The notes below the pieces were generated by a model. That model searched no databases. It was not told where the DNA came from and saw only the letters and a program-made list of their open reading frames with translations. 64,000 nt of DNA, from positions 3,248 to 67,247 of the forward strand of contig CAYOXD010000002.1 in the NCBI GenBank assembly GCA_964407825.1, written 5' to 3'. The translations under genes and the position numbers were made by a program. The DNA comes from an uncultured Desulfobacterales bacterium (GTDB lineage: Bacteria > Desulfobacterota > Desulfobacteria > Desulfobacterales > JAFDDL01). Shown here in pieces: positions 1 to 64,000 of the stretch (positions within the stretch are counted from its first letter, which is position 1; each line of letters opens with the position of its first letter).

Positions 1-1
1 T

Positions 2-148
2 TCCCTGGGGGGCTCGTTTCTCGTCCTGGTCGATGATCTGGGCAGATGGGCGACGGGTTCGGAGATCCCCTTGGGAATCCTGACGGCTCTCATCGGCGGT
101 CCTTTTTTTGTCTATCTCCTGAAAAAGACAAAGGGAGGCGGCTGGTAG
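2..148 (+). CDS. C-terminal fragment of a FecCD/BtuC-family ABC importer permease (5' end outside window)
   Basis: Frame 2 reads ...SEIPLGILTALIGGPFFVYLLKKTKGGGW*. This tail is typical of FecCD-type permeases. The stop at 146-148 lies 2 nt before the ATPase start. Confidence 0.7.
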   Translation, partial: SLGGSFLVLVDDLGRWATGSEIPLGILTALIGGPFFVYLLKKTKGGGW

Positions 149-150
149 CC

Positions 151-978
151 ATGTCACTCATCCGCGTGGAGGGGGTCGGTTTCTCCTATGGCCAGAAGCC
201 GATTCTGAAGGATATCGGTTTTCGGGTGGAAAAGGCTGAGGTACTTTGCCTGTTGGGGCCGAACGGGTGCGGCAAGACGACGCTTCTGGACTGTATCCTG
301 GGGCTCCATCCACTGCAATCGGGCCGTATTACCCTGAACGGGGTGTCCACGGCCGGGATCCGGCCTGCCACCCTGGCCAAGTCCGTCTCCTACGTGCCCC
401 AGGGCCATGAACGGACCTTTCCCTACAGGGTGATGGAAATCGTCATGATGGGGCGGGCGGCGTATACGGGGTTATTCAGCGGGCCCAAACTGGCGGATGA
501 AAAGATAGCGGAGGAGTCCCTGGCCTTGGTCGGCATCGGACATCTCAGGGACAGGCCCTATACGCGGTTGAGCGGCGGGGAAGGGCAGCTGGTCCTGATT
601 GCAAGGGCCCTGGCGCAGCGGACGCCGGTGGTGGTCATGGATGAGCCCACGGCGCACCTGGATTTTAAAAATGAGCTGCTGGTACTGGAGACCATCGGCA
701 GGCTCGTGAGGGAACGGAACATCGCCGTGGTGATGGCGACCCATTTTCCCAATCATGCTTTTTTTTTTGAAAACAGCGGTGTGCGAACACGGGTGGCCAT
801 GTTGAAGGAAGCCCGCATCCTCGAAATCGGAGAACCTGGCAGGGTCCTGCGCGAGGATCTGATCGAGACCCTCTACGGGATAGAGGCGTCCATCGTCTCC
901 CTGGACGGGGGCGCCAGCACATCGAGAAAGCAGGTAATTCCCATCCGGACGGTTCCGCCCGCGTCGGAAGGGGCTTAG
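151..978 (+). CDS. ABC transporter ATP-binding protein, iron-siderophore/cobalamin (FecE/BtuD-like) type
   Basis: Walker A GPNGCGKTT, signature LSGGEGQ and Walker B VVVMDEPTAHLD are present. The internal Met at 151 (MSLIRVEG...) is preferred over the track start at 46, which would overlap the permease. Confidence 0.85.
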   Translation: MSLIRVEGVGFSYGQKPILKDIGFRVEKAEVLCLLGPNGCGKTTLLDCILGLHPLQSGRITLNGVSTAGIRPATLAKSVSYVPQGHERTFPYRVMEIVMMGRAAYTGLFSGPKLADEKIAEESLALVGIGHLRDRPYTRLSGGEGQLVLIARALAQRTPVVVMDEPTAHLDFKNELLVLETIGRLVRERNIAVVMATHFPNHAFFFENSGVRTRVAMLKEARILEIGEPGRVLREDLIETLYGIEASIVSLDGGASTSRKQVIPIRTVPPASEGA

Positions 979-1111
979 ATTTTCGGTGAACGGCCTTCCA
1001 CGGCACCTCACCGAATCGCTGGAGCTTAGGCGGCAGCTCTCGGACATCCGGAGTGAAAGAGAGACGGACGTGATAACATCAGGATCAAAGCAAGGGCGGG
1101 GAGGTGTTCCC

Positions 1112-2218
1112 ATGGCGGTTGACCCGTGGCACTGGAATATAAAGCCCCTCTTACTCCTGCTGGCGGGGATCACCCTGCTCTGCCTGCCCCTTCAACGGGC
1201 GCAAGGGGAGCCCCTCCAGCAGAGGGCCGGTCGCGCCTATATCCGTGTGGTGGACAGTGTGGGCCGTACGGTCGAGGTGCCCGTCGGAGCCAAGCGCATC
1301 GCCTGCCTCTACCTGTTTACCGGTCATGTGGTAACCATGCTGGGCAAGGGGCGCGACATCGTTGCGGTCTCCTACGGTCTAAAACGCGTCTCACTCCTGA
1401 ACCGGATCTGCCCCTCCCTTTTGAAAGCCTCCGTCCCCAAGACCCAGGGGGCGATCAATATGGAAGAGCTGCTGGAGGCAAAGCCGGACATTGTTTTCCT
1501 TCCCGGTGAGACGGCCGGAAACCCCCATGACATGGCCAAGCTGGCACAATTCAAGATCCCCGCCATCATCGTGGATTTCAACAGTATCCGTACCCAGCAG
1601 CAGGCCATCCGGATCATCGCAAGGGCCATCGGTGCCAGGGCACGGGCACAGCGTTTCATCGACTATTACAACGCGTGCATCCGCCGGGTCCGGGAGGTTA
1701 CCGAGAAAATCCCCAGGGACCGGCTGCCCCGGGTGTTCTATTCCGTGAACGAGCCGCTTCGCACCACCCTCGTCCATGGCCTCACCGCCGACTGGCTCCG
1801 GCTGACCGGATGTATCGATGTGGCACGGACCCGGGGGCAGCACCTCTTGGATGGAAAAAATTACACGAGCCTGGAGCAGATACTCCTGTGGAACCCGGAT
1901 GTGATCCTCACCAACGAGCCCTCCGCCGCGGAAACGATTCGCCATGACAGCCAGTGGTCCACCCTGCGCCCCGTGCGGGAGGGAAGGGTCTATTGCATGC
2001 CCATCGGCATTTCCAGATGGGGCCATCCGGGATCCATGGAAACGCCTCTGGCCATCCTCTGGGCTGCCAAGAAATTGCATCCGAAACTCTTTTCCCGTAT
2101 CGACATGCGGGCCGAAACCAGATATTTTTACAGCACTTTTTTCAATTACCACCTCTCGGATCATGAGATCGAAAAGATCCTGAGCGCCAGAACAAAGAGA
2201 AAACCGAGGAAATCCTGA
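1112..2218 (+). CDS. Periplasmic substrate-binding protein of the iron-siderophore/cobalamin ABC importer class
   Basis: Starting at the internal Met gives a signal peptide (MAVDPWHWNIKPLLLLLAGITLLCLPLQRAQG). The sequence has an overall FhuD/BtuF-like character (PDIVFL, NPDVIL, WGHPGS) and follows the permease and ATPase genes. Confidence 0.75.
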   Translation: MAVDPWHWNIKPLLLLLAGITLLCLPLQRAQGEPLQQRAGRAYIRVVDSVGRTVEVPVGAKRIACLYLFTGHVVTMLGKGRDIVAVSYGLKRVSLLNRICPSLLKASVPKTQGAINMEELLEAKPDIVFLPGETAGNPHDMAKLAQFKIPAIIVDFNSIRTQQQAIRIIARAIGARARAQRFIDYYNACIRRVREVTEKIPRDRLPRVFYSVNEPLRTTLVHGLTADWLRLTGCIDVARTRGQHLLDGKNYTSLEQILLWNPDVILTNEPSAAETIRHDSQWSTLRPVREGRVYCMPIGISRWGHPGSMETPLAILWAAKKLHPKLFSRIDMRAETRYFYSTFFNYHLSDHEIEKILSARTKRKPRKS

Positions 2219-2268
2219 TATCCGGATTCCATCGAGCCGCCGGGACCGCCTGGTGGGGGAGTAAGATC

Positions 2269-3015
2269 ATGAAATGCTTAGTGGCAATCGATGATACCGA
2301 TAATTTGGAAAGTGTCGGGACGGGGGAATTGGCATCCCTGCTGTCTGAAAGCGTTTCCGCCAGGGGTTGGGGCCAGGCGGGGCATGTGACCCGGCATCAG
2401 ATGCTGGTTCACCCGGACATTCCCTATACCTCCCACAACAGCGCCATGTGTTTCCCGGCAGAGATGGAAAGGGACTGTATGGAGGCGTTCGTGGCCTATG
2501 CCATGGACTTTCTGCGGCAGGAGAGCGCCTCGGGGTCGGATCCGGGGTTGTGCGTCGTCGCCATCGAACGGCTTGCCGAGCCGGCGGCGCTGATCACTTT
2601 CGGCCGGGAGGCCAAGCGCAAGGTCCTTCAAAAATCCGATGCCTACGAGCTCGCCAGGCGACTGGACGTCCATCTCTCGGAGCATGGGGGCACGGGGCAA
2701 GGGGTCATCGGCGCCCTGGCCGCCGTAGGGCTCCGGATGACCGGAAATGACGGGCGGTTCAAGGGGCACGTCAAGATCGAGGCTGCCGATAGGATTGCCA
2801 CCCCGGCTGAAATAAAGCACCAGAGCCACGTGCGAGTGGTTCAAAGCGCCGATGGGCAGGTGCTGGCGGAGAGCGACAGGATACGACTGGGCAACAAGGT
2901 GAAAGCCGTCCTGCTCGATGGCAGATCCACCCTGCTGGTCTGCAGGACGGACACGAACGTAAATGACACGGTGCGGTGGGAAACCTGCAGCAAACAGTTC
3001 CTGCGCAGCTATTGA
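2269..3015 (+). CDS. Conserved hypothetical protein; N-terminal MKCLVAIDDTDN motif reminiscent of the TiaS-type kinase (TCKD) domain
   Basis: A 248-aa ORF with no competing frame. The IDDTD motif near the N-terminus is recalled from archaeal TiaS. The rest of the protein is not recognisable. Confidence 0.45.
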   Translation: MKCLVAIDDTDNLESVGTGELASLLSESVSARGWGQAGHVTRHQMLVHPDIPYTSHNSAMCFPAEMERDCMEAFVAYAMDFLRQESASGSDPGLCVVAIERLAEPAALITFGREAKRKVLQKSDAYELARRLDVHLSEHGGTGQGVIGALAAVGLRMTGNDGRFKGHVKIEAADRIATPAEIKHQSHVRVVQSADGQVLAESDRIRLGNKVKAVLLDGRSTLLVCRTDTNVNDTVRWETCSKQFLRSY

Positions 3016-3030
3016 AGAAGGGATCGTTCC

Positions 3031-3234
3031 ATGTCCCCATGGCTGATCAATGAGAACGGAGAGAAACACTTCGCCGGCGGCACCGCGGACTGGGCCCTGG
3101 CGGCTGCGGCAGCCCAACGTTGCAACGGTTTTGTCCCGGACGACGAGGACGAGCAGGTCAGCGACGAACCGCGCTCCTGCTATAACTGCCGATACAGGCG
3201 CTGGCAGCCGGATGGTATCCTGTGTCTGAAATGA
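3031..3234 (+). CDS. Small Cys-rich hypothetical protein (67 aa)
   Basis: The ORF starts 16 nt after the upstream gene. It has an acidic middle ([10 protein letters not shown]) and a C-terminal [16 protein letters not shown] cysteine cluster. Confidence 0.4.
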
Positions 3235-3298
3235 CAGGAAGGAGCGTTGGCGGCCCTGCCGGAGGCACTCCCAGATTCTTTACCGAGGAGCTGACAGA

Positions 3299-4522
3299 AT
3301 GAAAGCCCGGGACTTTATCGATCTTGAAAACGAGTATGGCGCCCACAACTACCACCCCCTCGATGTGATTCTCAAAAGGGGGAAGGGCGTGTGGGTCTGG
3401 GATATCGAAGGTAAAAAATACCTCGATTGCCTGGCTGCCTATGGTGCCGTGAACCAGGGGCACTGCCACCCCGAGATCCTCAAGGCCTTGAAGGCCCAGG
3501 CCGAAAGGCTGACCATCACCTCCCGGGCCTTTCGAAACGACCAGCTGGGACCCTTTTACAGGGAACTGTGCCAGCTGACCCGTTCCCACAAGGCCTTGCC
3601 CATGAACAGCGGGGCCGAGGCCGTGGAGACCGTCATCAAGGCCGTAAGAAAATGGGGTTATCAGGTCAAGGGCATCCCGCCGGACCGGGCGGAGATCATC
3701 GTCTGCACCAACAATTTTCACGGCCGGACCATCGGCATCGTTGGGTTTTCAACGGATCCGGCGGCCCGTAACGGATTTGGCCCCTTCGCACCGGGCTTCA
3801 AGGTGATTCCCTTCGGAGATGCCGAGGCCTTGGAGGCCGCCATCACCCCTGAGACAGCCGGATTTCTGGTGGAACCCATCCAGGGGGAGGCAGGCGTCAT
3901 CCTTCCTCCGGCGGGATACTTCAAGGCCGTTCGGGAAATCTGCACCAGCCAACGGGTGGTATTGATTTTGGACGAAATCCAAACCGGCCTGGGAAGGACG
4001 GGCACACTGCTGGCCGAGGAGCATGAGGGGATCGAATCGGATCTGACTCTGGTGGGCAAAGCCCTCTCCGGCGGTTTTTACCCCGTATCGGCCGTCCTTT
4101 CCAACCGGGAGGTCCTGGAGGTGCTGCAACCCGGGGAGCACGGCAGCACCTTCGGCGGAAACCCCCTGGCCTGCGCCGTGGCGCGGGCCGCCATGCGTGT
4201 TTTGAAGGAAGAGAACCTGGCTGCCAACGCCGCCGCCATGGGCATCCGCTTCCTCGACGGTCTGAGGCGGATACGCAGTCCCCATGTCAAGGAGGTGCGT
4301 GGCCGGGGGCTCATGATGGCCATGGAACTGGTGCCGGAGGCCGGCGGCGCCCGTCGATTCTGCGTCCACCTGGCAGAAAGGGGCATCCTGTGCAAGGAAA
4401 GCCATGACACCACCATCCGGTTCGCCCCGCCCCTCGTCATCAAAGAGGCGGAGGTGGACTGGGCCCTGGAGCGAATCGAGGCAGTCATGGCCTCCCCCCT
4501 TCGTTCTCGTCAGAAACAATAA
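3299..4522 (+). CDS. rocD: Ornithine--oxo-acid aminotransferase (class III PLP aminotransferase)
   Basis: The N-terminus [14 protein letters not shown]...[18 protein letters not shown] and the [11 protein letters not shown] and [10 protein letters not shown] motifs are typical of RocD/OAT. Confidence 0.8.
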
Positions 4523-4691
4523 ACTGAAGCCTTCAAAGAAGCGCCCTGAAACTTACTTCTAATCCTCAAGCCATAAAACACGGGACGTCAGGAATTTCCG
4601 GCAAAACATCCAGAGAGCCACCGCTCCGGGTCCATCCCCTGCCGCGGAGGGGCGGGGACAGAGCTCGCTTGTGCCAAACGCCGGCTGAGGT

Positions 4692-4726
4692 GTTTAAAGC
4701 CCGAACTGCTTTAAACCCTTTATAAT
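4692..4726 (+). promoter_or_regulatory. Putative operator plus -10 box upstream of the radical SAM gene
   Basis: A perfect 9-bp inverted repeat, GTTTAAAGC (4692-4700) / GCTTTAAAC (4708-4716), is followed by TATAAT at 4721-4726. This lies about 58 nt upstream of the ATG at 4784. Confidence 0.35.
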
Positions 4727-4783
4727 GGGCGACCGTTGTAGTAGGTATAGGTCCCGCTACTCCAACGTCACCATGGAGAAAAA

Positions 4784-6082
4784 ATGAAAATTCTGCTGGT
4801 CAACCCGCCCAACTGCGGCAGATCCATACCTGAGGAGCGGTATGGGATCGATACGATCAAGATGATTTTTCGGGGGGAACCCCTGGCCCTGGAGGTGATA
4901 GCCGGAAACCTGGAGGGCCACGAGGTGCGCATCTGTGACCTCAAGGCCGAGCCGGAGGAGAGCCTCGATCGCTGTCTGGTCCAATGGAAACCGGACGTGG
5001 TGGGCCTTACGGCCATGACCTGCGAGGCCAACACCCTGCTCGCTCTGGCCCGGGACATCAAGGAGCGCTCGGGCGCGATGATTGTGGCCGGCGGCTCCCA
5101 TGTCTCCTGCGACCCGGATTTTTTCAACAATGAGAGCATTGACTATCTGGTGGTGGGCATCGGAAAACTCAGCTTCAGGCTGTTGATTGACGCCCTGGCC
5201 CTAGGCGCGCCGGGGCAGGGCATCGACGGTGTGGTCAAGACCGATCCGTCCGGCCCCTTGCCCCTGATCCCTCGGGCCTTTTCCTCTGCGGACCTGGTGG
5301 ATGCGGCCGCCCCGCGCTATGACCTGGTGGAAAAGAACCGGGACCGGTACGTCATGAGCGGGGTGGGCGGAAAGATGGGATTTGTGGTCTCGGCCTATGG
5401 CTGCACCCACCGGTGTTCCTTTTGCGCCGTTCCCAACATGACCGGGGGGCGGTACCTGTCCCACAGCGTGGCGGCCGTGATCCGGGACATGCGGCTGCTG
5501 GCGTCCTTGCCCCTGATCCGCCTGGTGGACGCCAACACCTTCGGCAATATCCGTCTGGCGGAGGAATTGGCCGAGGCCCTGGCCGCATCGGGCCTGGAGC
5601 AGCGGATCGTAGCCGATGTGCGCGCGGATACGGTGGTGAGCCATCCCGATCTTTTCAGACGATGGAAGGCGGCCGGACTGGCCACGGTGGTCATCGGCTT
5701 CGAGGAGGTGAGCGACCGCCGGCTCGAGGAATATCACAAGAGATCGCGGGTGGAGACCCATGTGGCCGCCCTGGCCATACTGAAGGACCTGGGCATCCGG
5801 GTGATCGGAGATTTCATCGTGTCCCCGGACTACGGGGACGAGGACTTCGAGGCCCTTGTGGATTTCGTGAAATCAAACCCCATCGACCTGCCGCTGCCGG
5901 CCGTTTTAACCCCCATCCCCGGAACACCCCTTTACAAACAGGTCCGAGACAGGATAACGATACACGATTTGGACTATTACACGTTTACCAACGCCGTGCT
6001 CCCCACCCGGATGGCGGAGCGCCGCTTTTACGAAACCTATGCAGGAATCCTGAAGGATTTTACCGGACACATAAGGCATTAA
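4784..6082 (+). CDS. B12-binding-domain radical SAM protein (class B rSAM)
   Basis: The N-terminus has a Rossmann-like B12-binding pattern (KILLVNPP, VVGLTAMT, IVAGGSH). This is followed by the CxxxCxxC cluster AYGCTHRCSFCAV. Confidence 0.85.
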   Translation: MKILLVNPPNCGRSIPEERYGIDTIKMIFRGEPLALEVIAGNLEGHEVRICDLKAEPEESLDRCLVQWKPDVVGLTAMTCEANTLLALARDIKERSGAMIVAGGSHVSCDPDFFNNESIDYLVVGIGKLSFRLLIDALALGAPGQGIDGVVKTDPSGPLPLIPRAFSSADLVDAAAPRYDLVEKNRDRYVMSGVGGKMGFVVSAYGCTHRCSFCAVPNMTGGRYLSHSVAAVIRDMRLLASLPLIRLVDANTFGNIRLAEELAEALAASGLEQRIVADVRADTVVSHPDLFRRWKAAGLATVVIGFEEVSDRRLEEYHKRSRVETHVAALAILKDLGIRVIGDFIVSPDYGDEDFEALVDFVKSNPIDLPLPAVLTPIPGTPLYKQVRDRITIHDLDYYTFTNAVLPTRMAERRFYETYAGILKDFTGHIRH

Positions 6083-6089
6083 ACGCAAT

Positions 6090-7244
6090 ATGGATGTTTT
6101 TATAAACGACATGGGCACCTTTCTTCCCAACCTGCCGGTTGGAAACGAGGCGATCGAGAATGTGCTGGGAAGCATCAACAACAACAATGGCTCATCAAAG
6201 ATCAAACGAATCGTTCTGAAGAGCAATCAGATCAAGACCCGTTACTATGCCCTGGACTCGGAGACCGGGCACCTGACCCACACCAACGCCCAGTTGACGG
6301 CCCGGGCCATCGAGGGCCTCGCCCCTTACGAGGGGTTTTCGGTTCGGGACATCCAGTGCCTGGCCTGCGGCACCTCCTCACCGGATATCCTGTTTCCGGG
6401 CCACGCCCTCATGGTTTGCGGGGAACTGGGACTGCCGCCCTGCGAGGTGGTCACGACTTCGGGCATTTGCCTGGCAGGGATGGGCGCCTTCAAATACGCC
6501 TGGATGAACGTGCTCAGCGGCGCGTCGGAAAATGCCGTGGCCACGGGTTCGGAACTGGCCTCCTCGCTTCTTCGCGCCCCGTTCATGAAGCCCCTTCACG
6601 CGGAGAGCGCCGGCGAAGCCCTGGAGCGGGAGCCGATCCGGGCCTTCGACGCGGATTTTCTGCGCTGGATGCTCTCGGACGGCGCCGGCGCCGCCTTCCT
6701 TTCCAACCGGCCCAACCAGGGGAAGATCAGCCTCCGGGTCGACTGGATCGATACCCTAACCTACAGCGGTGAGCTTCCCACCTGCATGTACGGCGGCGGG
6801 GTCCAGCAGCCGGACGGGGGCATCGTCGGCTGGCGGGACGGGGAGCGGATTACGCCGGCCCAAAGGGCCTACCTCTTTGCCATACGCCAGGACATCCGGC
6901 TCCTTGATCAAAATATCGTGAACACCATGGGACGGGCTCTGTCCGCCACCATCTCGAAACACGGCCTTTCACCGGAAAACATCGACTGGTTTCTGCCCCA
7001 CTACTCCTCGGCCTATTTTCGGCCCCGGTTTTACGAGGAGATGAAGCGGATCGGCTTTGAAATCCCCGAAGAAAAATGGTTCACCAACCTCTCGGAGAAG
7101 GGCAATACGGGAAGCGCCGCCATCTTCATCATCATCGAGGAGCTGTTTGCCTCGGGCCGCCTGGAGCCGGGCCAGAAGCTCTTGTGCTTCATTCCAGAAA
7201 GCGGCCGGTTTTCCCACTGCTTCATGATGCTGACGGTGGTATAG
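6090..7244 (+). CDS. KASIII (FabH)-like thiolase-fold condensing enzyme
   Basis: A Cys-His-Asn triad context is present: TSGICLAGMGAF, FLPHYSSAYF, SEKGNTGSAAIF. At 384 aa it is longer than canonical FabH because of an internal insertion. Confidence 0.8.
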   Translation: MDVFINDMGTFLPNLPVGNEAIENVLGSINNNNGSSKIKRIVLKSNQIKTRYYALDSETGHLTHTNAQLTARAIEGLAPYEGFSVRDIQCLACGTSSPDILFPGHALMVCGELGLPPCEVVTTSGICLAGMGAFKYAWMNVLSGASENAVATGSELASSLLRAPFMKPLHAESAGEALEREPIRAFDADFLRWMLSDGAGAAFLSNRPNQGKISLRVDWIDTLTYSGELPTCMYGGGVQQPDGGIVGWRDGERITPAQRAYLFAIRQDIRLLDQNIVNTMGRALSATISKHGLSPENIDWFLPHYSSAYFRPRFYEEMKRIGFEIPEEKWFTNLSEKGNTGSAAIFIIIEELFASGRLEPGQKLLCFIPESGRFSHCFMMLTVV

Positions 7245-7266
7245 AGGGAATTGCGAGCCGGTTGGA

Positions 7267-7524
7267 TCAGGCCGCGGCCTTCCGCTCTTCGATGAAGGCC
7301 GCCAGGCTGTTGATGGATTCAAGGGCGATCCGCCCTTCGTTCATATTTTTGATCTCGATACCGAAGTGCCGATTCACCTGGTAGACCATCTCCACGGAAT
7401 CGATGGAGTCAAGACCGAATTTGTCCCCGAAAAGGAGATCGTCATCCAGAATGTCATCCGGCTGGATATCGGGGAGCTGGAGGCCCTCCACGATCATTAC
7501 CTTCAACTTATGCTTCAATGTCAT
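7267..7524 (-). CDS. Acyl carrier protein (phosphopantetheine attachment site)
   Basis: Starting at the internal Met gives an 85-aa protein, MTLKHKLKVMIVEGL...FGLDSIDSVEMV, with a DSxxS-type Ser motif. It is convergent with the KASIII-like gene. Confidence 0.8.
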   Translation of the reverse strand: MTLKHKLKVMIVEGLQLPDIQPDDILDDDLLFGDKFGLDSIDSVEMVYQVNRHFGIEIKNMNEGRIALESINSLAAFIEERKAAA

Positions 7525-7828
7525 ATGTTTAACAGTCCGATTTCGAAGGGTTTTATAAACGTTACTGCCTCTGGGCCCCCCTCGGCATGACCCTGCGAAA
7601 GAACAGTCTCGTAATATACTGATATTCCCATTCAAGTTCAATGAAAAATCCACGGCTGTTCTTGGTGGATGGCATTGAGCACGCGGGCCCAGAGGCAATT
7701 GACAGCCTTCGGCTTTTGGGACAAAATATCTTTCCTGATCAATGGCAAGGCGGAAAGGATGGGAACGGCTCAGGTGGCCCCAGGGGGTTCCGCCTGAGCT
7801 CTGTAGCGAAGGGGGATAGGGAGAGGCA

Positions 7829-8593
7829 GTGGATCAAAGCGGTGCTCGGCAATCTTCCCTTGTGGTGGAAAACTTGACGAAAACTTACGCCGAAGCGAAG
7901 TCGCCCGCCATTTCCAACCTGACCTTTTCCATGGAACCGGGGGAAATTTTCGGCCTTCTAGGCCCCAACGGTGCAGGGAAAACCACGGCCATCTCCATTC
8001 TAAGCGCCGTATTGGGTGCCGATGAGGGCCGGGTAGTCATCTGCGGGGTGGACCTTTTCAAAAAGCCCCGGCAGGCAAAACGATGTTTCGGGCTAATTCC
8101 CCAGGACATCGCTCTCTACGGCCGGATGAGCGCCCGTGAGAACCTGGCCTATTTCGGCCGGCTTCAGGGGCTTGGCGGGAAGCACCTCAGGCAGCGCATT
8201 GACGAGAGCCTCGAGATGGTGGGGCTTGCAGGAAAGTCCGACCAGCCGGTAAAGACCTTCTCCGGCGGTATGAAACGTCGGTGCAATCTGGCAGTGGGGA
8301 TGCTGCATCAACCCCGTCTGCTGTTTCTGGATGAACCCACGGTGGGCATCGACGCCCAATCGCGCAACCTGATTCTGGAAAAGCTTTCCCTCCTCAGGGA
8401 GCAGGGTGTCAGCATGATCTACACGACCCACTACATGGAGGAGGCGGAATCCCTCTGCACCCGGGTCGGCATTTTGGACCTGGGCCGGATGATCGTCCAG
8501 GGCGCCCCCCGGGACCTGATTATGGCCCACCCCGGATGCGGGACGCTGGGGGAGCTTTTCCTTGAACTGACCGGGAAACACCTTCGGGACTGA
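7829..8593 (+). CDS. ABC-2 type transporter ATP-binding protein
   Basis: Walker A GPNGAGKTT, signature FSGGMKRR and Walker B LLFLDEPTVGID are present. A GTG start is preceded by GGGAGAGG. Confidence 0.85.
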   Translation: MDQSGARQSSLVVENLTKTYAEAKSPAISNLTFSMEPGEIFGLLGPNGAGKTTAISILSAVLGADEGRVVICGVDLFKKPRQAKRCFGLIPQDIALYGRMSARENLAYFGRLQGLGGKHLRQRIDESLEMVGLAGKSDQPVKTFSGGMKRRCNLAVGMLHQPRLLFLDEPTVGIDAQSRNLILEKLSLLREQGVSMIYTTHYMEEAESLCTRVGILDLGRMIVQGAPRDLIMAHPGCGTLGELFLELTGKHLRD

Positions 8594-8594
8594 T

Positions 8595-9923
8595 ATGAGG
8601 GCATTGGCGGCCGCCATATTAAAGGAACTTCTTCTGCTCAGGCGGGATCGGACCGGCCTGCTGGTGCTGTTTTTGATGCCGGCGGTGCTGGTGGTGGTCA
8701 TCTCCCTGGTGCAGAACAACGTATTGAAGACCACCGGCGAGACCGGCATCCAGTTGCTCCTCATCGACAACGACGGCAAGGCATTGGGCCGCATCATCGA
8801 ATCGCGCATCCGGAAAACCGGTGCCATCGAAATCGTACGGACCGTCAACGGAAAGCCCATCGATGAGACATCCGCCAGGGCGCTTCTGTCAAAGGGGCGA
8901 TACGAGGTCTGCATGGTGATTCCCCGAGGCTTTACCGATGCGGTGACCCGCCGGGCGGGGGAACAGATAAGGGCGTCCCTGGCCATCGATACCGAAGCCG
9001 GGGCGGCAGCGCAGAAGCCGCCCCATGTGGTCCTTTACTTCGATCCCATGGTGCGTGGGGCTTTTCGATCCGCCATGGAAAATGCCTTGGAGCGGGTCCT
9101 TTTGACCATGGAACTTCGCATCAAGGCCCGGGTGATCACCCGCCTGCTCAAAGAAAAAATAGGCGCCCCCCCCCTGTCGTCCTTCGGTCCCGAGCCATCG
9201 ATGCCATCTGGAGACGGGGTCTCCGGCATATCCGATGCCTGGGGGAAACAGCGCCTCATGGATGTCCAAAGCCTGAACGCCGCACCGGGGCAGGCGCTCA
9301 AGCTTCCCACGGCGGTTCAGCAAAATGTGCCGGCATGGGCACTTTTCGGGATGTTCTTTATCGTGATGCCGCTGGGGGGCGCCATCATCCGGGAAAGGCG
9401 GGACGGCACCTATGGTCGTCTCCTGACCATGCCCGTTTCACCGGCCGTCCTGCTTCTGGGGAAGGTGCTGGCCTATGTCCTGGTGTGCCTGGCGCAATTT
9501 TTCCTCATCCTGCTGGTGGGAAGGTTTGTGCTGCCCCTGCTCGGCACATCGGTGCTCCACATGGGCTCGGCTCCCCTGGCGGTGCTGGCGGTGGTGGTTT
9601 GCGCGGCCCTGAGCGCCTGCGCCTATGCCATCCTGCTGGGCACGGTGTGCACCAGCTATGAGCAGGTGTCCATGTTCGGTCCCGTGTCCGTGGTCATCGC
9701 GGCCGCCCTCGGGGGGATCATGGTTCCCGTCTACGTCATGCCGAGGGTGATGCAGGAGATCAGTCGCTACTCCCCCCTCGCCTGGGGGCTAAATGCCCTC
9801 ACCGACCTTTTCGCCCGGGGGGCGGGGATAGGCCAAGTGTTGCCCGATATTTTCTATCTCCTTGGCTTTGCGTCCGCCGCCATGATCGCCTGCTGGATGA
9901 TCTCCCTTTTCTCAAAACGCTGA
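8595..9923 (+). CDS. ABC-2 family transporter permease
   Basis: It starts 2 nt after the ATPase stop. It has one N-terminal TM segment, a long extracytoplasmic loop and a C-terminal cluster of hydrophobic helices. Confidence 0.75.
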   Translation: MRALAAAILKELLLLRRDRTGLLVLFLMPAVLVVVISLVQNNVLKTTGETGIQLLLIDNDGKALGRIIESRIRKTGAIEIVRTVNGKPIDETSARALLSKGRYEVCMVIPRGFTDAVTRRAGEQIRASLAIDTEAGAAAQKPPHVVLYFDPMVRGAFRSAMENALERVLLTMELRIKARVITRLLKEKIGAPPLSSFGPEPSMPSGDGVSGISDAWGKQRLMDVQSLNAAPGQALKLPTAVQQNVPAWALFGMFFIVMPLGGAIIRERRDGTYGRLLTMPVSPAVLLLGKVLAYVLVCLAQFFLILLVGRFVLPLLGTSVLHMGSAPLAVLAVVVCAALSACAYAILLGTVCTSYEQVSMFGPVSVVIAAALGGIMVPVYVMPRVMQEISRYSPLAWGLNALTDLFARGAGIGQVLPDIFYLLGFASAAMIACWMISLFSKR

Positions 9924-9940
9924 AAACCGAGGGTGATACC

Positions 9941-10453
9941 GTGATCCGGATTCTGGTCAGCGCCTGTCTCATGGGACAATCGGTACGATACGACGGCCGG
10001 GAAAAACGCCTCTACCACCCCCTCATGGATCGCTGGCGAACAGACGGCCGGCTGGTTCCCTTCTGCCCTGAAACCGGCGGCGGCCTGACCGTGCCCCGGA
10101 CGCCCGCCGCCATCGTTGGCGGTGACGGGGAGGCGGTCTGGAAGGGAAGGGCGGCCGTCAGGACCCGTGACGGGATAGACGTCACGGACGCCTTCAAGCG
10201 GGGTGCGCTCGCCGCCCTCGCAGTGGCCCGCGAGCAGGGGGCGGCCCTGGCCATCTTCACGGAAAAGAGCCCCTCCTGCGGCAGCCACATCATTTCGGAC
10301 GGGCGATTTTCGCGCGGCGTCCGCCCCGGTCGGGGAGTCGCAGCGGCCCTCCTGGAGAAAAACGGCATCCGGGTCTTCAACCAGTATCAGCTCGAGCAGG
10401 CGGCACGACACCTGGATCTCATTATTTCGCAAAAAAATAATACGTTGATTTAA
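9941..10453 (+). CDS. DUF523 (TudS-like) family protein
   Basis: Contains ILVSACLMGQSVRYDG, CPETGGGLTVPRTPA and EKSPSCGS, the conserved Cys-containing DUF523 motifs. The start codon is GTG. Confidence 0.7.
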   Translation: MIRILVSACLMGQSVRYDGREKRLYHPLMDRWRTDGRLVPFCPETGGGLTVPRTPAAIVGGDGEAVWKGRAAVRTRDGIDVTDAFKRGALAALAVAREQGAALAIFTEKSPSCGSHIISDGRFSRGVRPGRGVAAALLEKNGIRVFNQYQLEQAARHLDLIISQKNNTLI

Positions 10454-10463
10454 AAAATAAAAA

Positions 10464-10511
10464 CGAACCGCCAAAGATGCCACATCGGGCCTTTGGGCGA
10501 GTTCGCTTTTT
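10464..10511. terminator. Bidirectional intrinsic terminator
   Basis: An imperfect 13-bp stem pairs CGAACCGCCAAAG with CTTTGG(G)CG(A)GTTCG. It is flanked by an A-rich run upstream and TTTTT downstream, and sits directly after the DUF523 stop. Confidence 0.55.
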
Positions 10512-10903
10512 CAATTGTGGTGGAGGGGACGCTGACTTACTGCAAACCAGTCTCCAACCTCGCACGCCTCGTAACTATCCGCTATTAAATAACGAAATTC
10601 CGTTCTACAAGATTTCCCGCCAACCGGACCAGAGAAGCCTAATTCTACCTTGATTTCCAGTTACCGGACGAGGGTGATGGGTTTGCAAAAAAACCGGATA
10701 CCTCTTGAAACAAAAAAAAACAATCAAGCCTCTCAGCTTGTTGGACGGCGGTTCGATTCCCAGAAGCGGAATTTAATTCCCGGCCCGCCACGAGGTAGCT
10801 CCGCTCAAAACCCGATACATATGCGTCTGACAGATAAACGGGTGTATAACTCTTATCGATCCTATCTGACTGATATTAAGGGACATATATCCGTTGCTTG
10901 CAC

Positions 10904-11989
10904 TTAATCCGACCAACTGTAAAAGACCTTGAGTCTATTTCCGTGGGAATTCGGCAGTAGATTATCGTGTTGCAAACGCCCTACAACAATGCCTGGCGCG
11001 ACTTTAATTTTGCCGGCGAAGGCCTCTATAGGTGCCAGGGATCGACCATCCCATGACGAAACAAACCGGCGATATTCAGCAGGCGGGATCAGCTTGTCCC
11101 GGGCGAAGACATTGGCTTCTTCCTCTTTTTTATCGTCCAGGCCATTGCCTTCAATAAAAATTTCCTTGCGCCCATGTTTGATAATATGGCCCGCTTCATG
11201 AAAGAATGTGAACCAGAGATGATCGTTGCTCTTGTAACGCAGACTCAGCTGAATGACGGCTCTGTCACCTATCCACCGCGTTGCACCATAAACTCCGGTT
11301 TTTGGTAGCTCAGGAATAAATACCACAGCTACGCCGGCGGAAGCGCAAAGTTCAATCAATCGCTGTTGAAAGACATGAGGTGATTCAACAGTAAGCTCAC
11401 GAATGATATCGAGAACTTGTTGAAAACGGCTAAGCTTAAATGGAGAACATGGTCTCTGCCTGGCTTCTATTTCGCCCTTGCGCAACCAGGCGGAAACCGA
11501 CTCGGCACATGATTCGAAACGTTGCGTCTGGCGATAGGCTACCTGATAATCCTTCCAAACGGCTGTCCATTGTTCTGGGGAAGCCACTCCGAAAAACTGC
11601 AGCACCTCTTTAAGCTGAGACACATTGTCATTTTTTTTTGGAATCCACCCTAGCTTGATTAGCTGGACTAAAGGTACGTTTTTTAACCAATCCAAATGAG
11701 ATTGCAGACGCTTTTCTTCAGCAAGTCGAGTGCGGTCCTCCTGAAACTGTCTTTCCAGATTGTTCCAAAAGTGGGCCGGTCGACCAAGCGAACGTTCCAG
11801 CTTCAGGGCGCTCTCCGGGGTAATTGGTGATTTCCCCTTTATAATTTCATTAACCGTTTTTTTGGTCAGTCCGGTCCTGGCAGCCAGTTCAGCCTGGGTC
11901 ATGCCGAAGCCTTCAAGATAATCCTGAAGCACTTCACCGGGTGTAACCAAATAATCCGGAACATATTGATTTGACATGGTATCAGCCAT
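10904..11989 (-). CDS. HigA-type HTH antitoxin fused to an ImmA/IrrE-like zinc metallopeptidase domain
   Basis: The N-terminus carries an XRE-type HTH (QAELAARTGLTKKTVNEIIKGKSPITPESALKLERSLG). The C-terminus carries the HExxH motif FFHEAGHIIKHG. It overlaps the upstream toxin gene by 8 nt. Confidence 0.75.
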   Translation of the reverse strand: MADTMSNQYVPDYLVTPGEVLQDYLEGFGMTQAELAARTGLTKKTVNEIIKGKSPITPESALKLERSLGRPAHFWNNLERQFQEDRTRLAEEKRLQSHLDWLKNVPLVQLIKLGWIPKKNDNVSQLKEVLQFFGVASPEQWTAVWKDYQVAYRQTQRFESCAESVSAWLRKGEIEARQRPCSPFKLSRFQQVLDIIRELTVESPHVFQQRLIELCASAGVAVVFIPELPKTGVYGATRWIGDRAVIQLSLRYKSNDHLWFTFFHEAGHIIKHGRKEIFIEGNGLDDKKEEEANVFARDKLIPPAEYRRFVSSWDGRSLAPIEAFAGKIKVAPGIVVGRLQHDNLLPNSHGNRLKVFYSWSD

Positions 11990-12329
11990 GTGTATCCTCC
12001 ACTCCCAGTATTTTAATCACGGTTACCTGGGACCAGTCCAGCCCTCTGTCAGCACGTTTTGGAATCGGGTCATGATCAGGAACGAAAATAAGACGGTAAG
12101 GATAGTCGAGATCAACTGATAATTGGCCAGATCTTTTCCCTTCAGTCAACTCGTGGCACCGCCCGGGTGGACTTTTAGGCGGCCAGAAATCCATCAAGCT
12201 CCGAGCAGCTCTCAGCTCTTGCATGCGTACCCTGATTTTCCTGGCGCGAATCTTACCGTGAATTTTATCGAGCTGGGCACCTTCGTTAAACGATTTCTCG
12301 AGCTTCTTGTTTTTAAACGATATGTCCAT
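11982..12329 (-). CDS. HigB-like (RelE/ParE superfamily, 'killer protein') toxin
   Basis: A 115-aa protein matching the HigB pattern: FKNKKLEKSF...L(x)AA(x)SLMDF...CHELTEGKRSGQLSVDL...YRLIF...EDTH. The toxin-first order with a HigA partner is typical of higBA. Confidence 0.6.
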   Translation of the reverse strand: MDISFKNKKLEKSFNEGAQLDKIHGKIRARKIRVRMQELRAARSLMDFWPPKSPPGRCHELTEGKRSGQLSVDLDYPYRLIFVPDHDPIPKRADRGLDWSQVTVIKILGVEDTHG

Positions 12330-12352
12330 ACGAAATTTAAGTCAAGTTTTTA

Positions 12353-12369
12353 TTAACCCAATGGGTTAA
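12353..12369. promoter_or_regulatory. Putative HigA operator
   Basis: A perfect 8+1+8 palindrome, TTAACCCA-A-TGGGTTAA, lies 24-40 nt upstream of the higB-like ATG at 12329. Confidence 0.45.
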
Positions 12370-12502
12370 TTTTTTTGGTTGGCAAAATATGTCCAATACC
12401 TAAAACGATGGTTCTCGTCAAAAAAGGGTAAAGGCTTTTCATCCGGAGAGTGTTTGCATTTATTATGCGGTATCAATGATTCTTTGCCAATGTTTTTTGA
12501 AT

Positions 12503-13282
12503 TCACATGACCCCAAGAATCCAGCCCTCGACCTGGGCGACGTGGTATTCGCCGGGAAGCATCTCCGGCTTGAGAAATTTGCCGAGACTGCCATCAATAT
12601 CCACCTGCCGCAGCCAGGCGGAGGCCACATAGGCGTCGTGCTGGTCAGGTGTGCGGCCCTCCCGTGGAGTGCTCTTGCTCCACAGCGACGGGTAGACCTC
12701 CACCAGTGCGGACTTGCCCGCAGGAATTTCCCAGCCGTCGAAGGGCCAGAAGTGAACCCGGTCCTCAAGCTGATTGCGTAGATACCTCAGCCAGGGCAGT
12801 CCGGCATGAGTCGATTTGGCCACCGAACCAGGTACATCGAAATGAAAGACCGATTTGGCCCCGGCCCGCTCTTCGGTGATCCGCCGCCAGCGGGTATTGC
12901 CTGAACGTGCTTCACCGTTGCCACAGGTGCCGTCACGAATAAAATCAACATAGGTATTGTCCTCATCCGTGGGCCAGTGGCGCTGGAAATCATCCAGAAA
13001 GGCCAGCCAGTCCGGTAGCAGGTGATGGACCTCGAAATACCGGAGCGGAAAGGAAAAGCTATGGTCGATTCCGACAATGGTCGGCACTGCTTCGACCAAA
13101 CGCTCTGCCAGCCATTGGGCAATACCGCGCCGGGTCCAGTACTTGCGAGGGCTGGGTGGCGGCGTCACTTCTATCGGCGGGGCTTTCCGGTCGGCCAGGT
13201 AAACGCGCAAGCCCTTAAGGCTGGTCGTCGGCGTTTGGGCGCCGGAATAATCTATGCCTATGTAGCGGTCAAATAATTGCAA
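12503..13282 (-). CDS. Conserved hypothetical protein (259 aa)
   Basis: A clean ORF that begins 4 nt downstream of the stop of the RhuM C-terminal fragment. It has paired motifs IGIDYSGA and VGIDHSFSF plus C-terminal DQHDAY. I do not recognise a family with an assigned function. Confidence 0.5.
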   Translation of the reverse strand: MQLFDRYIGIDYSGAQTPTTSLKGLRVYLADRKAPPIEVTPPPSPRKYWTRRGIAQWLAERLVEAVPTIVGIDHSFSFPLRYFEVHHLLPDWLAFLDDFQRHWPTDEDNTYVDFIRDGTCGNGEARSGNTRWRRITEERAGAKSVFHFDVPGSVAKSTHAGLPWLRYLRNQLEDRVHFWPFDGWEIPAGKSALVEVYPSLWSKSTPREGRTPDQHDAYVASAWLRQVDIDGSLGKFLKPEMLPGEYHVAQVEGWILGVM

Positions 13283-13285
13283 ATT

Positions 13286-14336
13286 TCAATCTGTTTCCTT
13301 GTCTTTGCCTTCCTCCAGTTGCTTTATCACCCGGTCGAAGTCACTCTCAAATAGGCGGTCCTGAACGATGCGGTATTTTTCAAATTCACTCTCGGCATGC
13401 GCCCTGGCCAGCTTGGCCGCAGCCTTACCGGAATCCTGCAGGATCTCACGGTCGTCGAATTCCAGAAACATATCCAGGCGCTTGGCCCAGTCTTCCATGG
13501 TCATCGGGATTTTCCGTTTGGCCCGTTCTTCAGCCAAATCCAGATAGGCGTTAACAATTCGTCCTAACGATTCCAGCTCGTCCTTGACCAGATAGTTTTT
13601 AGCCACCGATACATTCGGTTTTCACAATCTTGCCGCCCGGAGCCTTTTCCCATGTGGTCAGCCCCATATTGGTTTTAGTACTGTCGGCTCGCTTCATAAT
13701 CAGCTCGGCAGCGGTGTTGCCGTGGACGGCAAAATGCAGTTTGTTCTGGACCTTTGCAAAGAACGCTTTGGTTGTCGGAGCGTCCTTGTTGTAGTCGACG
13801 CTGGTGGCATAAATGTCGGTGATTTTCTGGTAAAAGCGGCGCTCGCTGAGCCGTATTTCCCGGATCTCTTCAAGTAGGCGCTCGAAATAGTCCTCACCAA
13901 GAAAGGACCCGTTTTCCATGCGCTTTTTATCCAGCACATAGCCCTTGATGGCGAACTCGCGCAAGACCTGGGTGGCCCACTGCCGGAACTGGGTGGCCCG
14001 CACCGAGTTGACCCGGTAACCTAAGGAGATGATTGCATCCAGATTGTAGTGGTTGGTGGCGTAGGACTTGCCATCGGAGGCAGTTATCCGGAATTTCCGG
14101 ATAACTGAATCCTCATCCAATTCGCCGCTGGTAAAGATGTTTTTAAGGTGCTCACTGACTGTGCGCACGTCCACCGCAAACAGCGCGGCCATCAACTTCT
14201 GAGACAGCCAGATGGTCTCACTCTCATACCGGGCCTCGATGCTCTGTTCACCCGCCTGCCCGGTAAAGATCAGAAACTCGGCTGTACTATTGCGTATCAG
14301 CTGTTTTCCTTTGTCCTTATCCTGTTTCATGATCAA
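13286..14336 (-). pseudogene. RhuM-family gene split by a frameshift (245-aa and 106-aa ORFs)
   Basis: The N-terminal ORF (FRITASDGKSYATNHYNLDAIISLGYRVNSVRATQFRQWAT) and the C-terminal ORF (AKNYLVKDELESLGRIVNAYLD...FESDFDR) are contiguous parts of one RhuM-type protein. The frames switch within GTGAAAACCGAAT (13613-13625, minus strand). Confidence 0.7.
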
Positions 14337-14648
14337 TCCTCAGGTATCAAATTCCGTGCGGGTTATGCTCGCAAAATACACATTGAGAATATCCCAAAAA
14401 ATTCGATCTTGTCAAAAACCGATAACTTACCAACATACATCCGGGCCGACTTTACAGATATGTAATAAATGGTTTCGCCGACGACCAGCGCACATTTTGT
14501 CCAGTTATTGCATCAATTCCTAAAACACAAAGCCTCATCAATCTGAACCTCTAAAAAGCAGGCCGACACTCTGGAAGCCTGCCTTTAAACCGGGGAGTGA
14601 AAATTAAGTTAATTCTATTTCTTTTTTGTGCGACGCACAAAAAATTCG

Positions 14649-14684
14649 AAAAAAAAGTCCGGTTTCAACACCGGGCGCGGACTT
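14649..14684 (-). terminator. Intrinsic-terminator-like hairpin followed by T8 (minus strand)
   Basis: The minus strand reads AAGTCCG-N16-CGGACTT followed by TTTTTTTT. An alternative inner stem is CCGGT/ACCGG. Confidence 0.4.
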
Positions 14685-14776
14685 AACACAACCATCAAAA
14701 AATCGGTTTCGCGTAACTCCCTGTTTGGCAAGGATATAGCTTTCCGGACGCGAATCGGACCAGGTCCGAACAAAAC

Positions 14777-14835
14777 GGAGAATCAGGGGCCAAACAGAGA
14801 ATAAAGGGGCCGAAAATGGGAAAAATCAGGTGACC
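14777..14835. repeat. Degenerate tandem repeats of about 18-22 bp (about 3 units)
   Basis: The units are GGAGAATCAGGGGCCAAAC, AGAGAATAAAGGGGCCGAAAAT and GGGAAAAATCAGGTGACC. A fourth partial unit, GGAGAATTG, follows. Confidence 0.4.
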
Positions 14836-14886
14836 GGAGAATTGTTTTGAAAGATGGTAAATACGCCAAAGGCCTTGAATATAATG

Positions 14887-14935
14887 GCAAAAAGAAAACC
14901 CGTCCCTCCGGAGAATGATCCCGGAGAAACGGGTT
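14887..14935 (-). terminator. ssrA intrinsic terminator
   Basis: On the minus strand the stem AACCCGT..CTCCGG / CCGGAG..ACGGGTT is followed by TTTTCTTTTT. It starts 13 nt after the tmRNA CCA end. Confidence 0.65.
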
Positions 14936-14948
14936 ATCAACTGTATAA

Positions 14949-15301
14949 TGGTGGAGGCGCCGGGAGTTGAACCCGGGTCCGGAAATATTCCGCGCAGGCT
15001 TCTACATACTTATCCCGGGTTTTGGATTTCGCTCATCGGGTCTCTCCCGGGCGGGATGCCCGATTCGCTAGCCTGCCGAAAGATCCCCGATTCCTTGGCA
15101 GGCCTTGGGAATCGGTTATCCCACTAGTCGACGCCCTTTGCCAGGTGCGCGGGAAAAACCTGGCAGGACGGTAGCCTTAAGCGGCTACAGCGTAAGCATA
15201 ATCGTCTGCGATTATATTTAATTCCAACCGATTTTACGAGCCGGCAGGAACTCGGTATGCAACCTGAACTTCTTTATCCCCGTCGAAGCCGTTTCGCCCC
15301 C
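14949..15301 (-). ncRNA. ssrA: tmRNA (transfer-messenger RNA)
   Basis: The 5' end GGGGGCGAAACGGCUUCGACGGGG pairs with the 3' end CGCCUCCACCA, including the G3:U wobble. The T-arm is CCGGGUUCAACUCCCGG. The internal tag ORF GCA GAC GAT TAT GCT TAC GCT GTA GCC GCT TAA (15177-15209) encodes ADDYAYAVAA. smpB is adjacent. Confidence 0.92.
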
Positions 15302-15400
15302 AAGACGGTGATACAATAGATGCGGTATGCTGAACGCATTAGATGTAAAAGAACGTATGGCGCGTATTTACAGTACATCAGGCAGGGGGGGATGTCAAGG

Positions 15401-15859
15401 CTACCAGTTCTTCTTTTCCCGGTCCTGCTCGCGTTTCTCGTCCCGGCGGCGGATGGTTTCGCGCTTGTCGTACAGGCGCTTTCCCTTGGCCACGGCAATG
15501 CTGAGTTTGACCCTGCCGCCCTTGAAATAGAGTCTAAGGGGAACGAGGGTCAGGCCCTTTTCATTGATTTTCCCATAGAGCTTTTTGATCTGCTCCTTGT
15601 GCAGGAGCAGCTTCCTGGGGCGCAACGGGTCATGGTTGTCGTAATGGGTGAAGGTGTAAGGGCTGATGTGCATCTGGTAGACATAGATTTCACCGCCCTT
15701 GACCCTCGCATAGGCGTCCTTGAGGTTGGCCCGACCCTGTCTGAGGGATTTGACCTCGCTGCCAAGCAGGACGAGGCCGGCCTCGAGCTCCTCCTCGATG
15801 AAATAATCGTGTCTCGCCTTCCTGTTCTCTGCAATCCGTTTGATAGACTCTTCTTTCAA
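15401..15859 (-). CDS. smpB: SsrA-binding protein SmpB
   Basis: The sequence [32 protein letters not shown] and the basic C-terminal tail are diagnostic. The gene is adjacent to ssrA. Confidence 0.9.
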
Positions 15860-15896
15860 CTCGATAAATCCTTATGACGGCCCGCTGTCGTCAGCT

Positions 15897-17660
15897 TCAG
15901 GGGCCGGGGGGGTTCAGGGTGTCGCCAAACTGGTGAAAAAGGGCCTGGAGAATGTCCTTGGTGGTTTTTTCCAGCAGGACATCCTTCATGAAGCGCCTGG
16001 CATCATCGGCCCTCATGGAGCGAATCATGTGTTTGACCGCGGGAATGGATTTGGGATTCATGCTCAGCGCATCGAAACCCAGTCCCAGCAGAATCGGAAT
16101 ATGAATCGGGTCTCCGGCCATCTCCCCGCAGATGGATACCCGGATGCCTTTTTTCTTACCCACCTCCTTGACATGCTTCAGCATCCGCAGGATGGCCGGG
16201 TGCAGTGGCTGGTACAGGTGCGCCACCTCCTTGTTGTTTCGATCGATGGCCAGGGCATACTGGACCAGATCGTTGGTCCCGATGCTGAAAAAATCCACCT
16301 CATCGGCCATGGCATCGGCCATCATCACCGCGGAGGGGACCTCGATCATGATGCCGATCTCGATATTTGGATCATAGGGCTGATGCAATTTGTCAAGCTC
16401 TTGGGACAACTGTCGGATCAATTTCTTGACGGCGACGATTTCCTCATAGCTCGATATCATGGGCAGGAGGATGCGTACCTTGCCGAAGGCCGACGCACGG
16501 AGGATCGCCCGGAGCTGCGTCCTGAAAATATCCTGCTTCAAGAGGCAGTACCGGATGGCTCGCAATCCGAGGGCCGGATTTTTCTCATCCGATTCCGCAT
16601 CGTTTGAAATGGCCTTGTCGCCGTTGATGTCTAAGGTTCTGATGGTGACGGGCCTGGGGGCCAGGGCCTCCACCACCTCCCTGTAGCTGCTGAACAGCTC
16701 GCGCTCATTGGGAAACCCGGATCGCTGCAGATACTGGAATTCGGTCCGGTACAACCCAATGCCGTCACTGCCGTATTTGAGCGCCGTCTGGGTTTCCTCC
16801 GGCAGTTCGATGTTGCTCATGACAGCCAGCTGAACGCCGTCAAGGGTCTGGGCAACCAGATGGCTGTCTCGGATCAGCGCCTTCTGGCGTTCCTCATAGA
16901 GGCTCTTGCGCTCTTCGAAGTCCACCAGCGTGTTTTCCGTCGGGTGGACGATGACCAGGCCGCTGGTGCCGTCAACAATGATCAGATCGTCATTGCGAAT
17001 GGTCCGGGTGGCGGTTGCCAATCCCAGCACCGCCGGAATGCTCAGGGTACGGGCGATAATGCTCGTGTGGCTGGTTTTGCCGCCGCGGTTTGTGACGAAC
17101 CCCTTGATCTTCTTTAGATTGATCTGGCTGGTTTCCGCGGGGGAAAGGTCCGATGCCACGAGGATGACCCGCGTGTCGATTTTCCTGAGGTTTACCTCCT
17201 GGGCTCCGGTCAGGTTGCGCATGATGATATCGGCCACATGACCGATGTCGTCGGCCCGTTCCTTGAGGTACATGTCCTGCATCCCGTGGAACATGGCCTT
17301 GGCATGGGAAACGGCCTTTCTGAAAGCCCATTCCGCGTTGACCTTTTCCTTCTCGATGGTTTCCAGGGTCGACCCGTAGAGCATCTTGTCCTTCAGAAGG
17401 AGCAGGTGGGTTTCCAGCACGTAGGAGTGGCGCTGCATCTCATCGGGGGTCTTGTCGATGATGGCCCTGAGCTCATCGATGGCGGATTTCACGGCGCCCT
17501 TGAAGCGCTTGATCTCCTTTTTGACATGTTGGTCATCGATGTAGTATTTTTCGACGACATCCACGCCCTCCTTGTCGACAATATATGCCTTGCCGATGCT
17601 GATGCCTGGGGATCCCGGAATACCTTCCAGCCGTATTTCAGAGGGGCTCTCTTCAATCAT
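15897..17660 (-). CDS. ptsI: Phosphoenolpyruvate-protein phosphotransferase (PTS enzyme I)
   Basis: The active-site His region GGKTSHTSIIARTLSIPAV and the C-terminal PEP-utilising domain motifs (FFSIGTNDLVQY, CGEMAGDP) are present. Confidence 0.9.
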   Translation of the reverse strand: MIEESPSEIRLEGIPGSPGISIGKAYIVDKEGVDVVEKYYIDDQHVKKEIKRFKGAVKSAIDELRAIIDKTPDEMQRHSYVLETHLLLLKDKMLYGSTLETIEKEKVNAEWAFRKAVSHAKAMFHGMQDMYLKERADDIGHVADIIMRNLTGAQEVNLRKIDTRVILVASDLSPAETSQINLKKIKGFVTNRGGKTSHTSIIARTLSIPAVLGLATATRTIRNDDLIIVDGTSGLVIVHPTENTLVDFEERKSLYEERQKALIRDSHLVAQTLDGVQLAVMSNIELPEETQTALKYGSDGIGLYRTEFQYLQRSGFPNERELFSSYREVVEALAPRPVTIRTLDINGDKAISNDAESDEKNPALGLRAIRYCLLKQDIFRTQLRAILRASAFGKVRILLPMISSYEEIVAVKKLIRQLSQELDKLHQPYDPNIEIGIMIEVPSAVMMADAMADEVDFFSIGTNDLVQYALAIDRNNKEVAHLYQPLHPAILRMLKHVKEVGKKKGIRVSICGEMAGDPIHIPILLGLGFDALSMNPKSIPAVKHMIRSMRADDARRFMKDVLLEKTTKDILQALFHQFGDTLNPPGP

Positions 17661-17912
17661 TGGAATTAGTCATTCTCCAACTATTACGATACGTTAAATA
17701 CTATACTGGTATCAGCAAGAACCGGATTTGTCAATCGGATTTAAAGACCGCCTTTCATTAGAGGTGCCGTTCCCCTGGCAGGGGCGCCCACAGAGGCTTG
17801 CAATGGTTGCCCGTTCTGCTATGGTTGATACCGGATAGGCCCGTAAGGGGCCGAAACCCGGAACCGTTTTCATGCCACTGCAAAGACCACTGCAAAGACG
17901 ACCGGTCATTCT

Positions 17913-18401
17913 ATGGAGAATCGTCCCCAGAGAAGTGATGGACAGCCGCCAAGGGGAAAGTGCATCCTCTGGATCCTGATGATCCTGCTGCTGCCGGCCT
18001 GTGCCCATCTGTCCAAGGGCGCCGCCCCGATCGACGGGTCGCCTTCGATTGCACTGAGGTTGATGGCGTTCTATCAGGGACCTCTGGATCACTTGAGGGC
18101 GGTACGCGGCGGGGAATGCCCCATGGCGCCCACCTGTTCCGAATATTGCCGCCAGGCCTTTGAAAAACATGGTTTCCTCATGGGCTGGCTCATGAGCGTC
18201 GACCGGCTGTTGCGCTGTGGCCGCGACGAGCTGCGGATCTCCCCCCATGTCTTTATCAACGGGGAGCAAAAGACATACGATCCCCTCGACGCCAATGACT
18301 TCTGGTGGGCCCCCTCTCCGTTAGAAAAGCGTTACGCCGGTATAGGTCTCAGGGGTGATGTCCCGCAGCTCCTCCTTGACGGCCGCAGAGACCTCCAATG
18401 A
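17913..18401 (+). CDS. YidD-domain (DUF37) protein with a lipoprotein-like N-terminus
   Basis: Contains the YidD signature ECPMAPTCSEYCRQAFEKHGFLMGWLMSVDRLLRCG and an N-terminal LLLPAC lipobox-like segment. Its 3' end overlaps purB convergently by 81 nt. Confidence 0.55.
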   Translation: MENRPQRSDGQPPRGKCILWILMILLLPACAHLSKGAAPIDGSPSIALRLMAFYQGPLDHLRAVRGGECPMAPTCSEYCRQAFEKHGFLMGWLMSVDRLLRCGRDELRISPHVFINGEQKTYDPLDANDFWWAPSPLEKRYAGIGLRGDVPQLLLDGRRDLQ

Positions 18402-19673
18402 ATCGATGAATTCGCGCAGGACCTCTGGGCCGATCTCGGCATGGGTCCGGGTCAGGCCCTTGAGTGCCTCGTAAGGATTGGCGTATCCCTCCCGCCGCAG
18501 GACCGTCTGGATCGCTTCGGCCACCACCGCCCAGTTGCTGCGGAGATCCCCCCGTATCTTTTCCTCGTTGAGCATCAGCTTGTCGAGCCCCCTGAGCAGG
18601 GATTTCAGGGCGATGAGCAGGTGGGCGAGGGGAACGCCGATGTTGCGGCCAACGGTGGAATCCGTCAGGTCCCGCTGGAGCCTGGAGATGGGGAGCTTTT
18701 CCGCCAGATGCCCCAACAGGGCGTTGGAAAGCCCCAGGTTCCCCTCCGAATTTTCAAAATCGATGGGATTCACCTTGTGCGGCATGGCAGAGGAGCCCAC
18801 CTCCGCTGCCGCAATTTTTTGACGGAAATAGTTCAGGGAAATATAGGTCCACAGATCCCTATCGAGATCGATGAGGATCGTGTTGATCCGGCTGACGGCA
18901 TGGCAGAAGGCAGCCAGGTGGTCGTAAGGTTCGATCTGGGTCGTCACCCGGGAGCGGAAAAGCCCCAGGGTCCCGTTCACGAAGTCCTCGGCAAAGGAGA
19001 CCCAGTCAATGCCCGGATAGGCCACGTGGTGAGCATTGAAGTTGCCGGTGGCACCGCCGAATTTGGCGGCAAAGGGAATGGCCTCCAGCAGGGCGATCTG
19101 ACCCCGGAGCCGATCCACGAACACGTAGATTTCCTTTCCCAGCCGCGTGGGCGAGGCGGGTTGCCCATGGGTCCGAGCGAGCATGGGCACGTCGCGCCAC
19201 TGCTCGGCCCGGGCCGCGAGGACCTCCGTGAGCTCCTGAAGCACAGGGCCCAGCACCTGGCGCCAGGCGTCCCTCAGGGCCAGGGGCATGGCCGTGTTGT
19301 TGATGTCCTGGGAGGTAAGCCCGAAATGAATGAATTCCTTATGCCGGGACAGCCCCAGGGCATCGAATTTTTCCTTCAGAAAATACTCCACCGCCTTCAC
19401 ATCATGATTGGTGGTTCTCTCAATGGCCTTGACCCGCTGCGCATCCTCCAGCGTAAATCCGGTGACGATGCGCCTAAGGCCGTTCAGTGCCCCCGGATCC
19501 ACCTCCGAGAGCTGGGGCAGGGGAATCCGGCACAGAGCGATGAAATAGGCGACCTCCACCTGAACCCGGTATCGGATCAGGGCGCTTTCGGAAAAATAGG
19601 GAGCAAGGGGCGCGGTGGCGCGCCCGTATCGGCCGTCCACTGGGGACACGGCCGTAAGGGGGGAAAGGGTCAT
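18321..19673 (-). CDS. purB: Adenylosuccinate lyase
   Basis: The N-terminus LTAVSPVDGRYG and the fumarate-lyase signature GSSAMPHKVNP are present, at about 450 aa. Confidence 0.9.
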   Translation of the reverse strand: MTLSPLTAVSPVDGRYGRATAPLAPYFSESALIRYRVQVEVAYFIALCRIPLPQLSEVDPGALNGLRRIVTGFTLEDAQRVKAIERTTNHDVKAVEYFLKEKFDALGLSRHKEFIHFGLTSQDINNTAMPLALRDAWRQVLGPVLQELTEVLAARAEQWRDVPMLARTHGQPASPTRLGKEIYVFVDRLRGQIALLEAIPFAAKFGGATGNFNAHHVAYPGIDWVSFAEDFVNGTLGLFRSRVTTQIEPYDHLAAFCHAVSRINTILIDLDRDLWTYISLNYFRQKIAAAEVGSSAMPHKVNPIDFENSEGNLGLSNALLGHLAEKLPISRLQRDLTDSTVGRNIGVPLAHLLIALKSLLRGLDKLMLNEEKIRGDLRSNWAVVAEAIQTVLRREGYANPYEALKGLTRTHAEIGPEVLREFIDSLEVSAAVKEELRDITPETYTGVTLF

Positions 19674-19872
19674 GTGTGCAACCTCCCTTGGACCCTAGAT
19701 CGGGAACACGGCAGCTACGTGTTCACATCATAAAAAGGTCGTTGAATTCAAACAGGTTAACTTGAAATACAGCATCCGTTCCATAAGGAGTTTCGAACAC
19801 CGTCGGTTGGGACGTCTGAACCTTGTCTCGACGCCAATATAGGAAACGGACCGGTCGGCGTCAAGCGGATCC

Positions 19873-20049
19873 TTAGGGCTCGCTGTCCTTGGCCGTGTAG
19901 CCGGAGCACTCCTGGGCCGGCGGGCAGTCCGTCCCGCCGCAGTCGCACCCGCACCCGCAGCCACCCGAGGCGGTAAGCTTTTTCCGGAAGGTCAGGGCCA
20001 GATAGACCACGGCGGCGCCGACAATGAGAAGAACGATCAGGGTTTCCAT
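19873..20049 (-). CDS. FeoB-associated Cys-rich small membrane protein (58 aa; below the ORF-track cutoff)
   Basis: My own translation is METLIVLLIVGAAVVYLALTFRKKLTASGGCGCGCDCGGTDCPPAQECSGYTAKDSEP. That gives one TM helix and a GCGCGC-type Cys tail. It lies 48 nt downstream of feoB. Confidence 0.7.
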   Translation of the reverse strand: METLIVLLIVGAAVVYLALTFRKKLTASGGCGCGCDCGGTDCPPAQECSGYTAKDSEP

Positions 20050-20097
20050 GGATACCTCCTACGAAATTGACATCGCACCCGCTCCCCGTCGCGCCTC

Positions 20098-22308
20098 TCA
20101 ATAGCCCAGGGCGGAACCGACCTGGAAGACCGTCACGGACAGGATAAATGCGAAACTGGTGTTGAAGACGACGGAGAAAAGCGCCCATTTCCAGGAGCCC
20201 GCCTCCTTGGCGATGCAGACCACTGAGGCGAAACAAGGCGCATAGAAAAGTACAAAGAGAATCAGGCTCAGGGCCACCAGGGGCCGCCAGTTGGGAGCAT
20301 GCGCCAGTCGGCTCGACAGGGATTCGGGTTGCTCAGGATCGGTCTGCCCCATGGAGTAGGCCGTTCCCAGCGTCGCAACGATGACCTCCTTGGCGGCAAA
20401 GCCCCCCACCAGGGCGATGTCCGTCTGCCAGTTGAACCCTGCCAGCCGGCTCACCACCTCGAGGGAAGTGCCGATCCGGCCGGCGATGGAATGCCTCAGG
20501 GCGCTTTGGGCCTCTTTGGCGTCGATGGCCTTGAGACGTACTTTGAGCTGCCTTGCCGCTGGGGACAGATCAGCGGCCCGTTTGGTATCAAGCTCAGAGA
20601 GGACCTGGGGAGGCGCCTGGTCCCGAAGGGCCTGGCGCGCGGCGTCAAAGGCCCTGGTCTGGGAGGCCGGAAGACCCGGAAAGCTCATCATGGCCCAGAG
20701 GAGAATCGATATGGCCAGGATAATGGTACCGGCCTTTCGAATATACTGCCAGGTCCGCTCGCAGGTGTGGATGACGAGTCCCTTGAAGGTCGGCAAGCGG
20801 TAGGGGGGCAGTTCCATGACAAAGGGCGTGGAGGCACCCCGGATCACCGTAACTCTGAGGAGCTTGGCCACCAGAAGGGCGAATATCCAGGCGACGACGG
20901 TGATCATGAACATGAAAAGGGTCCTGTTCTGCTTGAAGAAGGCCGCTATCAGGAGGGCGAATACGGGCAGCTTCGCGCCGCAGTTCATGAAGGGCACCGT
21001 CAGCAGGGTGGCGAGCCTTTCCCGGTGCGATCTCAAGGTCCGTGAGGCCATGATGCCCGGCACGGCACATCCGCCGGCAATGCCGCCGGAGAGGATAAAG
21101 GGCATCACGGAGCTGCCGTGCAGACCGAAGATGCGAAATACCCGATCCAGCATGAAGGCCACCCGGGCCAGGTAACCCGTATCCTCCAGAAGGGAGATGC
21201 CGAAAAACATAAACAGGATCAGGGGGACAAAGCCCATGACACCGCCCACCCCATCGATGAGGCCTGAGATGACGAGGGATTTCACAGGTCCGTCCGGAAG
21301 CAGCAGGTCGGCCCGGCCGCCGAGCCACTCGAAGAGCCGCCCGCACCAATCCACCGGTGTCTGGCTGTAGACAAAGGTGAACTGGTACAGGGCCAGGATC
21401 ACCCCTGCCATGATCAAGGGCCCGGCCAGCCGGTGCGTGACCACCCGATCGATCCGGTCGGAAACGTAGAGCCGATCCCGGTCGTGGAGATGCGTGAGGA
21501 CGCCCTGTTTGAGAATGGACTTGATGTACCCGTAACGGTGATCTGCCACCATGGCCTCGGGGTAGGTATGCAGCGTCGCCTCCAGATGATCGGCGAGGCG
21601 CTCGACGCGTCGTTCCAGCGTCTGGGAAAACGCCGGGTCCCTGAGCCGTCCCTGTTCGAGAATCTGCTCGTCGCTTTCAATGTACTTCAGCGCTGCCCAG
21701 CGGGCCGGGTAGACGTCGGTGAGAAAGCCGTTCTCCTGGATTTGCCCGGTTAATTCCTCCAGGAGGCGGTCCACGTCATCGCCGTAGCTGATCAGCAGGG
21801 GAGGGGACCCCGTGCCGTTCCCGGCGACCTTCAGGGCCTCTTCCATCAATGTTTCCTTGCCCTGTCCGTTTCGTGCCACCGTGGGAATAACGGGCGTTCC
21901 CATCAGCTCGGCCAGGCGCCTCTCATCGATGGAGATGCCCCTGGCCCTGGCCACATCCATCATGTTGAGGGCCATGCACACCGGAATGCCCAGTTCCAGA
22001 AACTGGACCGTCAGATAGAGATTCCGCTCGAGGTTGGAAGCGTCCACGATATTGATGACCGCCGGCGGCTTCTCGTTGATCAGGAAGTCCCGGGTCACCA
22101 CCTCCTCGAGGGAGTAGGCCGTAAGGGAATAGGTGCCCGGAAGATCCACGACGCGCGCCTGGGTTCGACCGCGCCGGTAAAGGCCCTCCTTTTTCTCGAC
22201 CGTGACGCCAGGATAATTCCCGACATGCTGACGCGCGCCTGTCAACGCGTTGAAGAGGGTCGTTTTCCCCGCATTGGGATTGCCCGCAAGGGCAATGGTG
22301 GCTCTCAT
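20098..22308 (-). CDS. feoB: Ferrous iron transporter FeoB
   Basis: An N-terminal G domain (GNPNAGKTTLFNALTG, DLPGTYSL) is followed by a polytopic membrane domain, 736 aa in total. Confidence 0.92.
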   Translation of the reverse strand: MRATIALAGNPNAGKTTLFNALTGARQHVGNYPGVTVEKKEGLYRRGRTQARVVDLPGTYSLTAYSLEEVVTRDFLINEKPPAVINIVDASNLERNLYLTVQFLELGIPVCMALNMMDVARARGISIDERRLAELMGTPVIPTVARNGQGKETLMEEALKVAGNGTGSPPLLISYGDDVDRLLEELTGQIQENGFLTDVYPARWAALKYIESDEQILEQGRLRDPAFSQTLERRVERLADHLEATLHTYPEAMVADHRYGYIKSILKQGVLTHLHDRDRLYVSDRIDRVVTHRLAGPLIMAGVILALYQFTFVYSQTPVDWCGRLFEWLGGRADLLLPDGPVKSLVISGLIDGVGGVMGFVPLILFMFFGISLLEDTGYLARVAFMLDRVFRIFGLHGSSVMPFILSGGIAGGCAVPGIMASRTLRSHRERLATLLTVPFMNCGAKLPVFALLIAAFFKQNRTLFMFMITVVAWIFALLVAKLLRVTVIRGASTPFVMELPPYRLPTFKGLVIHTCERTWQYIRKAGTIILAISILLWAMMSFPGLPASQTRAFDAARQALRDQAPPQVLSELDTKRAADLSPAARQLKVRLKAIDAKEAQSALRHSIAGRIGTSLEVVSRLAGFNWQTDIALVGGFAAKEVIVATLGTAYSMGQTDPEQPESLSSRLAHAPNWRPLVALSLILFVLFYAPCFASVVCIAKEAGSWKWALFSVVFNTSFAFILSVTVFQVGSALGY

Positions 22309-22311
22309 GGG

Positions 22312-22551
22312 CTAGGCGACCTCGACGTCGACGTCGATAAAATCCGCCTCGCTGTTGCGGAGAGTCAGGGTAAATCCCATTACCCGGATCGCCACCGGGT
22401 CCTTGAGGGGCGCGCGGCCCTGAATGGTGATCTCGGCACCCGGGACGAGGCCCATATCCCGAATCCTTCGACCCAACTCGCCGTTTGCCCGAATGGTCGC
22501 AATGGTGCCCGACTGCTTGCGTATCATGTGGCGCATGTTGATGATGGACAT
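22312..22551 (-). CDS. feoA: FeoA family protein
   Basis: A 79-aa SH3-like FeoA pattern (RRIRDMGLVPGAEITI...PLKDPVAIRV) lies directly upstream of feoB. Confidence 0.85.
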   Translation of the reverse strand: MSIINMRHMIRKQSGTIATIRANGELGRRIRDMGLVPGAEITIQGRAPLKDPVAIRVMGFTLTLRNSEADFIDVDVEVA

Positions 22552-22652
22552 AGCGGTTTTTTATCTCCTGTTTCATGGGGGTCCGCAGAATCGTTTCAGA
22601 GTACCCAAAGTTTGGTACGCCAAACATAATAATTAGTCAACAGATTTTTTGG

Positions 22653-22662
22653 TTGATATCAA
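22653..22662. promoter_or_regulatory. Palindrome in the feoA / dtxR-like divergent intergenic region (possible operator)
   Basis: The perfect palindrome TTGATATCAA is embedded in the larger inverted repeat TCAAC-N12-GTTGA, within an AT-rich 176-bp divergent promoter region. Confidence 0.3.
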
Positions 22663-22727
22663 TATTTTTTGTTTGACATGATATCTTTGCTTTTGTAGGG
22701 TGGGCCGAGATATCATGCGGAGGCGAA

Positions 22728-23240
22728 ATGAAAGACGACCCCAAACTTTCAGAGAGTCTGGAAGATTACCTCGAAGTGATTCTAGATCTGGAAGAGACAA
22801 AGAAGGTCGCCCGCTCAAAAGACATTGCCGACAAGTTGGGCTTACAACGAGGTTCGGTCACGGGCGCATTAAAGAGTCTCGAGGAAAAGCAGCTGATCAA
22901 CTACGAGCCCTACAGTTATATTACATTGACAGAAAAGGGCGCCCGGATCGCCAAGACCATCACCCGGCGTCACCAGATCCTGAAAGAATTCCTTGTCAAG
23001 GTTCTCCAGCTCGATGAATCCACTGCCGAAACCACCGCCTGCCGGATGGAACACGCAGTGGATGAATCCTCCATCCAACGGCTGGTCCGTTTCGTGGAAT
23101 ACCTCAACAATTGCCCCCGCACGGGACCTGACTGGATCGAAGCGTTTCTCGATCGATGCCATAACATCCATAAATCCTGGAAAGACTGTAACCAGTGCAT
23201 CGACCGGTGCAAGAGCCGCCACCAGGAACGAAGGCCCTGA
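22728..23240 (+). CDS. DtxR/MntR-family metal-dependent transcriptional repressor
   Basis: Contains [15 protein letters not shown]...[35 protein letters not shown]...[18 protein letters not shown] Cys-rich C-terminal tail replaces the usual SH3/FeoA-like domain. Confidence 0.85.
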
Positions 23241-23272
23241 AAATTTCGGCCGGGTTTGGGGGGCGAAGCGCC

Positions 23273-26152
23273 ATGAAACCTTCCTATGAGGAACTTAGAA
23301 AACGGGTCCAGACACTCGAACTGATGGCCCAGGACAGACAGCAGTCGGAACAGGCCCTCAAGAAGCGGCTCATCTATGAAAAGATGGTTTCGGACATTTC
23401 CACCCTCGCCGTGATGGTCGACGAGCTCGACGGCTTCATGGGCCGATGTCTGGAGATCATGGCCGTTCACCTGGATGTATGCCGTATTTTCATCGATACT
23501 TACGATTACGAAACACAGACGTTGAACACGGAATTCGAGTGGAAGGCCAAGGGCTTTCCCTCGGCAAGGGCCTATTTTCGTAATATACCGGCCCGCTATT
23601 TCCAATGGGTGACGGATCCCACCGCTGCAAACCGGGTCGTCCATGTGGAGAATACCGACCAACTGGCGGAAAGCGCGGGCAAGGAAATTCTCCAGGCCGG
23701 CGAGGTCAAATCCTTCCTGGCGGTGCCCCTGTTTATGGGGGACACCTATTACGGGTACATGGGCTTTAGCGAATGCCGCAGGCCCCGCGTCTGGGAGGAT
23801 GAGGATATCAATATCCTGACCACCATTTCCCACATCATCAGCCGGGTCTTCAAGAGCAAACAGATGGAGGAGGAACTCAGAGCCGCGAAACAGCAGGCCG
23901 AAGCGGGCACCATGGCGAAAAGCGAATTTCTGGCCAATATGAGCCATGAGATCCGGACGCCGATGAACGGTATCATCGCCGCCACGGATCTGCTTCTCGG
24001 CCAGTCTTTCCCGAAGCGGGCACGGCATTTCCTGAAAATCATCCACAACTCAGCCCATTCGCTCCTGGGGATTATCAACGACATCCTCGATTTTTCCAAA
24101 ATAGAGGCCGGAAAACTGACTCTTGAAACCGCTCCATTTCTCCTGGAGGATGTTCTGGAGCGCGTCTGTGACGTGTTTACCAGCAGCGCGGCCGCCAAGG
24201 GCATCGAGCTGGTGGTGGATGTGGACGCCGATGTCCCCAAGGCCCTGATGGGGGATTCCCTTCGGCTCCAGCAGGTATTCACCAACCTGGTCAGCAATGC
24301 GGTCAAATTTACGGACCAGGGCCAGGTGGTCCTCCGGGGCAGCCTTGAAACACCCGCCGGCTCTGAGGATGAGCCGGTTCGGCTAACCTTCTCCGTCAGG
24401 GATACGGGCATGGGCATCGCTCCCGGCGTTCGTCAGCGTCTGTTCCAGCCCTTCAGTCAGCTGGACAAGACTCCCACCCGCAAATTCGGTGGCACGGGCC
24501 TTGGTCTCTACATCTGCAAGCAACTGGTGGAGTTGATGGGGGGCATCATCTGGGTGGAAAGCACGCCGGAGCAGGGCAGTACCTTCTCCTTTACCTGCCG
24601 CTTCTTTCGTCAACCCCTAGAGGACGAACCGGCCCTGACCCTTCCCGAGGCCCTCTGCCTCCAACGGGTGCTCCTTGTGGATGACTGCCGAGAGAGCCGC
24701 TCGGTGCTGGAAAAGATGCTCACGGCATTGGGCTTGGAGGTGGTGTCGGTTCCCTCCGGTGAGGAGGCCCTGGAGAGGCTTCTGTCGGAGGAGCGGCAGC
24801 GGGCGCCCATACATCTGCTCATCCTCGACTGGCTGATGCCGGGAATGGATGGAATCGAAACGGTCCGGGTGATCCGGCAGGAGCGCGGCCTCGATCTGCC
24901 GATCATCATGATAACGGCCTTCAGCGAGGAGCGCATCAAGCGGGATGCCTTTCGAAAGGGCGCGAACGCATTCCTGACCAAACCGGTATCCCGGACCACC
25001 CTTTACCATGCTATCCTTGACGCCTTCGGTGGGCAGAGCCAGACAGACGGCGGCCTCCTGAAACCGCCAGCCACCGAAGTAAGTCTTTACCGCAACCAGG
25101 TGAGGGGCATGCATGTGCTGCTGGTGGAGGATAACCTGACCAACCAGGAAATCGTTCAGGCCGTTCTGGAGGACGCGGGGTTGCAGGTGGCGCTTGCTTC
25201 CAACGGGAAGGAGGCCCTGAGCCTGATCAAGGCCCAGGGGTTCGATGTGGTGCTGATGGATATTCAGATGCCGGAAATGGACGGTTACGATACCACCCGG
25301 GCCATCCGAGAGCTGGCCCTGCCCATTCGAACGGTGCCGATCATCGCCATGACCGCCCACGCCATGAAGGGCGATGAGGAGAAGTGCCTGGCGGCCGGAA
25401 TGAATGCCTATGTGCCCAAACCCATCACCCAGGATCGACTCTTCCGCACCCTATGGCGCTGGACGAGGGGAAAAGTGGGCAGGGGAACGAAGCTTGAAAC
25501 GCCTCCCTCCCCGAGATTGCCGGCCGTCCCCCGGGCTGAGGACGTCAACCCGATACCCGCGTCCCTTCCCGGTCTGGACATGGGGGCCGCCATGGATTCA
25601 TTGATGCTCGATTTCGCGGTCTTTCGTAAGATTTTGATGAAATTTCTGGAAACTCAAGAGGGCACTTTGCCGCAAATACGTGCGGCTTTGGCGGCAAAGG
25701 ATCCCGAGGCACTGGGCCGGCTTGCCCACAGCCTGAAGGGAGGGGCTGGTCATATCGGCGCTAAAGACCTGGAAGCGGCCGCCCGGGACCTCGAAACGGC
25801 CTGCCGAATGGGGGAGGGGGATGTCCTGGCCGACTCGATACTCGTCACACGCCTTGAGGAGGCACTTCGCCAGGTGATGGCGTCTATCCGGACACTGGAA
25901 ACACCGGCGGAGGTTCCCGAGGTTTCCATCGACAGCGCCGCGAAGAGTCCGGAGGCACAGGAGCGGGTTCGCCGGCTCATGGAGGCCCTGGCTCTGGCTG
26001 ATCCGGAGGCCATCGAAGAGCGACTGCAACTGGCCCAGTCACACCTGCCTGTATCGACCCAGTACCGCCTCTCCAATTACATCACCACCTATGATTATGA
26101 CCAGGCAGGGGACCTTTTGAGGAATTTCCTATCCAGGGATGCGGTTTCCTGA
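23273..26152 (+). CDS. Hybrid sensor histidine kinase (coiled coil-GAF-HisKA-HATPase-REC-REC-HPt)
   Basis: The H-box is [11 protein letters not shown]. The N/G boxes are [10 protein letters not shown] and [11 protein letters not shown]. Two receiver domains (LLVDD..., LLVEDN...DIQMPEMDG) and a C-terminal HPt ([13 protein letters not shown]) follow. The internal Met at 23273 avoids overlap with the repressor gene. Confidence 0.85.
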
Positions 26153-26162
26153 ACCGCGGTCG

Positions 26163-26567
26163 TCACCCGTTTTTTTCCCCTTCGAGATGCTTGCTATTTT
26201 CCGGCAGCAGCTCCCTGACCGTGGATATCAGTTCATCGATGACCATGGGCTTTTCGATGGTCCGGTCTGCCCCCACGCTCTTGGCGATCTTCAGGTAAAT
26301 GTCCGCGGAACCGATCCCTCCCCCCGAGACGGCAATGATTTTCACATTGGGCGCCAGTTTCCGCAACTCCCGGATGGTTTCAATCCCCTCCTTTTCAGGC
26401 ATGATGATGTCGGTGATCACCAGCTTGGGCATCTGTTCCTGAAAAACCTGAAGAGCCTCTTTCCCATTGGCGGTGGTCAATACCTCGTACCCGAAATTCT
26501 CCAGCACCTCTTTCAATAGTCGCCGGTATTGGGAATCATCCTCGACAACGAGTACAACGTCGTTCAT
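26163..26567 (-). CDS. Single-domain response regulator (CheY-like receiver)
   Basis: Contains VLVVEDD, DIIMPEKEG and KIIAVSG receiver motifs. At 134 aa it has no output domain. Confidence 0.85.
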   Translation of the reverse strand: MNDVVLVVEDDSQYRRLLKEVLENFGYEVLTTANGKEALQVFQEQMPKLVITDIIMPEKEGIETIRELRKLAPNVKIIAVSGGGIGSADIYLKIAKSVGADRTIEKPMVIDELISTVRELLPENSKHLEGEKNG

Positions 26568-26596
26568 GTTTTCACCTCGTGATGGGGACTTCCTCT

Positions 26597-27181
26597 CTAT
26601 TTGCCTTCGTAATGTTGGAATATCCGTTCACTGTGGTCCTTGAACAGGAGCTTTTTAGAGTGCTTTCCTGGGGTGAAAAAACCCTCCTCCTCGGCCATGG
26701 CAAAAAAATCGTCGCATGGCAGATGCTGAATCCTGAAAAGGAGCAACACACAGATCAGAAGCCCTTGCTCGTATGCCGTTGCCCTGCGGGTGGCCTCCTT
26801 GAGATCCGCCGTAAACCGCTCTCGATGGATGGCGTTCTGATATGTCAGGCCCACTGCCTGCATGGCATCTCCATAGGCAAGGGTCTTTCGATGGCGAGCC
26901 AAATCCGTCAAGATCTCCAGAATTCGCCCGGGCCGGTCCTCGGAACGGGCGACCCGAGCCGTCTTGAAGATCAGGAGGGACTTCAGGGAAACCATCCGGC
27001 TGGTATGGGTGTCCTCTCCAATTTCAAACAGTTCGAAAACGCCCTTTTCAACCAATGGAGCCAGGGCCCGTTCATCCAAGCCCAATGTAAGAACAGCATA
27101 GGACAGGGGAACGCAGCCATAGCGTTCCGGGTCCTTCCGCCAGAGATTTTCGTATTCCGAAGGGGTGTATCGGGTCTTCAT
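26597..27181 (-). CDS. Hypothetical protein (194 aa)
   Basis: A clean ORF in line with its neighbours. I recognise no motif with confidence. Confidence 0.45.
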   Translation of the reverse strand: MKTRYTPSEYENLWRKDPERYGCVPLSYAVLTLGLDERALAPLVEKGVFELFEIGEDTHTSRMVSLKSLLIFKTARVARSEDRPGRILEILTDLARHRKTLAYGDAMQAVGLTYQNAIHRERFTADLKEATRRATAYEQGLLICVLLLFRIQHLPCDDFFAMAEEEGFFTPGKHSKKLLFKDHSERIFQHYEGK

Positions 27182-27222
27182 GCTGCCTCCTTATTAGGTT
27201 CGGCGCCGTCCGCCGGCGAACG

Positions 27223-27618
27223 TCAAATTTTCTTGTTCTTGAATAGATCGGGTTTTTTAATTCTGGACCAAAAGGCACAACGGGGGCAGCTTTCGCCTTC
27301 AGGGAAATCGACACCGGGTTCGTGGGGGCAGTAGTAGATGCCGGGAGCGAGCGCCACGCTGATTACATGGTGCGCCTCGATATACCGGAAGAGTTCTTTG
27401 ATGGTGGGTACGTCCTTGCGAAGATCCCCCCCATCGAAATTCCATTTCCGAATGCTCTCCGGACTCCCCCCGGCCTCCTTTATGATCCCGATCACGGCCT
27501 TGTTCGCGATGCTGTCGTTAATTCCATAGAAAGCAATGATTCCCAGAGGATACCCCTGGAATCCCTTCTGAGCCCTGCGCTCAAGACCCTTCATGAGATG
27601 CTCCGGCGTCGGTTCCAT
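27223..27618 (-). CDS. Hypothetical protein (131 aa) with a C-terminal CPH...CPRC putative zinc-binding motif
   Basis: A clean ORF. The C-terminal YYCPHEPGVDFPEGESCPRCAFW resembles a zinc knuckle. The family is not recognised. Confidence 0.45.
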   Translation of the reverse strand: MEPTPEHLMKGLERRAQKGFQGYPLGIIAFYGINDSIANKAVIGIIKEAGGSPESIRKWNFDGGDLRKDVPTIKELFRYIEAHHVISVALAPGIYYCPHEPGVDFPEGESCPRCAFWSRIKKPDLFKNKKI

Positions 27619-27706
27619 CGTCTATGTCTCCTTGATGGTTGAGAATTCGTTTGACGGCTATCGCTTCTATATCAGAGGCCGGTTGGGTGTGCAAGCCAGC
27701 AGTTGG

Positions 27707-29989
27707 TTACCCCTGACGGGATTCGCTAAATCCGCAATCGCTGTTGCGGCATTGCAGGACGGTCCCCTTTTTCTTGCTGGTTTTTTCCACTAAAAAGGCG
27801 GCTCCGCACAGAGGGCAGGCTGTCGACACGGGTTTGTCCCAAATGGCGAATTTACAGTCCGGGTAGCGGTTGCAGCCATAGAAGACTTTCCCCCGTTTGG
27901 ATTTCTTTTCGATGATTTCGCCTGTACAGCCTGGCTCCGGACAGGAGACGCCGGTTTTTTTGCCGTCCCCTGAGGCGGCCAGGGAAACGGTGTGCTTGCA
28001 TTCCGGAAAGCCGCTGCAGGCCATGAAGGAACCGTATTTACCGGTTTTGATGACCATGGGCTGGCCGCATTTGTTGCAGACCCGGTCGGTTTTTTGATCC
28101 GGGACAGGGGAAATGACCCGGATAAGGCCCTTTTCATCCCGTTCATAATCGCTGGTGAAGCGGCATTCAGGATAGGCCGAACAGGCCAGGAAGTGACCGT
28201 TTTTCCCCAGCTTGATATGGAGCGCGGTGCCGCAGTCGGGGCAGGTGATGCCCGAAGGAATTCCCACCCCCTTGACGCTGACCATCCCGTCGCCGGCGGC
28301 ATCCAACTCGCTTTTGAAAGGGGTGTAAAACTGGGACAAAACGTTACAGGCGTCTATTTCCGCCGACTCGATTCGATCCAGATTGTCCTCCATCTTGGCG
28401 GTGAAGTCCACGTCGAATACATCCGGGAAGCTGCTCACCAACAGGTCGTTGACGATGAAGCCGAGCTCGCTGGGCCGGAAGTACCCCTTGATCAGTTCTA
28501 CGTATCCCTTGTCCCGAATGGTGGAAAGGATAGCGGCATAGGTGCTGGGCCGGCCGATGCCGTTCTCCTCGAGTTCCTTGACCAGGGAGGCTTCTGAAAA
28601 GCGGGGGGGCGGAAGGGTAAAGTGCTGCTTGGGATCGTATCTGCGCAGGGTCAGATCCATGCCTTCCGAAAGCTCGGGCAGCTTTTCACGTCCCTTTTCC
28701 CGGTTGCTGTTGGCCTCATCTTCCACGGACATGTAGAGGGCCATGAAACCGGGAAAACGAATAGTGGAGCCGCTGGCGTTGAACTGGTAGGGGCCCGCCG
28801 AAATGCTCACCAGGTTTTGATCGATGAGGGCCGGTTTCATTTGGGAGGCCATGAATCGCTGCCAGATTAGCCGGTAGAGAGCCAGCTGATCCGGTGACAG
28901 GTAGCGACCGATGGCATCCGGCGTCTGGCTCACGGCAGTGGGACGGATGGCCTCATGGGCGTCCTGTACTTTTTTGTTGTTTTTAAAGAAACGAGGCTTT
29001 TCGTTGGCATATTCCCTTCCGTAGGTGTCCGCGATGAGCGTCAGGGCATCCTGGGCCGCCTCGGTGGCAATACGGGTGGAATCGGTTCGCATATAAGTGA
29101 TGAGGCCCACAGGCTCGCCTGGGCCCAGGTCAATGCCCTCGTAGAGTTGCTGGGCCACCATCATGGTCTTTTTCGCCGAAAACTTGAGCTTGGAAATCGC
29201 CTCCTGTTGCAGCTTGCTGGTGGTAAAGGGAGGCAACGGATTTCGGCGGGTGGTTTTTTTCTTAACCTTGTCCACCCTAAGGGGGGCTTCCGACAATTCA
29301 TCTAGAATGGCCCTGGCGGAGGTCTCATCGGCAATGGCGATTTTCTCGCCGTTTTTCCGCACCAGCTTGGCAGTGAAAACGGGCGGTTCGGCGCCTTCCA
29401 GATGAGCCGTAATGGACCAGTACTCCACCGGTTCAAAGGCCTGAATGGCTCGCTCCCGCTCGCAGATGATCCGCACCGCGACAGATTGCACCCGACCGGC
29501 CGACAGCCCCCCTTTGACCTTCCGCCACAGGAGTGGTGAAACCTGATATCCCACGAGGCGGTCCATGATCCGCCGGGCCTGTTGTGCCTCGTATTTGGGT
29601 TTTTGGAGTGCCTCCGGGGCCTTGATGGCCGAAAGAATCCCGTTCTTCGTCAGCTCGTGAAACAGGACCCTGAAAAAATGACGTCCCTTTTTATTCAGAA
29701 CCTCTGCGGTATGGTAGGCAATGGCCTCGCCCTCTCGATCCGGGTCAGGGGCCAGGTAGACGTCAGTCGCCTTTTCGGCGGCCTTTCGCAGGGCGGCGAT
29801 GACTTTCTGTTTCCCTGGGATGTTCTGATAGTCGGGCTTAAAGCCGTTATCAATATCGATTCCGATCTCCTTTGCCGGCAGATCCTTGATATGCCCCACG
29901 GTGGCGACCACATCATACCCGTCACCGATGTACTTTTGAATGGTTCTGACCTTTGTGGGGGACTCCACAACTACCAAGGCTTTGCTCAC
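27707..29989 (-). CDS. topA: DNA topoisomerase I
   Basis: Has the Toprim N-terminus (LVVVESPTKVRTIQKY), the active-site region LITYMRTDS and multiple C-terminal CxxC zinc ribbons. Confidence 0.93.
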   Translation of the reverse strand: MSKALVVVESPTKVRTIQKYIGDGYDVVATVGHIKDLPAKEIGIDIDNGFKPDYQNIPGKQKVIAALRKAAEKATDVYLAPDPDREGEAIAYHTAEVLNKKGRHFFRVLFHELTKNGILSAIKAPEALQKPKYEAQQARRIMDRLVGYQVSPLLWRKVKGGLSAGRVQSVAVRIICERERAIQAFEPVEYWSITAHLEGAEPPVFTAKLVRKNGEKIAIADETSARAILDELSEAPLRVDKVKKKTTRRNPLPPFTTSKLQQEAISKLKFSAKKTMMVAQQLYEGIDLGPGEPVGLITYMRTDSTRIATEAAQDALTLIADTYGREYANEKPRFFKNNKKVQDAHEAIRPTAVSQTPDAIGRYLSPDQLALYRLIWQRFMASQMKPALIDQNLVSISAGPYQFNASGSTIRFPGFMALYMSVEDEANSNREKGREKLPELSEGMDLTLRRYDPKQHFTLPPPRFSEASLVKELEENGIGRPSTYAAILSTIRDKGYVELIKGYFRPSELGFIVNDLLVSSFPDVFDVDFTAKMEDNLDRIESAEIDACNVLSQFYTPFKSELDAAGDGMVSVKGVGIPSGITCPDCGTALHIKLGKNGHFLACSAYPECRFTSDYERDEKGLIRVISPVPDQKTDRVCNKCGQPMVIKTGKYGSFMACSGFPECKHTVSLAASGDGKKTGVSCPEPGCTGEIIEKKSKRGKVFYGCNRYPDCKFAIWDKPVSTACPLCGAAFLVEKTSKKKGTVLQCRNSDCGFSESRQG

Positions 29990-30213
29990 AACGACTCCTT
30001 TAAATACGCAGTTAGATACGCACCACCAGACGAAAGCGGCCCGACTGCGACATGGGGTACCATAGGATGTCCATGCTTCGGATGGTCAGACTGCATATCC
30101 GACTCCATCCTCTGTTGCAAGGATCTGGTGAAAAAAAATAAAAATGGGATGGGAAAATGTCAATTGTTGACTGGCGTCAATGGTATGGACCACGCGGTTT
30201 TCCGGCTATGAGA

Positions 30214-31296
30214 TCAGCTGCGAATCGCATAAAAATAATTTCCCGGAGCCTGACAGACATACCCGTTCAGCTCGAGTTGCAGGAGCTGGCCGGCCAGGGT
30301 GCCGGCAGGCAGCTGCAGCTGTCTGGCCAGCTCATCAATGTGTCGGGGGTAGGCCTCCAGGGCCGCCAGGATCCTGGCCTGAACGGCGGTGAGTGCCGAG
30401 GCCTCCCCCCGGGGCGGTGGCGCCGGAATCATCGGTTCTATTTCTTCAAGGATATCCCTTGCCGATTCCACAAGTTTGGCACCCCCCTTAATCAGGAGAT
30501 GAGCACCGTAACTCTGCGCTGAGCGGATGCTTCCCGGCACAGCGAATACCTCCCGATTCTGCTCAAGGGCCAGGCGGGCCGTAATCAGGGCCCCACTTTT
30601 GCGGCCCGCCTCCACCACCAGTGTGCCGCGGCTGATGCCACTGATGATGCGATTACGGATGGGGAAATGATGCGCTTCGGGCCGGGCCTGCAGCGGGAAT
30701 TCCGAGACGACGGCCCCCCTTTCGGCGATTCGAATGGCAAGCCTCCGGTTCTCCCTGGGATAGAGGTGTAACAGCCCGCTTCCCAGCACGGCGATGGTCC
30801 TACCCCCGGCCTCAAGGGCCCCCCCATGGGCAGCCGTATCGATCCCGCGTGCCATTCCGCTGACCACGGTATAGCCGGCCCTCGACAGCTCTTCGCTGAG
30901 CTCTCGAGCGGCAGCCATCCCGTAGGTGGTGGGGCTTCTGGATCCCACAACACTGACGCTGCGTTCGGTTTCAGTCAGATCGCCAAGGAGGTACAGGTAC
31001 AGAGGCGGATCGGGGAGGGCACGCAGAAGCGGCGGGTAATCCGGGGCCGTCAGGGGAACGATCCGATATGGATGCGTTTGAACCAGAGCCCACTCCTGAC
31101 GGGCCTCGAGGGCGCCTTCTCGCCGGCGGATGTGTCTCGCCAGCTGCCTGGAGATTCCCTCGACCTCGACGAGTTCATCAGCGGCGGCATCGAATACCCG
31201 ATCGGGGCTTTCAAAGCGGTCGATGAGGCGTTTCAAAAGGATATTCCCGATGCCGGGTATGAATTTCAACATCAACCATGGCAGCAGGTTATCCAT
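30214..31296 (-). CDS. dprA: DNA-processing protein DprA (Smf)
   Basis: Contains SVVGSRSPTTYG, VVSGMARGIDTAAH and a C-terminal winged-helix region. It lies upstream of topA, as in many bacteria. Confidence 0.9.
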   Translation of the reverse strand: MDNLLPWLMLKFIPGIGNILLKRLIDRFESPDRVFDAAADELVEVEGISRQLARHIRRREGALEARQEWALVQTHPYRIVPLTAPDYPPLLRALPDPPLYLYLLGDLTETERSVSVVGSRSPTTYGMAAARELSEELSRAGYTVVSGMARGIDTAAHGGALEAGGRTIAVLGSGLLHLYPRENRRLAIRIAERGAVVSEFPLQARPEAHHFPIRNRIISGISRGTLVVEAGRKSGALITARLALEQNREVFAVPGSIRSAQSYGAHLLIKGGAKLVESARDILEEIEPMIPAPPPRGEASALTAVQARILAALEAYPRHIDELARQLQLPAGTLAGQLLQLELNGYVCQAPGNYFYAIRS

Positions 31297-31302
31297 TCTT
31301 GT

Positions 31303-32088
31303 CTATTTCAATTGCTTCAGCCTTTCCTCGGCCTTGGCTGCCGCCGGATGAAAGGGATAGCTGGTGATGAGTTTTTTAAGGTACTCCTTGCCGCTCTGTC
31401 GATCCCCCAGGGCCAGATAGGAGTATCCGATTTTCAACAGTGCGGCCGGGACCTTGTTTCCTGACGGGTATCGCTTCAAAATGGATCTGAAAATACGAAC
31501 CGCGTCCGCATATTCCTGCAGGCTGTACCGGCACTCTCCGGCCCAGTAAAGAGCGTTGTCCGCCAGATTTTCATTGGGGTATCGAGCCGCGAAGGTGCTG
31601 AAACGGGCCAAGGCTCGTTTAAAATCACCCTTTTTATAGAGGCTGCGCGCCTCCTGGTAGAGGGCTTCGGCGTGGGGGGGAGCGGCCGCTGGCGCCCGTC
31701 CTTCAATCTCCGGCCGTGGCTTGGCTGCAGCCGTGCCGGCGGTTTTTCCTGGCAGGGGGGGCGCTGGTTTTGCTTTCCGGGCTGGGGGCGCCGGGGCCTC
31801 GCCGCTGATGCCCTTGGGGGCCGGGGCAGGGGGGGGAGGCGGCGCCGGGGATTTCTCCAACTTCTCCTTCATGTCCTGAATGGTGCGTTGCTGGCTGTCC
31901 ACCATGAGTTGGAGGACGGAGATCCGCTGGATCATGGTGTCCAGCTTCTTGTCGGTTTGTGCGAGACTGTTCTCAAGGCGGACCTGATCCGGCTGAGGCT
32001 GGGGTATCACCTGGCGGTGGGCGCAGGAAAAAACGGTGGAAAGACTCACTGCCGCGATGATGGCGCCTATGCGCTTGATCGTGATCAT
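31303..32088 (-). CDS. cpoB: Tol-Pal system protein YbgF/CpoB-like (coiled coil plus TPR)
   Basis: The internal Met gives a signal/lipoprotein-like N-terminus (MITIKRIGAIIAAVSLSTVFSCA). The protein also has a coiled coil, a Pro/Ala-rich linker and a C-terminal YbgF TPR block (ALYQEARSLYKKGDF...YWAGECRYSLQEY...LKIGYSYLALGD). Confidence 0.75.
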   Translation of the reverse strand: MITIKRIGAIIAAVSLSTVFSCAHRQVIPQPQPDQVRLENSLAQTDKKLDTMIQRISVLQLMVDSQQRTIQDMKEKLEKSPAPPPPPAPAPKGISGEAPAPPARKAKPAPPLPGKTAGTAAAKPRPEIEGRAPAAAPPHAEALYQEARSLYKKGDFKRALARFSTFAARYPNENLADNALYWAGECRYSLQEYADAVRIFRSILKRYPSGNKVPAALLKIGYSYLALGDRQSGKEYLKKLITSYPFHPAAAKAEERLKQLK

Positions 32089-32092
32089 GGAA

Positions 32093-33133
32093 TCACCTCT
32101 TTGCCTTCCTCTGCCATGCCAGAAGGATCGGGCTTGCCACATAGATCGAGGAATAGGTCCCCACAACGACCCCAACGAGCATGGTAAAGGCAAAGTCATG
32201 AATAATGCCCCCACCGAGGAAGAAGAGCGCCAGCAGAACCAACACGACCGTACCGGACGTCAACAGCGTTCGGCTGAGAGTATCATTGACGCTCCGGTTG
32301 ATGATTTCTCGCAAGGGACTCTTGGGCATTTTCTTGAGATTTTCCCGGATCCGGTCGAACACGATGATGGTGTCGTTCAGGGAATAGCCCAAAATGGTCA
32401 GCAGCGCCGCGATGATGGGAAGGGTGAATTCCTTTCCGGAAAAGACGAACATGCCCGTCGTGATGGTGACGTCATGGATCAAGGCCACGATGGCGCCCAT
32501 GGCGTATCGCAGGTCCAGAAACCAGAAGAGCACGAGGGTGATCAGCAGGGCGGCGCCGATCAGGTAATAGATCCCCAAGCCAATGAGAGACACGAGGTAG
32601 ACCCCTCCAATCAGCGCTGCGACCATGGCGCCGCTGACCATCCATTTCGTCTCGAACCGGCCGGAGATGTAAATCGTGATAAAGAGCAGGGTGTAGAAAA
32701 GGGCATAGGCGGCCTTGTCCCGTAGATCCTTGCCGACCTTGGGGCCGACCATTTCCACCCTGCGGATTTCCACCTTGGACTTCGTATCGGCGGAGAGGAT
32801 CTTCGCAAGTTTCGCTGAAAACTTATCGGTCGGCATATCGAAGCGGTCGGTATGGATCAGAAATTCATTGTTTTCCGCATTCCCGAAGCGTTGCACGGTG
32901 ACGCCAGTGATGTGCTGGGCCGTCAGGCTCTTCTTAATGCCGGGTATGCTGACAGGCGTGGTGAAGCGCACCTGAATTACGGTGCCGCCGACGAAATCGA
33001 TCCCCTCCTTGGGTCCCCCCTCGATCCACAGCAGGAGAAAAGTGCCCAGGATCAACGAGAGGGAGAGGGTATAGGCGAACTTTCGTAATCTGACAAAATC
33101 GATATTGGTGCCAGGTTTCACAAGCTGGAACAT
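32093..33133 (-). CDS. secF: Protein translocase subunit SecF
   Basis: Contains GIDFVGGTVIQVRF and the membrane-domain motif YSLNDTIVVFDRIRE. It follows secD. Confidence 0.9.
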   Translation of the reverse strand: MFQLVKPGTNIDFVRLRKFAYTLSLSLILGTFLLLWIEGGPKEGIDFVGGTVIQVRFTTPVSIPGIKKSLTAQHITGVTVQRFGNAENNEFLIHTDRFDMPTDKFSAKLAKILSADTKSKVEIRRVEMVGPKVGKDLRDKAAYALFYTLLFITIYISGRFETKWMVSGAMVAALIGGVYLVSLIGLGIYYLIGAALLITLVLFWFLDLRYAMGAIVALIHDVTITTGMFVFSGKEFTLPIIAALLTILGYSLNDTIIVFDRIRENLKKMPKSPLREIINRSVNDTLSRTLLTSGTVVLVLLALFFLGGGIIHDFAFTMLVGVVVGTYSSIYVASPILLAWQRKAKR

Positions 33134-33167
33134 GGGTTCTATCCTTCGTTTTGGCTCGATTCCTCGT

Positions 33168-34742
33168 TTAAATGCTCAGCTGCTTGACTTTCCGCTTGGT
33201 CAGAAGCAAATCGAAAAGATACCGGCTGAAAACCAATGCGGTGAAAAGACTCGATACCACCCCCAGGCTCAGGGTGACGGCGAACCCCTTGACCGGCCCG
33301 GTGCCGAACTGAAAGAGCACCAGGGCGGCAATCAACGTGGTGATGTTGGAGTCCATGATGGTCAGGGTGGCCCGATCGAAGCCGGCGTCCACGGCTGCCA
33401 TGGGCATTTTGCCAATGCGTAGCTCCTCCCTTATTCTTTCAAATATCAACACGTTGGAATCGACAGCCATACCGATGGTCAAAATGACGCCGGCAATGCC
33501 CGGCAGGGTCAGGGTCGCCTTGAAGGCCGCCAGGCCGGCGGCGATCAGCACGATGTTCAAGGCCAGGGCCACGTCCGCGATGACCCCGGAGAGCCGGTAA
33601 TATACCGCCATAAAGACAATGACGAGAATGCCGGCCACGATGGTGGACAGAATGCCCTTATGTATGGAATCGGCTCCCAGGGAGGGGCCCACGGTCCTCT
33701 CCTCAAGCACTTTTACAGGAGCCGGCAGGGCGCCGGCCCGCAGCACGATGGCCAGGTCCTTGGCCTCCGTCATGCTGAAGTTCCCCGTGATTCGCGCATG
33801 TCCCCCGGATATTCTCTCCTGGATGACCGGAGCGGTCTGAATCTTGTTGTCCAGGACAATGGCCAACCGCTTGTTTACATTGTCCTCGGTAATATTGGCG
33901 AAAATATCCGCGCCCTTCCTGTCGAAGTCGAGGGTGACATCAGGCTCATTCGTGCGCGAATCGATCTGCACCCGGGCATCGGACACATATCTTCCCGTGA
34001 GAAGAGCGTGCTTGAAGACGACGAAGGGGGTCCTTTCGATGCGGCCCGTGTCCGGATTTCTCACCACCTTATATAGAAGTTCCGTTCCGGGGGGGAGTTG
34101 GCCCTGTTTCGCCGCACCGATATCGGCATTGTCGTCCACCAGTTTGAACTCCAGGAGGGCGGTCTTGCCGATAAGGGCTTTGGCCCGTTGAGCGTTCACC
34201 ACCCCAGGCAGCTGAATGAGGATACGGTTTGATCCCTGGCGGCGGATGTCCGGCTCGGAAACGCCAAATTGATCGATGCGATTGCGGATGGTCTCCAGGG
34301 CCTGCTCCTCGGCCTGATTCTTGATGTGGGCCACCTGCTTCTCCTGCAGGCCATAGACAAACGTCGGCTGGGCTGCAGCGGTGTCGCGGGACAGCTCGCG
34401 AAGATCCGGGTATTCCTTGTTAAGAAACGTATCAAAGGCATTGATCATGTCCTGGGAGCCGAGCTGCACCTGGAGACGCTCCCCCTTGATCCGTTCGATT
34501 TGGCTGAAGCGGATGCGATCCTTTCGCATCTCGCTTTTCATATCCTCGGCCATGCGATCGATGTTGCCCTCAACGGCCTTGTTCGTTTCCACCTCGAGAA
34601 CCAGCTGCATGCCTCCCCGAAGATCCAGGCCGAGATTGATCTTCTTATGGGGCCACATGGGTTTGAAGCTCGGCAGCACGAGGATAACCGCCGTCAGGAG
34701 CACACCGATACTTGTTGCCAATCTCCATGAAATGCTGTTCAA
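33168..34742 (-). CDS. secD: Protein translocase subunit SecD
   Basis: Contains LGLDLRGGMQLVLEV and VDSNVLIFERIREE, with typical SecD topology. Confidence 0.9.
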   Translation of the reverse strand: MNSISWRLATSIGVLLTAVILVLPSFKPMWPHKKINLGLDLRGGMQLVLEVETNKAVEGNIDRMAEDMKSEMRKDRIRFSQIERIKGERLQVQLGSQDMINAFDTFLNKEYPDLRELSRDTAAAQPTFVYGLQEKQVAHIKNQAEEQALETIRNRIDQFGVSEPDIRRQGSNRILIQLPGVVNAQRAKALIGKTALLEFKLVDDNADIGAAKQGQLPPGTELLYKVVRNPDTGRIERTPFVVFKHALLTGRYVSDARVQIDSRTNEPDVTLDFDRKGADIFANITEDNVNKRLAIVLDNKIQTAPVIQERISGGHARITGNFSMTEAKDLAIVLRAGALPAPVKVLEERTVGPSLGADSIHKGILSTIVAGILVIVFMAVYYRLSGVIADVALALNIVLIAAGLAAFKATLTLPGIAGVILTIGMAVDSNVLIFERIREELRIGKMPMAAVDAGFDRATLTIMDSNITTLIAALVLFQFGTGPVKGFAVTLSLGVVSSLFTALVFSRYLFDLLLTKRKVKQLSI

Positions 34743-34793
34743 TTGAGCGTTTCCTTTCCTACCTGTTCAACGGGATCTCGAGCGCTTCTCCGG

Positions 34794-35120
34794 TTAGGCG
34801 GCCTCTTCCTGGGAAACCTTGACGGATACGTTCCCCCGCGTCACCTTGATACGCACCCGGTCCGCGATTTCCACCGTGACGGTGGCTTCGTCCATCCCCG
34901 TAATGCGACCGTGAATTCCGCCGGAAGTAATGATGCGGTCTCCCTTTTTCAGGTTTTGAACCATTTCGCGGTGTTCTTTGGTTTTCTTCTGTTGGGGTCG
35001 GATCAGCAGAAAATAGAAGATCACGAACATGATAATCAGGGGGATAAGTGTCCCGTAAGGCCCGGCGCCCGACGGTGCGGCCGCGCTCCCCGTTGCCATT
35101 GCATGTGCGATAGATACCAA
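34794..35120 (-). CDS. yajC: Preprotein translocase subunit YajC
   Basis: Contains FYFLLIRPQQKKTKEHREMVQNLKKGDRIITSGGIHGRI. It lies upstream of secDF. Confidence 0.85.
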   Translation of the reverse strand: MVSIAHAMATGSAAAPSGAGPYGTLIPLIIMFVIFYFLLIRPQQKKTKEHREMVQNLKKGDRIITSGGIHGRITGMDEATVTVEIADRVRIKVTRGNVSVKVSQEEAA

Positions 35121-35224
35121 GGTAAACCCTCCTCAAAAAAATAAAAAACAGTTGCAATTTCCACATCCTCGCGAAAGTTGCAACTCCTATACGTTAATTA
35201 TCCCGCGCGGTCAAATGTTTCGTT

Positions 35225-35974
35225 TCATTGGTCCGCCGGTATCCACAGGGTTTCCCCATCGAATTTAAGATGGTTGATGTGCGCCACATCGATCTGGTCC
35301 AGGAGGGAAGATACCTGCTTCATGTCGAAAACGACGATTTTGCTCAACGGGTAGATGAGGTTTAAATTTGTATCTACATGATTTTCTTTTATATTATAGA
35401 TATGAACCATGCCCTCCGAAAATTTCAGGATCTTCCCGACCCCGGAGCTGTATCCCAGACGGTTGGGTTCATCACTGACCAGGGAAAGCGTAACGCCGCG
35501 CCTTTTGAAATAGTCCCTCAGAAATTGAAAATGCACATTCCAAATATTGTCTCCAGGTTGAACGACATAAATACCGTACACATGATCGTTGCCACTGCGC
35601 TGGCCAGCGGCTTCCCCCACGTTTTTCTCCACAATGTCACCTTGCTGCCGGTGGATCCGGTCGAGGATCTCCTGCATGGACACGGTGGTATCGCCGATCT
35701 TGACGGTCTCATTCGGCCGGACGATCAGGTCCACTCCCTTGTCGACACCGTATTTGGCTTTGCGCTTGTCCGTTAGCGCTCCCTGATCCTTCTGCGGTCC
35801 ATGGTATGCGATCACCGGCTCATTCCTGATGGTGCTGGCAACCGGCTCGGCAGGCTTGATGGGTTTCTTTTCCCTCTGCAATTGGGTGAGAAGCGCTGCC
35901 CCTGCTGCGAGGACAAACACCCCGATCAGTAACAACGCCAACTGATTGTTCGGACTCAAGGGCTTTCGTCGCAT
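35225..35974 (-). CDS. Hypothetical membrane-anchored protein, possible LysM-like domain
   Basis: The internal Met is preceded by GGAAGGAAGG. It has one N-terminal TM segment. YVVQPGDNIWNVHFQFL resembles a LysM core, but only weakly. Confidence 0.4.
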   Translation of the reverse strand: MRRKPLSPNNQLALLLIGVFVLAAGAALLTQLQREKKPIKPAEPVASTIRNEPVIAYHGPQKDQGALTDKRKAKYGVDKGVDLIVRPNETVKIGDTTVSMQEILDRIHRQQGDIVEKNVGEAAGQRSGNDHVYGIYVVQPGDNIWNVHFQFLRDYFKRRGVTLSLVSDEPNRLGYSSGVGKILKFSEGMVHIYNIKENHVDTNLNLIYPLSKIVVFDMKQVSSLLDQIDVAHINHLKFDGETLWIPADQ

Positions 35975-36038
35975 AGGGCCTTCCTTCCGTATGGGGCGGG
36001 TCGACATTGAAATACAGGATTGATAAAAGGGTGTCAAC

Positions 36039-37502
36039 CTAGTCCCGCTTCACCTCACAGTCCCCCGGAACCATGGCGGGGTTGCCCTCGATGCGGATGG
36101 TGAGGTTGCGGCGGACCTCCAGATCCATGATATCCTTGCGCTTGCAGTTGAGCAGATAATCTGCCACCGCCGCGGGCACAATGCCCACCACCTGGGAGCC
36201 GCCGTCCTTGAGTGTTGCCAGACGCAGCTTTCTCAGAAAGCTCAGGGAGAGGGATTCCCTGGAGGCGATGATGCCCATGCCCCGGCAGTGGGGGCATGGC
36301 TCGTAGCTGCCGAACTCAATGGAGGGACGGATTCGCTGTCGGCTCATTTCCATGAGGCCGAACTGGGATATCCTTCCCACTTTGGTGCGGGCCTTGTCCT
36401 TTTTCAGATGGGTCTTCAATGCCCGTTCCACCTCCAGCTTGTGCTTGGTCTCCTTCATGTCGATCAGGTCGAGAACGATCAGTCCTCCTAGATCCCGCAA
36501 CCGTAGCTGCCGGGAGATTTCCTCCACCGCCTCCAGGTTGGTCTCAAGGGCGGTATGCTCGATGGATTTCTGGTGGGTCATTTTCCCTGAGTTGACGTCG
36601 ATGGCCACCAGGGCTTCGGTCTGCTCCACCACGATGGAGCCGCCGGATTTGAGTTTGACGCGTTGTTCATAGATGGAGGTGATCTGCTCCTCAAGTTGGT
36701 ATTTGCTGAAAATAGGCTTATCGCCCCGGTAAAGCTTGACGATGCGGGTGCTCTTGGGGGAAATGATATGGAGGAAATCCTTTACCTCTTTATATACATC
36801 CTCATTGTCGATGAGAATTTCCGTTACATCCGGTGTGAAATAGTCCCGGATCGAACGGACCGACAGATTCCGCTCCTTGTAGAGAGGGGCCGGGGCCGTT
36901 TCGGAGACCGCCTTTTCCTTGATGGTTTTCCAAAGCTTCAGTAGATCCTTCAGGTCCTTTGAAATCATGGCCTTTGAGCCGAGTATCCCGGCAGTTCTCA
37001 CAATGAGCCCATACTCTTCGGGCAGTTTCAGCTTGGCGACCATTTCCCTGAGCTTCTGACGCTCCTCCTCTCCTTCCAGCTTTCGGGTGATGCCCCGGTT
37101 CTTGCTGCCTGGCATGAGGACGATATACCGGCCCGCAAGGGAGATGTAGGTGGTCAGCATGGCACCCTTGGTGGCCACGGGATCCTTGGTCACCTGCACG
37201 AGGAGTTCCTGGCCTCGCTTGATCTTGTGTTTGATGCTCTTGTCGCCAGCCGGGTTTTCTTGAAAGTAATCGCTATGGATTTCATGCATTTGCAGAAAAC
37301 CGTGACGTTCCGCCCCATAGTCCACGAAGGCCGCCTGAAGGCTGGGTTCGATGCGCGATACCACGCCCTTGTAAATGTTGCCGTGAGTAATTTCCCGCTT
37401 GGCGCTCTCGATTTGGAAATCTTCCAGCTTGCTGTCCAGAACGTTGGCGATTCTGCATTCTTCCGCATCGACGGCATTGATGAGAATTTTTCTAATCGTC
37501 AT
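36039..37502 (-). CDS. rng: Ribonuclease E/G family protein (RNase G-like, 487 aa)
   Basis: Has the S1 domain GNIYKGVVSRIEPSLQAAFVDYG and the catalytic-core motifs AIDVNSG, GGLIVLDLIDM and CPHCRGMG. Confidence 0.85.
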   Translation of the reverse strand: MTIRKILINAVDAEECRIANVLDSKLEDFQIESAKREITHGNIYKGVVSRIEPSLQAAFVDYGAERHGFLQMHEIHSDYFQENPAGDKSIKHKIKRGQELLVQVTKDPVATKGAMLTTYISLAGRYIVLMPGSKNRGITRKLEGEEERQKLREMVAKLKLPEEYGLIVRTAGILGSKAMISKDLKDLLKLWKTIKEKAVSETAPAPLYKERNLSVRSIRDYFTPDVTEILIDNEDVYKEVKDFLHIISPKSTRIVKLYRGDKPIFSKYQLEEQITSIYEQRVKLKSGGSIVVEQTEALVAIDVNSGKMTHQKSIEHTALETNLEAVEEISRQLRLRDLGGLIVLDLIDMKETKHKLEVERALKTHLKKDKARTKVGRISQFGLMEMSRQRIRPSIEFGSYEPCPHCRGMGIIASRESLSLSFLRKLRLATLKDGGSQVVGIVPAAVADYLLNCKRKDIMDLEVRRNLTIRIEGNPAMVPGDCEVKRD

Positions 37503-37847
37503 ATGGTTTTTGTCCCTTATCCCTCCTTGCGATGATATCCGTTAATATGGCCTTCAAGAGGCTGGCTGCGCCCGCCACCTTGCCAAAGCATCGTCTTGAA
37601 GCTGTTGCGTCACAGGTGATGATAACCTTTTCTAATACTTTCTGTTTCCTGAATATGCAAGAGTTTCGCGCAAGTCAATCGATTTCTGACCAAAGATATT
37701 TGAATTTTCCGGTGTTCATGCTCCATGCCCCGGGTGTCTTGCTATTTGCATTTCATTGTGGCATGAGAGGCAGTCATGTGGTGCGGTGGTCAAGCCGCTG
37801 CGGCCTTCATTTGCAATGGAAGTTTTCCAGGGAGGGGAAGAGCACCG

Positions 37848-40439
37848 ATGGAAGAGAAATACGATCCGCCGCGCATTGAATCCAAATGGCAGGAATTCTG
37901 GAAGGATAATGCGCTTTTCAAGGTCCAGGCCGACTCAGACCGGCCGAAATACTATCTATTGGAGATGTTCCCTTATCCCTCTGGCAATATCCACATGGGC
38001 CACGTGCGCAATTACACCATCGGGGACGTAGTGGCGCGCTACAAACGGATGAAAGGATATAATGTCCTTCATCCCATGGGCTGGGACGCCTTCGGCATGC
38101 CCGCCGAGAACGCGGCTATCGCCAATGATACACACCCGGCAAGGTGGACCTACGATAATATTGCTAACATGCGAAGCCAATTGAAACGGCTAGGATTTTC
38201 CTACGATTGGGATCGGGAAATCGCCACCTGCCGTCCGGAGTATTACCGGTGGGAACAATGGCTCTTTCTCAAGATGTATGAAAAGGGCATGGCCTATCGA
38301 AAGGAATCCTACGTGAACTGGTGCGAGACCTGTCAGACCGTTCTGGCCAACGAACAGGTGGAAGCGGGCCTGTGCTGGCGGTGCAGTAAACAGGTCATCC
38401 AGAAGAAGCTCTGGCAGTGGTTTTTCCGGATTAGCGATTATGCCGAGGATCTTTTGGTGCATTGCGATCAGCTGCCCGGCTGGCCGGAAAAGGTCGTCAG
38501 CATGCAGAAAAACTGGATTGGCAAAAGCATCGGCACGGAGATCCAGTTTCAGGTGGAAGGGGGGGCGGAGCCGATCACCGTTTTCACCACCCGGCCGGAT
38601 ACAGTCTTCGGGGCCACCTTCATGTGTCTGGCCCCTGAGCATCCCCTGGTGCCGCAGCTGGCCGCCGGCACGGACCAGGCGCAGACGGTGGACGAATTCA
38701 TTCAGCGGATGTCCATGCAGGACAGGTCCACAAAGGCCGTGGATACCCATGAGAAGGAGGGGGTGTTCACCGGTGCTTATGCCATCAATCCCCTGAGCGG
38801 TCGGCGGATGCCCGTTTACACGGGAAATTTCGTTCTCATGGGTTACGGAACGGGCGCCATCATGTCCGTGCCAGCCCATGATCAGCGGGATTACGAGTTC
38901 GCCCGGAAATACGACCTCGATATTATTCCGGTGGTGCTGCCCAAGGGCGAGTCCCTGGATCCGTGCACCATGGATGCAGCCTTCATTGAGGCGGGCATCA
39001 TGGCCAACTCCGGCCGGTTCGACGGCATGGACAGCCGGGAAGCCCAGGAAGCAATTGCCAATCACCTGGAAGAACAGGGGGTTGGGAAGAAGACCGTCAG
39101 CTACCGACTGCGGGACTGGGGCATCTCCAGACAGCGTTACTGGGGAGCGCCCATTCCCATGATCCACTGTCCCCGTTGCGGAATCGTGCCGGTACCCGAG
39201 ACCGATCTGCCCATTGTGCTGCCGGAAGAGGCGGACCTCCTGCCCGGGGGCGGCTCTCCGCTTCGGGGCCATGACAGCTTCAGGCAGGTGACGTGCCCTG
39301 CCTGCGGCGCTGCAGACGCCTGCCGGGAAACCGATACCATGGACACCTTCGTCGAGTCCTCCTGGTACTTCGAGCGTTACTGCAGTCCCCGTTTCGACGC
39401 CGGGATGTTCGATCGCCGGGCCGTGGATTACTGGATGCCCGTTGATCAGTATATCGGGGGGGTGGAGCATGCCATTTTGCATCTTCTCTACGCCCGTTAT
39501 TTCACCCGGGTCCTCCATGAACTGGGGCTGGTGGGCATCAGGGAGCCCTTCTCCCGGCTGTTGACCCAGGGCATGGTCTGCAAGGAGACGGTTACCTGCC
39601 CCACCCACGGGTTCCTGTTTCCTTCCGATGCGGTGCCCGCCGGGGAGGGCAGAACCTGCGCCAAATGCGGCGCCGAGGCCATGGTTGGCCGTGTGGAAAA
39701 AATGAGCAAGTCCAAGAAGAACGTCATCGATCCCAACGCCCTGCTGGATCAATACGGTGCGGACACCACCCGACTGTTCTGCCTCTTTGCCGCCCCGCCC
39801 GAACGGGACCTTGAATGGAGTGAAAGCGGGGTGGAGGGAGCGCACCGCTTCTTGAACCGCATCTGGCGGCTTGCTCGGGCTTGGATGGACGGGCTGGCCG
39901 AGACGGCCGGATTTGCGGGCCCCCTGGACCAGCTCAGGGGACAAACACGGGAACTTCACCAGAAGACCCACGAGACCATCCGCAAGGTCGGTGGCGATAT
40001 CGAAGACCGGTTTCATCTGAACACGGCCATCAGTGCGGTAATGGAACTGGTAAACCTGATGCACGGCGTCAGTCCTTCTCAGGAGGAACCCCATGCCGCA
40101 GCGGTCTGCCGCAGTGCCCTGGAATCGGTGGTATTGCTTCTGGGGCCCTTTGTCCCCCACTTTTCAGAAGAAATCTGGCAGGCTTTGGGAAACGACACCA
40201 GTGTTCTTCAGGCCCCGTGGCCCGAGTACAGCAAGGAGGCCCTCGTAAAGGAGGACCTGTTGATCGTGGTGCAGGTGAATGGAAAGCTGCGTCACCGTTT
40301 TATCATTGCCGCCGAGGCCACGGAGGATGACATACGCCGGGTGGCACTGGCGGACCCGCATGTCCTAAAATTCATCGAGGGCAAGGCCATTCGAAAAGTG
40401 GTCGTAGTCAAGCGCAAGCTGGTGAACATCGTGGTGTAG
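37848..40439 (+). CDS. leuS: Leucine--tRNA ligase
   Basis: Has the HIGH-type motif [13 protein letters not shown] and the KMSKS motif [10 protein letters not shown]. The internal Met is preceded by GGAGGGGAAG. Confidence 0.93.
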
Positions 40440-40464
40440 ATGCAGCCGTCAGGAGATCTCACAG

Positions 40465-40980
40465 GTGAACAAAAAGATGCCAGGAAAAAGAGTCTGGGTG
40501 GGGTGGTTATTGATCGTGGTCCTCTCCGCATGCGGGTACCGGTTTTCCGGCTCCGGCGAATTACCGAACAACGTGCGTCATGTCTATGTGACCATGCTGA
40601 AAAACCATACAAGCGAAACCGGTGTGGAAAGCGTCGTTACCAACGATCTGATCTATGAATTCAGCCGTGCCGGCACGCTCGCCCGGAACATGGGCAGCGC
40701 CGACGCCCGGTTGACCGGTGACATCGGGGGGCTCCGCCGGGAGACCATATCCCGCATTGGAATAAACACCTCCCAGGAACGCCGCGTCACCCTGACCCTT
40801 TCCCTCCGGTTGTTGGACCTCAACGGAAATACGATATGGGCCACCAGCATGTCCGATAACGAACCGTATCTTGTCGAAGTGGATAAGGAGACCACCGAGA
40901 ACAATATGCGCAGGGCGATCGAAGTCCTCTCCAAGCGTCTGGCGCAAAAGGTATACTATCGGCTTGCCGATCGGTTTTGA
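40465..40980 (+). CDS. lptE: LPS-assembly lipoprotein LptE
   Basis: Has the lipobox LSACGY and an RlpB/LptE-like sequence. It sits immediately after leuS, the conserved position. Confidence 0.7.
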   Translation: MNKKMPGKRVWVGWLLIVVLSACGYRFSGSGELPNNVRHVYVTMLKNHTSETGVESVVTNDLIYEFSRAGTLARNMGSADARLTGDIGGLRRETISRIGINTSQERRVTLTLSLRLLDLNGNTIWATSMSDNEPYLVEVDKETTENNMRRAIEVLSKRLAQKVYYRLADRF

Positions 40981-41018
40981 GGATCGCCGGGATAGCCGTC
41001 TATCCCGGCGAATCCGGA

Positions 41019-41285
41019 TCAGGCGGGTACGGCATTGACCAGCTTGGCCAGCCGGGAGATCTTTCTTGCGGCGGTTCTTTTGTGCATGGCCTTTCCCTTG
41101 GATGCCCTGTCGATGATGGATTGCACCTCCTGGAGCTGGGTGGAAAGATCCGCTGCCGGTGTCTCAGCGGCCGCACCGCGCAGCCCCTTAACGGCATTCT
41201 TGACTCTCGTTTTTACCACCTTGTTGCGGATTCGCTTGGTTTCGTTCTGTTTGGCACGTTTCAGCGCCGACTTATGATTGGCCAA
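41019..41285 (-). CDS. rpsT: 30S ribosomal protein S20
   Basis: Begins MANHKSALKRAKQNETKRIRN. Confidence 0.92.
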   Translation of the reverse strand: MANHKSALKRAKQNETKRIRNKVVKTRVKNAVKGLRGAAAETPAADLSTQLQEVQSIIDRASKGKAMHKRTAARKISRLAKLVNAVPA

Positions 41286-41311
41286 GGTCTCGTACTCCTT
41301 TCGAAATTGAG

Positions 41312-42922
41312 ATGGATAATTTAAATTATCTTACATACCCAATGAACGATGATCTGTCAAGAGATTTCCAGGAACATACCAACACCCGGGTGACCAAGAC
41401 CGCCGGCCTGGTGGGAGGCATCACTGTTTGCAGCAGGGTTCTCGGTTATCTGCGGGATATGATGCTTGCCTGGTTTTTTGGCGCCGGGTTCTTCGCGGAT
41501 ATATTCATCGCCGCGTTCCGGATTCCCAATCTCTGCAGGCGGCTCTTCAGCGAGGGGGCCTTCAGCATGGCCTTCATCCCGGTGTTTTCGCGATACCTGG
41601 AGCAGAATGGTCCCGCCGAGGCCTATGGCTTCGCGGGCAGCGCCTTTCGTTTCACAGCCATTTTCCTGGGCGTCACGGTGCTGGCAGGCCTCCTCGGAGC
41701 CCCCCTGGTGACAGGCGCTCTGGCTCCGGGATTCATGGATCACCCCGGAAAATTCGAGCAGGCCGTTCGTCTGGTTCGGATCATGCTGCCCTATGTGTAC
41801 TGCATCGGCCTTGCCGGAGTCTGCATGGGCGTGCTCAATGTGCTGGGCCATTTCGCGGCGCCCGCCCTGGCGCCGGTCCTGTTGAACCTGACCATGATTG
41901 CAGCGATGGTGGGGGTATCGCAATTGTCCTCCCATTCGTCGGTACGGGTGACCGGCTTGGCCCTTGGGGTCGTGGCTGGCGGCGGTCTACAGCTGGCGCT
42001 TCAATTGTGGGTGCTGATGAAAAGAGGCGTTCCGCTGCTGAGAGGCGGTGGCATTTTCCACCCCGGAATCAGACAGGTGGGCGCCATGATGGCGCCTACC
42101 CTGTTTGGTGCCTCGGTATTTCAAATCAATGTACTCTTGGATACCTTGCTGGCTTCACTTCTCGCTGAGGGGGCCATTTCCTATCTCTACTTCGCCGACC
42201 GGCTGGTTCAGTTTCCCCTCGGGGTTTTCGCCGTATCCATTGCAACAGCCGTATATCCCACCATGGCCCGGCAGGCGGCAAGGCATGACATTTCCGCGCT
42301 TTATGACACCCTGAACCATGGCCTGAAGCTCTCCTTCTTCATGGCTCTCCCCAGCATGGCGGGACTGATCCTGCTTCGGGATCCCATCGTGGCGATGCTT
42401 TTCCAAAGAGGCGCCTTCGACGTTCACACGACCCGATTGACGGCCTCCGCGCTTTTATACTATGGTATCGGCATATGGGCCTTTTCGGCCATTCGCGTTA
42501 CCCTGCCGGTTCTCTACGCCCTTGGCGATGTTCGGGCACCGGTAATGGCAGGTCTGACCGCCATTGCAGTCCATCTGCTGATGGGGCTTTTGCTGATGCG
42601 TCTCATGGGGTTCTCCGGCCTGGCCCTGGCGACAACCCTGGCCTCCGTCCTGAACCTGTGGTTACTGCTGCGGGTGCTCCACTCTCGGCTCGGCCGGCGG
42701 GGAACCGGTGCGGTTGGGCGGTCTGCGATACGCTCCCTATTCTGCGCTGCCGCCATGGGTGTGGTAATCTGGATGATGGCACCTGCGGGTAGCGCGGATG
42801 CCGCCATGACCGTCCTGAGGGTGGGCGCTTGTGTTCTGACAGGTCTGTTGGTATATACACTTCTGTCATATGCAGTGAACCGTGAGACGCTCCTTCGGGC
42901 GGTGGCGGTTTTCAGGAGATGA
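41312..42922 (+). CDS. murJ: Lipid II flippase MurJ (MviN)
   Basis: Contains SRVLGYLRDMMLAWFFGAG...ADIFIAAFRIPNLCRRLF and about 14 TM helices. It is divergent from rpsT. The start could instead be at 41342. Confidence 0.88.
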   Translation: MDNLNYLTYPMNDDLSRDFQEHTNTRVTKTAGLVGGITVCSRVLGYLRDMMLAWFFGAGFFADIFIAAFRIPNLCRRLFSEGAFSMAFIPVFSRYLEQNGPAEAYGFAGSAFRFTAIFLGVTVLAGLLGAPLVTGALAPGFMDHPGKFEQAVRLVRIMLPYVYCIGLAGVCMGVLNVLGHFAAPALAPVLLNLTMIAAMVGVSQLSSHSSVRVTGLALGVVAGGGLQLALQLWVLMKRGVPLLRGGGIFHPGIRQVGAMMAPTLFGASVFQINVLLDTLLASLLAEGAISYLYFADRLVQFPLGVFAVSIATAVYPTMARQAARHDISALYDTLNHGLKLSFFMALPSMAGLILLRDPIVAMLFQRGAFDVHTTRLTASALLYYGIGIWAFSAIRVTLPVLYALGDVRAPVMAGLTAIAVHLLMGLLLMRLMGFSGLALATTLASVLNLWLLLRVLHSRLGRRGTGAVGRSAIRSLFCAAAMGVVIWMMAPAGSADAAMTVLRVGACVLTGLLVYTLLSYAVNRETLLRAVAVFRR

Positions 42923-43266
42923 ATGCCAAGCGGCGCCGGCGGTGCGCAGAAGGACATGACGTTTCGATGAGTGCTAAGCAAAAATGGCTTCTGGGAATGG
43001 CCGCTCTGGGAATTATCATCATGTCCATCAATATGATCTGCGGTGAAAACGGCATCTTGGACCTGCTTCACGTACGGCGGGACCATGCCCTTCTGGTCAG
43101 GAACAATCAGGCGATTCGGGAAGAAAACAGAACCCTTTCAAGGGAGATCGACCGGCTCAACAACGATCCCCAGTACCTGGAAGAGGTGGTGAAAAAGGAA
43201 TCCAAGATGGTCCGACCGGGAGAGATTGTGGTTCACTTGAAAGACAAAAGAAAGGCAATCCCATGA
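42919..43266 (+). CDS. ftsB: Septum formation initiator (FtsB/DivIC family)
   Basis: Has one TM segment plus the coiled coil ENGILDLLHVRRDHALLVRNNQAIREENRTLSREIDRLNNDPQYLEEVVKKE. The start overlaps the murJ stop as ATGA. The start could instead be at 42967. Confidence 0.7.
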   Translation: MNAKRRRRCAEGHDVSMSAKQKWLLGMAALGIIIMSINMICGENGILDLLHVRRDHALLVRNNQAIREENRTLSREIDRLNNDPQYLEEVVKKESKMVRPGEIVVHLKDKRKAIP

Positions 43267-43547
43267 AAGAACCATCGGATCCCACGACACCCAGCCTTGC
43301 CCGGGTCTATGCGGACCAGGGACATCTGCAGAAAGCTGCCCTCATATACCAGCGCCTCATGGAGGCGGCTCCCGAGTGCCGGGAATACGCAAGCGCCCTT
43401 GAGACGATTGAAAACCAACTGTCCCGGGAGCCTGGCATGGAAGAGGAAGCGGTATTGGCTAAACGCCTTTGCACATGGATTGAGCTGGCGCTGGGCGTTG
43501 AGAGCATTGAACGGTTGCGAACGATTCACTCGGCACGAAAAGCCTGA
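43263..43547 (+). CDS. Hypothetical protein with one TPR-like helix pair
   Basis: The start overlaps the ftsB stop as ATGA. LARVYADQGHLQKAALIYQRLMEAAPE is TPR-like. Confidence 0.4.
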   Translation: MKEPSDPTTPSLARVYADQGHLQKAALIYQRLMEAAPECREYASALETIENQLSREPGMEEEAVLAKRLCTWIELALGVESIERLRTIHSARKA

Positions 43548-43623
43548 CCGTTGATTTGTACGGGCTAACCTTGCATAGGTCATCTGAAATTCTAAATACA
43601 AACCATATGATGGAGGTCTCCAG

Positions 43624-44103
43624 ATGAAAGGAACACGCGCTTCTAAAGGTATTCTTTCGGGAATTCTGCTCTTTATGGGAATCTTTTTCCTGGCCGGATG
43701 CGCCAGTATGGGCTCCAAATCTCCGCAGACCCCGGCAGGCGACGCCCTGAGCGAACAACAGAATGCTCCCCAATATCTTGACTTTGGCGATGTGTTGCTC
43801 CCCAAAGAGCTTTCGATCCAGCAGGACGACTCCTTTGTTTTCAAGACCAACGGCCAGACCGTCGGTCTCCTTTCCCTGAAGGGACGGGTGGATATGAACA
43901 GCCTCATCTCCTTCTTCGAAAACAACATGGGCAAGGACAACTGGCGTCTGATCAGCTATTTTAAATCCAAGCGAACCCTCATGTTATTCCAAAAGCAGGA
44001 GCGCTGGTGCGTCATCTCCATTTTGGACCAGGATTTCTACACCTATGCAAAGATATGGGTCACCCCGAGCGTTGGCGGAAAGCCCATGGAAATGGTGAAG
44101 TAA
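43624..44103 (+). CDS. Hypothetical lipoprotein
   Basis: A signal peptide ends in the lipobox FLAGCAS. I do not recognise a family. Confidence 0.5.
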   Translation: MKGTRASKGILSGILLFMGIFFLAGCASMGSKSPQTPAGDALSEQQNAPQYLDFGDVLLPKELSIQQDDSFVFKTNGQTVGLLSLKGRVDMNSLISFFENNMGKDNWRLISYFKSKRTLMLFQKQERWCVISILDQDFYTYAKIWVTPSVGGKPMEMVK

Positions 44104-44137
44104 GGGATTCGCAACAAGGGTATCGTCATCCGGGATT

Positions 44138-45361
44138 ATGGCTTTATCAGTATTAAATAAAAAACACCTCGTTCTGGGCGTCTCTGGAGGAATCGCCGCT
44201 TACAAGGCCTGCGAGCTGCTGAGACTGCTCCAGAAACAGGGAGCCCAGGTGCAAGTGATGATGACCCGCAACGCGGAGCGCTTTGTGGGCCCGACGACCT
44301 TTGAAGCCCTGTCTGGCCAGCCTGTGTGCACAAATCTTTTCGATGGGAGTGCAGGCAGCGCCATCGGTCATATCGACTGGGCGGAAAAGGCCGATGCCGT
44401 GGTGATCGCACCGGCCACCGCCAATATCATCGGAAAGCTTGCAAACGGCATTGCCGACGATGCCCTGAGCACCTTCCTTGTGGCAGTGAGGGCACCCCTT
44501 ATCCTGTGCCCTGCCATGAATCCGCATATGTTCGAGAGTCCCGCCGTTCAGCGCAATCTGGAGTCCTTGCGCTCGGACGGCCGGTTTGTTATCGATCCGG
44601 TGACAGGCGAAATGGCCTGCGGCACCACGGGCGCCGGCCGCCTTCCGGAACCTGGGGATATTTTGGATCGGATATGCGCCTGCCTTTCCCCCAAGGACTT
44701 GAGGGGAAAGCGCGTGCTGATCTCCGCAGGCCCCACCCGGGAGGCAATCGACCCGGTCCGGTTCATCAGCAACCCCTCCACAGGCAAAATGGGCTACGCC
44801 ATCGCCAGGGCCGCCGAGCATCGTGGCGCACAGGTAATCCTAGTGGCGGGCCCCACTGACCTGCCGGACCCCCAGCAGGTGTGCACCGTGCATGTGACCA
44901 CCGCCCGGGAGATGGCGGAAGCCGTTTTTTCCCATATGCAGGACTGCGACATCATTATCAAATCCGCAGCAGTGTCCGACTATAGGCCCCTTGCTCCAGA
45001 GTCCCATAAGATCAAGAAGCAGGAGGCAAAGGTGACCCTTGCCCTGGAAAGAACCGAGGATATTCTCCTTACCCTGGGCGGTCGCAAGGGATGCCGGATG
45101 CTCGTGGGCTTTGCCGCGGAAACCCGGGACCTGGAGATCCATGCCAGGGAAAAGCTCCAGAAGAAGAACCTCGACATGCTCGTGGGTAACCTGATAGGAC
45201 AACCGGGATCCGGCTTTGCGGGTGACACCAATCGGGTGTGCCTTTTCTTCAGGGACGGGACCCAGGAGCATCTGCCGGTAATGAGCAAGGATGCGGTGGC
45301 GGATCTGCTGCTGGACAAGATCCGCCAGCGAATGACCGGGCCCGCAGAGGCTGATGTGTAA
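44138..45361 (+). CDS. coaBC: Bifunctional phosphopantothenoylcysteine decarboxylase / phosphopantothenate--cysteine ligase
   Basis: Has the flavoprotein N-terminal domain (LGVSGGIAAYKA, PAMNPHMF) and the C-terminal CoaB domain (ISAGPTREAIDPVRFISNPSTGKMG). Confidence 0.92.
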   Translation: MALSVLNKKHLVLGVSGGIAAYKACELLRLLQKQGAQVQVMMTRNAERFVGPTTFEALSGQPVCTNLFDGSAGSAIGHIDWAEKADAVVIAPATANIIGKLANGIADDALSTFLVAVRAPLILCPAMNPHMFESPAVQRNLESLRSDGRFVIDPVTGEMACGTTGAGRLPEPGDILDRICACLSPKDLRGKRVLISAGPTREAIDPVRFISNPSTGKMGYAIARAAEHRGAQVILVAGPTDLPDPQQVCTVHVTTAREMAEAVFSHMQDCDIIIKSAAVSDYRPLAPESHKIKKQEAKVTLALERTEDILLTLGGRKGCRMLVGFAAETRDLEIHAREKLQKKNLDMLVGNLIGQPGSGFAGDTNRVCLFFRDGTQEHLPVMSKDAVADLLLDKIRQRMTGPAEADV

Positions 45362-46130
45362 GCCTCTGCGCCACTGCCTTTTGCCCTTCGGGACAGAGGA
45401 GGCCACCTTGGAGGCACCCATGGGCATTGCCCCCCTTTACACACTTCTGGACAATATCGAGCATAGTCTTCGTCGCATGGCAGAGGCCGGACGCACCGGA
45501 TTCGATGTTTCAGAAGATACCCTGGCGATCATAGACGGCTGGGGAAGCGGACCTCCCCAGAAATCCCGCGAAACGCTTTCCGAACTTGCCGCGGAGCTGA
45601 AAGACTGCCGGCGCTGCCGGCTCCACAGGGAGCGAGAGCATCTCGTCTTCGGCGAAGGAGCGCCTCATCCGCGGCTGGTCTTCGTCGGGGAGGGCCCGGG
45701 ATTCGAGGAGGACCGGCAGGGACGGCCCTTCGTCGGCCCTGCCGGCGCACTGCTGACCCGGATTATCCGGGCCATGGGACTCGCCCGGGATCAGGTCTAT
45801 ATCTGCAACGTTGTGAAATGCCGACCGCCGGAGAACCGGACGCCCCAGGGGGATGAGATCGACGCGTGCGGTCCCTTTCTGCGACGCCAGCTGCTGGCTC
45901 TCGAGCCGGCATGCATCTGCGCTCTAGGGGCTGTGGCCGCCCAGTTCCTTACGGGGACCCGAAGGGGTATATCCGAGCTTCGCGGCCGATTCTTCGATTA
46001 TCACGGGATTCCTGTCATGCCCACCTTTCATCCGGCCTATCTGCTTCGGAACCCGGAGCGCAAGCGGGCGGTATGGGAGGATATACAGCAGATTATGGGC
46101 CGGCTCGGTCTCGAGGGGAGGGCCCAGTGA
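45354..46130 (+). CDS. Uracil-DNA glycosylase, family 4
   Basis: Contains CRRCRLH, GEGPGFEEDRQGRPFVGPAG and HPAYLLRNP. The start could instead be the Met at 45420. Confidence 0.85.
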   Translation: MCKPLRHCLLPFGTEEATLEAPMGIAPLYTLLDNIEHSLRRMAEAGRTGFDVSEDTLAIIDGWGSGPPQKSRETLSELAAELKDCRRCRLHREREHLVFGEGAPHPRLVFVGEGPGFEEDRQGRPFVGPAGALLTRIIRAMGLARDQVYICNVVKCRPPENRTPQGDEIDACGPFLRRQLLALEPACICALGAVAAQFLTGTRRGISELRGRFFDYHGIPVMPTFHPAYLLRNPERKRAVWEDIQQIMGRLGLEGRAQ

Positions 46131-47461
46131 AAAAGTCGTATTTCTGCCTGATCCTGATATTGCTTCTGTGGGTGTTTGCAGGGTCTGCCGCAGGCAAGAC
46201 GGGCGCTATCGATGTCATGAAGATCTCCGGATCCATCAACCCGGGGGTGGCCGATTTTCTTAAGAGCACCGTTGACCAGGCGACTTCCCATCATGCCGCA
46301 TGTCTCATTATCGAGCTGGATACCCCTGGCGGACTGGCGGAATCCATGCGACAGATGGTCCAGACGATTCTGGCGAGCCCCGTTCCCGTCGTGGTATACG
46401 TGTCGCCCGCCGGCGCACGGGCTGCATCGGCAGGGGTGATGATCACCATGGCCGCCGATATTGCCGCCATGGCCCCCGGGACCAATATCGGTGCGGCCCA
46501 TCCGGTGAACACCGGCGGTAAGAATATTGAATCGACCCTCAATGAAAAGATAACCAACGACATGGTGGCCCAGGCCAGGAGCGTCGCCGAAAGACGGGGG
46601 CGCAACGCCGACTGGGTGGAAAAGGCGATCCGAAAGAGCGTATCCGTGACCGAAGTCCAGGCCGTTCGGGAACACATCGTGGACCTGGTGGCCACCGATC
46701 TCCAGGACCTTATCCACAAGATCGACGGACGGAAAATCGAAGGCAAGGGCACGCTCCATCTGGCGGGAGCCGCCATCGTTCCGGTGCGCGAGGGCTTTCG
46801 CACCAAGATCCTTAAGACCATCAGCGACCCCAATATCGCTTACATCCTCATGATGATCGGGATGGCCGGACTTTTTTTCGAGCTGGCCAGTCCGGGTGTC
46901 ATTCTCCCAGGGGTGGTGGGGGCGATGGCGATGATTCTGTCCTTCTTCGCTTTCCAGACGCTTTCGGTCAACTATGCCGGGATCCTGCTGATACTTCTGG
47001 CCCTGGTGTTCTTTGTCCTCGAGCTCAAGGTGACCAGCTACGGAATGCTCACGGTTGCGGGCGTCATCTGCCTTCTGCTCGGTTCCGTCATGCTCTTCAA
47101 TCGGGGGGAAACCGGCGGCCCGCACCTGTCCACATCGGTTCTTGTCACCTCGGTCATTATGGTAACGGGATTTTTTGTGCTGGTGGGCTTGCTCGTTGTG
47201 CGGTCCCAGGTGGCACAGAGCCGGACCGGTGCAGAGGGGCTGGTGGGGGAGATCGGTGTTGTCAAAATCCCCCTGACCCCCAAGGGGAAGGTCTTCGTTC
47301 ACGGCGAGCTGTGGCATGCCACGGCAGCCCTTCCGTTGGAAGTCGGGACCCGGGTCCGCGTCACGCAGGTGATGAGTCTTCTTCTGGAGGTGGAGCCGGT
47401 GGAACCCGATGCGCCCAGGCAAGCTCCCGGGGCGTCCGGCGATAAGCAATTGCACACCTAA
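46127..47461 (+). CDS. NfeD-family membrane-bound ClpP-class serine protease
   Basis: The GTG start overlaps the udg stop as GTGA. It has a signal peptide, a ClpP-like domain (IELDTPGGL...), several TM helices and a C-terminal OB-fold ([13 protein letters not shown]). Confidence 0.8.
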
Positions 47462-47486
47462 CCTAATCCATTTGGAGGATCATACG

Positions 47487-48233
47487 ATGGTTGAATGGCT
47501 TTATCTGATTGTTCCGGTTGTTCTGTTCTTTTGGATCTCCGTCAAGGTGCTCAACGAATATGAGCGGGGGGTTATTTTCAGACTCGGCCGCGTCATCAAG
47601 GCCAAGGGACCGGGACTGATCATTCTGGTGCCGATGGTCGACAAGATGATTAAGGTGAGTCTGCGGCTGGTGGCCCTGGACGTTGACCCGCAGGACGTCA
47701 TCACCCGGGACAACGTGTCTGTAAAGGTCAATGCGGTGATCTATTTCCGTGTCATCGATCCCATCAAGGCCATCGTCGAGGTGGAGAACTACAATTACGC
47801 CATGAGCCAGCTGGCGCAGACCACCCTGCGAAGCGTCCTCGGCCAGGCGGAGCTGGACGAATTGCTTTCGGACAGGGAGAAGATCAACTCCGAGCTTCAG
47901 GAGATTCTCGATCGGCATACCGACCCCTGGGGGGTGAAGGTGACCACGGTGGAACTCAAGTACATCGATCTTCCCCAGGAGATGCAGCGCGCCATGGCCA
48001 AACAGGCCGAGGCAGAGCGGGAGCGGCGCGCCAAGGTCATTAATGCCGAGGGAGAATACCAGGCGGCGGCGAAGTTGGCCGAGGCTGCCACCATCATCCA
48101 GGAGCACCCGGTTGCCCTTCAGCTCCGGTATCTTCAGACCATGCGCGAGGTGTCCTCCGAAAACAATACCACCACCATCTTCCCCTTCCCGATGGATATG
48201 GTCAAGCCCTTCCTCAAGATGTTCAAGGATTAG
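47487..48233 (+). CDS. SPFH/Band-7 (stomatin-like) protein
   Basis: Contains [12 protein letters not shown]...GPGLIILVP and [18 protein letters not shown]. The internal Met is preceded by GGAGGA. It is paired with nfeD. Confidence 0.88.
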
Positions 48234-48389
48234 ATGCGGCGTGATCATTTAGCGCTTGCCTTTTTAATACGGAATGTTAGAATTCCAACCTTTGAACCGG
48301 TCCTTTCGCTGGGATCGGACAGTTGAGTCCAAAGAGCTGAAACTCAAGAAATTCCGGCCAAGCCCGGAGCGGAAAGGAGTTCGTGTTAG

Positions 48390-48710
48390 ATGGCTGCGAA
48401 GGAAAAGAAGGAAAAGGAAAAACCCCTGGAGAAAATGACCGCCAAGGAGCTTCGGGACATGGCGCTCGACATTAGCGATATCACCGGCGCCCACGGTATG
48501 AACAAACCCGAGCTGATATCCGCCATTAAGAAGGCCAAGGGCATCGCCGAGGAGTCCACCCGCCGCACCAGCACCAGTGTGCGCGAGATCAAGGTCAAAA
48601 TTCGAGCATTGAAGGAGAAACGGGTTGCGGCCCTCGCCGCCAAGGACGCGACACTGGCCACCCGTTACCGCCGAACCATCAGCCGGCTCAAGAAAATGAC
48701 CCGCTCATGA
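48390..48710 (+). CDS. Small basic protein with a Rho-N/SAP-like helix-hairpin domain
   Basis: MTAKELRDMALDISDITGAHGMNKPELISAIKKA resembles the Rho N-terminal domain. It has a Lys/Arg-rich tail, and its stop overlaps the xerC start as ATGA. Confidence 0.5.
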   Translation: MAAKEKKEKEKPLEKMTAKELRDMALDISDITGAHGMNKPELISAIKKAKGIAEESTRRTSTSVREIKVKIRALKEKRVAALAAKDATLATRYRRTISRLKKMTRS

Positions 48711-49636
48711 CCGGTAAGTTCCTGGCCTCCTGGATCGACACCTTCAAAGAGCATCTGGAGGCCGAAAAGGGATACTCGCCCCATACCATCCGGTGCTATC
48801 AGCACGACTTGGCTGAATTCCAGGAGATCATGAGCGCTTCGGCGCGCAGTGGCGAGGGGGCGAAGGATACGGCGCTCGATCACATCTCGAGCCTGGAGAT
48901 CCGAAGCTATCTGGCCGCGCTCTACAGGAAACGGAACGGGAAGCGCACCATCGCCCGCAAGCTCTCTGCCGTGCGGTCCCTGTTTCGATATCTGGTCAAG
49001 CATGGGGTGATCCAGAGCAGCCCCGCCGATGCTGTCTCGACCCCCAAGCAGAACCGTTCCATTCCCGTGTGGCTGCCGGTGGATGACATGTTTCGCCTGC
49101 TCGATGCGCTGAAGGGAGACTCTCTGCTGACATTACGCAACCGGGCCATTTTCGAAACCATTTACTCTTGCGGGCTGCGGGTATCCGAAGCCGCCGGACT
49201 CGATGTGGAGGACGTGGACACATCGGAAAGACTGGTGAGGGTTCGGGGAAAGGGAAACAAGGAACGGGTGATTCCCATCGGCAAGGTTTCCCTTGAAGCA
49301 GTCGGCCGGTATCGGATGGCATTGGAAAATCAGGCCCCCACAGCGGAGAAGGCAGGCGGGCCTCTCTTTCTGAACAGGAACGGTGGGCGGCTGACGACCC
49401 GGTCCATGGCCCGTATCCTGGAGCGGGTATCCAGCCGGTGCGGGATCCCCATACCGGTCAGCCCGCACGCCTTGCGACACTCCTTTGCCACCCACATGCT
49501 CGATGCGGGGGCCGATCTCAAGGTGGTCCAGGAGATGCTGGGGCACCAGAGCCTCAGCACCACTCAGCAGTATACCCATGTGAGTATCAGCCGGCTCATG
49601 GAAACCTATGACAAGGCTCATCCGAGAAAGGAATAG
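48707..49636 (+). CDS. xerC: Tyrosine recombinase XerC
   Basis: Contains HALRHSFATHMLDAGADLKVVQEMLGHQSLSTTQQYTHV. The xerC-hslV-hslU order is conserved. Confidence 0.85.
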   Translation: MTGKFLASWIDTFKEHLEAEKGYSPHTIRCYQHDLAEFQEIMSASARSGEGAKDTALDHISSLEIRSYLAALYRKRNGKRTIARKLSAVRSLFRYLVKHGVIQSSPADAVSTPKQNRSIPVWLPVDDMFRLLDALKGDSLLTLRNRAIFETIYSCGLRVSEAAGLDVEDVDTSERLVRVRGKGNKERVIPIGKVSLEAVGRYRMALENQAPTAEKAGGPLFLNRNGGRLTTRSMARILERVSSRCGIPIPVSPHALRHSFATHMLDAGADLKVVQEMLGHQSLSTTQQYTHVSISRLMETYDKAHPRKE

Positions 49637-49672
49637 GCGGATGGACGGGGAAACCCGGAGGGGGCATTGACC

Positions 49673-50209
49673 ATGGATTTTCACGGTACGACCATTCTGG
49701 CGATTCGGCACAAGGGGCGGATGGTGATGGCCGGTGACGGCCAGGTGACGCTCCAGAGCACCGTCGTCAAGCACCGGGCCCGAAAGGTCCGGCGCATTTA
49801 CAACGACCGGATCATTGTGGGGTTTGCCGGCGCCACGGCGGATGCCTTGAACCTGTTCGACAGGCTTGAGGCCAAACTCGAGCAGTATCACGGGAACCTG
49901 ACCCGCAGCGCCGTGGAACTGGCCAGGGACTGGCGAACGGACCGCTACCTTCGAAAATTGGAGGCCATGATGATTGCCGCGGATCGCACCAGCCTCTTCC
50001 TTATTTCCGGGAACGGAGACATTATCGAGCCGGACGAACCGGTGATGGCTATCGGATCCGGAGGGGTCGCCGCCCAAGCGGCTGCCACCGCCCTGATGCG
50101 GCATTCCAGCCTCGATGCGGCGGGCATCGTCGGCGAGGCCATGAAGATCGCGGCTTCCCTGTGCATTTACACCAACGAGGCGTTTACCATCGAGACCCTT
50201 GATGAATAG
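49673..50209 (+). CDS. hslV: ATP-dependent protease subunit HslV
   Basis: [15 protein letters not shown] carries the N-terminal Thr nucleophile context. GSGG is present. Confidence 0.9.
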
Positions 50210-50238
50210 CAACCGCCGGAAGGGTTGGGTTATTCCCC

Positions 50239-51618
50239 ATGAACAATCTTAAACCATCTGAAATTGTAAAAGAACTTGATAAATACATCATCGGGCAGCA
50301 CAAGGCCAAGCGATCCGTTGCCATCGCCCTGCGAAACCGTTGGCGCCGGCAGCAGGTCCCCGAGGAGCTCCGGGATGAGATTGCGCCGAAAAATATCATT
50401 CTGATCGGCCCTACGGGGGTCGGCAAGACGGAGATCGCCAGACGCCTTTCGCGGTTGACCGATTCACCCTTCATTAAGGTGGAGGCATCCAAGTTCACCG
50501 AGGTCGGTTATGTGGGCAGGGATGTGGAGTCGATGATCCGGGACATGCTGGAGGTTACACTGAACATCCAGAAGGCCCGAGAGCAGGAGGCGGTTCAGGA
50601 TAAGGCCCAGCAGATCGCCGAGGAACGGCTCCTCGATCTTCTGCTGCCCAAGGCCTCACCGCAGGAGCAATCGCTGGAAACGCCGCCTCCCGGCAGGCCG
50701 ACCCTCGAACCGGTGCCGGACGCCCAGGACAACGCCGTGTCCACCACCAGGGATAAGCTCCGCAGCATGCTGCGGGCCGGGAAGCTCGATGAGCGCTTCG
50801 TGGACCTGGACGTGCCGGACCGGAGCATGCCGGTGGTAGAGATCTTCTCCAATGTGGGCATGGAGGAGATGGGGATCAATTTCAAGGACATGTTCGGGTC
50901 CCTGCTGCCAAAGTCCACCAAACGCCGGAAGGTCAAGGTCCGGGAAGCTCGGGCACTTCTGGCCCAGGAGGAGGCCCAGGGCCTGGTGGATATGGACAGG
51001 GTGGTCAAGATCTCCATCGAAAAGGTAGAGCAGTCCGGCATCGTTTTTCTAGACGAGATCGACAAGATCGCCGGCAAGAGCAGCGGCCAGGGCCCGGATG
51101 TTTCCCGGGAAGGGGTGCAGCGGGATCTTCTGCCCCTGGTGGAGGGAAGCACCGTTTCCACCAAGTACGGTCCGGTCAAGACGGATCATATCCTCTTCAT
51201 CGCCTCAGGTGCCTTTCACGTAGCCAAGCCCTCGGATCTCATTCCGGAACTCCAGGGCCGTTTTCCCATTCGCGTGGAGCTCGACTCCCTTGGGGCCCAG
51301 GAGTTTGTGCGGATCCTCCGGGAGCCGAAAAACGCCCTGTTGGTCCAATACACGGCAATGCTGGAGACCGAGGGGGTGACGGTGCGATTCGAGGATGCCG
51401 CCGTGTCGGATATTGCCCGGATCGCGGAAGAGGTCAACACGCGGACCGAGAACATCGGCGCCCGGCGTCTTCATACCATCATGGAATGCCTGCTGGAGGA
51501 CATTCTGTTCGAGGCGCCTGACACCACCGGCCGGGAGGTGATGGTCGACGCCGGCTTCGTGGCCGAAAAACTCAAGGGCATCAAGGACAACGAGGACCTC
51601 AGCCGGTATATTCTATAG
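50239..51618 (+). CDS. hslU: ATP-dependent protease ATPase subunit HslU
   Basis: Contains [15 protein letters not shown], Walker [16 protein letters not shown] and FLDEIDKI. Confidence 0.93.
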
Positions 51619-51686
51619 CGTTTTGGGTAACGATGAGTCGATTTACCGACATGAAGGGGAGTTTGAGACCCTGAAGTGATGAAAGA

Positions 51687-52568
51687 ATGAGTATGACAAG
51701 CAGTGTGGCGGACATTCTGATCGAAGCGCTTCCGTACCTCCGGCGGCTTTCTGGAAAGACCGTGGTGGTCAAATACGGCGGCCATGCCATGGTGGATGAG
51801 GGCCTGAAGAGCGATTTCGCAAAGGACATCGCCCTCATGAAATACGTGGGGCTCAATCCCGTGGTGGTTCACGGCGGAGGCCCCCAGATCTCCCAGGTGA
51901 TGACGCGCATGGGAATCGAACCCAGATTTGTCCGCGGCATGCGGATGACGGATCAGGACACCATGGATGTGGTGGAGATGGTGCTGGGTGGACTGGTCAA
52001 TAACGCCATCGTCTCCCGGATCAACCAGGAGGGAGGTCAGGCCATTGGCCTCAGCGGTAAGGACGCGGGGCTCATCCAGGCCAGAAAGCTCCGCATGGTT
52101 CACCGGGAAAACGCCCAGAGCCCGCCGGAAATCATCGATCCGGGCCATGTGGGGGAGGTAGTCGCCATCAACCGGCACCTGATTGAGGCCCTGGCAGAAA
52201 AGGGGTTCATCCCGATCATCGCACCCGTTGGAACGGGCGAGCACGGTGAATCTTACAACATCAACGCCGATGCTGTGGCCAGTCACGTGGCCATGGCCCT
52301 GAAGGCAGCCAAACTGGTATTTCTGACGGACGTGGAAGGCGTTCTCGACAGTGAGGGAAAGCTCCTTAGCACCATTGCCGTGGAACGGATTGCCGGATAC
52401 ATCGAGGATCGCATCCTGACCGGCGGCATGATTCCCAAGGCCGAATTCGCCAGGGAGGCGGTTTTGAGCGGCGTGGATAAGGTCCATATCATCAACGGCA
52501 CCCGGCCCCATGCGGTGCTGTTGGAGCTATTCACAGAGAGGGGCATTGGAACGGAAGTGATCCCATGA
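51687..52568 (+). CDS. argB: Acetylglutamate kinase
   Basis: Contains VVKYGGHAM, NPVVVHGGGPQI and NINADAVAS. Confidence 0.92.
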   Translation: MSMTSSVADILIEALPYLRRLSGKTVVVKYGGHAMVDEGLKSDFAKDIALMKYVGLNPVVVHGGGPQISQVMTRMGIEPRFVRGMRMTDQDTMDVVEMVLGGLVNNAIVSRINQEGGQAIGLSGKDAGLIQARKLRMVHRENAQSPPEIIDPGHVGEVVAINRHLIEALAEKGFIPIIAPVGTGEHGESYNINADAVASHVAMALKAAKLVFLTDVEGVLDSEGKLLSTIAVERIAGYIEDRILTGGMIPKAEFAREAVLSGVDKVHIINGTRPHAVLLELFTERGIGTEVIP

Positions 52569-53764
52569 CTGAAGAACTGATAGCTCAGGCCGACACGGTC
52601 ATCGCCAACACGTATCAGCGCTTTCCCATTGCGCTTGAAAGGGGAGAGGGATGCGTGCTCTGGGATACCGAAGGAAACGCCTACATCGATTTCGTTGCGG
52701 GCATCGCCGTTTGCAACCTGGGCCATGCCCACCCCCGTATCGCCGAGGCGGTGTGTGACCAGGCCCGGCGGCTGGTGCATGTATCGAATCTTTACTATAC
52801 GACGCCCCAGGTGGACCTTGCCGCCCTGCTGGTGGAAAAGAGCTTCGCGGACCGGGTGTTTTTCTGCAATAGCGGCGCGGAGGCCAACGAGGCAGCCATC
52901 AAGCTGGCGAGAAAATACTTTTCCGCGCGGGGCGAAGCGCACCGGTTCCGCATCGTTTCCATGAACCATTCGTTTCACGGCAGGACCATGGGGGCGCTCT
53001 CGGCAACCGGTCAGGAAAAAATCAAAAAGGGCTTTTCGCCGGTCCTCGAAGGCTTCGATTTCGTGGCCTTCAACGATCTGGAGGGGTTGGCCAAACGGCT
53101 GGGACCCGACACCTGCGCCGTGCTGCTCGAGCCGCTCCAGGGGGAAGGCGGCGTGCGCTGCCCCGCGCCCGAATATCTCGCTGCAGTGCGGGAATTGTGC
53201 GACCGGGCCGGTGTTCTCCTCATTTTTGACGAAATTCAAACCGGCATGGGTCGAACCGGAAAGCTCTTTGCCTATGAGCACGAGGGGGTAGCGCCGGATA
53301 TCATGACCCTCGCCAAAGCCCTAGCAAACGGTCTTCCCATCGGTGCCATGTTGTCCCGGGAATCGGTGGCCCAGGCATTCGCCCCCGGTAGCCATGCCTC
53401 CACCTTCGGCGGCACGCCGCTGGTGACCGCCGCCGCTCTCGAAGTCCTGAAGATCCTGACGGCCGAGGGGTTCATGGAGGCATGCACGACCATGGGCGCG
53501 TATCTCAAGGGTCGGCTCATGGAATTGAAGGCGCAGCACGCCTGTATCCGGGAGGTCCGGGGCAGGGGCCTCCTTCTGGGCATGGTTCTCGAAGGCAAGG
53601 GAGGCCCCCTGGTCAAGGCCTGCCTCAAGCGGGGTTTTCTCATCAACTGCGTTCAGGAAAATATTCTGCGGTTTGTCCCTCCCCTGACGATTTCGAGGGA
53701 GCAGGTGGATGCACTGGTGGGATGCCTGGATGCGCTTTTCCGAGAGGGGCTCGGTGTGCCATGA
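52565..53764 (+). CDS. argD: Acetylornithine aminotransferase
   Basis: Contains YIDFVAGIAVCNLGHAHP, DEIQTGMGRTGKLFAYEH and STFGGTPL. It overlaps the argB stop. Confidence 0.9.
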   Translation: MTEELIAQADTVIANTYQRFPIALERGEGCVLWDTEGNAYIDFVAGIAVCNLGHAHPRIAEAVCDQARRLVHVSNLYYTTPQVDLAALLVEKSFADRVFFCNSGAEANEAAIKLARKYFSARGEAHRFRIVSMNHSFHGRTMGALSATGQEKIKKGFSPVLEGFDFVAFNDLEGLAKRLGPDTCAVLLEPLQGEGGVRCPAPEYLAAVRELCDRAGVLLIFDEIQTGMGRTGKLFAYEHEGVAPDIMTLAKALANGLPIGAMLSRESVAQAFAPGSHASTFGGTPLVTAAALEVLKILTAEGFMEACTTMGAYLKGRLMELKAQHACIREVRGRGLLLGMVLEGKGGPLVKACLKRGFLINCVQENILRFVPPLTISREQVDALVGCLDALFREGLGVP

Positions 53765-54231
53765 ATGAAAAAGACAGGGGCCGGCCCCGAAACCGACTGG
53801 GCTTCCCATTGCATGCGCTGCTGTTGTCGATCGGCGCGCTGGTGTTGCTGAGCGCCGGGTGCGGCCAAAAGGCCATGCCCGTGGCTCCTCACCCTGTGGT
53901 GGTACCGCGAGTCTCGGATTTGAAGGGGGTCGTTCGAGGGGAACAGCTGATGTTGTCCTGGACGGTACCGGCCGAAGCGACACAGAGGGCGGGGGAGGCG
54001 CTGATGGCGGTGGTTTGCCGTTCCAAACTTCCCCGGAAGGATGGCGCGTGCAAGGAGTGTCCCCTTCGGTTCGAGGCCATCGACCGGCTGCCGGTACCCG
54101 CAGGGAACGAAGCTGGAATGCACTACATGGAAAGCCTGGAGAAGGGGTTCCGGTACACCTATTATGTGGTTTTAAGAGGGGAAAACGGGGTGTCAGGAGC
54201 TCCATCCAATTATTTTCACACCGTTTATTGA
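53761..54231 (+). CDS. Hypothetical lipoprotein (156 aa)
   Basis: The start overlaps the argD stop as ATGA. It has the lipobox LLSAGCG, beta-rich sequence and a CKEC pair. Confidence 0.5.
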   Translation: MNEKDRGRPRNRLGFPLHALLLSIGALVLLSAGCGQKAMPVAPHPVVVPRVSDLKGVVRGEQLMLSWTVPAEATQRAGEALMAVVCRSKLPRKDGACKECPLRFEAIDRLPVPAGNEAGMHYMESLEKGFRYTYYVVLRGENGVSGAPSNYFHTVY

Positions 54232-54296
54232 CTGGACCAGGGGATCGGCCGCGGCACCCTGGCGCCATTTGCCGCCGTGGGGCCGGAAGGATACTA

Positions 54297-55148
54297 ATGA
54301 AATTGATTTCATTCTGTAAAATGAGCGGCGCCGGTAACGACTTTATCGTCATCGACAACCGGGAGTCCGTGTTGCCGCGAATGCCCCTCAATGAGTTTGC
54401 CCAACGGGTTTGCCGCCGTAAGATCGCCGTTGGCGCCGATGGACTCATCCTGATCGAGAACTCGGACCAGGCGGATTTCAAGTGGCAATTTTTCAACTCC
54501 GACGGCAGCACCGCGGAGATGTGCGGCAATGGCGCGCGATGTGCGGCCAGGTTCGCCCATTTGAAGGGGATCGCGGGCCCGCAAATGGCCTTTGAGACCC
54601 TGGCTGGTCTGGTGACGGCAACGGTGAACGAGGGCCTGGTTCGGGTGAAGATGCCCGATCCAACAGATCTGATTCTTTATGACACAGTGGAGGTGCAGGA
54701 GGATCAGTTGCCCATCAGCTGCGTCACCGCCGGGGTGCCCCACGTGGTGGTCATGCTCTCGGGCCTGGCACAGATGGACGTGGTGGGCCTTGGAAAACAG
54801 ATCCGGCGGCATCCGAAATTCGCCCCTGCCGGCACCAACGTGAATTTCGTCGAACCGGGGGCGCAGGGCTGGCTGGCGGTTCGGACCTATGAACGCGGCG
54901 TGGAGGACGAGACGCTGGCCTGCGGCACCGGCGCGGTGGCGGCTGCCCTCGTGGCCTCCCTGAAGCTGGGAAAACAGAGTCCCGTTCAGGTATTGACGCG
55001 ATCGGGGTTTCAACTGGGCGTTCATTTCCGGGAGGCCGGCGGAATGTTCTCCGAGGTTTTCCTGGAGGGGGACGCGCGGGTCGTTTTCACAGGCGATATA
55101 GGTGCCGAAGCCCTGCAATGGCATACGGCGTCTGAGGTGGAAGGATAG
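54297..55148 (+). CDS. dapF: Diaminopimelate epimerase
   Basis: Contains KMSGAGNDFIVIDN and the catalytic Cys motifs MCGNGARC and ACGTGAVA. The internal Met is preferred over the long track ORF. Confidence 0.9.
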   Translation: MKLISFCKMSGAGNDFIVIDNRESVLPRMPLNEFAQRVCRRKIAVGADGLILIENSDQADFKWQFFNSDGSTAEMCGNGARCAARFAHLKGIAGPQMAFETLAGLVTATVNEGLVRVKMPDPTDLILYDTVEVQEDQLPISCVTAGVPHVVVMLSGLAQMDVVGLGKQIRRHPKFAPAGTNVNFVEPGAQGWLAVRTYERGVEDETLACGTGAVAAALVASLKLGKQSPVQVLTRSGFQLGVHFREAGGMFSEVFLEGDARVVFTGDIGAEALQWHTASEVEG

Positions 55149-55153
55149 GGGCC

Positions 55154-55657
55154 ATGCCTCGGCATCTGGCATTTATTTCGATTGGTTCCAACATGGGCGA
55201 CCGGGTTGCCAACTGCCGCGGCGGCATCGAAGCTCTGGAGACTCTGGCGGAAACCCGGCTTGAGGGCGTCTCCCGCCTCTATGAGACCGAACCGGTGGAT
55301 TATCTGGAACAGGCGTGGTTTGTCAATGCGGCCGCGCGCATCGAAACTGGACTCGACCCCCTCCAACTGCTGGAGGCGCTCAAGGGGATCGAAAGAGCCG
55401 CCGGGAAAAGGGAAGGCGGGATCCGATTCGGTCCCCGTCCCCTGGATCTGGATATCATCCTCTTCGATTCGGTACGAATCGACACGGCGCACCTGGTCAT
55501 ACCCCATCCCAGAATGCATCAAAGACGGTTTGTATTGAGACCGATTTGTGATATAGACCCCCATGTCCTTCACCCCAGCCTGAAGCGAAGCGCTCGCCAG
55601 CTTCTAGACGATCTCAGCGACGAAATCGGACAGGAGGTGAACGGTTTAGGGAAATGA
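55154..55657 (+). CDS. folK: 2-amino-4-hydroxy-6-hydroxymethyldihydropteridine diphosphokinase
   Basis: Contains [22 protein letters not shown] and [16 protein letters not shown]. Confidence 0.85.
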
Positions 55658-55743
55658 CAACTTTAGAGCGTCCGGGTCTCCTCTGCCACCGTTGGCTCAG
55701 GGGGGGCGCTCATCACGGAAACGCAGCCAATGGAGGAAGCCGG

Positions 55744-56388
55744 ATGAAGTTTTTCATCGACACCGCCAATATTGAAGAAATAAGAGACGCTGTCAGCATG
55801 GGCATGGTGGACGGCGTCACCACCAATCCCTCCCTCATCGCCAAGGAGGGCGGGGATTTCGAAACGCTCATCACTCGGATCTGCGAGGTGGTGGATGGCC
55901 CCATCAATGCAGAGGTCATCAGCACCGACGCGGAGGGGATGGTTCGAGAGGCCCGGGAACTGGTCAAGATCCATCCGAACATCGTGGTAAAAATCCCCAT
56001 GCTGGTGGAGGGCCTGAAGGCCGTGCGCCGGTTGAGCGGGGAAGGGATCAACACCAACGTCACCCTGATTTTCTCTCCCTTGCAGGCCCTGATGGCCGCC
56101 AAGGCCGGGGCGAGCTACGTGAGCCCCTTTGTCGGCCGCCTCGATGATGTCGCCCACGACGGAATGACCCTGACGGAACAGATCGTGGAGATCTATCAAA
56201 ACTACGCCTTTGATACGGAAATCATCGTCGCCAGCGTCCGCAATCCCCTTCATGTGCTCGAATCCGCTCTCATGGGCGCCGATATCGCCACTATCCCTTA
56301 TAACGTGTTAAGCAAGCTGGCCGCCCATCCTCTGACCGACAAGGGCCTGGCCGCTTTTCTCAAGGACTGGGAAGGGGTCAATAAATAG
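55744..56388 (+). CDS. tal: Transaldolase / fructose-6-phosphate aldolase family (short type)
   Basis: Contains [25 protein letters not shown] and SPFVGRLDD. The internal Met is preceded by GGAGGAAG. Confidence 0.88.
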
Positions 56389-56393
56389 GGGAC

Positions 56394-56963
56394 ATGCGTC
56401 GCACGGACAAGATAAAGGAAATTCTCAAACGACCCAACACCCTGACGCTGTTTCGGATTGCCGTGGTGCCGGGGATCGTGGTGCTGCTCCTTTTTCCCAA
56501 TGCCTTCTGCTCTTTTGTGGCGGCGCTGCTATTCAGCGCGGCCGCCATTACCGACTATTTCGATGGCTTCTACGCCCGTCAGCGGGGCATGGAATCCGAG
56601 CTTGGCAAGATCATGGATCCGGTTGCGGACAAACTCCTTGTCTCCTCCACCCTCATCATGCTCTCCTCCCTCAACTGGATACCGGCCTGGGTGGCCTGTG
56701 TCATCATCGGTCGCGAACTGGCGGTGACCGGCTTGCGAAACATCATATCAGGGAAAGGGGAGGACATATCGGCCTCCAATCTCGGGAAGTACAAAACCGG
56801 ATTTCAAATCGCGGCACTGATTCCCCTGCTGGTACATTATGAACATCTCGGGATCGACTTTCATGTGATCGGCATGGTGTTTCTCTGGCTGGCGCTGATT
56901 TTCACCGTATATTCCGGTGCCGATTATTTCATTCGGTATAAACGGTATTACATCGACGAATAG
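56394..56963 (+). CDS. pgsA: CDP-diacylglycerol--glycerol-3-phosphate 3-phosphatidyltransferase
   Basis: Has the CDP-alcohol phosphatidyltransferase motif DGFYARQRGMESELGKIMDPVADK. Confidence 0.88.
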   Translation: MRRTDKIKEILKRPNTLTLFRIAVVPGIVVLLLFPNAFCSFVAALLFSAAAITDYFDGFYARQRGMESELGKIMDPVADKLLVSSTLIMLSSLNWIPAWVACVIIGRELAVTGLRNIISGKGEDISASNLGKYKTGFQIAALIPLLVHYEHLGIDFHVIGMVFLWLALIFTVYSGADYFIRYKRYYIDE

Positions 56964-57028
56964 ATGGGGTTTCAAACTTGACCTGAACCCCGATTGAAGG
57001 TTCTGATACCGCTTCTATCAGGTTTATT

Positions 57029-57517
57029 CTATCCCGGCAGGCTCAGCCGTTGGTGCGCCTTTCCCAGGACGCCTTGATAGTACCCCAGGATGTAGTCCAA
57101 ATAGACGATTTGGAGTTTAACAGCAAAGATCCCCCGATCAGCGTAAGCCAGAAGAGCGGCGTCCTTGGCCAGGGGAAGCCCGTCGAGAAATCCGTTGTCG
57201 AGACAGCGCTTGATCTTTCTGGACAGAGCATGGGTACGGAAGTGATCGCGCCCACCGGTTTCCCAGATGTCGTACAGGTGACACAGCAGACACACGGCGG
57301 CACCCTTGCGCAGCAGATCCGGGTCCAGGCCTATCCGGTCCCCGAGGTTCCGTGGCATTTCGCACCGAAGATACTTGAATGCATCGAATTCATTTAAAAA
57401 TAAGCTGCCGCCAAATCCGCCGTAGGTCGTAACGGCCCTATTGTACAGGTTCAGAATGATGCGGGCCGCGTGCATCGCCTCATGAAAGTTTTCTTCGGTA
57501 ATGTGATGGGTTTTCAT
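57029..57517 (-). CDS. Hypothetical protein (162 aa)
   Basis: A clean ORF in a lower-GC stretch. No motif recognised. Confidence 0.4.
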   Translation of the reverse strand: MKTHHITEENFHEAMHAARIILNLYNRAVTTYGGFGGSLFLNEFDAFKYLRCEMPRNLGDRIGLDPDLLRKGAAVCLLCHLYDIWETGGRDHFRTHALSRKIKRCLDNGFLDGLPLAKDAALLAYADRGIFAVKLQIVYLDYILGYYQGVLGKAHQRLSLPG

Positions 57518-57731
57518 TTGCCTCTTCTATCTGTCCGGGGCAGATAATTTAACGTAGCGGGTTTGGATCTGATAAGGGGAATAAGCAAGATACATGCCTC
57601 ATTGAAGAATTCGCGCGATTTCACGAATTCGTCAATGGCGACAGGGGAATGCGGCACCGCTGTCCCATGGACAATGATCAGGCTGTGCCGCAGACTGTTA
57701 CATAAAAGCTACACCTGATGTATACATTTGA

Positions 57732-58418
57732 TTACAGGATAGTCGTGCCGACGGCTGGATCTTTCTCTCCCTGCAGAATACCCAGCATGGCCTTGGCCAG
57801 CAGGCGATTCCTGTGGTGAGGGAGATAGCGTCTGTCCACGCGTTTTCGCTCCGGGTCGAAGCAGTTGACAAAGGCCCGGCGAATAGGGCTGCCATAAACA
57901 TTGACCATCGCTATGGGGAGGTCGCCGGGATTGCCGGTTCTATGGATACCCTCATTCAGGGGATGGGTTTCATCCGTTTCGCCGGGGAGCAGGAGGCGGT
58001 GGCGAGGTTCGCCGAGCCGGGCGATTCCCGCCTTGGAACCGTCATCCAGGCGCTCATATGTCACGATGTCGAGGGGGCCGAACAAGGTTCCGATAAGCCC
58101 CCATGAGCTGTGATCGTGAATGGGTGTATACTCCCCAGGGGCAAACAGAAACAGGCGCAGGGAAAAGCGACGGCCACGGTCCAGATACAGCAGCACCTCG
58201 CAATCGAAGAGCGCCGGTCTGGAAAGATCCGGATAGCGCTCTGCGCGGGACATTCGACCGATTATATCCACAAAAAGGGCCTCGTCCGCCAGCAGCCCGG
58301 GCAGGGCTTCGCGGATAAAGTCCATTCTGGCCTGCTTTCCCTTCAGTTGATCCATCACCGAGGACCAGGCGCGGCACGCGTCCATGAGTTTCGAGGCAGT
58401 TGATGTGTTGGACCCCAT
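57732..58418 (-). CDS. Cupin-fold protein resembling the cysteine dioxygenase type I family
   Basis: YTPIHDHSSWGLIG and a later HPLNEGIHR give a His-rich two-motif cupin pattern, as in CDO/3-mercaptopropionate dioxygenase-like proteins. Confidence 0.55.
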   Translation of the reverse strand: MGSNTSTASKLMDACRAWSSVMDQLKGKQARMDFIREALPGLLADEALFVDIIGRMSRAERYPDLSRPALFDCEVLLYLDRGRRFSLRLFLFAPGEYTPIHDHSSWGLIGTLFGPLDIVTYERLDDGSKAGIARLGEPRHRLLLPGETDETHPLNEGIHRTGNPGDLPIAMVNVYGSPIRRAFVNCFDPERKRVDRRYLPHHRNRLLAKAMLGILQGEKDPAVGTTIL

Positions 58419-58438
58419 GGCAGCTCCTTTGGTCTTTT

Positions 58439-60370
58439 TTACTTGGACATTTCCAGCCTCACGTACTGCTCGTAATAGGCGGCGCCAGAGCCCATATCCG
58501 TGCAGACGGCGTCAATGAGTTGATTGACCCCACCCCCCAGTCCCATCCAGTCCCCCCGGCGGTAGAGCACCACCTGGGGATGGAGATCCGCCAACGACAC
58601 CGGTTGTACCCGCAGTCGGCCAAGGGGGGAAACGAGCCAGACCGGACCGTCATCGTCGATTTCCCGCCATGCCGGGCATTCAGGCGACAACCATACAGTG
58701 GGAAACTTCGGATGGCTCTCGGGCAGGAGTTGTGAGTGCATGGCATCCCGACGCACAAGGCTCAGCAGCCGCAGGGGGAACCCCGGCGGCGGGGCCGGTT
58801 CCTCATGCAGCACCAGGGGAAGGGCGTAGCGTCCATCGGCATGGTCGAAAACCAGTCCCTCGTAGGCAACCGCCGGCCGGCTGGCCCGGACCCATCCCCT
58901 TTGCCGCAACCGGTTCAGATCCGTGTCCAATACAGGTGCCTCCAGGGCCCGGGCAAGGCAGCTTTCGGCATCCGGCAGCATCACGGGCGGGTCCAGCCTT
59001 CGGCCGATTTCCGATACGATCCAGTGATCGCCCCTCGCCTCGGGCGGTGGATCCACCACCTTCGCCGCATACAGGACGAATTCATGGAGATAGGAACCGA
59101 CGATGTCCTCCTGTTCCAGCATCAGGGTGCAGGGGAGCACCAGGTCCGCTGCCCGGGCGGTATCGGTCATGAAGGCATCCACCACCACCTTGAAGTCAAC
59201 CGACTGGAAAAATTGTCGCACACCGCGGCTGTCCGGCGCCTGGTTGACGATGTTGGTGCCGTTGACCCAAATCATTCGGACAGGCGGTCGGGTCCTGTCA
59301 GCCCCGTCCTGCGCTATCATCGGCTTTCGGAGGGTGTGCTGCGAACCGCTTGCCCCGGGATCCAGCCAGGAGAGGTCCAGATTCCGGAAGGCATGGTGAT
59401 GAAAGTAGCTGCCGCCGCCGGGCCGTCCCACGTTACCGGAACAGAAGGCAAGGGCATTGATAAAACGCACATTTTCGCCGCCGTAGCGATACCGTTGCAG
59501 GCCGGCGCCCACCAGTGTGGCTGTGGGACCGGGGGCCGCATAGTACTCGGAGAGGGTTTCGATATCGCTGGACGACACCCCGGATAAGTCGCAAAGCCGA
59601 TCCTCGCCGTATGCGCCGATGGTCTGGACAAAGCTCTTCACGTGCCGGGCCCTTTCGAGCAAGGATGCCGGAACCTGTCCAGCGGAAAACAGCCGTTTGG
59701 TTACCGCGGCCGCCAGAAAGCGATCCGTACCCGGCCGGATGCGGATCGTATCGTCGGAAAGCGACCGATTGAAATCCCCCCCGGGGGAGATGCTCAGCAC
59801 CCGGGCGCCCCGGCGGCGCGCCCGGCGTATCAGCAGGGCCGTATGGACCGAACTCCGGAGGGGGTCCTTTCCCCAGTTGACGATTCTGTCGCTCTCCAAC
59901 AGAAGCTGGATATCGGAATTGCACCGGGAGCCGAAATCCTTGATATAGGCCATGTAGCCGGCCGCATCGCACAGGGATCCATGGGTACGGGAGCTGCCAA
60001 GTTTTCGAAAAAAGAGGGTAGGGGTCTGCCGCAGGACCCCCTTGCCGCCTTGGCCATGGAGGTGCAAAATGGCGCCCGGGGTTTTGCGAAGTGCCTGTAT
60101 CTTCTCCGCGCAGAGGGCCAGGGCCTCCTCCCAGCAGATAGCCTTCCAATTTTTTCCCCTGCGGATCATGGGGGTTTGGATCCGCGCGGGACTCTGCAGC
60201 CGTTGCAGATGGCTATTGATTTTGTTACAGGCGAATCCGGCGGTTATCGGATGATCCGGCGCTCCCTTCAGCCGCGGATTTCCAGATCTGTCCAACTCCA
60301 CCAGCAGGGCGCAAGAATCCGGACAATCCATGGTACAGGCCGTGTAAGATGCATTCTGGTGCCCATCCAT
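58439..60370 (-). CDS. Molybdopterin (bis-MGD) oxidoreductase family protein, apparently cytoplasmic
   Basis: The N-terminal Fe-S motif is CTMDCPDSC...GFACNK. MopB-like core motifs (THGSLCDAAG, ISPGGD) and a C-terminal molybdopterin-binding barrel are present. No twin-arginine signal is seen. The internal Met at 60370 is preceded by GAGGGAG. Confidence 0.75.
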   Translation of the reverse strand: MDGHQNASYTACTMDCPDSCALLVELDRSGNPRLKGAPDHPITAGFACNKINSHLQRLQSPARIQTPMIRRGKNWKAICWEEALALCAEKIQALRKTPGAILHLHGQGGKGVLRQTPTLFFRKLGSSRTHGSLCDAAGYMAYIKDFGSRCNSDIQLLLESDRIVNWGKDPLRSSVHTALLIRRARRRGARVLSISPGGDFNRSLSDDTIRIRPGTDRFLAAAVTKRLFSAGQVPASLLERARHVKSFVQTIGAYGEDRLCDLSGVSSSDIETLSEYYAAPGPTATLVGAGLQRYRYGGENVRFINALAFCSGNVGRPGGGSYFHHHAFRNLDLSWLDPGASGSQHTLRKPMIAQDGADRTRPPVRMIWVNGTNIVNQAPDSRGVRQFFQSVDFKVVVDAFMTDTARAADLVLPCTLMLEQEDIVGSYLHEFVLYAAKVVDPPPEARGDHWIVSEIGRRLDPPVMLPDAESCLARALEAPVLDTDLNRLRQRGWVRASRPAVAYEGLVFDHADGRYALPLVLHEEPAPPPGFPLRLLSLVRRDAMHSQLLPESHPKFPTVWLSPECPAWREIDDDGPVWLVSPLGRLRVQPVSLADLHPQVVLYRRGDWMGLGGGVNQLIDAVCTDMGSGAAYYEQYVRLEMSK

Positions 60371-60556
60371 CAAGGACGCTCCCTCTCTCTGTGTCGGGCT
60401 TTTGGGATCCACTCGCGTTTCGGCCACAAAGCCGCCCTCAGCTCCATGCCCTCTACCTATAGAAATACGATGTTCGACGGGTATTTGCAAAATGTATTGA
60501 AAATCCTCCCTGGAAAATATAAAAAAGTCTTTTTGCATAGGAAGAGGAAAGGGGAG

Positions 60557-60823
60557 ATGGAGAAACTACTGGATGAGTTGAAGCACAAGGTCGTCGAAAC
60601 CCTCAATCTGGGCGATATCAAACCCGAGGACATCGACGGGGACGAACAGCTGGTGGGAGGAAGGCTGGGAATCGATTCCATCGATATCCTGGAACTGGTG
60701 ATGATGATTGAAAAGACCTATGGGCTCAAAATCGACAATAAGGAAATGGGCGCGAAGGTTTTTGCCAATATGAGAGCCATGGCCGGATATATTCAGGAAA
60801 ATGTTCCGGAGCTTTCCCCTTGA
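60557..60823 (+). CDS. Acyl carrier protein
   Basis: An 88-aa protein with LGIDSIDILELV as the phosphopantetheine Ser motif. The ATG is preceded by GAGGAAAGGGGAG, and the stop overlaps the start of the KS gene. Confidence 0.8.
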   Translation: MEKLLDELKHKVVETLNLGDIKPEDIDGDEQLVGGRLGIDSIDILELVMMIEKTYGLKIDNKEMGAKVFANMRAMAGYIQENVPELSP

Positions 60824-63003
60824 CTGAAAGGCGGGTCATCATCGCCGGCATGGGCGCCCTCACCCCTGCCGGCGCCGGTGTGGAGGCTCTGGTTCGCTGG
60901 ATGCACCGGGGGGACCGGGCGATTGCAGATCCCACGGTTTTCGCCGTTGCACCGGAGAATCGAATGCCGGTCGGTGAGGTCCCCCGGTGGGACGGACTCG
61001 GCGGCGCCTATCCCCGAACCCATCAGCTCGCGCTGGCTGCAGCCCTGGAGGCAATGTCGGGAACCTCACAACCGCCCGATGCGATAGTGATTGGCGTTAC
61101 CACCGGCGGGATTCTTACCACCGAGGAAAATTTCAAGGCGGACGTCAGCGACCCGACCGCCTACCGATATCATGGTGCGGGAACGGTCGCAGAGCTGATC
61201 GCAGAGCAGCTCTGCTGCAGGGGCGCCGCCATCACGGTGTCCAATGCCTGCTCTTCCGGTGCGGTTGCCATCAAGATCGCCCTCGACATGCTGCGCAGCG
61301 GCCTGGCCAGCCGGGTTTTGGCAGGAGGGGCGGACAGCCTCTGCCGGCTGACCTACTTCGGATTTAAATCACTCCAGTTGGTGGATCCAAAGGGAGCGCG
61401 GCCCTTTGATCTGGATCGCCAGGGAATGTCGGTGGGGGAGGGGGCCGCCATGCTCCTTCTGGAGCGGGACGTCGAGAACAGATCCGATAGGACAGCGGTG
61501 CTCGGCGGTGGACTTTCATGCGATGCTTTTCACCCCGCCAAACCCCATCCCGAAGGGCAGGGGGCCCTGGCCGCCATGAGGGCGGCTCTGAGGGATGCGG
61601 GCATTCCCCCGAAGGATATTGATTACATCAATCTGCACGGCACCGGTACGCAGGACAACGATCTTTCAGAGGCGAGGGCCGTTCGCAGGCTATTCGGCGA
61701 GCGCCTGCCGCCGCTTTCCTCCGTAAAGGGGGCTCTGGGTCATTCCCTGGCCGCAGCGGGAGCCATTGAAGCGCTCATTGGCGCCATCGCCATTTCCCAC
61801 GGCCTGATGCCTGCCAATACCGGCTGCACGGTGCCGGACCCGGAGCTGGGCTTAAGCCCCTTGCCGGCGCCGCAAAGGTCACCCACGGCCACGGTCCTTT
61901 CCAATTCCATCGGCTTTGGTGGCAACAATGCCGCCCTGGTGATCGGTAGAACCGCTGGCCGCACCCAAACCTCGAGCCCATCCAGCAAGCCCTTTACGGT
62001 GGCAGGCATAGCGTGCCTCACCGGGTACGGGAGTCTTGACAATACCCTTGCCCGCCTCGCCTCTGGTTCTGCAATCTCCCCCCCGGAACGCCTTTCGCTG
62101 GCGGATATTTCCGCCGCGCTTCCTGCTGCCCAGGTGCGGCGGCTCAAACGGCTGCCGCGCATGGCTTTGGCCCTTTCCAGCGCCGTTCGCCAGAATGCGG
62201 GGCTCGATTGCCCTCCTGAATCCGTCTTCTGGGGCACCGGGTGGGGGCCCCTCTCGGAAACCTATGACTTTTTAACGAAGCTCCAGGAATCCGATGAAAA
62301 ATTCACCAGCCCCACGGACTTCATCGGATCGGTACACAACGCGCCGGCAGGGCAGGTTGCCATGCTCCTTGGCGCCGCCGGTGCCAACGTCACCCTGACC
62401 GGCGGAGACTATTCCTTCGAGCAGGCACTGCTGAGCGCCCAGGTCCTTGCTCCAGAATCCGATGCCCCTGTACTCGTAATCGGCGCCGACGAGTTTCATG
62501 AAACGTTTTCTCCCCTGCTGGATCCCTCGGTGGTCGATGCAGATACCGCCTCCGACGGCGGAGGGGCCCTTTACCTGACCCGTTCGGTAAACAATCGAGA
62601 GACAACAAACTGGATTCGTTTGGAATATTTTGCAACCCTGGGGGATGACCCTGCCGCCATCTCCTCGCTGGTGGAAGCCCTCAACGCAACAGGCCCCCTC
62701 GCGGAACGATTTTGCGCTGTCATGGCAGGCATTCCGGCCGGCTACCGGAAGCAGGGCGAGAGCCAACTCCGCGCGTTTCTTTCCCTATCGGGGGTCACCA
62801 GCCCCGTCATCGATTATCGGGAACTTACCGGCGAATTCGCTTCGGCCAGTGCGGTGGCTGTATCCCTTGCCGCGGCATTTTGCCGCAACGGCGAAATCCC
62901 CGCCGGCTTCGCCGGCTGTTCCGGGCAAACCATTCCGTTGCACAACAAGGAAATTCTCGTCCTCGGACTCGGCAAATCCATCACAGCCGTCTGCCTGGGT
63001 TGA
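60820..63003 (+). CDS. Fused beta-ketoacyl synthase (KS, Cys-His-His) plus chain-length-factor-like KS-N domain
   Basis: The N-terminal half carries VSNACSSGAVAI, NLHGTGTQDND and KGALGHSLAAAG. The C-terminal half carries SPTDFIGSVHNAPAGQVAML and has no catalytic Cys at the equivalent position (TLTGGDYSFEQAL). The TTG start overlaps the ACP stop as TTGA. Confidence 0.85.
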   Translation: MTERRVIIAGMGALTPAGAGVEALVRWMHRGDRAIADPTVFAVAPENRMPVGEVPRWDGLGGAYPRTHQLALAAALEAMSGTSQPPDAIVIGVTTGGILTTEENFKADVSDPTAYRYHGAGTVAELIAEQLCCRGAAITVSNACSSGAVAIKIALDMLRSGLASRVLAGGADSLCRLTYFGFKSLQLVDPKGARPFDLDRQGMSVGEGAAMLLLERDVENRSDRTAVLGGGLSCDAFHPAKPHPEGQGALAAMRAALRDAGIPPKDIDYINLHGTGTQDNDLSEARAVRRLFGERLPPLSSVKGALGHSLAAAGAIEALIGAIAISHGLMPANTGCTVPDPELGLSPLPAPQRSPTATVLSNSIGFGGNNAALVIGRTAGRTQTSSPSSKPFTVAGIACLTGYGSLDNTLARLASGSAISPPERLSLADISAALPAAQVRRLKRLPRMALALSSAVRQNAGLDCPPESVFWGTGWGPLSETYDFLTKLQESDEKFTSPTDFIGSVHNAPAGQVAMLLGAAGANVTLTGGDYSFEQALLSAQVLAPESDAPVLVIGADEFHETFSPLLDPSVVDADTASDGGGALYLTRSVNNRETTNWIRLEYFATLGDDPAAISSLVEALNATGPLAERFCAVMAGIPAGYRKQGESQLRAFLSLSGVTSPVIDYRELTGEFASASAVAVSLAAAFCRNGEIPAGFAGCSGQTIPLHNKEILVLGLGKSITAVCLG

Positions 63004-63151
63004 TATGAATGTTTGACCAGAACTCAAATGCGCGGCTGGCGCGAATTTATGTATTCCCAGAACGTCTGATAATGTATATTATGTAAACTTTAAATAATGG
63101 CCATACGTCCCCGTCGGCTCCCCGATCCTACTCGGGGTTATCGAGGCCGTA

Positions 63152-63415
63152 TTATTTCTGGCTCTGAATAAATTCCCGGACCTTGGGCGGGATGAAGGTG
63201 TTGTCCAGCGGATAAGATTGCAGGAAAGAGGCCAGAAGCCTGTTTTTACGATGAATTGTCAGATGTTTGTCGATGATGAAGCGCTCCTGGCCCTTGACCT
63301 TGCAGTAGCCGCTGCGGACCTGAATGCCGCTGGTTTTCAGATTCTGTTCCGAGACGCTCACACCCATCCTGTCCAGAAGCTCTTTCAGATGCTCGTAAAG
63401 TTGATCCGCTTTCAT
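63152..63415 (-). CDS. Hypothetical small protein (87 aa)
   Basis: The internal Met is preceded by GGGGAGGGGA. No motif recognised. Confidence 0.35.
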   Translation of the reverse strand: MKADQLYEHLKELLDRMGVSVSEQNLKTSGIQVRSGYCKVKGQERFIIDKHLTIHRKNRLLASFLQSYPLDNTFIPPKVREFIQSQK

Positions 63416-63564
63416 GCCGCGCTGTCCCCTCCCCTTGATAATTTCCTCGGCCGTGTTATATTCCGTTTGAAAACAAATGCAAGGTCGGCTGATGCCCCTT
63501 AGCGAAGGGGGGCAAGAAAGACGGCCCAGGGTCTCCCGAATATTCGGTAAACAGGAGGAAAAAA

Positions 63565-64000
63565 ATGCAGAGTGTACCGTATCAAAGCACACAGACCCAG
63601 GTCCGGGTCAATGAGTTTGTCCGAAGCGTATACAATTGGATGGCCGTGGGGTTGGCGCTCACAGGATGTGTCGCCTACTTCACCGCGAGCAGCGCCACCC
63701 TCCTGCAGATGATTTACGGCAGCCCCTTTGTATTTTTCGGGCTCTTCATCGCGGAACTGGCACTGGTCTACTCCATCAGCGCCCGCATCAACCGCATGCA
63801 GGCATCCACCGCAACAGGCCTTTTCATTCTTTACTCCGCTTTGAACGGCCTGACTTTGGCATTCATTTTTCTCAGATACACGAGTGCATCCATCAGCTCG
63901 ACCTTCTTCGTATGCGCTGCCACCTTCGGCGCCTGTAGCATCTACGGCTGGACGGCCAAGCGAGACTTGACCAGCATGGGCGGGTTTATGTTCATGGGAC
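63565..64000 (+). CDS. Bax inhibitor-1/YccA family membrane protein (3' end outside window; absent from the ORF track)
   Basis: My own translation is MQSVPYQSTQTQVRVNEFVRSVYNWMAVGLALTGCVAYF...LFILYSALNGLTLAFIFLRYT. The ATG is preceded by AGGAGGA, and the frame stays open to the window edge. Confidence 0.8.
   Translation, partial: MQSVPYQSTQTQVRVNEFVRSVYNWMAVGLALTGCVAYFTASSATLLQMIYGSPFVFFGLFIAELALVYSISARINRMQASTATGLFILYSALNGLTLAFIFLRYTSASISSTFFVCAATFGACSIYGWTAKRDLTSMGGFMFMG

Follow-up and report, generated by a model that had tools for sequence, protein, structure and literature searches.

A reduced dialkylresorcinol-type gene cluster with a radical SAM enzyme in the position of DarA

Genes and features of the locus

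The window, by which we mean the whole 64-kb stretch of DNA that was analysed, carries a unit of five genes, all of which are full length with the Cys motif of the radical SAM enzyme (rSAM), the Cys/His/Asn triad of the beta-ketosynthase (KS) and the phosphopantetheine Ser of the acyl carrier protein (ACP) intact (Table 1). A gap of 7 nt separates the rSAM stop from the KS start. The ACP gene is convergent with the KS gene, with 22 nt between their stop codons, and it is divergent from the ABC ATPase gene across a spacer of 304 nt. All the features described in the earlier note were found where it had placed them, give or take a few bases.

A perfect 9-bp inverted repeat, GTTTAAAGC-N7-GCTTTAAAC, followed by TATAAT, precedes the rSAM start by about 60 nt. 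The repeat is unique in the window and in shuffled sequences 0 matches were expected. It was not found in any of the 89 related loci. The repeat and the TATAAT box reported earlier as the unit's own are indeed present, but the repeat is not conserved across the system. L089, the closest relative, has no such spacer, its aminotransferase gene stopping 21 nt short of the rSAM gene. The repeat and TATAAT could be an operator plus a -10 box. A hairpin of the terminator type, remaining behind the aminotransferase gene upstream, is the other possibility.

Table 1. Positions of the unit's genes and of associated features in the window
Feature	Position	Strand	Length	Basis or detail
Radical SAM enzyme, N-terminal B12-binding-type domain	4784-6082	+	432 aa	Pfam
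StlD/DarB-family beta-ketosynthase (KS)	6090-7244	+	384 aa	NCBIfam NF005293
Acyl carrier protein, DarC-equivalent	7267-7524	-	85 aa	Pfam PP-binding
ABC transporter ATPase, DrrA-like, = DarF of Azoarcus	7829-8593	+		Pfam, NCBIfam
ABC-2 family permease, = DarI of Azoarcus	8595-9923	+	442 aa	Pfam ABC2_membrane_3
Inverted repeat + TATAAT	4692-4726	+		4692-4716 repeat, 4721-4726 TATAAT
Second ACP, probable remote partner	60545-60823	+		PP-binding
KS-CLF fusion, probable remote partner	60820-63003	+	727 aa	Pfam

The condensing enzyme and the cluster type

The condensing enzyme had been taken for a KASIII-type enzyme, but its profile matches place it elsewhere. The KS matched NF005293 over its full length (3-384) with 524.5 bits (cut-off 450), and an assignment as FabH (KAS III) was rejected, the score with TIGR00747 being 62.6 bits against a cut-off of 292. 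With NF053539 ('dialkylresorcinol biosynthesis protein DarB') the KS scored 443.5 bits, which is under the 550-bit cut-off of this narrow model, under which a DarA-linked DarB of Burkholderia also falls (501 bits). The triad noted earlier was confirmed as C127/H304/N339 and is invariant in 79 DarB sequences, the DarA-linked ones included. Judged by its sequence, the KS is a head-to-head condensing cyclase of the StlD/DarB family. Members of this family join a beta-ketoacyl and an enoyl thioester to a carboxy-cyclohexanedione ring, as is known for DarB, StlD and BrtD (PMC6836626), and the KS of the window would be expected to make a carboxy-cyclohexanedione from such thioesters. The earlier note had counted it against its own proposal if the two enzymes fell inside already characterised families; this is the case for the KS alone, as no curated family fits the rSAM.

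The ACP scored 28.6 bits with PP-binding (cut-off 20.8) and has the modifiable Ser that the earlier note wanted checked, Ser40 in 'GLDSID'. With the ACP of an rSAM-type cluster, L088, which there precedes a KS/CLF pair, it shares 61% identity. The order in a DarA-type cluster, L087, is DarA-DarB-131aa-BtrH/DUF4872-ABC-ABC2-ACP-KS, and L088 has the same gene set with the rSAM where DarA stands; between these two clusters the identities are 49% for DarB, 48% for the BtrH-like protein, 46% for the 131/140-aa protein, 41% for the ABC ATPase and 30% for the permease. Both ABC genes of the window are above Pfam cut-offs (permease, ABC2_membrane_3, 121.5 bits), and their products are 41% (ATPase) and 30% (permease) identical to those of L087. 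Orthologues of the ATPase were found in 36 of the 40 long rSAM-type loci and in 18 of the 21 long DarA-type loci, those of the permease in 37/40 and 17/21, respectively, and the frequencies of accessory genes are similar in the two types of cluster. In 21 long metagenome loci DarB is regularly accompanied by the ACP and the ABC-2 pair, and in the dialkylresorcinol (DAR) cluster of Azoarcus, from which the gene names DarF and DarI are taken, an ACP and an ABC-2 exporter pair accompany DarB in the same composition (PMC3949708). Because the ACP and the ABC-2 pair are ordinary members of dialkylresorcinol clusters, the module and the neighbouring exporter, earlier described as two things, together make up a single cluster of a known type. 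The unit is a reduced DAR-type biosynthetic cluster of a Desulfobacterota-like anaerobe and a variant of a known bacterial pathway. The earlier view of a dedicated pathway distinct from bulk fatty-acid synthesis holds for this ACP-linked unit with its exporter, and the rSAM-KS-ACP trio, whose lack of conservation would have counted against the earlier view, is conserved as a set of neighbours.

With darABC of Pseudomonas chlororaphis/aurantiaca, StlCDE of Photorhabdus and BrtC/BrtD of Synechocystis the window shares a DarB-family KS with the same Cys/His/Asn triad, a dedicated adjacent ACP and a gene directly upstream of darB in the same operon. What differs is this upstream gene, which encodes a flavodoxin-like DarA/StlC aromatase of ~305-318 aa in those systems and the 432-aa B12-domain rSAM in the window. 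The cluster of Azoarcus sp. BH72 (darA, B, D, E, F, I, C, J, K; arcuflavin) and those of the flexirubin type share the ABC ATPase, the ABC-2 permease and the ACP with the window, and a BtrH-like acyltransferase, a ~135-aa protein and a KS/CLF pair with its relatives; the aromatic ammonia lyase of flexirubin initiation is also present in a few relatives. Unlike the window they have DarA instead of the rSAM, and in the window the BtrH-like and small proteins are missing, as is a KS next to the unit. The full aryl-polyene gene set is not present in the window.

When the 64-kb window was searched by tblastn, no match was found to the BtrH_N/DUF4872 acyltransferase or to the ~135-140-aa DarG-family protein, whereas BtrH-like and ~140-aa genes are present in 34 of the 40 long rSAM-type loci (the L064 proteins score 478 bits with DarH_acyl and 146 bits with DarG_fam). 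Since the window is without these two, free DAR is more likely to be the end product than an esterified pigment. The KS-CLF fusion (Pfam ketoacyl-synt, Ketoacyl-synt_C and Ketoacyl-synt_2), which lies 50 kb off, along its whole length matches a 725-aa KS of L001 with 50% identity, and the second ACP is 63% identical to ACP92 inside the rSAM-DarB cluster of L001, where the order is rSAM-DarB-ABC-ABC2-TAL-ACP-ACP and then the 725-aa KS. This remote KS-CLF probably builds acyl substrates for the unit. Thus, while it is correct that no fabD/G/Z/F genes are adjacent, the module is not fully the 'orphan' it had been called, as a second ACP and a KS-CLF lie in the same window. Another reading is that the unit in this genome, which lies beside an island remnant at a tmRNA gene and has lost KS/CLF, BtrH-like and 140-aa genes, has decayed or been rearranged and has ceased to make the product normal for the family. 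The absence of the BtrH-like and 140-aa genes fits this, as do the distance to the KS-CLF/ACP module and the adjacent region at 10.6-14.9 kb, where GC is lower and a toxin-antitoxin pair occurs together with a split RhuM gene beside the tmRNA. We consider it improbable, however, with all five genes and their motifs intact, with minimal darABC clusters working without accessory genes in Pseudomonas and Burkholderia-type loci (PMC6836626), and with the same upstream neighbour present in a relative that has an 84%-identical rSAM.

Family and distribution of the radical SAM enzyme

The rSAM scored 57.5 bits with Pfam B12-binding (cut-off 32.1) and 62 bits with Radical_SAM (cut-off 29.5). The CxxxCxxC cluster reported earlier was found as C207/C211/C214 in 'GCTHRCSFCAV', and 3/3 Cys are invariant among 26 homologues. 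This is the class-B architecture, in which a radical SAM domain with CxxxCxxC is joined to an N-terminal B12-binding-type domain. Assignments as the hopanoid C-3 methylase HpnR (TIGR04367, 171.8 bits, E 2e-50, cut-off 650), the anaerobic cyclase BchE (TIGR02026, 96.1 bits, cut-off 481), HpnJ (69 bits, cut-off 578) and the B12 rSAM of lipid/ladderane clusters (TIGR04072, 51.9 bits, cut-off 360) were all rejected. HpnR is the best curated NCBIfam match and all matches are far under cut-off; that the best match is a methylase, with 172 bits versus 96 for BchE, speaks against a replacement of DarA by the rSAM. The HpnR/BchE/HpnJ sector, from which the best profile similarity comes, has the same N-terminal B12-binding-type Rossmann domain followed by a radical SAM barrel with CxxxCxxC, but the genomic context of the rSAM, DarB, has nothing to do with hopanoids or bacteriochlorophyll. 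More than 1400 homologues of the rSAM were found, and a bit-score gap sets its family apart from other B12-rSAMs. On these scores the rSAM is a member of a distinct family outside the curated ones, always upstream of DarB.

A link to branched, ether or membrane-spanning lipids, about which the earlier note had speculated, would have the rSAM couple or branch lipid tails by C-C chemistry. B12-type rSAMs do such chemistry on lipids elsewhere (PMC13459092) and the rSAM weakly resembles the 'lipid biosynthesis B12-binding/radical SAM protein' model, but the 52 bits are far under the cut-off, the partner is a ring-forming enzyme of the DarB family in a cluster that is homologous as a whole to DAR clusters, and genes for glycerol lipids, plasmalogens or ether lipids do not adjoin the unit. 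We regard this link as very improbable.

In its AF2 model (pLDDT 83.5) the rSAM has a fold like that of TsrM, AprD4, MgmA, OxsB and TokK, with the best TM-score, 0.77, for AprD4. PDB entry 6fd2 names AprD4 a radical SAM 1,2-diol dehydratase. The equivalent N-terminal domain of AprD4 is not known to bind cobalamin, and this match, which indicates that such domains do not always do so, counts against a replacement of DarA by the rSAM.

In 79/79 loci with room for the test, the rSAM gene is followed by an adjacent DarB gene on the same strand, a gene order far beyond chance, and the rSAM sits where the flavodoxin-like aromatase DarA stands in canonical clusters. Desulfobacterales, Desulfobulbales, Geobacter, Syntrophus and others carry the rSAM-type loci; these carriers, among which Desulfosarcina cetonica JCM 12296 is a cultured one, are obligate or predominantly anaerobic Desulfobacterota, and the named carriers of DarA are Pseudomonas, Burkholderia, Photorhabdus and Betaproteobacteria. 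Among the scorable loci (81 rSAM-type and 71 DarB-anchored) there were 0 with DarA and rSAM in one cluster, and in 80 metagenome DarB loci DarA was upstream in 67, rSAM in 1 and both in 0. A DarA HMM built from 125 sequences, which gave 501 bits with the positive control L083, had no match in the 64-kb window; its best matches among related loci had E > 0.1, and in rSAM loci there was only one weak out-of-cluster match, inside a xanthine-dehydrogenase operon. The model of DarA has a WrbA/PnpB-like FMN fold that is unrelated to the rSAM fold. In an NJ tree with short basal branches and no bootstrap, the 75 rSAM-linked DarBs, including that of the window, form one exclusive clade; they are nearer to the DarA-linked DarBs than partner-less outgroup DarBs are, and the divergences of rSAM and DarB track each other (Mantel r = 0.91). 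What is new here is that the rSAM takes the position of DarA throughout a large anaerobic lineage, with the rest of the gene set shared.

DarB genes with neither DarA nor rSAM were found in Prevotella, L141, L151 and L163, which means that an aromatase is not obligatory. The 'DarA-less' DarBs of cyanobacteria and Bacteroidales, like the window, have no canonical aromatase but they have no conserved upstream partner, whereas the window type always has the rSAM; they are also more distant from the characterised DarBs (PMC6836626). Partner-less DarBs, and the lack in the window of three accessory genes that are common in its relatives, are further observations against a replacement of DarA.

Possible roles of the radical SAM enzyme

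DarA aromatises with decarboxylation (PMC6836626), and its step is a 2-electron oxidation. The reading that we favour, though we hold it to be only about as likely as not, is that the rSAM is an O2-independent replacement of DarA, for the oxidative decarboxylation and aromatisation of the carboxy-cyclohexanedione; the wider proposal, that its family is a previously unrecognised O2-independent resorcinol-forming aromatase by which DarA was displaced a single time, in a forebear of the anaerobic Desulfobacterota, is equally likely. In such a pathway the substrates would be fatty-acid-derived beta-ketoacyl and 2-enoyl thioesters on the dedicated ACP, supplied either by fatty-acid synthesis or by the KS-CLF/ACP pair 50 kb off. 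The KS would form 2,5-dialkyl-4-carboxy-cyclohexane-1,3-dione by Michael addition and Claisen condensation, following the chemistry of DarB, StlD and BrtD, and the rSAM would then carry out the step of the flavodoxin-like DarA of aerobes. A 5'-deoxyadenosyl radical may abstract the ring C5 hydrogen, beta to the carboxylate, and loss of CO2 and one electron would give the C4=C5 double bond and thereby the resorcinol, an oxidative decarboxylation of the HemN/AhbD type with no need for O2. For cobalamin, a role as electron sink or as second H-abstractor is conceivable, in line with what has been discussed for OxsB and BchE, and the ABC-2 ATPase/permease would move the amphiphilic product out of the cytoplasmic membrane. 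The known radical SAM oxidative decarboxylases HemN, AhbD and MftC have no B12 domain, which counts against the rSAM as a replacement of DarA, and if DarA passes its electrons to quinones there is no obvious pressure on anaerobes to replace it. BchE, as the O2-independent counterpart of an aerobic enzyme, is a functional analogy for the rSAM, and the pair of BchE and AcsF is a precedent for a B12-rSAM that oxidises without O2 in parallel to an aerobic enzyme (PMC13598231).

The main rival to replacement of DarA is that the rSAM is a cobalamin-dependent C-methyltransferase acting on the ring or the alkyl chain (acyl-ACP precursors, cyclohexanedione or resorcinol). The products would then be methylated cyclohexanediones without enzymatic aromatisation, or aromatisation would be spontaneous or due to an unlinked enzyme. 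HpnR as the best curated similarity would fit this, as would the methylases TsrM, MgmA and TokK among the structural neighbours and the fact that the class-B rSAMs characterised so far are mostly methyltransferases (PMC12931638); moreover, aromatase-free DarB genes exist and DarB alone yields cyclohexanediones that are natural products in their own right (PMC6836626). However, HpnR scores at a quarter of its cut-off and the nearest outgroup families of the rSAM are equally without assignment. A tailoring enzyme would be expected to be optional and to occur sometimes with DarA, but the rSAM is in the DarA position in every testable locus of the clade and has an in-cluster DarA beside it in none of the scorable loci, and rSAM-type and DarA-type clusters differ in nothing else. 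C-methylation is a possible role that we hold to be less likely than replacement of DarA. If the rSAM does replace DarA, this would give the class-B radical SAM enzymes a reaction type new to them and would set a further aerobic/anaerobic pair of enzymes beside AcsF/BchE and HemF/HemN, and dialkylresorcinol lipids or pigments would be predicted in sulfate reducers, Geobacter and syntrophs.

The gene unit and its condensing enzyme

The unit at 4.7-9.9 kb of the window consists of five intact genes, those of a radical SAM enzyme with a B12-binding domain (rSAM), a condensing enzyme, an ACP and an ABC ATPase and ABC-2 permease pair, the ACP and ATPase genes being divergent across a 304-nt spacer. 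The earlier note, made from the sequence alone, had described an orphan rSAM/KASIII-like/ACP module adjoining an ABC-2 exporter, and as a whole its observation was borne out, as the genes, the motifs and the inverted repeat with its TATAAT box are all present. The CxxxCxxC cluster of the rSAM is C207/C211/C214, and the ACP does carry a modifiable serine, Ser40 within GLDSID. The KASIII-type label, however, has to be given up: the condensing enzyme scored 524.5 bits with NF005293, the NCBIfam model of the StlD/DarB family (cut-off 450), whereas with the FabH model it reached 62.6 bits, far under the cut-off of 292. Its triad C127/H304/N339 is invariant over 79 DarBs from both types of cluster described below. 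DarB-type enzymes are not primers of fatty-acid synthesis but fuse two thioesters head-to-head, one beta-ketoacyl and one alpha,beta-unsaturated acyl, to give a carboxy-cyclohexanedione, which the aromatase DarA (StlC, BrtC) converts, with decarboxylation, to a 2,5-dialkylresorcinol (PMC6836626).

Features of the window
Feature	Position	Strand	Remarks
ABC ATPase and Peripla_BP_2 binding protein	46-2218		iron-siderophore/cobalamin uptake type
248-aa protein	2269-3015		
Ornithine aminotransferase	3299-4522		
Inverted repeat	4692-4716		GTTTAAAGC-N7-GCTTTAAAC
TATAAT	4721-4726		
rSAM, 432 aa	4784-6082	+	Pfam B12-binding and Radical_SAM above cut-offs
Condensing enzyme (DarB), 384 aa	6090-7244	+	Pfam ACP_syn_III_C above cut-off; starts 7 nt past the rSAM stop
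ACP, 85 aa	7267-7524	-	Pfam PP-binding above cut-off; convergent with the DarB gene
ABC ATPase	7829-8593	+	Pfam ABC_tran above cut-off
ABC-2 permease	8595-9923	+	Pfam ABC2_membrane_3 above cut-off
Lower-GC stretch	10.6-14.9 kb		GC 0.51-0.53
Split RhuM gene	13599-14336 and 13286-13606		
tmRNA gene	14949-15301	-	tag peptide ADDYAYAVAA
smpB	15401-15859	-	adjoins the tmRNA gene
Molybdopterin oxidoreductase	58439-60538		strand opposite to the second ACP and KS-CLF genes
Second ACP	60545-60823		63% identical to a protein of the L001-type cluster
KS-CLF fusion, 727 aa	60820-63003		50% identical to a protein of the L001-type cluster

The partner of DarB: rSAM or DarA

More than 1400 homologues of the rSAM were found in the protein collection, the top matches being from Desulfobacterales and Desulfococcaceae MAGs, and a scan of one genome per species gave about 390 matching stretches. 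Among the best 80 of these 390 the carriers were Desulfobacterales, the cultured Desulfosarcina cetonica JCM 12296, Desulfobulbaceae, Desulfopila, Desulfotalea, Geobacter, Syntrophus (the last two as assigned MAGs), Syntrophorhabdaceae and Syntrophobacteraceae. DarB directly followed the rSAM on the same strand in 79/79 loci with downstream sequence, the window included, with gaps of 11-429 nt that were mostly below 60 nt; in the four loci without DarB, which were left out of the 79, the sequence stops within about 170 nt of the rSAM. The divergences of rSAM and DarB were closely correlated (Mantel r = 0.91, with 0 of 999 permutations as high), which fits inheritance as a unit, and vertical descent alone would give the same. 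One Syntrophus MAG (L074, 11316-15925) carries two DarB paralogues about 2.3 kb apart, 52% and 54% identical to that of the window, and only the first directly follows the rSAM.

Because there is no DarA profile in Pfam or NCBIfam, DarA was identified by source names and fold. The reference DarA, from a Burkholderia pseudomallei plasmid, overlaps its DarB by 4 nt; its cluster is named 'dialkylrecorsinol condensing enzyme' in the source, and its homologues 'aromatase DarA' and 'stilbene biosynthesis aromatase StlC'. An HMM built from 125 DarA sequences, with which the control scored 501 bits, had no match in the 64-kb window and a single one among the rSAM loci, a 49-bit protein in L061. This gene is not an in-cluster exception, as it sits in a xanthine-dehydrogenase operon past an opposite-strand permease. 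The reverse test used 80 metagenome loci, which were collected by searching with an alignment of DarBs whose first sequence was of the DarA type. Directly upstream of DarB was DarA in 67 of the 80, the rSAM in one (L135), neither in three and both in none, the remaining nine loci being too short to score. The three with neither partner are L141, L151 and L163, and a Prevotella plasmid (L084, 7355-9125), in which a TetR gene precedes DarB, is arranged likewise; in L141 the ORF preceding DarB (434 aa) was considered as a divergent rSAM but lacks the Cys motif and proved to be a membrane permease. A DarB that stands without an aromatase partner is thus a third configuration, and an earlier review already raised the 'DarA-less' DarBs of cyanobacteria as an open question (PMC6836626). 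A neighbour-joining tree was built for 156 DarBs; it has short basal branches and no bootstrap, and in it the 75 rSAM-linked sequences formed one exclusive clade beside the DarA-linked DarBs (41-58% identity), nearer to them than the partner-less sequences of Prevotella, Nostoc and Pseudoalteromonas.

The two types of cluster otherwise hold the same genes. The dar cluster of Azoarcus sp. BH72 comprises darA (aromatase), darB (cyclase), darD (hypothetical), darE (BtrH-like), darF (ABC ATPase), darI (ABC permease), darC (ACP), darJ (ketosynthase) and darK (PMC3949708). The same gene order, DarA-DarB-131aa-BtrH_N/DUF4872-ABC-ABC2-ACP-KS, is seen in L087, a metagenome contig to which a DarA homologue had led. 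Since both carry the ABC pair within the cluster, the exporter in the window belongs to the module, and the earlier note was right in its general idea, a dedicated lipid-like pathway that includes an exporter, the ABC-2 pair being standard members of dialkylresorcinol clusters. In the Desulfobacterales locus L088 the ABC ATPase and ABC-2 permease genes lie divergently upstream of the rSAM, DarB follows the rSAM, and convergent with DarB are, in order of transcription, a 140-aa protein, a BtrH-like acyltransferase, ACP, ketosynthase (KS) and chain length factor (CLF); these are the genes of the DarA type, except that the rSAM takes the place of DarA, and the components common to L087 and L088 are 30-49% identical. 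Long loci of the two types were compared, 40 of the rSAM type (18 kb or more) and 21 of the DarA type (15 kb or more), and the respective counts were 36/40 and 18/21 for the ABC ATPase, 37/40 and 17/21 for the ABC-2 permease, 33/40 and 18/21 for ACP, 32/40 and 16/21 for KS, and 34/40 and 19/21 for both the BtrH-like and the small (131-140 aa) protein. One metagenome assembly has two large contigs with enlarged clusters that are nearly identical (L001, 4500-19700; L002, 3100-19500). The extra genes are those of an ACP, two more radical SAM proteins (of 382 and 332 aa), a 427-aa divergent protein with a B12-binding domain, an aromatic ammonia lyase and a further two ACPs, to which L002 alone adds an amine-oxidase/phytoene-desaturase-like gene, and they suggest that some anaerobes have an aryl branch of the flexirubin or stilbene kind.

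Possible function of the rSAM

The rSAM did not reach any curated NCBIfam family. It scored 172 bits with the HpnR model (cut-off 650), 96 with BchE (481), 69 with HpnJ (578) and 52 with the 'lipid biosynthesis B12 rSAM' model TIGR04072 (360), and in view of the last score the speculation in the earlier note about the membrane lipids of this bacterial group was not upheld. Among 1.84 billion cluster representatives, full-length family members had at least 390 bits and at least 45% identity, and below the gap came proteins with at most 245 bits and 37% identity. Those just under the gap are HpnR/BchE/HpnJ-like enzymes without assigned function, and therefore function is not transferable by phylogeny. 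A sequence search of solved structures gave weak methylase matches only (MgmA, E 6e-9), and the AlphaFold model (pLDDT 83.5) matched TsrM, AprD4, MgmA, OxsB and TokK with TM 0.67-0.77. As these include a dehydratase and a ring-contracting enzyme besides methylases, the fold does not decide the function. A C-methylase that depends on B12 and modifies the ring or the chains would suit the similarity leaning toward HpnR and the fact that methylases predominate in this class of enzymes, but a tailoring enzyme is expected to be optional and sometimes to stand beside DarA, and we consider this main rival rather unlikely.

The most economical reading, to which we give an even chance, is that the rSAM is a functional displacement of DarA, because it is always in DarA's position and never together with an in-cluster DarA, because the remaining gene set is the same in both cluster types, and because the rSAM type occurs in anaerobes whereas the named DarA carriers are aerobic or facultative, which concerns the carriers' lifestyle and not an O2 need of DarA itself. 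The model of DarA (pLDDT 90) has a WrbA/PnpB-like flavodoxin fold with long C-terminal helices, and by this fold it is probably an FMN oxidoreductase; it is thus unrelated to the rSAM, and the replacement would be non-homologous. Going from the carboxy-cyclohexanedione to the resorcinol means the loss of CO2 and two electrons, and a radical SAM enzyme could bring this about with no need for O2 if the hydrogen beta to the carboxylate were abstracted and CO2 and one electron were then lost. Oxidative decarboxylation by radical SAM enzymes is established chemistry in HemN and AhbD. BchE is a precedent for a B12-domain rSAM as the anoxic counterpart of an aerobic enzyme (PMC13598231). The simplest prediction for the window is a free dialkylresorcinol exported by the ABC-2 pair.

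Dialkylresorcinols serve as membrane antioxidants, as pigment anchors (flexirubin, arcuflavin) and as signalling molecules, and to our knowledge work on their pathway has been confined to aerobes and facultative bacteria. A search of open-access full texts gave no earlier paper that connects a radical SAM partner or these taxa (Geobacter, Desulfo-) with DarB, StlD or dialkylresorcinols, and the rSAM-DarB pairing is absent from two 2026 reviews of B12-rSAM and lipid-modifying rSAM enzymes. This is a known pathway type in a new, widespread form, and it shows that a large anaerobic lineage kept the whole pathway with one enzyme exchanged for an orphan radical SAM protein. The function of this orphan B12-radical SAM family is now open to a precise and cheap experiment, and a possible anaerobic route from fatty acids to aromatic rings comes into view. 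Anoxic sediments are also predicted to contain resorcinol lipids, which could there be misread as aerobic or plant-input markers. The automated labels 'hopanoid C-3 methylase', 'YgiQ' and 'beta-ketoacyl-ACP synthase III' are corrected.

Form and surroundings of the unit in the window

In the window the unit has its ACP but no adjacent KS/CLF, BtrH-like acyltransferase or 140-aa protein. A second ACP and a KS-CLF fusion lie 50 kb away, behind a molybdopterin oxidoreductase gene, and in L001, L002 and L012 their orthologues are within one cluster with rSAM-DarB-ABC-ABC2 and the aromatic ammonia lyase. Thus, the version in the window is reduced and split.

The inverted repeat and TATAAT box are real and occur once in the window. 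As a conserved operator they were rejected, as they are missing from all 89 related loci compared, and the closest relative (L089, 84% identical) is without any comparable spacer upstream of its rSAM. The promoter scan gave 2 sites against 1.6 expected, no excess over chance, and we treat the repeat and box as a local feature of the window. In both the window and L089 (378-1577), where this neighbour was examined, an ornithine aminotransferase gene directly precedes the rSAM, with a gap of just 21 nt in L089. The uptake-type ABC ATPase and binding protein genes are 2.5 kb upstream of the rSAM gene, and a search of the window at Rfam gathering thresholds gave no cobalamin riboswitch. The 248-aa protein only weakly resembles the TiaS TCKD domain and methanogenesis marker protein 11, in both cases below threshold, which is unusual in a bacterial genome. 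Between the tmRNA gene and the unit, the lower-GC stretch contains a HigB-like toxin, an HTH_3/Peptidase_M78 partner and the split RhuM gene; no integrase was seen, and the stretch resembles what is left of an island that had integrated at ssrA.

Follow-up and report, generated by a model that had tools for sequence, protein, structure and literature searches.

A conserved pair of a molybdopterin-superfamily enzyme and a thiol-dioxygenase-like cupin in Desulfobacterota

Results

Genes and features at the locus

The window, which denotes the whole 64-kb stretch of DNA that was analysed, carries a gene for a molybdopterin-superfamily (MopB) enzyme followed on the same strand by a cupin gene and a gene for a 162-aa protein, with an ACP/KS-CLF operon reading away on the other side (Table 1). 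The longest MopB open reading frame extends over 58439–60538 and would encode 699 aa counted from its first ATG. A GAGGGAG ribosome-binding site lies 5′ of the ATG at 60370 and MopB homologues start within ~10 residues of the first Cys, and both observations support the 643-aa product given in the preliminary description. Direct reading of the N-terminal sequence MDGHQNASYTAC revealed no twin-arginine motif, again in line with that description. No gene for an Fe-S or membrane partner lies beside MopB in the window, as had been remarked earlier, and none of the partner types found at other loci occurs anywhere in its 64 kb. The cupin begins at the short distance first reported, and the arrangement places both genes as neighbours in one putative operon with predicted shared transcription.

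Table 1 Coordinates of the features at the MopB–cupin locus
Feature	Position	Strand	Description
162-aa orphan gene	57029..57517	minus	All-alpha protein; adjoins the module
Putative control region of 162-aa gene	57584-57637	minus	Inverted repeat and sigma-54-like element
Cupin gene	57732..58418	minus	228 aa; homologue of bacterial MDO/CDO-type thiol dioxygenases
MopB–cupin spacer	58419..58438	minus	20 nt; AAAGGAG ribosome-binding site; operon junction
MopB gene	58439..60370	minus	643 aa; cytoplasmic Mo/W-bis(pyranopterin guanine dinucleotide) enzyme of the MopB superfamily
MopB/ACP divergent intergenic region	60371..60556	none	186 bp; ACP ATG at 60557

MopB falls outside the curated enzyme families

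Membership of the superfamily is clear from Pfam and from solved structures, which identify Molybdopterin oxidoreductase domains I–IV and the dinucleotide-binding motifs. Pfam assigned Molybdopterin (PF00384, 131 bits) and Molybdop_Fe4S4 (PF04879, 27 bits), together with a weak Molydop_binding match (PF01568, 24 bits, slightly below the cut-off), and the MopB profile matched more than 50 solved MopB structures. The N-terminus contains a single [4Fe-4S] motif with the Cx3Cx3C...C pattern first described (C12-x3-C16-x3-C20...C48). The predicted metal ligand, Cys134, is located inside the invariant motif GSLC134D135AAGY139; the alignment proposed in the preliminary description places it at the Sec140/Cys ligand position of FdhH and FdhF, and it is invariant in 84 of 84 aligned MopB sequences (the window and 83 loci). 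A family-specific motif, GGGSYFH324HH326, occupies the place of the 'RGQ' segment of Fdh and Nap. Throughout the family, which has a mean column identity of 68%, conservation extends to the cluster motif, to the Cys at the Sec/Cys position of FdhF and to the dinucleotide-binding motifs, and on these residues MopB appears to be a functional enzyme.

The best PDB and NCBIfam similarities of MopB are to FdhF-type formate dehydrogenases, with NasC and NasA also among the NCBIfam matches, so that MopB might be an ordinary FdhH-type formate dehydrogenase or assimilatory nitrate reductase with partners encoded elsewhere. Like FdhF and NarB, it is a predicted cytoplasmic protein that contains one [4Fe-4S] cluster. 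It also shares with FdhF and FdhH (PDB 1aa6, 7qv7 and 7bkb; Nap/Nas/Fdh branch), its best profile matches (E values of 1e-42 to 1e-47), the four-domain architecture, a similar size class and the Cys at the Sec/Cys metal-ligand position. However, MopB lies far below every curated NCBIfam family cut-off, with 165 bits against 666 for formate dehydrogenase alpha (TIGR01591/FdhF), 107 against 1100 for NasC and 92 against 1000 for NasA. The catalytic His that follows the ligand in formate dehydrogenases is missing, C134 being followed by the invariant D135, and so is Arg333 of RGQNN: after GGG the Arg-bearing segment gives way to an Arg-free SYFH(H/L)HS (SYFHLHS or SYF(H/Q)LHS). MopB differs further from FdhF/FdhH in its cluster spacing (Cx3Cx3C as opposed to Cx2Cx3C) and in having an obligatory cupin neighbour. 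We therefore rejected both assignments and regard an ordinary enzyme of either type as very improbable.

Two other assignments were rejected on similar grounds. DmsA/YnfE is contradicted by the dmsA_ynfE score (120 bits against 778), and TorA/BisC by the bisC_fam score (101 against 1018) and the presence of the cluster motif; a Cys rather than a Ser at the ligand position and the lack of an RR motif, which the Tat signal of Dms and Tor enzymes would require, speak against them as well. MopB nevertheless resembles BisC/TorZ-type S-oxide reductases and acetylene hydratase, which are monomeric, soluble members of the superfamily that likewise have neither membrane nor Fe-S partner subunits. BisC repairs S-oxides with electrons supplied by thioredoxin-like proteins or flavoproteins, which recalls the TrxR-like neighbour of the MopB–cupin pair (below), but the BisC/Tor enzymes have no Fe-S cluster and a Ser ligand. 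Acetylene hydratase does combine a Cys ligand with one [4Fe-4S] cluster, but its similarity is only partial (88 bits with the MopB profile). The cupin partner is absent in both groups.

The cupin is related to thiol dioxygenases

The cupin matched thiol dioxygenases in the PDB by sequence (6xb9, 4qma and 3uss; best E value 1e-14), and its AF2 model (pLDDT 92.4) adopts a cupin fold whose top Foldseek matches are 3-mercaptopropionate dioxygenase (MDO), mercaptosuccinate dioxygenase (MSDO) and cysteine dioxygenase (CDO) (best E value 6e-13). Residues H101-x-H103...H159 align with the iron ligands H89/H91/H142 of PaMDO, so that the cupin fold and the 3-His iron facial triad are both present and the His pattern first noted is that of the family. 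All 69 orthologues share eight invariant residues (E74, H101, D102, H103, W106, H159, Y175 and R181), of which Y175 and R181 correspond to Tyr159 and Arg168 of MDO. The likeness in fold and 3-His site extends over the bacterial MDOs or 'Gln-type' CDO homologues (PaMDO, 3uss/4tlf; AvMDO, 6xb9) and MSDO (8vni).

The differences from MDO, CDO and MSDO are considerable. Sequence identity is only 24–29%, and the model shows a family-specific N-terminal three-helix extension and a C-terminal helix on either side of the barrel. Among the anchors of the substrate carboxylate (Arg60 in CDO; Gln62 and Arg168 in MDO), the Arg168 equivalent R181 is kept, and position 62 is the invariant Glu74, which is neither the CDO nor the MDO state. 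The second-sphere Ser-His-Tyr triad, which tunes catalysis in CDO and MDO, is incomplete: Tyr is kept (Y175, 69 of 69), but the position of His157 is non-His in 62 of 69 orthologues (S42/G8/N7/H7/C3/T1) and that of Ser155 is usually Met (M42/T12/Q9/S6), with N173 and M171 at the two positions in the window protein. No Pfam CDO_I (PF05995) match was obtained at E ≤ 0.01, and PCO_ADO matched only weakly (19 bits against a cut-off of 27). None of the listed close relatives (P0121–P0183) has a precomputed Pfam domain, unlike the CDO_I-positive outgroup. From its sequence and model the cupin looks like a ligand-binding enzyme; given the loss of the triad His and Ser and the lack of a CDO_I match, it may therefore not be a dioxygenase. 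It is further set apart by its occurrence in anaerobes and its genetic tie to MopB.

MopB and the cupin are inherited together

In the cupin-type MopB clade, 68 of the 70 genome loci with room downstream have the cupin as the next gene on the same strand, and in 54 of the 62 metagenome loci anchored on the cupin the gene immediately upstream is MopB; 2 and 8 loci, respectively, are unlinked. The co-occurrence check suggested in the preliminary description thus came out in favour of the pair. The gap between the genes has a median of 38 nt over 71 loci, with 30 loci at ≤30 nt, overlaps included, and several junctions overlap by 1–11 nt. Pairwise identities of MopB and the cupin are correlated (Pearson 0.88). 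All named hosts are Desulfobacterota, in which the pair is widespread (Desulfobacterales, Syntrophobacterales, Desulfomonilia and Syntrophales). MopB and the cupin form a strongly conserved module that is inherited together.

A sister MopB group without the cupin comprises nine loci, seven with room downstream and two cut short, which form a single NJ clade. Its motifs are LCDxAGIAA and YF(N/S)ISS (YFNILS in two), as compared with LCD[AS]AG[YF]xA and YF[HQ]LHS in the cupin-type clade. In the aligned sequences, cupin presence tracks three MopB motif positions flanking the predicted metal ligand.

The other neighbours vary. The slot after the cupin is taken by a TrxR paralogue with a CVEC motif in 43 loci, by a DUF362 protein with 2×[4Fe-4S] in 9 and by a DUF2284 protein in 6. 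Of the eight cupin loci that lack MopB, five have a gamma-glutamyltranspeptidase-like ORF after the cupin gene or overlapping it; the one checked in Pfam matched PF01019 with 480 bits. The genes flanking the pair are housekeeping genes (ftsH, pepN, hemCD, pgsA and argBD), and no catabolic island was seen around it.

The conserved adjacency is equally compatible with an accessory or maturation-subunit role of the cupin. The cupin would then be a dedicated MopB subunit without oxygenase activity, its iron site repurposed for ligand binding under anoxia, and would dock on the catalytic subunit to present substrate, to select a metal or oxyanion, or to assist cofactor maturation. The tight, often overlapping junctions are typical of subunits, cupin presence co-varies with MopB residues beside the ligand, the triad His and Ser are gone in most orthologues and the hosts are anaerobic. 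The helical extensions at both termini could form an interface, and MopB, at 643 aa, is short and lacks any further partner gene next to it in the window. Against such a role, the full MDO substrate-binding set (three His, Tyr and Arg) is invariant, which suggests a small-molecule active site, and the five MopB-less loci with gamma-glutamyltranspeptidase indicate that the cupin can function independently. No MopB–cupin fusions were present among the top 120 matches listed for either protein, and to our knowledge the chaperones of MopB enzymes are either all-alpha proteins of the TorD/NarJ type or FdhD, with no cupin among them. On balance we consider an accessory subunit somewhat unlikely.

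Alternatively, the two could be stress genes that share their regulation but act on different substrates, for instance a thiol dioxygenase and a general reductase of S-/N-oxides or oxyanions, both induced by O2. The housekeeping neighbourhoods, the TrxR-like gene that is often in the same operon and the occasional occurrence of either gene alone are consistent with this explanation. Linkage of 87–97% over four orders, together with the match between the cupin and the MopB motifs, is nevertheless stronger than mere co-regulation would lead one to expect, which makes separate substrates unlikely.

The acyl-carrier operon and the 162-aa gene lie outside the module

The preliminary description had linked the pair to acyl-carrier chemistry, in that MopB and the cupin would tailor an ACP-bound or thiol-containing intermediate from the divergent ACP/KS-CLF operon. 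The operons are indeed adjacent and share the divergent intergenic region it described, and the same arrangement recurs in one relative with 79% identity (L001). However, none of the remaining 82 genome loci that were anchored on MopB and scored has ACP/KS-CLF, nor does any of the 80 metagenome loci anchored on the cupin. Elsewhere, ACP and KS-CLF occur with a B12-radical-SAM gene or in an aryl-polyene-like cluster, without MopB or the cupin, and are thus a separate, widespread unit. The intergenic block conserved with L001 is confined to the ACP-proximal side, the MopB-proximal half being not conserved, and a simple scan of the 186 bp detected no sigma-70-like site. Since co-localisation is limited to L001, the acyl-carrier link is a matter of local chance: synteny fails in relatives, the very observation that the preliminary description had named as refuting it. 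Type II PKS/aryl-polyene-like tailoring by the pair was accordingly rejected as extremely improbable, and the ACP/KS-CLF operon is unrelated to MopB and the cupin.

The 162-aa protein has no Pfam or NCBIfam match, in line with its earlier listing as an unknown protein, and only 59 cluster representatives among 1.84 billion proteins. Its AF2 model is confident (pLDDT 94.4) and found no fold match in the PDB (best E value 1.6). Among the genome and metagenome loci scored, the gene lies beside MopB–cupin in L001 only. Upstream of it, the GAATTCG-N10-CGAATTC repeat reported at 57607–57630 was recovered and extends to 14-nt arms (57600–57613 and 57624–57637, 93% complementary), giving CATTGACGAATTCG-N10-CGAATTCTTCAATG at 57600–57637; only one arm is conserved in L001, the sole relative having the gene. 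The repeat is directly upstream of a sigma-54-like AGGCAT-N5-TTGCT element (57584–57599) that is conserved in L001, such matches being no commoner than chance in the window. With an apparent promoter region of its own and a presence restricted to L001, the 162-aa gene is not part of the module.

Discussion

Our best reading is that of a cytoplasmic redox module for small thiols or S-oxides. We tentatively propose, at somewhat short of an even chance, that MopB and the cupin are a self-contained two-enzyme module acting on one small sulfur compound. The cupin would bind Fe(II) on His101/His103/His159, and the iron would ligate a low-molecular-weight thiol, cysteine-like or of the gamma-glutamyl/cysteinyl type, with the carboxylate held by Arg181 and the amine probably by the invariant Glu74. 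If O2 is present, the cupin may turn the thiol into a sulfinate, as MDO and CDO do. In MopB, a Mo or W centre with Cys134 as ligand, connected to one [4Fe-4S] cluster, would carry out two-electron oxygen-atom transfer on a sulfur-oxy form of the cupin's compound, either converting sulfinate (or released sulfite) and water into sulfonate (or sulfate), or reducing an S-oxide back towards the thiol; the direction of this reaction and the order of both steps we can only infer. A soluble protein would serve as the partner for electron exchange; many genomes probably encode it in the slot after the cupin, where the thioredoxin-reductase-like flavoprotein, the DUF362 di-cluster ferredoxin protein and DUF2284 are candidates; for the window, this partner would have to be encoded elsewhere. 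The redox tailoring first suggested survives in part, since a sulfur- or oxygen-related role fits the relatives of the cupin and its TrxR-like and gamma-glutamyltranspeptidase neighbours, but an ACP-bound substrate does not fit a synteny found in L001 only.

The hosts, which are sulfate-reducer relatives, count as strict anaerobes, and this makes an O2-requiring first step awkward. Anaerobes commonly use water-dependent Mo/W hydroxylases in place of oxygenases, as in ethylbenzene dehydrogenase and DMS dehydrogenase, and the module might likewise perform O2-independent S-oxygenation, with the cupin iron holding the thiol while MopB adds water-derived oxygen atoms and removes electrons to yield a sulfinate or sulfonate, such as cysteine sulfinate, cysteate or taurine-type compounds. 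The strict linkage in obligate anaerobes, the altered second-sphere residues of the cupin and the electron-carrier genes in the downstream slot are consistent with such a reaction. Yet cooperation of a cupin with MopB is without precedent, the complex is only putative, a need for such products in these genomes is only presumed and MopB alone could in principle do such chemistry, so that we hold this version to be distinctly unlikely.

A chemical parallel to the proposed two-enzyme module is the mercaptosuccinate pathway of Variovorax paradoxus B4, in which a Mo-dependent oxidation of sulfite comes after the mercaptosuccinate dioxygenase step; the enzyme of that oxidation is named only as a putative molybdopterin oxidoreductase (PMC5373536). 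There, the sulfur of a single organic thiol is handled first by a dioxygenase of the CDO family and then by a molybdenum enzyme, but that pathway is aerobic and catabolic, and no Fe-S-containing MopB–cupin pair is described in it (PMC5373536). A full-text literature search found no description of the MopB–cupin pairing, in line with the preliminary description, which had recognised no described pathway in it. The pair is a conserved unit without a described function; its likely role lies in the housekeeping of thiols or S-oxides or in defence against oxygen, and less in catabolism.

Organization of the locus

The genes for the Mo/W enzyme (MopB), the cupin and the 162-aa protein are arranged as a minus-strand array divergent from the ACP/KS-CLF operon. 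The preliminary description, made from the sequence alone, had reported the cupin gene closely following MopB, the 162-aa ORF, the divergent intergenic region and an inverted repeat; all four were recovered, the repeat with longer arms than first described. A GAGGGAG ribosome-binding site precedes the MopB ATG at 60370, and MopB homologues start a few residues upstream of the first Cys, so that the product is the 643-aa protein of that description rather than the longest reading of the ORF. Its N-terminus (MDGHQNASYTAC12TMDC16PDSC20...C48) contains the Cx3Cx3C...C cluster motif and, again as first described, no twin-arginine signal was found in it.

Features of the MopB–cupin locus, its neighbours and related loci
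Feature	Position	Strand	Remarks
Low-GC stretch	window 10900–15301		adjoins tmRNA gene
tmRNA gene	14949–15301	−	197 bits
Three-ORF region	57029–60538	−	MopB, cupin and 162-aa ORFs
162-aa ORF	57029–57517	−	214 nt after cupin stop
Inverted repeat	57600–57613 and 57624–57637		14-nt arms; upstream of 162-aa gene
Cupin gene	57732–58418	−	228 aa; start 58418, 20 nt beyond MopB stop; AAAGGAG upstream
MopB gene	58439–60370	−	643 aa; longest reading from 60538, 699 aa
ACP gene	start 60557	+	leaves 186-bp region divergent to MopB
ACP + KS-CLF unit, window	60557–63003	+	
ACP + KS-CLF unit, homologous locus L086	7737–11548		
ACP + KS-CLF unit, homologous locus L087	5701–16887		
YcaO-TPR, P-type ATPase and SprA-related region, L001	3616–5379 and 224–3600		beyond ACP/KS-CLF
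PF03692 protein, D. multivorans (L002)	9375–10004		abuts or overlaps MopB start codon
FtsH, L004	8034–9995		abuts or overlaps MopB start codon

The 162-aa protein belongs to a family of only 59 cluster representatives with no invariant residue; its model is confident and all-alpha (pLDDT 94.4), and no match was found in Pfam, NCBIfam or among PDB folds. Its role as a third subunit was ruled out because, outside the window, it accompanies the pair only in L001 (a metagenomic locus from a 79%-identical relative), its family is a tiny helical orphan family and its gene has its own upstream region. That region contains a sigma-54-like −24/−12 element (AGGCAT-N5-TTGCT) that is conserved in L001 and plausible by position and conservation, yet not above chance in the window. 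A scan of the region for sigma-70 promoters and terminators yielded no promoters, and terminators at shuffle level. The inverted repeat was rejected as a conserved operator because only one of its arms is conserved in L001.

Elsewhere in the window, the low-GC stretch (0.51–0.53 versus ~0.60) contains, by eye, ORFs for an XRE/ImmA-IrrE-like protein of 361 aa, a RhuM-like protein of 245 aa and a 259-aa protein without assignment. It has the appearance of a small mobile island that inserted at ssrA.

MopB represents a distinct branch of the molybdopterin enzymes

MopB matched the Pfam Molybdopterin (131 bits) and Fe4S4 (27 bits) families and, weakly, the dinucleotide-binding domain (24 bits), but missed all curated NCBIfam models by a wide margin. 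The best of these, formate dehydrogenase alpha, scored 165 bits versus a cut-off of 666, with DmsA/YnfE at 120 versus 778, NasC at 107 versus 1100 and BisC at 101 versus 1018. The nearest solved structures are cytoplasmic FdhF-type formate dehydrogenases, with E-values of 1e-26 in a single-sequence search and 1e-42 to 1e-47 against a 15-sequence MopB profile. In a check of the Mo-ligand residue by alignment, as the preliminary description had proposed, Cys134 falls at the position of the Sec/Cys metal ligand of these structures. The catalytic His that follows the ligand in these enzymes is an invariant Asp in MopB, and the Arg-bearing RGQNN segment of formate dehydrogenase is replaced by GGGSYFH324-H-H326. 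Public databases label the MopB relatives only as 'molybdopterin-dependent oxidoreductase' or 'anaerobic selenocysteine-containing dehydrogenase', and formate dehydrogenase or selenocysteine-containing dehydrogenase labels on these genes are probably wrong. Mean column identity within the family is 68%, and the cluster cysteines and usual dinucleotide-binding motifs are conserved; this strong conservation indicates that MopB is likely to be a functional Mo or W enzyme.

MopB and the cupin are linked across anaerobic lineages

The MopB homologue search returned 1439 matches at E ≤ 0.001 among 8000 candidates scored, hundreds of them ~56% identical. Where a source is named, it belongs to Desulfobacterota (Desulfococcus multivorans, Desulforhabdus amnigena, Desulfonema ishimotonii and the Olavius symbiont Delta 3). 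The gene after MopB in D. multivorans and D. amnigena codes for 226 aa or 219 aa and can be aligned as a cupin orthologue. A pattern-based scan of species-representative genomes located a MopB relative in 233 genomes. All of the retained MopB loci (80/80) belong to Desulfobacterales, Syntrophobacterales, Desulfomonilia or Syntrophales, and the 80 loci examined closely are all from anaerobic sulfate-reducer or syntroph lineages.

By tblastn and HMM search, 73 of 85 loci have a cupin gene immediately 3′ of MopB in the same orientation; the other 12 comprise three truncated loci and nine with room downstream. In the reverse direction, a metagenome scan with the cupin alignment as query gave 62 loci in which the sequence extends far enough upstream, and in 54 of them MopB lies immediately 5′ of the cupin. 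The intervening gap has a median of 38 nt, with several overlaps, and the pairwise identities of MopB and the cupin are correlated (r = 0.88).

Nine of the cupin-less loci, seven of those with room downstream and two of the truncated ones, group together as one monophyletic clade sister to the cupin-type clade (L056, L057, L058, L062, L063, L065 and L074, with L075 and L081). Within the cupin-type clade the cupin is linked in 68 of 70 loci. Near the ligand Cys, the cupin-less clade carries the motifs LCDxAGIAA and YF(N/S)ISS (YFNILS in two), as against LCD[AS]AG[YF]xA and YF[HQ]LHS in the cupin-type clade. In five loci of the cupin-less clade, the gene after MopB encodes, in place of the cupin, a cyclic-nucleotide-binding-domain protein of 148 aa, itself a beta-barrel. 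These genome comparisons show that MopB and the cupin form a conserved, co-inherited and, as judged from gene spacing, co-transcribed pair, and that cupin presence matches the MopB residues adjoining the predicted metal ligand.

A full-text literature search found no description of a near-obligatory MopB–cupin pairing in anaerobes, in keeping with the initial impression that a Mo enzyme with such a cupin beside acyl-carrier genes corresponds to no described pathway. The 'MOLY' cluster of sulfur disproportionators is distinct from the pair: it is described as having A/B subunits and a chaperone of the TorD type and as likely to be extracellular.

The cupin retains the metal-site residues of thiol dioxygenases

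The sole Pfam match of the cupin, to PCO_ADO, is weak (19 bits). Its sequence matches among solved structures are the 3-mercaptopropionate dioxygenases (MDO) of Azotobacter and Pseudomonas, a Ralstonia cysteine dioxygenase (CDO) homologue and mercaptosuccinate dioxygenase (E 1e-14 to 5e-8). Its confident AlphaFold2 model (pLDDT 92.4, 62-sequence alignment) also matches these enzymes best in Foldseek, with mammalian CDO next. In Pseudomonas MDO numbering, H101, H103 and H159 correspond to H89, H91 and H142, Y175 to Y159, R181 to R168, and E74 to Q62, the position of Arg60 in CDO. The remaining triad positions differ, with N173 at H157 and M171 at S155. All 69 MopB-linked orthologues share E74, H101, D102, H103, W106, H159, Y175 and R181. 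The triad His is replaced in 62 of the 69 (by Ser, Gly, Asn, Cys or Thr), and Met predominates at the triad-Ser position. From this residue mapping and conservation, the cupin is predicted to retain the thiol-dioxygenase metal site and carboxylate anchor, with a degraded second-sphere triad and a new invariant acidic residue (E74) where CDO and MDO select their substrates. MopB and the cupin both fall within known superfamilies, but in each case the active-site signatures are altered and the protein represents a subfamily of its own.

Companion genes of the pair are variable

Across ~160 loci, the slot after the cupin is occupied by a thioredoxin-reductase paralogue in 43 (TIGR01292 240 bits, below the cut-off of 343; CVEC redox motif), by a DUF362 protein that carries two [4Fe-4S] motifs in nine and by DUF2284 in six, and a small PF01910 (MTH1187-type) protein lies upstream of MopB in 21. 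In five of the eight MopB-less cupin loci, all from metagenomes (L143, L150, L153, L156 and L157), a gamma-glutamyltranspeptidase-like ORF with no obvious signal peptide follows or overlaps the cupin; one of these, checked against Pfam, matched PF01019 with 480 bits, and tblastn for gamma-glutamyltranspeptidase recovered three of these five loci together with the short-contig locus L160. The PF01910 protein also lies upstream in L143 and L150, and a cyclophilin-like protein downstream in L153 and L156. None of the thioredoxin-reductase-like, DUF362, DUF2284, PF01910 or gamma-glutamyltranspeptidase genes lies within the 64-kb window.

Neighbourhood clustering revealed no universal Fe-S or membrane partner of MopB, only lineage-specific genes (thioredoxin-reductase-like, DUF362-ferredoxin, DUF2284, PF01910, FtsH and peptidase M1); the other flanking genes are variable and housekeeping. 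The interchangeable redox carriers suggest that MopB would need a soluble electron partner, and the thioredoxin-reductase-like and gamma-glutamyltranspeptidase-like companions point to low-molecular-weight thiol chemistry. On the 5′ side of MopB, two lineage-specific neighbours reach its start codon: in D. multivorans a zinc/iron-chelating protein of the CxxCxxCC type (PF03692), and in five loci of Desulforhabdus and Syntrophobacteraceae, L004 among them, FtsH.

The preliminary description had proposed that the pair performs redox tailoring of an ACP-bound or thiol-containing substrate. Its acyl-carrier link did not hold: in a tblastn survey of 83 loci anchored on MopB (with two duplicate places besides) and 80 anchored on the cupin, ACP, KS-CLF and the 162-aa gene stood beside the pair in L001 alone, which also shares the flanking pgsA-tal-folK-dapF-argD-argB genes with the window. 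This is the lack of synteny in relatives that the preliminary description had itself named as refuting the link. ACP/KS-CLF was therefore ruled out as a functional partner, and the ACP-tailoring idea should be dropped. The intergenic block conserved with L001 lies on the ACP side of the divergent region.

The 727-aa KS-CLF fusion, with a KS bearing the active-site Cys and a PF13723 CLF-like half, is a widespread Desulfobacterota family that forms a conserved two-gene unit with ACP. In Desulfonema limicola a B12-radical-SAM gene comes after the unit; on another metagenomic contig, the unit lies within a cluster of aryl-polyene-like type (ApeP-like, KR, LolA, ApeI-like dehydratase, two radical-SAM, two KS, thioesterase and PS-DH). 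The NCBIfam assignments PRK09184 and PRK09185 agree with these contexts. In the window and L001 the unit stands alone. For annotation, its adjacency to MopB in this lineage should not be taken as a biosynthetic cluster. The stretch past ACP/KS-CLF in L001, the closest relative, encodes a YcaO-TPR protein, a SprA-related protein and a heavy-metal P-type ATPase accompanied by an HMA chaperone; the window stops short of any counterpart.

Discussion

We propose that the cupin would bind a cysteine-like thiol ligated to iron, with its carboxylate on R181 and its amine on E74, and would oxidise it to the sulfinate upon O2 intrusion. At the Cys-ligated Mo/W centre of MopB, the S-oxy product or released sulfite could then undergo oxygen-atom transfer or, in the opposite direction, an S-oxide could be reduced back; electrons may leave through the single cluster of MopB, with a flavoprotein or ferredoxin as acceptor. 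The aerobic mercaptosuccinate pathway likewise combines a thiol dioxygenase with a subsequent Mo-dependent sulfite-oxidising step (PMC5373536). The main weaknesses of such an O2-dependent mechanism are the anaerobic hosts and the degraded catalytic triad. Both would be accommodated if the cupin were a non-oxygenase accessory subunit of MopB, a role that we consider unlikely given the invariant metal ligands and carboxylate anchor.

To our knowledge, thiol dioxygenases are regarded as strictly O2-dependent enzymes of aerobes. The pair could instead be an O2-independent thiol S-oxygenation machine of anaerobes, in which the repurposed thiol-dioxygenase scaffold would position the iron-bound thiol while the new MopB subfamily would supply water-derived oxygen atoms and remove electrons. 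This would suit the host lineages and the fixed pairing, though we regard it as distinctly improbable. If true, it would provide strict anaerobes with a sulfinate/sulfonate route so far credited to O2-dependent enzymes alone and, in reverse, would repair over-oxidised thiols.

Thiol oxidation by the cupin upon O2 intrusion, coupled to MopB, remains our preferred reading of a distinct thiol-dioxygenase-like subfamily fixed beside a distinct Mo/W enzyme in anaerobic lineages. Identifying the substrate of the pair would extend the cytoplasmic sulfur metabolism or the oxygen/thiol defence of organisms that dominate anoxic sediments by one reaction, would reveal what a MopB-superfamily branch as yet uncharacterised does and would show how the CDO scaffold is retuned by second-sphere changes (Gln/Arg to Glu, with loss of the triad His).

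Follow-up and report, generated by a model that had tools for sequence, protein, structure and literature searches.

A detached operon for an acyl carrier protein and a single-chain ketosynthase/chain-length-factor protein in an uncultured Desulfobacterales bacterium

Within the 64-kb window (the whole stretch of DNA analyzed here), we identified a two-gene operon that encodes a dedicated acyl carrier protein, ACP2, and a protein in which a ketosynthase (KS) and a chain-length-factor (CLF)-type domain are joined in one chain (KS-CLF). In this lineage, the operon has been split from the rest of its pathway and is still maintained by selection. ACP2 and KS-CLF are probably the condensing core of a FAS-like, type II pathway and most likely work in trans with a second module, at positions 4784-9923; this partnership in the present genome, as well as the substrates and the product, is inferred. 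The features discussed below, in window coordinates, are:

4784-6082, plus strand: B12-binding radical SAM (rSAM) enzyme, probable partner (PF02310, PF04055)
6090-7244, plus strand: StlD/DarB-family ketosynthase, probable partner (NF005293, 524.5 bits, cutoff 450)
7267-7524, minus strand: ACP1, 85 aa, with a GLDSID motif, probable partner (ORF reading)
7829-8593 (ABC ATPase) and 8595-9923 (ABC-2 permease), plus strand: DrrAB-type exporter, probable partner (Pfam, NCBIfam)
60370-60556, no strand: probable divergent promoter region between a molybdopterin oxidoreductase gene and the ACP gene, putative (sequence reading)
60557-60823, plus strand: ACP2, dedicated acyl carrier protein of 88 aa (PF00550, E 8.5e-8)
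60820-60823, plus strand: TTGA overlap of the KS-CLF start TTG (60820-60822) with the ACP2 stop TGA (60821-60823)
60820-63003, plus strand: KS-CLF, single chain of 727 aa (PF00109, PF02801, PF13723)
60820-61974, plus strand: N-half of KS-CLF, residues 1-385, elongating ketosynthase (catalytic residues, Pfam)
61981-63003, plus strand: C-half of KS-CLF, residues 388-727, long CLF-type KS-like domain (PF13723, hhalign)

The Pfam and NCBIfam matches of both proteins are far above chance. ACP2 matches NF006617/PRK09184 at 71.5 bits (cutoff 70) and carries its phosphopantetheine serine, Ser41, inside a GIDSID motif. It is 92% identical to its orthologs in two syntenic relatives (L081 and L082), and its top match among the related loci is the ACP encoded immediately 5' of another KS-CLF gene (L010, 69% identity). 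The overlap of the ACP gene with the gene for the 727-aa protein by TTGA was found with the coordinates and features given in the initial annotation; a GGAG lies 8 nt 5' of the TTG start, and of the 45 related loci with a neighboring ACP, 32 could likewise have an NTGA overlap. Translation of KS-CLF is predicted to be coupled to that of ACP2. An AG-rich ribosome-binding stretch, aggaaaggggag, immediately precedes the ATG of ACP2. A simple sigma-70 scan of 60370-60556 gave no promoter match, and the promoter and terminator scan gave nothing above the shuffled expectation, a weak hairpin at 63029-63043 being the sole one 3' of the KS-CLF stop. The start of the divergent molybdopterin oxidoreductase ORF is probably called too far upstream, given that the Pfam domains begin at residue 65 and the orthologs have 630-646 aa.

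The N-terminal half of KS-CLF is, by its domains and active-site residues, an elongating β-ketoacyl-ACP synthase (KASI/II, thiolase superfamily) that is predicted to be active. Within residues 67-335 lie matches to PF00109 (E 1.5e-29) and PF02801 (E 3.5e-28), and the Cys-His-His triad of a complete KS, already called from the sequence in the initial annotation, consists of C144 (codon 61249-61251, motif SNACSSG), H273 (codon 61636-61638) and H308 (codon 61741-61743). These three residues, together with K303, are invariant across 16 homologs (alignment A1). The best PDB sequence matches of this half are 9s5h_B (5e-60), ApeO (6qsp_A, 8e-55) and Iga11 (6kxd_A, 1.3e-52). Identity with the housekeeping FabF was ruled out, the score against the TIGR03150 equivalog model being 248.6 bits compared with a cutoff of 493.75.

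The C-terminal half is, by profile comparison, a full-length, ApeC-related inactive KS paralog of the chain-length-factor type. PF13723, a domain matched by all 16 aligned homologs, scores 57.5 bits over residues 432-561 (cutoff 25, E 2e-15), and hhalign aligns the C-half and N-half profiles over 301 columns (probability 85%, E 7e-7). In this alignment, the catalytic Cys position is occupied by Asp530 (codon 62407-62409), part of a GGDYSFE motif that, Asp530 included, is invariant in the aligned homologs; Thr670 aligns with the first catalytic His, and no His of the C-half is aligned with the second. The C-half is therefore homologous to a KS but lacks the Cys and His residues, neither a duplicated active KS nor an unrelated domain, which bears out its earlier description as a CLF-type domain devoid of the catalytic Cys. 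Another candidate for the Cys-equivalent site, GTGWGPLSET (residues 472-481), was rejected in favor of Asp530, which the profile alignment pairs with the Cys. Aromatic-PKS CLFs have a conserved Gln where a KS has its catalytic Cys. The invariant Asp530 in place of this Gln sets the C-half apart from the CLF (KSβ) class of aromatic type II PKSs. PDB sequence matches of the C-half include ApeC (6qsp_B, E 1.8e-5), AbApeC (7f28_A, 3.3e-4) and also 9s5h_C. It is not an ApeC ortholog, given that its 340 aa align with an entire KS, whereas a half-size CLF would have ~200-240 aa, a single thiolase half, and ApeC has been reported as half of the KS size (PMC8358021); rather, it is a long-form ApeC relative.

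An AF2 model of KS-CLF, computed from an input of 16 sequences only, has a pLDDT of 80 and a pTM of 0.89, with low-confidence stretches at residues 1-17, 36-56, 175-192 and 496-504. The top PDB fold match of this model is the KS-CLF didomain of PfaC (6RIW, E 2.3e-39, TMq 0.76) and the second-best is Iga11, whereas single KS chains reach a TMq of ~0.46 at most. The model resembles 6RIW in its overall arrangement, and the C-half is predicted to pair with the N-half as a (pseudo)heterodimer and to shape the acyl tunnel.

Homologs of ~720 aa number in the thousands, in Desulfobacterota, Spirochaetota and Myxococcota, and the best 120 database matches all have the same three domains in 689-743 aa. 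The KS-CLF fusion is therefore a common rather than a unique architecture, and its initial portrayal as a departure from the normal state does not hold, the more so as a single-chain KS-CLF is already known in PfaC (6RIW). We found no paper on fused KS-CLF in APE- or flexirubin-like clusters, and a literature search for PF13723/Ketoacyl-synt_2 returned nothing. In most of 56 genome loci, the KS-CLF pair is embedded in a large cluster of the APE/flexirubin-like, ‘ladderane-like’ type, with a KR, ApeP/ApeI-like DHs, LolA, two KS, a thioesterase and an AMP-ligase, as well as a TIGR04072 ‘rSAM_ladder_B12’ enzyme and two further rSAMs. In Bacteroidota flexirubin clusters, ACP, KS and CLF occur in the same order as separate genes. 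The family marks a very widespread gene set of Desulfobacterota, Spirochaetota and Myxococcota, one that genome-mining tools call ‘ladderane’.

None of this context is found at the present locus. No KR/DH/ER-type gene flanks ACP2-KS-CLF, tblastn searches with all conserved cluster families detected none across the 64-kb window, and none is present for 10 kb downstream in L081 and L082, the syntenic relatives from which we read the context beyond the window end, an exact look-up of the window KS-CLF having returned no record. There, the pair is followed by just Bax1-I, YcaO-TPR and P-type ATPase genes. The KR, ApeI/ApeP-type DHs, AMP-ligase/ammonia-lyase and LolA-like genes of APE/flexirubin clusters are absent from the window and the syntenic flanks, and so are their acyltransferase and GT; a match of cluster family c26 at 23.8-26.6 kb comes down to generic hybrid histidine kinases with domain-level similarity. 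The initial annotation was accordingly right in seeing no reductase or dehydratase on either side, and the pair does not mark the border of a standard cluster. With the co-located cluster genes missing here and present in most relatives, we do not assign the window to the APE/flexirubin gene clusters.

The KS-CLFs of the window, L081 and L082 form one clade nested among full-cluster members, and the three genomes share synteny, with the two-gene operon kept in all of them. Because most relatives keep the pair inside a large cluster, the bare two-gene pair is a derived state of one lineage; the initial notion that such pairs normally reside in large KR/DH clusters stands for most relatives. The pair might also, as suggested in the initial annotation, borrow FAS tailoring enzymes. 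Both genes are under purifying selection: against the syntenic orthologs, the dN/dS of KS-CLF is 0.21-0.24, about 0.2 for each half, at a dS of about 0.9, and that of ACP2 is 0.04.

The idea that the pair works jointly with an rSAM/KASIII module ~53 kb away turned out to be the best-supported part of the initial annotation. The gene labeled ‘KASIII’ encodes an StlD/DarB-family ketosynthase, as the NF005293 score indicates, and its product scores 443.5 bits against the specific DarB model, below the cutoff of 550. For the B12-rSAM enzyme, the nearest NCBIfam model is HpnR (172 bits, well under the cutoff of 650), and it reaches only 51.9 bits against TIGR04072 (cutoff 360), compared with 390.9 bits for the gene 3' of KS-CLF in L016. 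The window was consequently not assigned to the ‘ladderane-like’ FASII clusters, there being no rSAM_ladder_B12 gene beside the KS genes as there is in relatives. Orthologs of the B12-rSAM (50-68% identity) are encoded directly 5' of a DarB-like gene in all loci examined, and those of the StlD/DarB-type protein (46-50% identity) adjoin KS-CLF in L016, L030, L035, L036 and L067. The best matches of ACP1 (56 bits against NF006617) are the terminal ACPs of two Bacteroidota dar operons (L067 and L065, 48-49% identity); ACP1 and ACP2 belong to different orthologous groups, the former of the dar-operon type and the latter KS-coupled. Orthologs of the exporter (40-49% identity) are found in dar operons or KS-CLF clusters of L031, L033, L036, L065, L067, L083-L086, L088 and L089.

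Linkage of this module to KS-CLF recurs in relatives. In L016, L030, L035, L036 and L033, the distance from the rSAM and DarB orthologs to KS-CLF is 3-6 kb; five Desulfobulbales genome loci show this adjacency. We examined seven long contigs, each with an rSAM 63-68% identical to that of the window; in six of them, the rSAM-DarB pair and a KS/CLF pair are no more than 6 kb apart. Four of the seven contain a co-directional array, rSAM-DarB-ABC-ABC2-ammonia lyase-(ACPs)-KS-CLF (no ACP was called in L089), with no KR/DH within 10 kb of these compact clusters; two have rSAM-DarB adjoining a split CLF-KS-ACP-DarH-DarG, and in the remaining one rSAM-DarB stands on its own. The window KS-CLF is not an ortholog of the KS/CLF of Bacteroidota dar operons, its CLF half being nearer to the CLF of the flx part (84-96 bits) than to that of the dar operon L065 (59 bits). 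Co-regulation of the two modules in the window is not evident because they are ~53 kb apart with housekeeping genes between them.

ACP2 and the single-chain KS-CLF, which we regard as the fused form of the flexirubin/aryl-polyene ACP-KS-CLF triad and as the counterpart of the KS/CLF-like pairs of ‘ladderane-like’ clusters, probably carry out the condensation step of a FAS-like, type II route to a lipid or pigment. The N-half would accept an acyl chain on Cys144, with His273 and His308 serving the condensation with malonyl-ACP, and the C-half would fold onto the N-half in an intramolecular pseudo-heterodimer, providing the other wall of the acyl tunnel. If the two modules work together, an ACP2-bound primer would in this way be lengthened, giving a β-ketoacyl-ACP or a short elongated chain, and the DarB-type enzyme would join this to another acyl thioester to form a cyclohexanedione or resorcinol ring. 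The product might then be tailored by the rSAM enzyme and carried to the envelope by the exporter.

Two further readings, each appreciably less probable, concern what else such a pathway contains. The pair could act as in ‘ladderane-like’ or APE-like clusters, its product on the ACP being highly reduced or a polyene; the KR, DHs, LolA, rSAM_ladder_B12, extra KSs, thioesterase and AMP-ligase would then be encoded in the same genome but outside the window. The window KS-CLF is 59% identical to that of L001, its nearest non-syntenic relative, compared with 48-53% to the KS-CLFs of compact DarB clusters; L001 has a full KR/DH cluster, and the rest of such a cluster could therefore sit elsewhere in the genome. 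The nesting of the window clade among full-cluster members fits such a split, as do the separate flx and dar clusters of Chitinophaga pinensis (PMC3992019). Against it, the cluster genes are absent from the 64-kb window and from up to 10 kb on either side in L081/L082, and the compact clusters show that KS-CLF can belong to a system without KR/DH. Tentatively, and at odds that we rate no higher, ACP2-KS-CLF and the B12-rSAM/DarB/ACP/ABC-2 module might instead be a KR/DH-independent pathway of anaerobes for a new class of resorcinol or cyclohexanedione lipids or signals in sulfate reducers. KS-CLF would supply a β-ketoacyl-ACP, possibly aryl-primed where an ammonia-lyase exists, for cyclization by the StlD/DarB-type enzyme, and the cobalamin rSAM, replacing the gene found before darB in classical dar operons, would perform an O2-independent aromatizing or C-methylating step. 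A point against joint action of the two window modules is that tblastn detected neither the ammonia-lyase nor the two small rSAM enzymes known from the compact clusters in the 64-kb window. The recurrent combination of KS-CLF, a DarB-type ketosynthase, a cobalamin rSAM and an ABC-2 exporter without KR/DH is a testable set of 5-10 genes, and testing it could reveal what these anaerobes produce.

It is far less plausible that the pair is a self-sufficient minimal PKS in which ACP, KS-CLF and a housekeeping malonyl transferase iteratively build an unreduced poly-β-keto chain that leaves as a pyrone or an aromatic compound, with no part for the DarB module. KS, CLF and ACP are the textbook gene content of a type II minimal PKS, KR/DH are not nearby, and a related anammox KS/CLF-like heterodimer can self-prime via malonyl-ACP decarboxylation (bioRxiv 10.64898/2026.05.19.726425); however, the Cys-equivalent position holds Asp as opposed to the Gln of aromatic-PKS CLFs, the closest relatives (ApeO/ApeC, Iga11 and the flexirubin pair) are highly reducing systems, and an adjacent cyclase, aromatase and thioesterase are all absent. 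Similarly improbable is a functional tie to the divergent molybdopterin oxidoreductase and cupin-like/unknown genes (57029-60538, minus strand), which could reductively or oxidatively modify the acyl product: the adjacency and the shared intergenic region are kept in the window, L081 and L082, but the oxidoreductase is beside KS-CLF in none of the other 80 genome loci, and since the three sharing genomes are closely related, this may be plain inherited synteny, for which reason we retain the tie only at low probability. Finally, detachment from the usual partners might suggest a remnant of a degraded cluster without a current role, or an extra FabF recruited to housekeeping fatty-acid synthesis, both very unlikely in view of the purifying selection (dN/dS 0.2 for the halves and 0.04 for the ACP at a dS of about 0.9), the retention of all catalytic and family-invariant residues, the operon structure conserved in three genomes and, for the extra FabF, the dedicated APE-type ACP.

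Among known systems, the N-half resembles ApeO and the C-half ApeC (ApeO-ApeC of X. doucetiae, 6QSP, and A. baumannii, 7F28, PMC8358021), and aryl-polyene clusters have a dedicated ACP of the same type as ACP2 (PRK09184). The aryl-polyene KS model PRK09185 is also shared, the window protein scoring 312 bits, below the cutoff of 407; ApeO-ApeC, however, are two proteins, whereas the window KS-CLF is one polypeptide with no adjacent APE tailoring or export genes. The flexirubin triad (FlxN/FlxO region of Chitinophaga pinensis, PMC3992019; L059-L073) shares the order of an ACP, a KS of ~400 aa and a long CLF of ~350 aa, the KS half being ~30-35% and the CLF half 25-36% identical, and is likewise associated with a DarB-type dialkylresorcinol module. 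In Bacteroidota, this triad consists of separate genes, after which come a deacetylase, LolA and a DH, none of which is found at the window locus, and the clusters add a halogenase and an O-methyltransferase, both missing here.

No single-chain KS-CLF has been solved other than the PfaC didomain of PUFA synthases (6RIW). It is 17% identical to the window protein, although the whole AF2 model superposes, and it continues into DH domains of a type I megasynthase, whereas the window KS-CLF is free-standing and type II, with a discrete ACP. Because the window protein ends after the CLF half and is this distant, and there are no pfa genes, we rejected membership in the PfaC-type PUFA synthases, although KS-CLF is predicted to operate in a similar manner. 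The best N-half PDB match, 9s5h_B, probably belongs to the anammox amxFabF2/amxFabFmut heterodimer, an assignment that is only inferred because the preprint text (bioRxiv 10.64898/2026.05.19.726425) gives no PDB code. The anammox pair consists of two full-length subunits, the inactive one having Val or Thr in place of the Cys, in contrast to the fused window protein with its Asp. The clusters of KS-CLF relatives, with a TIGR04072 rSAM, further rSAMs and phytoene-desaturase-like genes, agree with the ‘ladderane-like’ clusters of Desulfotalea psychrophila described by Rattray et al. (PMC2649909), from which the window differs in having no rSAM_ladder_B12 gene.

The protein encoded at 6090-7244 has an ACP and an ABC-2 exporter nearby, a grouping shared with the dar operons of the DarABC/StlD dialkylresorcinol-cyclohexanedione systems. 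Before darB, the classical dar operons L036 and L067 have a gene for an unannotated protein of ~300 aa, possibly DarA. This gene has no counterpart in the window, where the B12-radical SAM gene holds the position directly 5' of the darB-type gene; DarG and DarH are absent from the window module. Iga11-Iga12 (ishigamide, 6KXD) and the act KS/CLF (1TQY) follow the same logic of a KS with an inactive partner, but are actinobacterial and consist of separate subunits. PigJ/RedX of prodiginine biosynthesis, like KS-CLF, combine an active and an inactive KS-like domain in a single chain. Against the 759-position PigJ model, the N-half aligns at positions 481-725 with 81.6 bits, far under the cutoff of 900; PigJ has the opposite order, with the active KS C-terminal, and belongs to an unrelated pathway.

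In type II polyketide and aryl-polyene systems, chain length is set by KS/CLF pairs. Recently, the same was shown for anammox ‘ladderane-cluster’ systems. A natural single-chain form with a full-size CLF would be convenient for structural work and engineering because its stoichiometry is fixed and co-expression is needless.

The pair consists of two genes:
60557-60823, plus strand: ACP2, an 88-aa acyl carrier protein (PF00550, E 8.5e-8)
60820-63003, plus strand: KS-CLF, a 727-aa ORF with a TTG start at 60820-60822

ACP2 narrowly exceeds the cutoff of NCBIfam model NF006617/PRK09184 (71.5 vs 70 bits) and carries its attachment serine, Ser41, within GIDSID. Its TGA stop codon (60821-60823) overlaps the TTG start of KS-CLF, and a GGAG lies 8 nt 5' of that start. 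The N-terminal half of KS-CLF (residues 1-385) is a ketosynthase (PF00109, E 1.5e-29; PF02801, E 3.5e-28), in which C144, H273, K303 and H308 are invariant across an alignment of 16 homologs; the protein does not reach the cutoff for housekeeping FabF. PF13723 matches residues 432-561 of the C-terminal half (residues 388-727) with 57.5 bits, against a gathering threshold of 25. When the two halves are compared profile to profile (301 aligned columns, probability 85%, E 7e-7), the Cys position is occupied in the C-terminal half by an invariant Asp530 (GGDYSFE) and the first His position by Thr670, and no His of this half stands opposite the second catalytic His. The initial annotation had described a stand-alone ACP overlapping, by TTGA, a 727-aa protein composed of a complete KS with a Cys-His-His triad and a chain-length-factor (CLF) type domain devoid of the catalytic Cys. 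Given that the domain, residue and overlap checks all agree, with all three Pfam families proposed at that stage matched, this observation is confirmed in every particular. The C-terminal half is neither a duplicated active KS nor an unrelated domain: it aligns with KS, and the catalytic residues are absent.

Residues 175-192 of KS-CLF (window 61342-61395), CRLTYFGFKSLQLVDPKG, are almost invariant across the family, with C175, T178, G181, F182, L185 and Q186 conserved. This segment is among the lowest-confidence parts of the AlphaFold2 model (pLDDT <50) and may act as a mobile loop in gating or at an interface.

The best structural reading of KS-CLF is a predicted intramolecular KS/CLF pseudo-heterodimer. 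An AlphaFold2 model, the structural check suggested in the initial annotation, was obtained with an input alignment of 16 sequences (mean pLDDT 80, pTM 0.89). Its best solved-structure match is the KS-CLF didomain of PfaC, a single chain (6RIW), which spans the whole model (E 2.3e-39, TM 0.76 normalised to the query); single KS chains (Iga11, FabF) match one half only (TM ~0.46). PfaC shares this architecture but is not an ortholog, and has DH domains that KS-CLF lacks. The nearest PDB sequences are 9s5h_B (5e-60), ApeO 6qsp_A (8e-55) and Iga11 6kxd_A for the N-terminal half, and ApeC 6qsp_B (1.8e-5), Acinetobacter baumannii ApeC 7f28_A and 9s5h_C for the C-terminal half. KS-CLF probably works like the KS/CLF pairs ApeO/ApeC, FlxN/FlxO, Iga11/12 and amxFabF2/mut, without being their ortholog. 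The CLFs of aromatic PKSs carry Gln at the position of the KS active-site Cys, whereas KS-CLF carries Asp. ApeC has been described as roughly half as large as a KS (PMC8358021), in contrast to the full-size, KS-like C-terminal half of KS-CLF, which is thus a long-form relative of ApeC.

The fusion is real but not, as might have been thought, a peculiarity of one locus. Among the candidates scored in a search of 5.8 billion proteins, 2874 matched KS-CLF at E ≤ 1e-10, and the best 120 of these are all 689-743 aa long, have the three Pfam domains in common and show 51-72% identity to KS-CLF. The carriers of these 120 belong to Desulfobacterales, other Thermodesulfobacteriota, Spirochaetota and unclassified "Deltaproteobacteria", with Desulfonema limicola among them. 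Desulfonema limicola and Desulforhopalus sp. IMCC35007 (L016) are cultured carriers. When only the C-terminal half was searched against a set of 1.84 billion representatives (50% identity), there were 2427 matches at E ≤ 1e-3, 651 at E ≤ 1e-10 and 100 at E ≤ 1e-30; fused proteins of 700-790 aa make up about half of the top 100, and stand-alone proteins of ~320-350 aa (~30% identity) rank after them. The fusion thus characterises the family. An NTGA start/stop overlap between KS-CLF and the ACP gene before it could be formed in 32 of 45 related loci, so that tight coupling of the two genes is a family trait as well. Fused proteins are abundant in the databases under generic names, a literature search found no paper describing this form, and a specialist would not find the fusion as such surprising. 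On two Desulfobacterales MAG contigs, the frame is broken into 364 and 343 aa (L056, 1519-3334) or shortened to 590 aa (L055, 10001-12141), which may reflect assembly error or a genuine split.

For 56 genome loci from this family, clustering and annotation of the flanking ORFs revealed the usual context:
upstream, divergent: ApeP-like dehydratase (DH), SDR ketoreductase (KR), LolA2-like protein, 220-aa protein without assignment, B12-binding radical SAM enzyme (B12-rSAM); then ACP and KS-CLF
downstream: TIGR04072 "rSAM_ladder_B12" (390.9 vs 360 bits), ApeI/FabA-like DH, ACP, two rSAMs, followed by two KSs, 4HBT thioesterase, PS-DH protein and AMP-ligase
extra genes in many loci: phytoene-desaturase-like, polysaccharide deacetylase, LpxL-like acyltransferase, GT2, tyrosine/phenylalanine ammonia-lyase

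This is the FASII cluster of the Desulfotalea psychrophila and anammox kind (Rattray et al. 2009, PMC2649909), which genome-mining tools label "ladderane" in Desulfobacterota (PMC9902471). Bacteroidota flexirubin clusters (L059-L073), including that of Chitinophaga pinensis, keep this gene order but have separate genes for the ACP, a KS (~400 aa) and a long CLF (~350 aa); proteobacterial aryl-polyene (APE) clusters (L078, L080) have a KS and a short CLF of ~265 aa, and a verrucomicrobial locus (L064) has the fused form. In Ferruginibacter (L065, 16906-21455, minus strand), a second ACP-KS(395)-CLF(364) set, distinct from that of the flx part, lies inside the dar operon after DarH-ABC-ABC2; therefore, a single flexirubin locus of Bacteroidota can hold two KS/CLF pairs.

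The gene context of the APE and "ladderane-like" clusters is absent around KS-CLF in the window: tblastn with all conserved cluster families detected no KR, DH, LolA or rSAM gene of these families in the whole 64 kb. The closest relatives of KS-CLF (L081 and L082, 71-72% identical) lie in loci syntenic with the window:
upstream: ArgB, aminotransferase, DapF, FolK, transaldolase, PgsA, molybdopterin oxidoreductase; then ACP and KS-CLF
downstream: small convergent gene, Bax1-I, YcaO-TPR, HMA protein, P-type ATPase

No KR, DH, LolA or rSAM gene was found within 10 kb on either side of the pair in these two loci. Hence the lack of a reductase or dehydratase beside the pair stands, and the pair is not the edge of a standard aryl-polyene or fab cluster. 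In a neighbour-joining tree, the window, L081 and L082 form one clade, sister to the full-cluster locus L001 and nested among full-cluster members; the bare ACP-KS-CLF pair is therefore a derived state. This loss of context might suggest a decaying remnant, which is unlikely: the pair is not in decay, with dN/dS of 0.21-0.24 for KS-CLF (both halves alike) and 0.04 for ACP2, at a dS of ~0.9.

A probable partner module of five genes lies ~53 kb away, at 4784-9923:
4784-6082: B12-binding radical SAM enzyme (HpnR is the closest model, but at 172 bits falls far short of its cutoff)
6090-7244: StlD/DarB-family ketosynthase (NF005293, 524.5 vs 450 bits)
7267-7524, minus strand: ACP1
7829-8593: ABC ATPase
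8595-9923: ABC-2 permease

The ketosynthase, labelled "KASIII" in the initial annotation, is a ketosynthase but of the StlD/DarB family. In five Desulfobulbales loci (L016, L030, L033, L035, L036), orthologs of the rSAM-DarB genes (46-53% identity) and ACP-KS-CLF are 3-6 kb apart, and a DarB ortholog is found inside the dar operon of Mucilaginibacter (L067). ACP2 and ACP1 belong to separate orthologous groups, the former with KS-coupled ACPs and the latter with the ACP that ends dar operons. Seven long contigs, each with a 63-68% identical rSAM, show the following arrangements (L083 and L031 represent one genome):
L083, L084, L086, L089: compact co-directional cluster with (ACP, rSAM, rSAM, sometimes CrtD-like), B12-rSAM, DarB-like, ABC, ABC-2, aromatic ammonia-lyase, ACP(s) and fused KS-CLF; no ACP was called between ammonia-lyase and KS-CLF in L089
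L085, L088: rSAM-DarB adjoining split CLF, KS, ACP, DarH and DarG
L087: rSAM-DarB alone, as in the window

The two modules are physically linked in six of the seven contigs. The proposal that the pair works with the distant module thus gains gene-neighbourhood evidence for a shared pathway, although not proof for the window genome. The compact cluster spans ~15 kb (e.g. L083, 4966-19617; also L086 and L089), and no KR, DH or LolA was found within 10 kb in the four contigs that contain it. In the window and all related loci examined, the gene directly upstream of the StlD/DarB-family ketosynthase is the B12-rSAM; in L036 and L067, whose dar operons are of the classical kind, an unannotated ~300-aa gene holds this position before darB.

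Judging from the sequence and established KS chemistry, ACP2 would be phosphopantetheinylated on Ser41, an acyl primer would be loaded onto Cys144, and malonyl-ACP2 would be decarboxylated via His273 and His308, yielding β-ketoacyl-ACP2. The C-terminal half, which cannot carry out this reaction, would pack on the N-terminal half and form part of the acyl tunnel. Enzymes of the DarB/StlD family form a cyclohexanedione by joining an α,β-unsaturated acyl thioester to a β-ketoacyl thioester. A dedicated KR or DH is missing here, as it is from the compact clusters, from which we infer that ACP2 hands its chain, still a β-ketoacyl or at most minimally processed, to the DarB-type enzyme, which would make a cyclohexanedione from the two thioesters. 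ACP1 may carry the second chain, the B12-rSAM may modify the ring by methylation or by O2-independent oxidation, and the product would be exported by the ABC-2 system. An anammox KS/CLF-like heterodimer self-primes by malonyl-ACP decarboxylation (bioRxiv 10.64898/2026.05.19.726425), and therefore self-priming is possible for KS-CLF too. The main rival explanation is that a full cluster has been split and that its remaining genes (KR, DH, LolA and others) lie in another part of the genome. It fits the nesting of the pair among full-cluster members; with compact clusters doing without these genes, we regard it as the less probable reading, though a serious one. A self-sufficient minimal PKS would agree with the bare pair but is unlikely. 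With the compact set of KS-CLF, DarB, B12-rSAM and exporter, the product of a very widespread anaerobe cluster becomes directly testable.

Divergent to the ACP2 gene, the minus-strand stretch 57029-60538 encodes a cytoplasmic-looking molybdopterin oxidoreductase (Fe4S4 motif CTMDCPDSC; ORF probably over-extended by ~55 codons), a 228-aa protein with a weak PCO_ADO (cupin-like) match and a 162-aa protein without family. Of the other KS-CLF loci, L081 and L082 alone repeat this arrangement, and a functional link to the pair is unlikely. Just 3' of KS-CLF is a small convergent gene of ~87 aa (63152-63415, minus strand; 86 aa in L081 and L082) without a Pfam or NCBIfam match; the 146-aa ORF listed there is probably over-extended. 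Just past the window end, 3' of Bax1-I, the relatives encode a YcaO domain fused to TPR repeats (L081, 13774-15549; L082, 13481-15244), followed by the HMA protein, the P-type ATPase and a SprA-related protein. Finally, a 248-aa protein at 2269-3015 (plus strand) has two weak matches, to methanogenesis marker protein 11 (45 bits) and to the N-terminal region of TiaS (40 bits). Both fall far short of the cutoffs, and they are unexpected in a bacterial, Desulfobacterota-like window.
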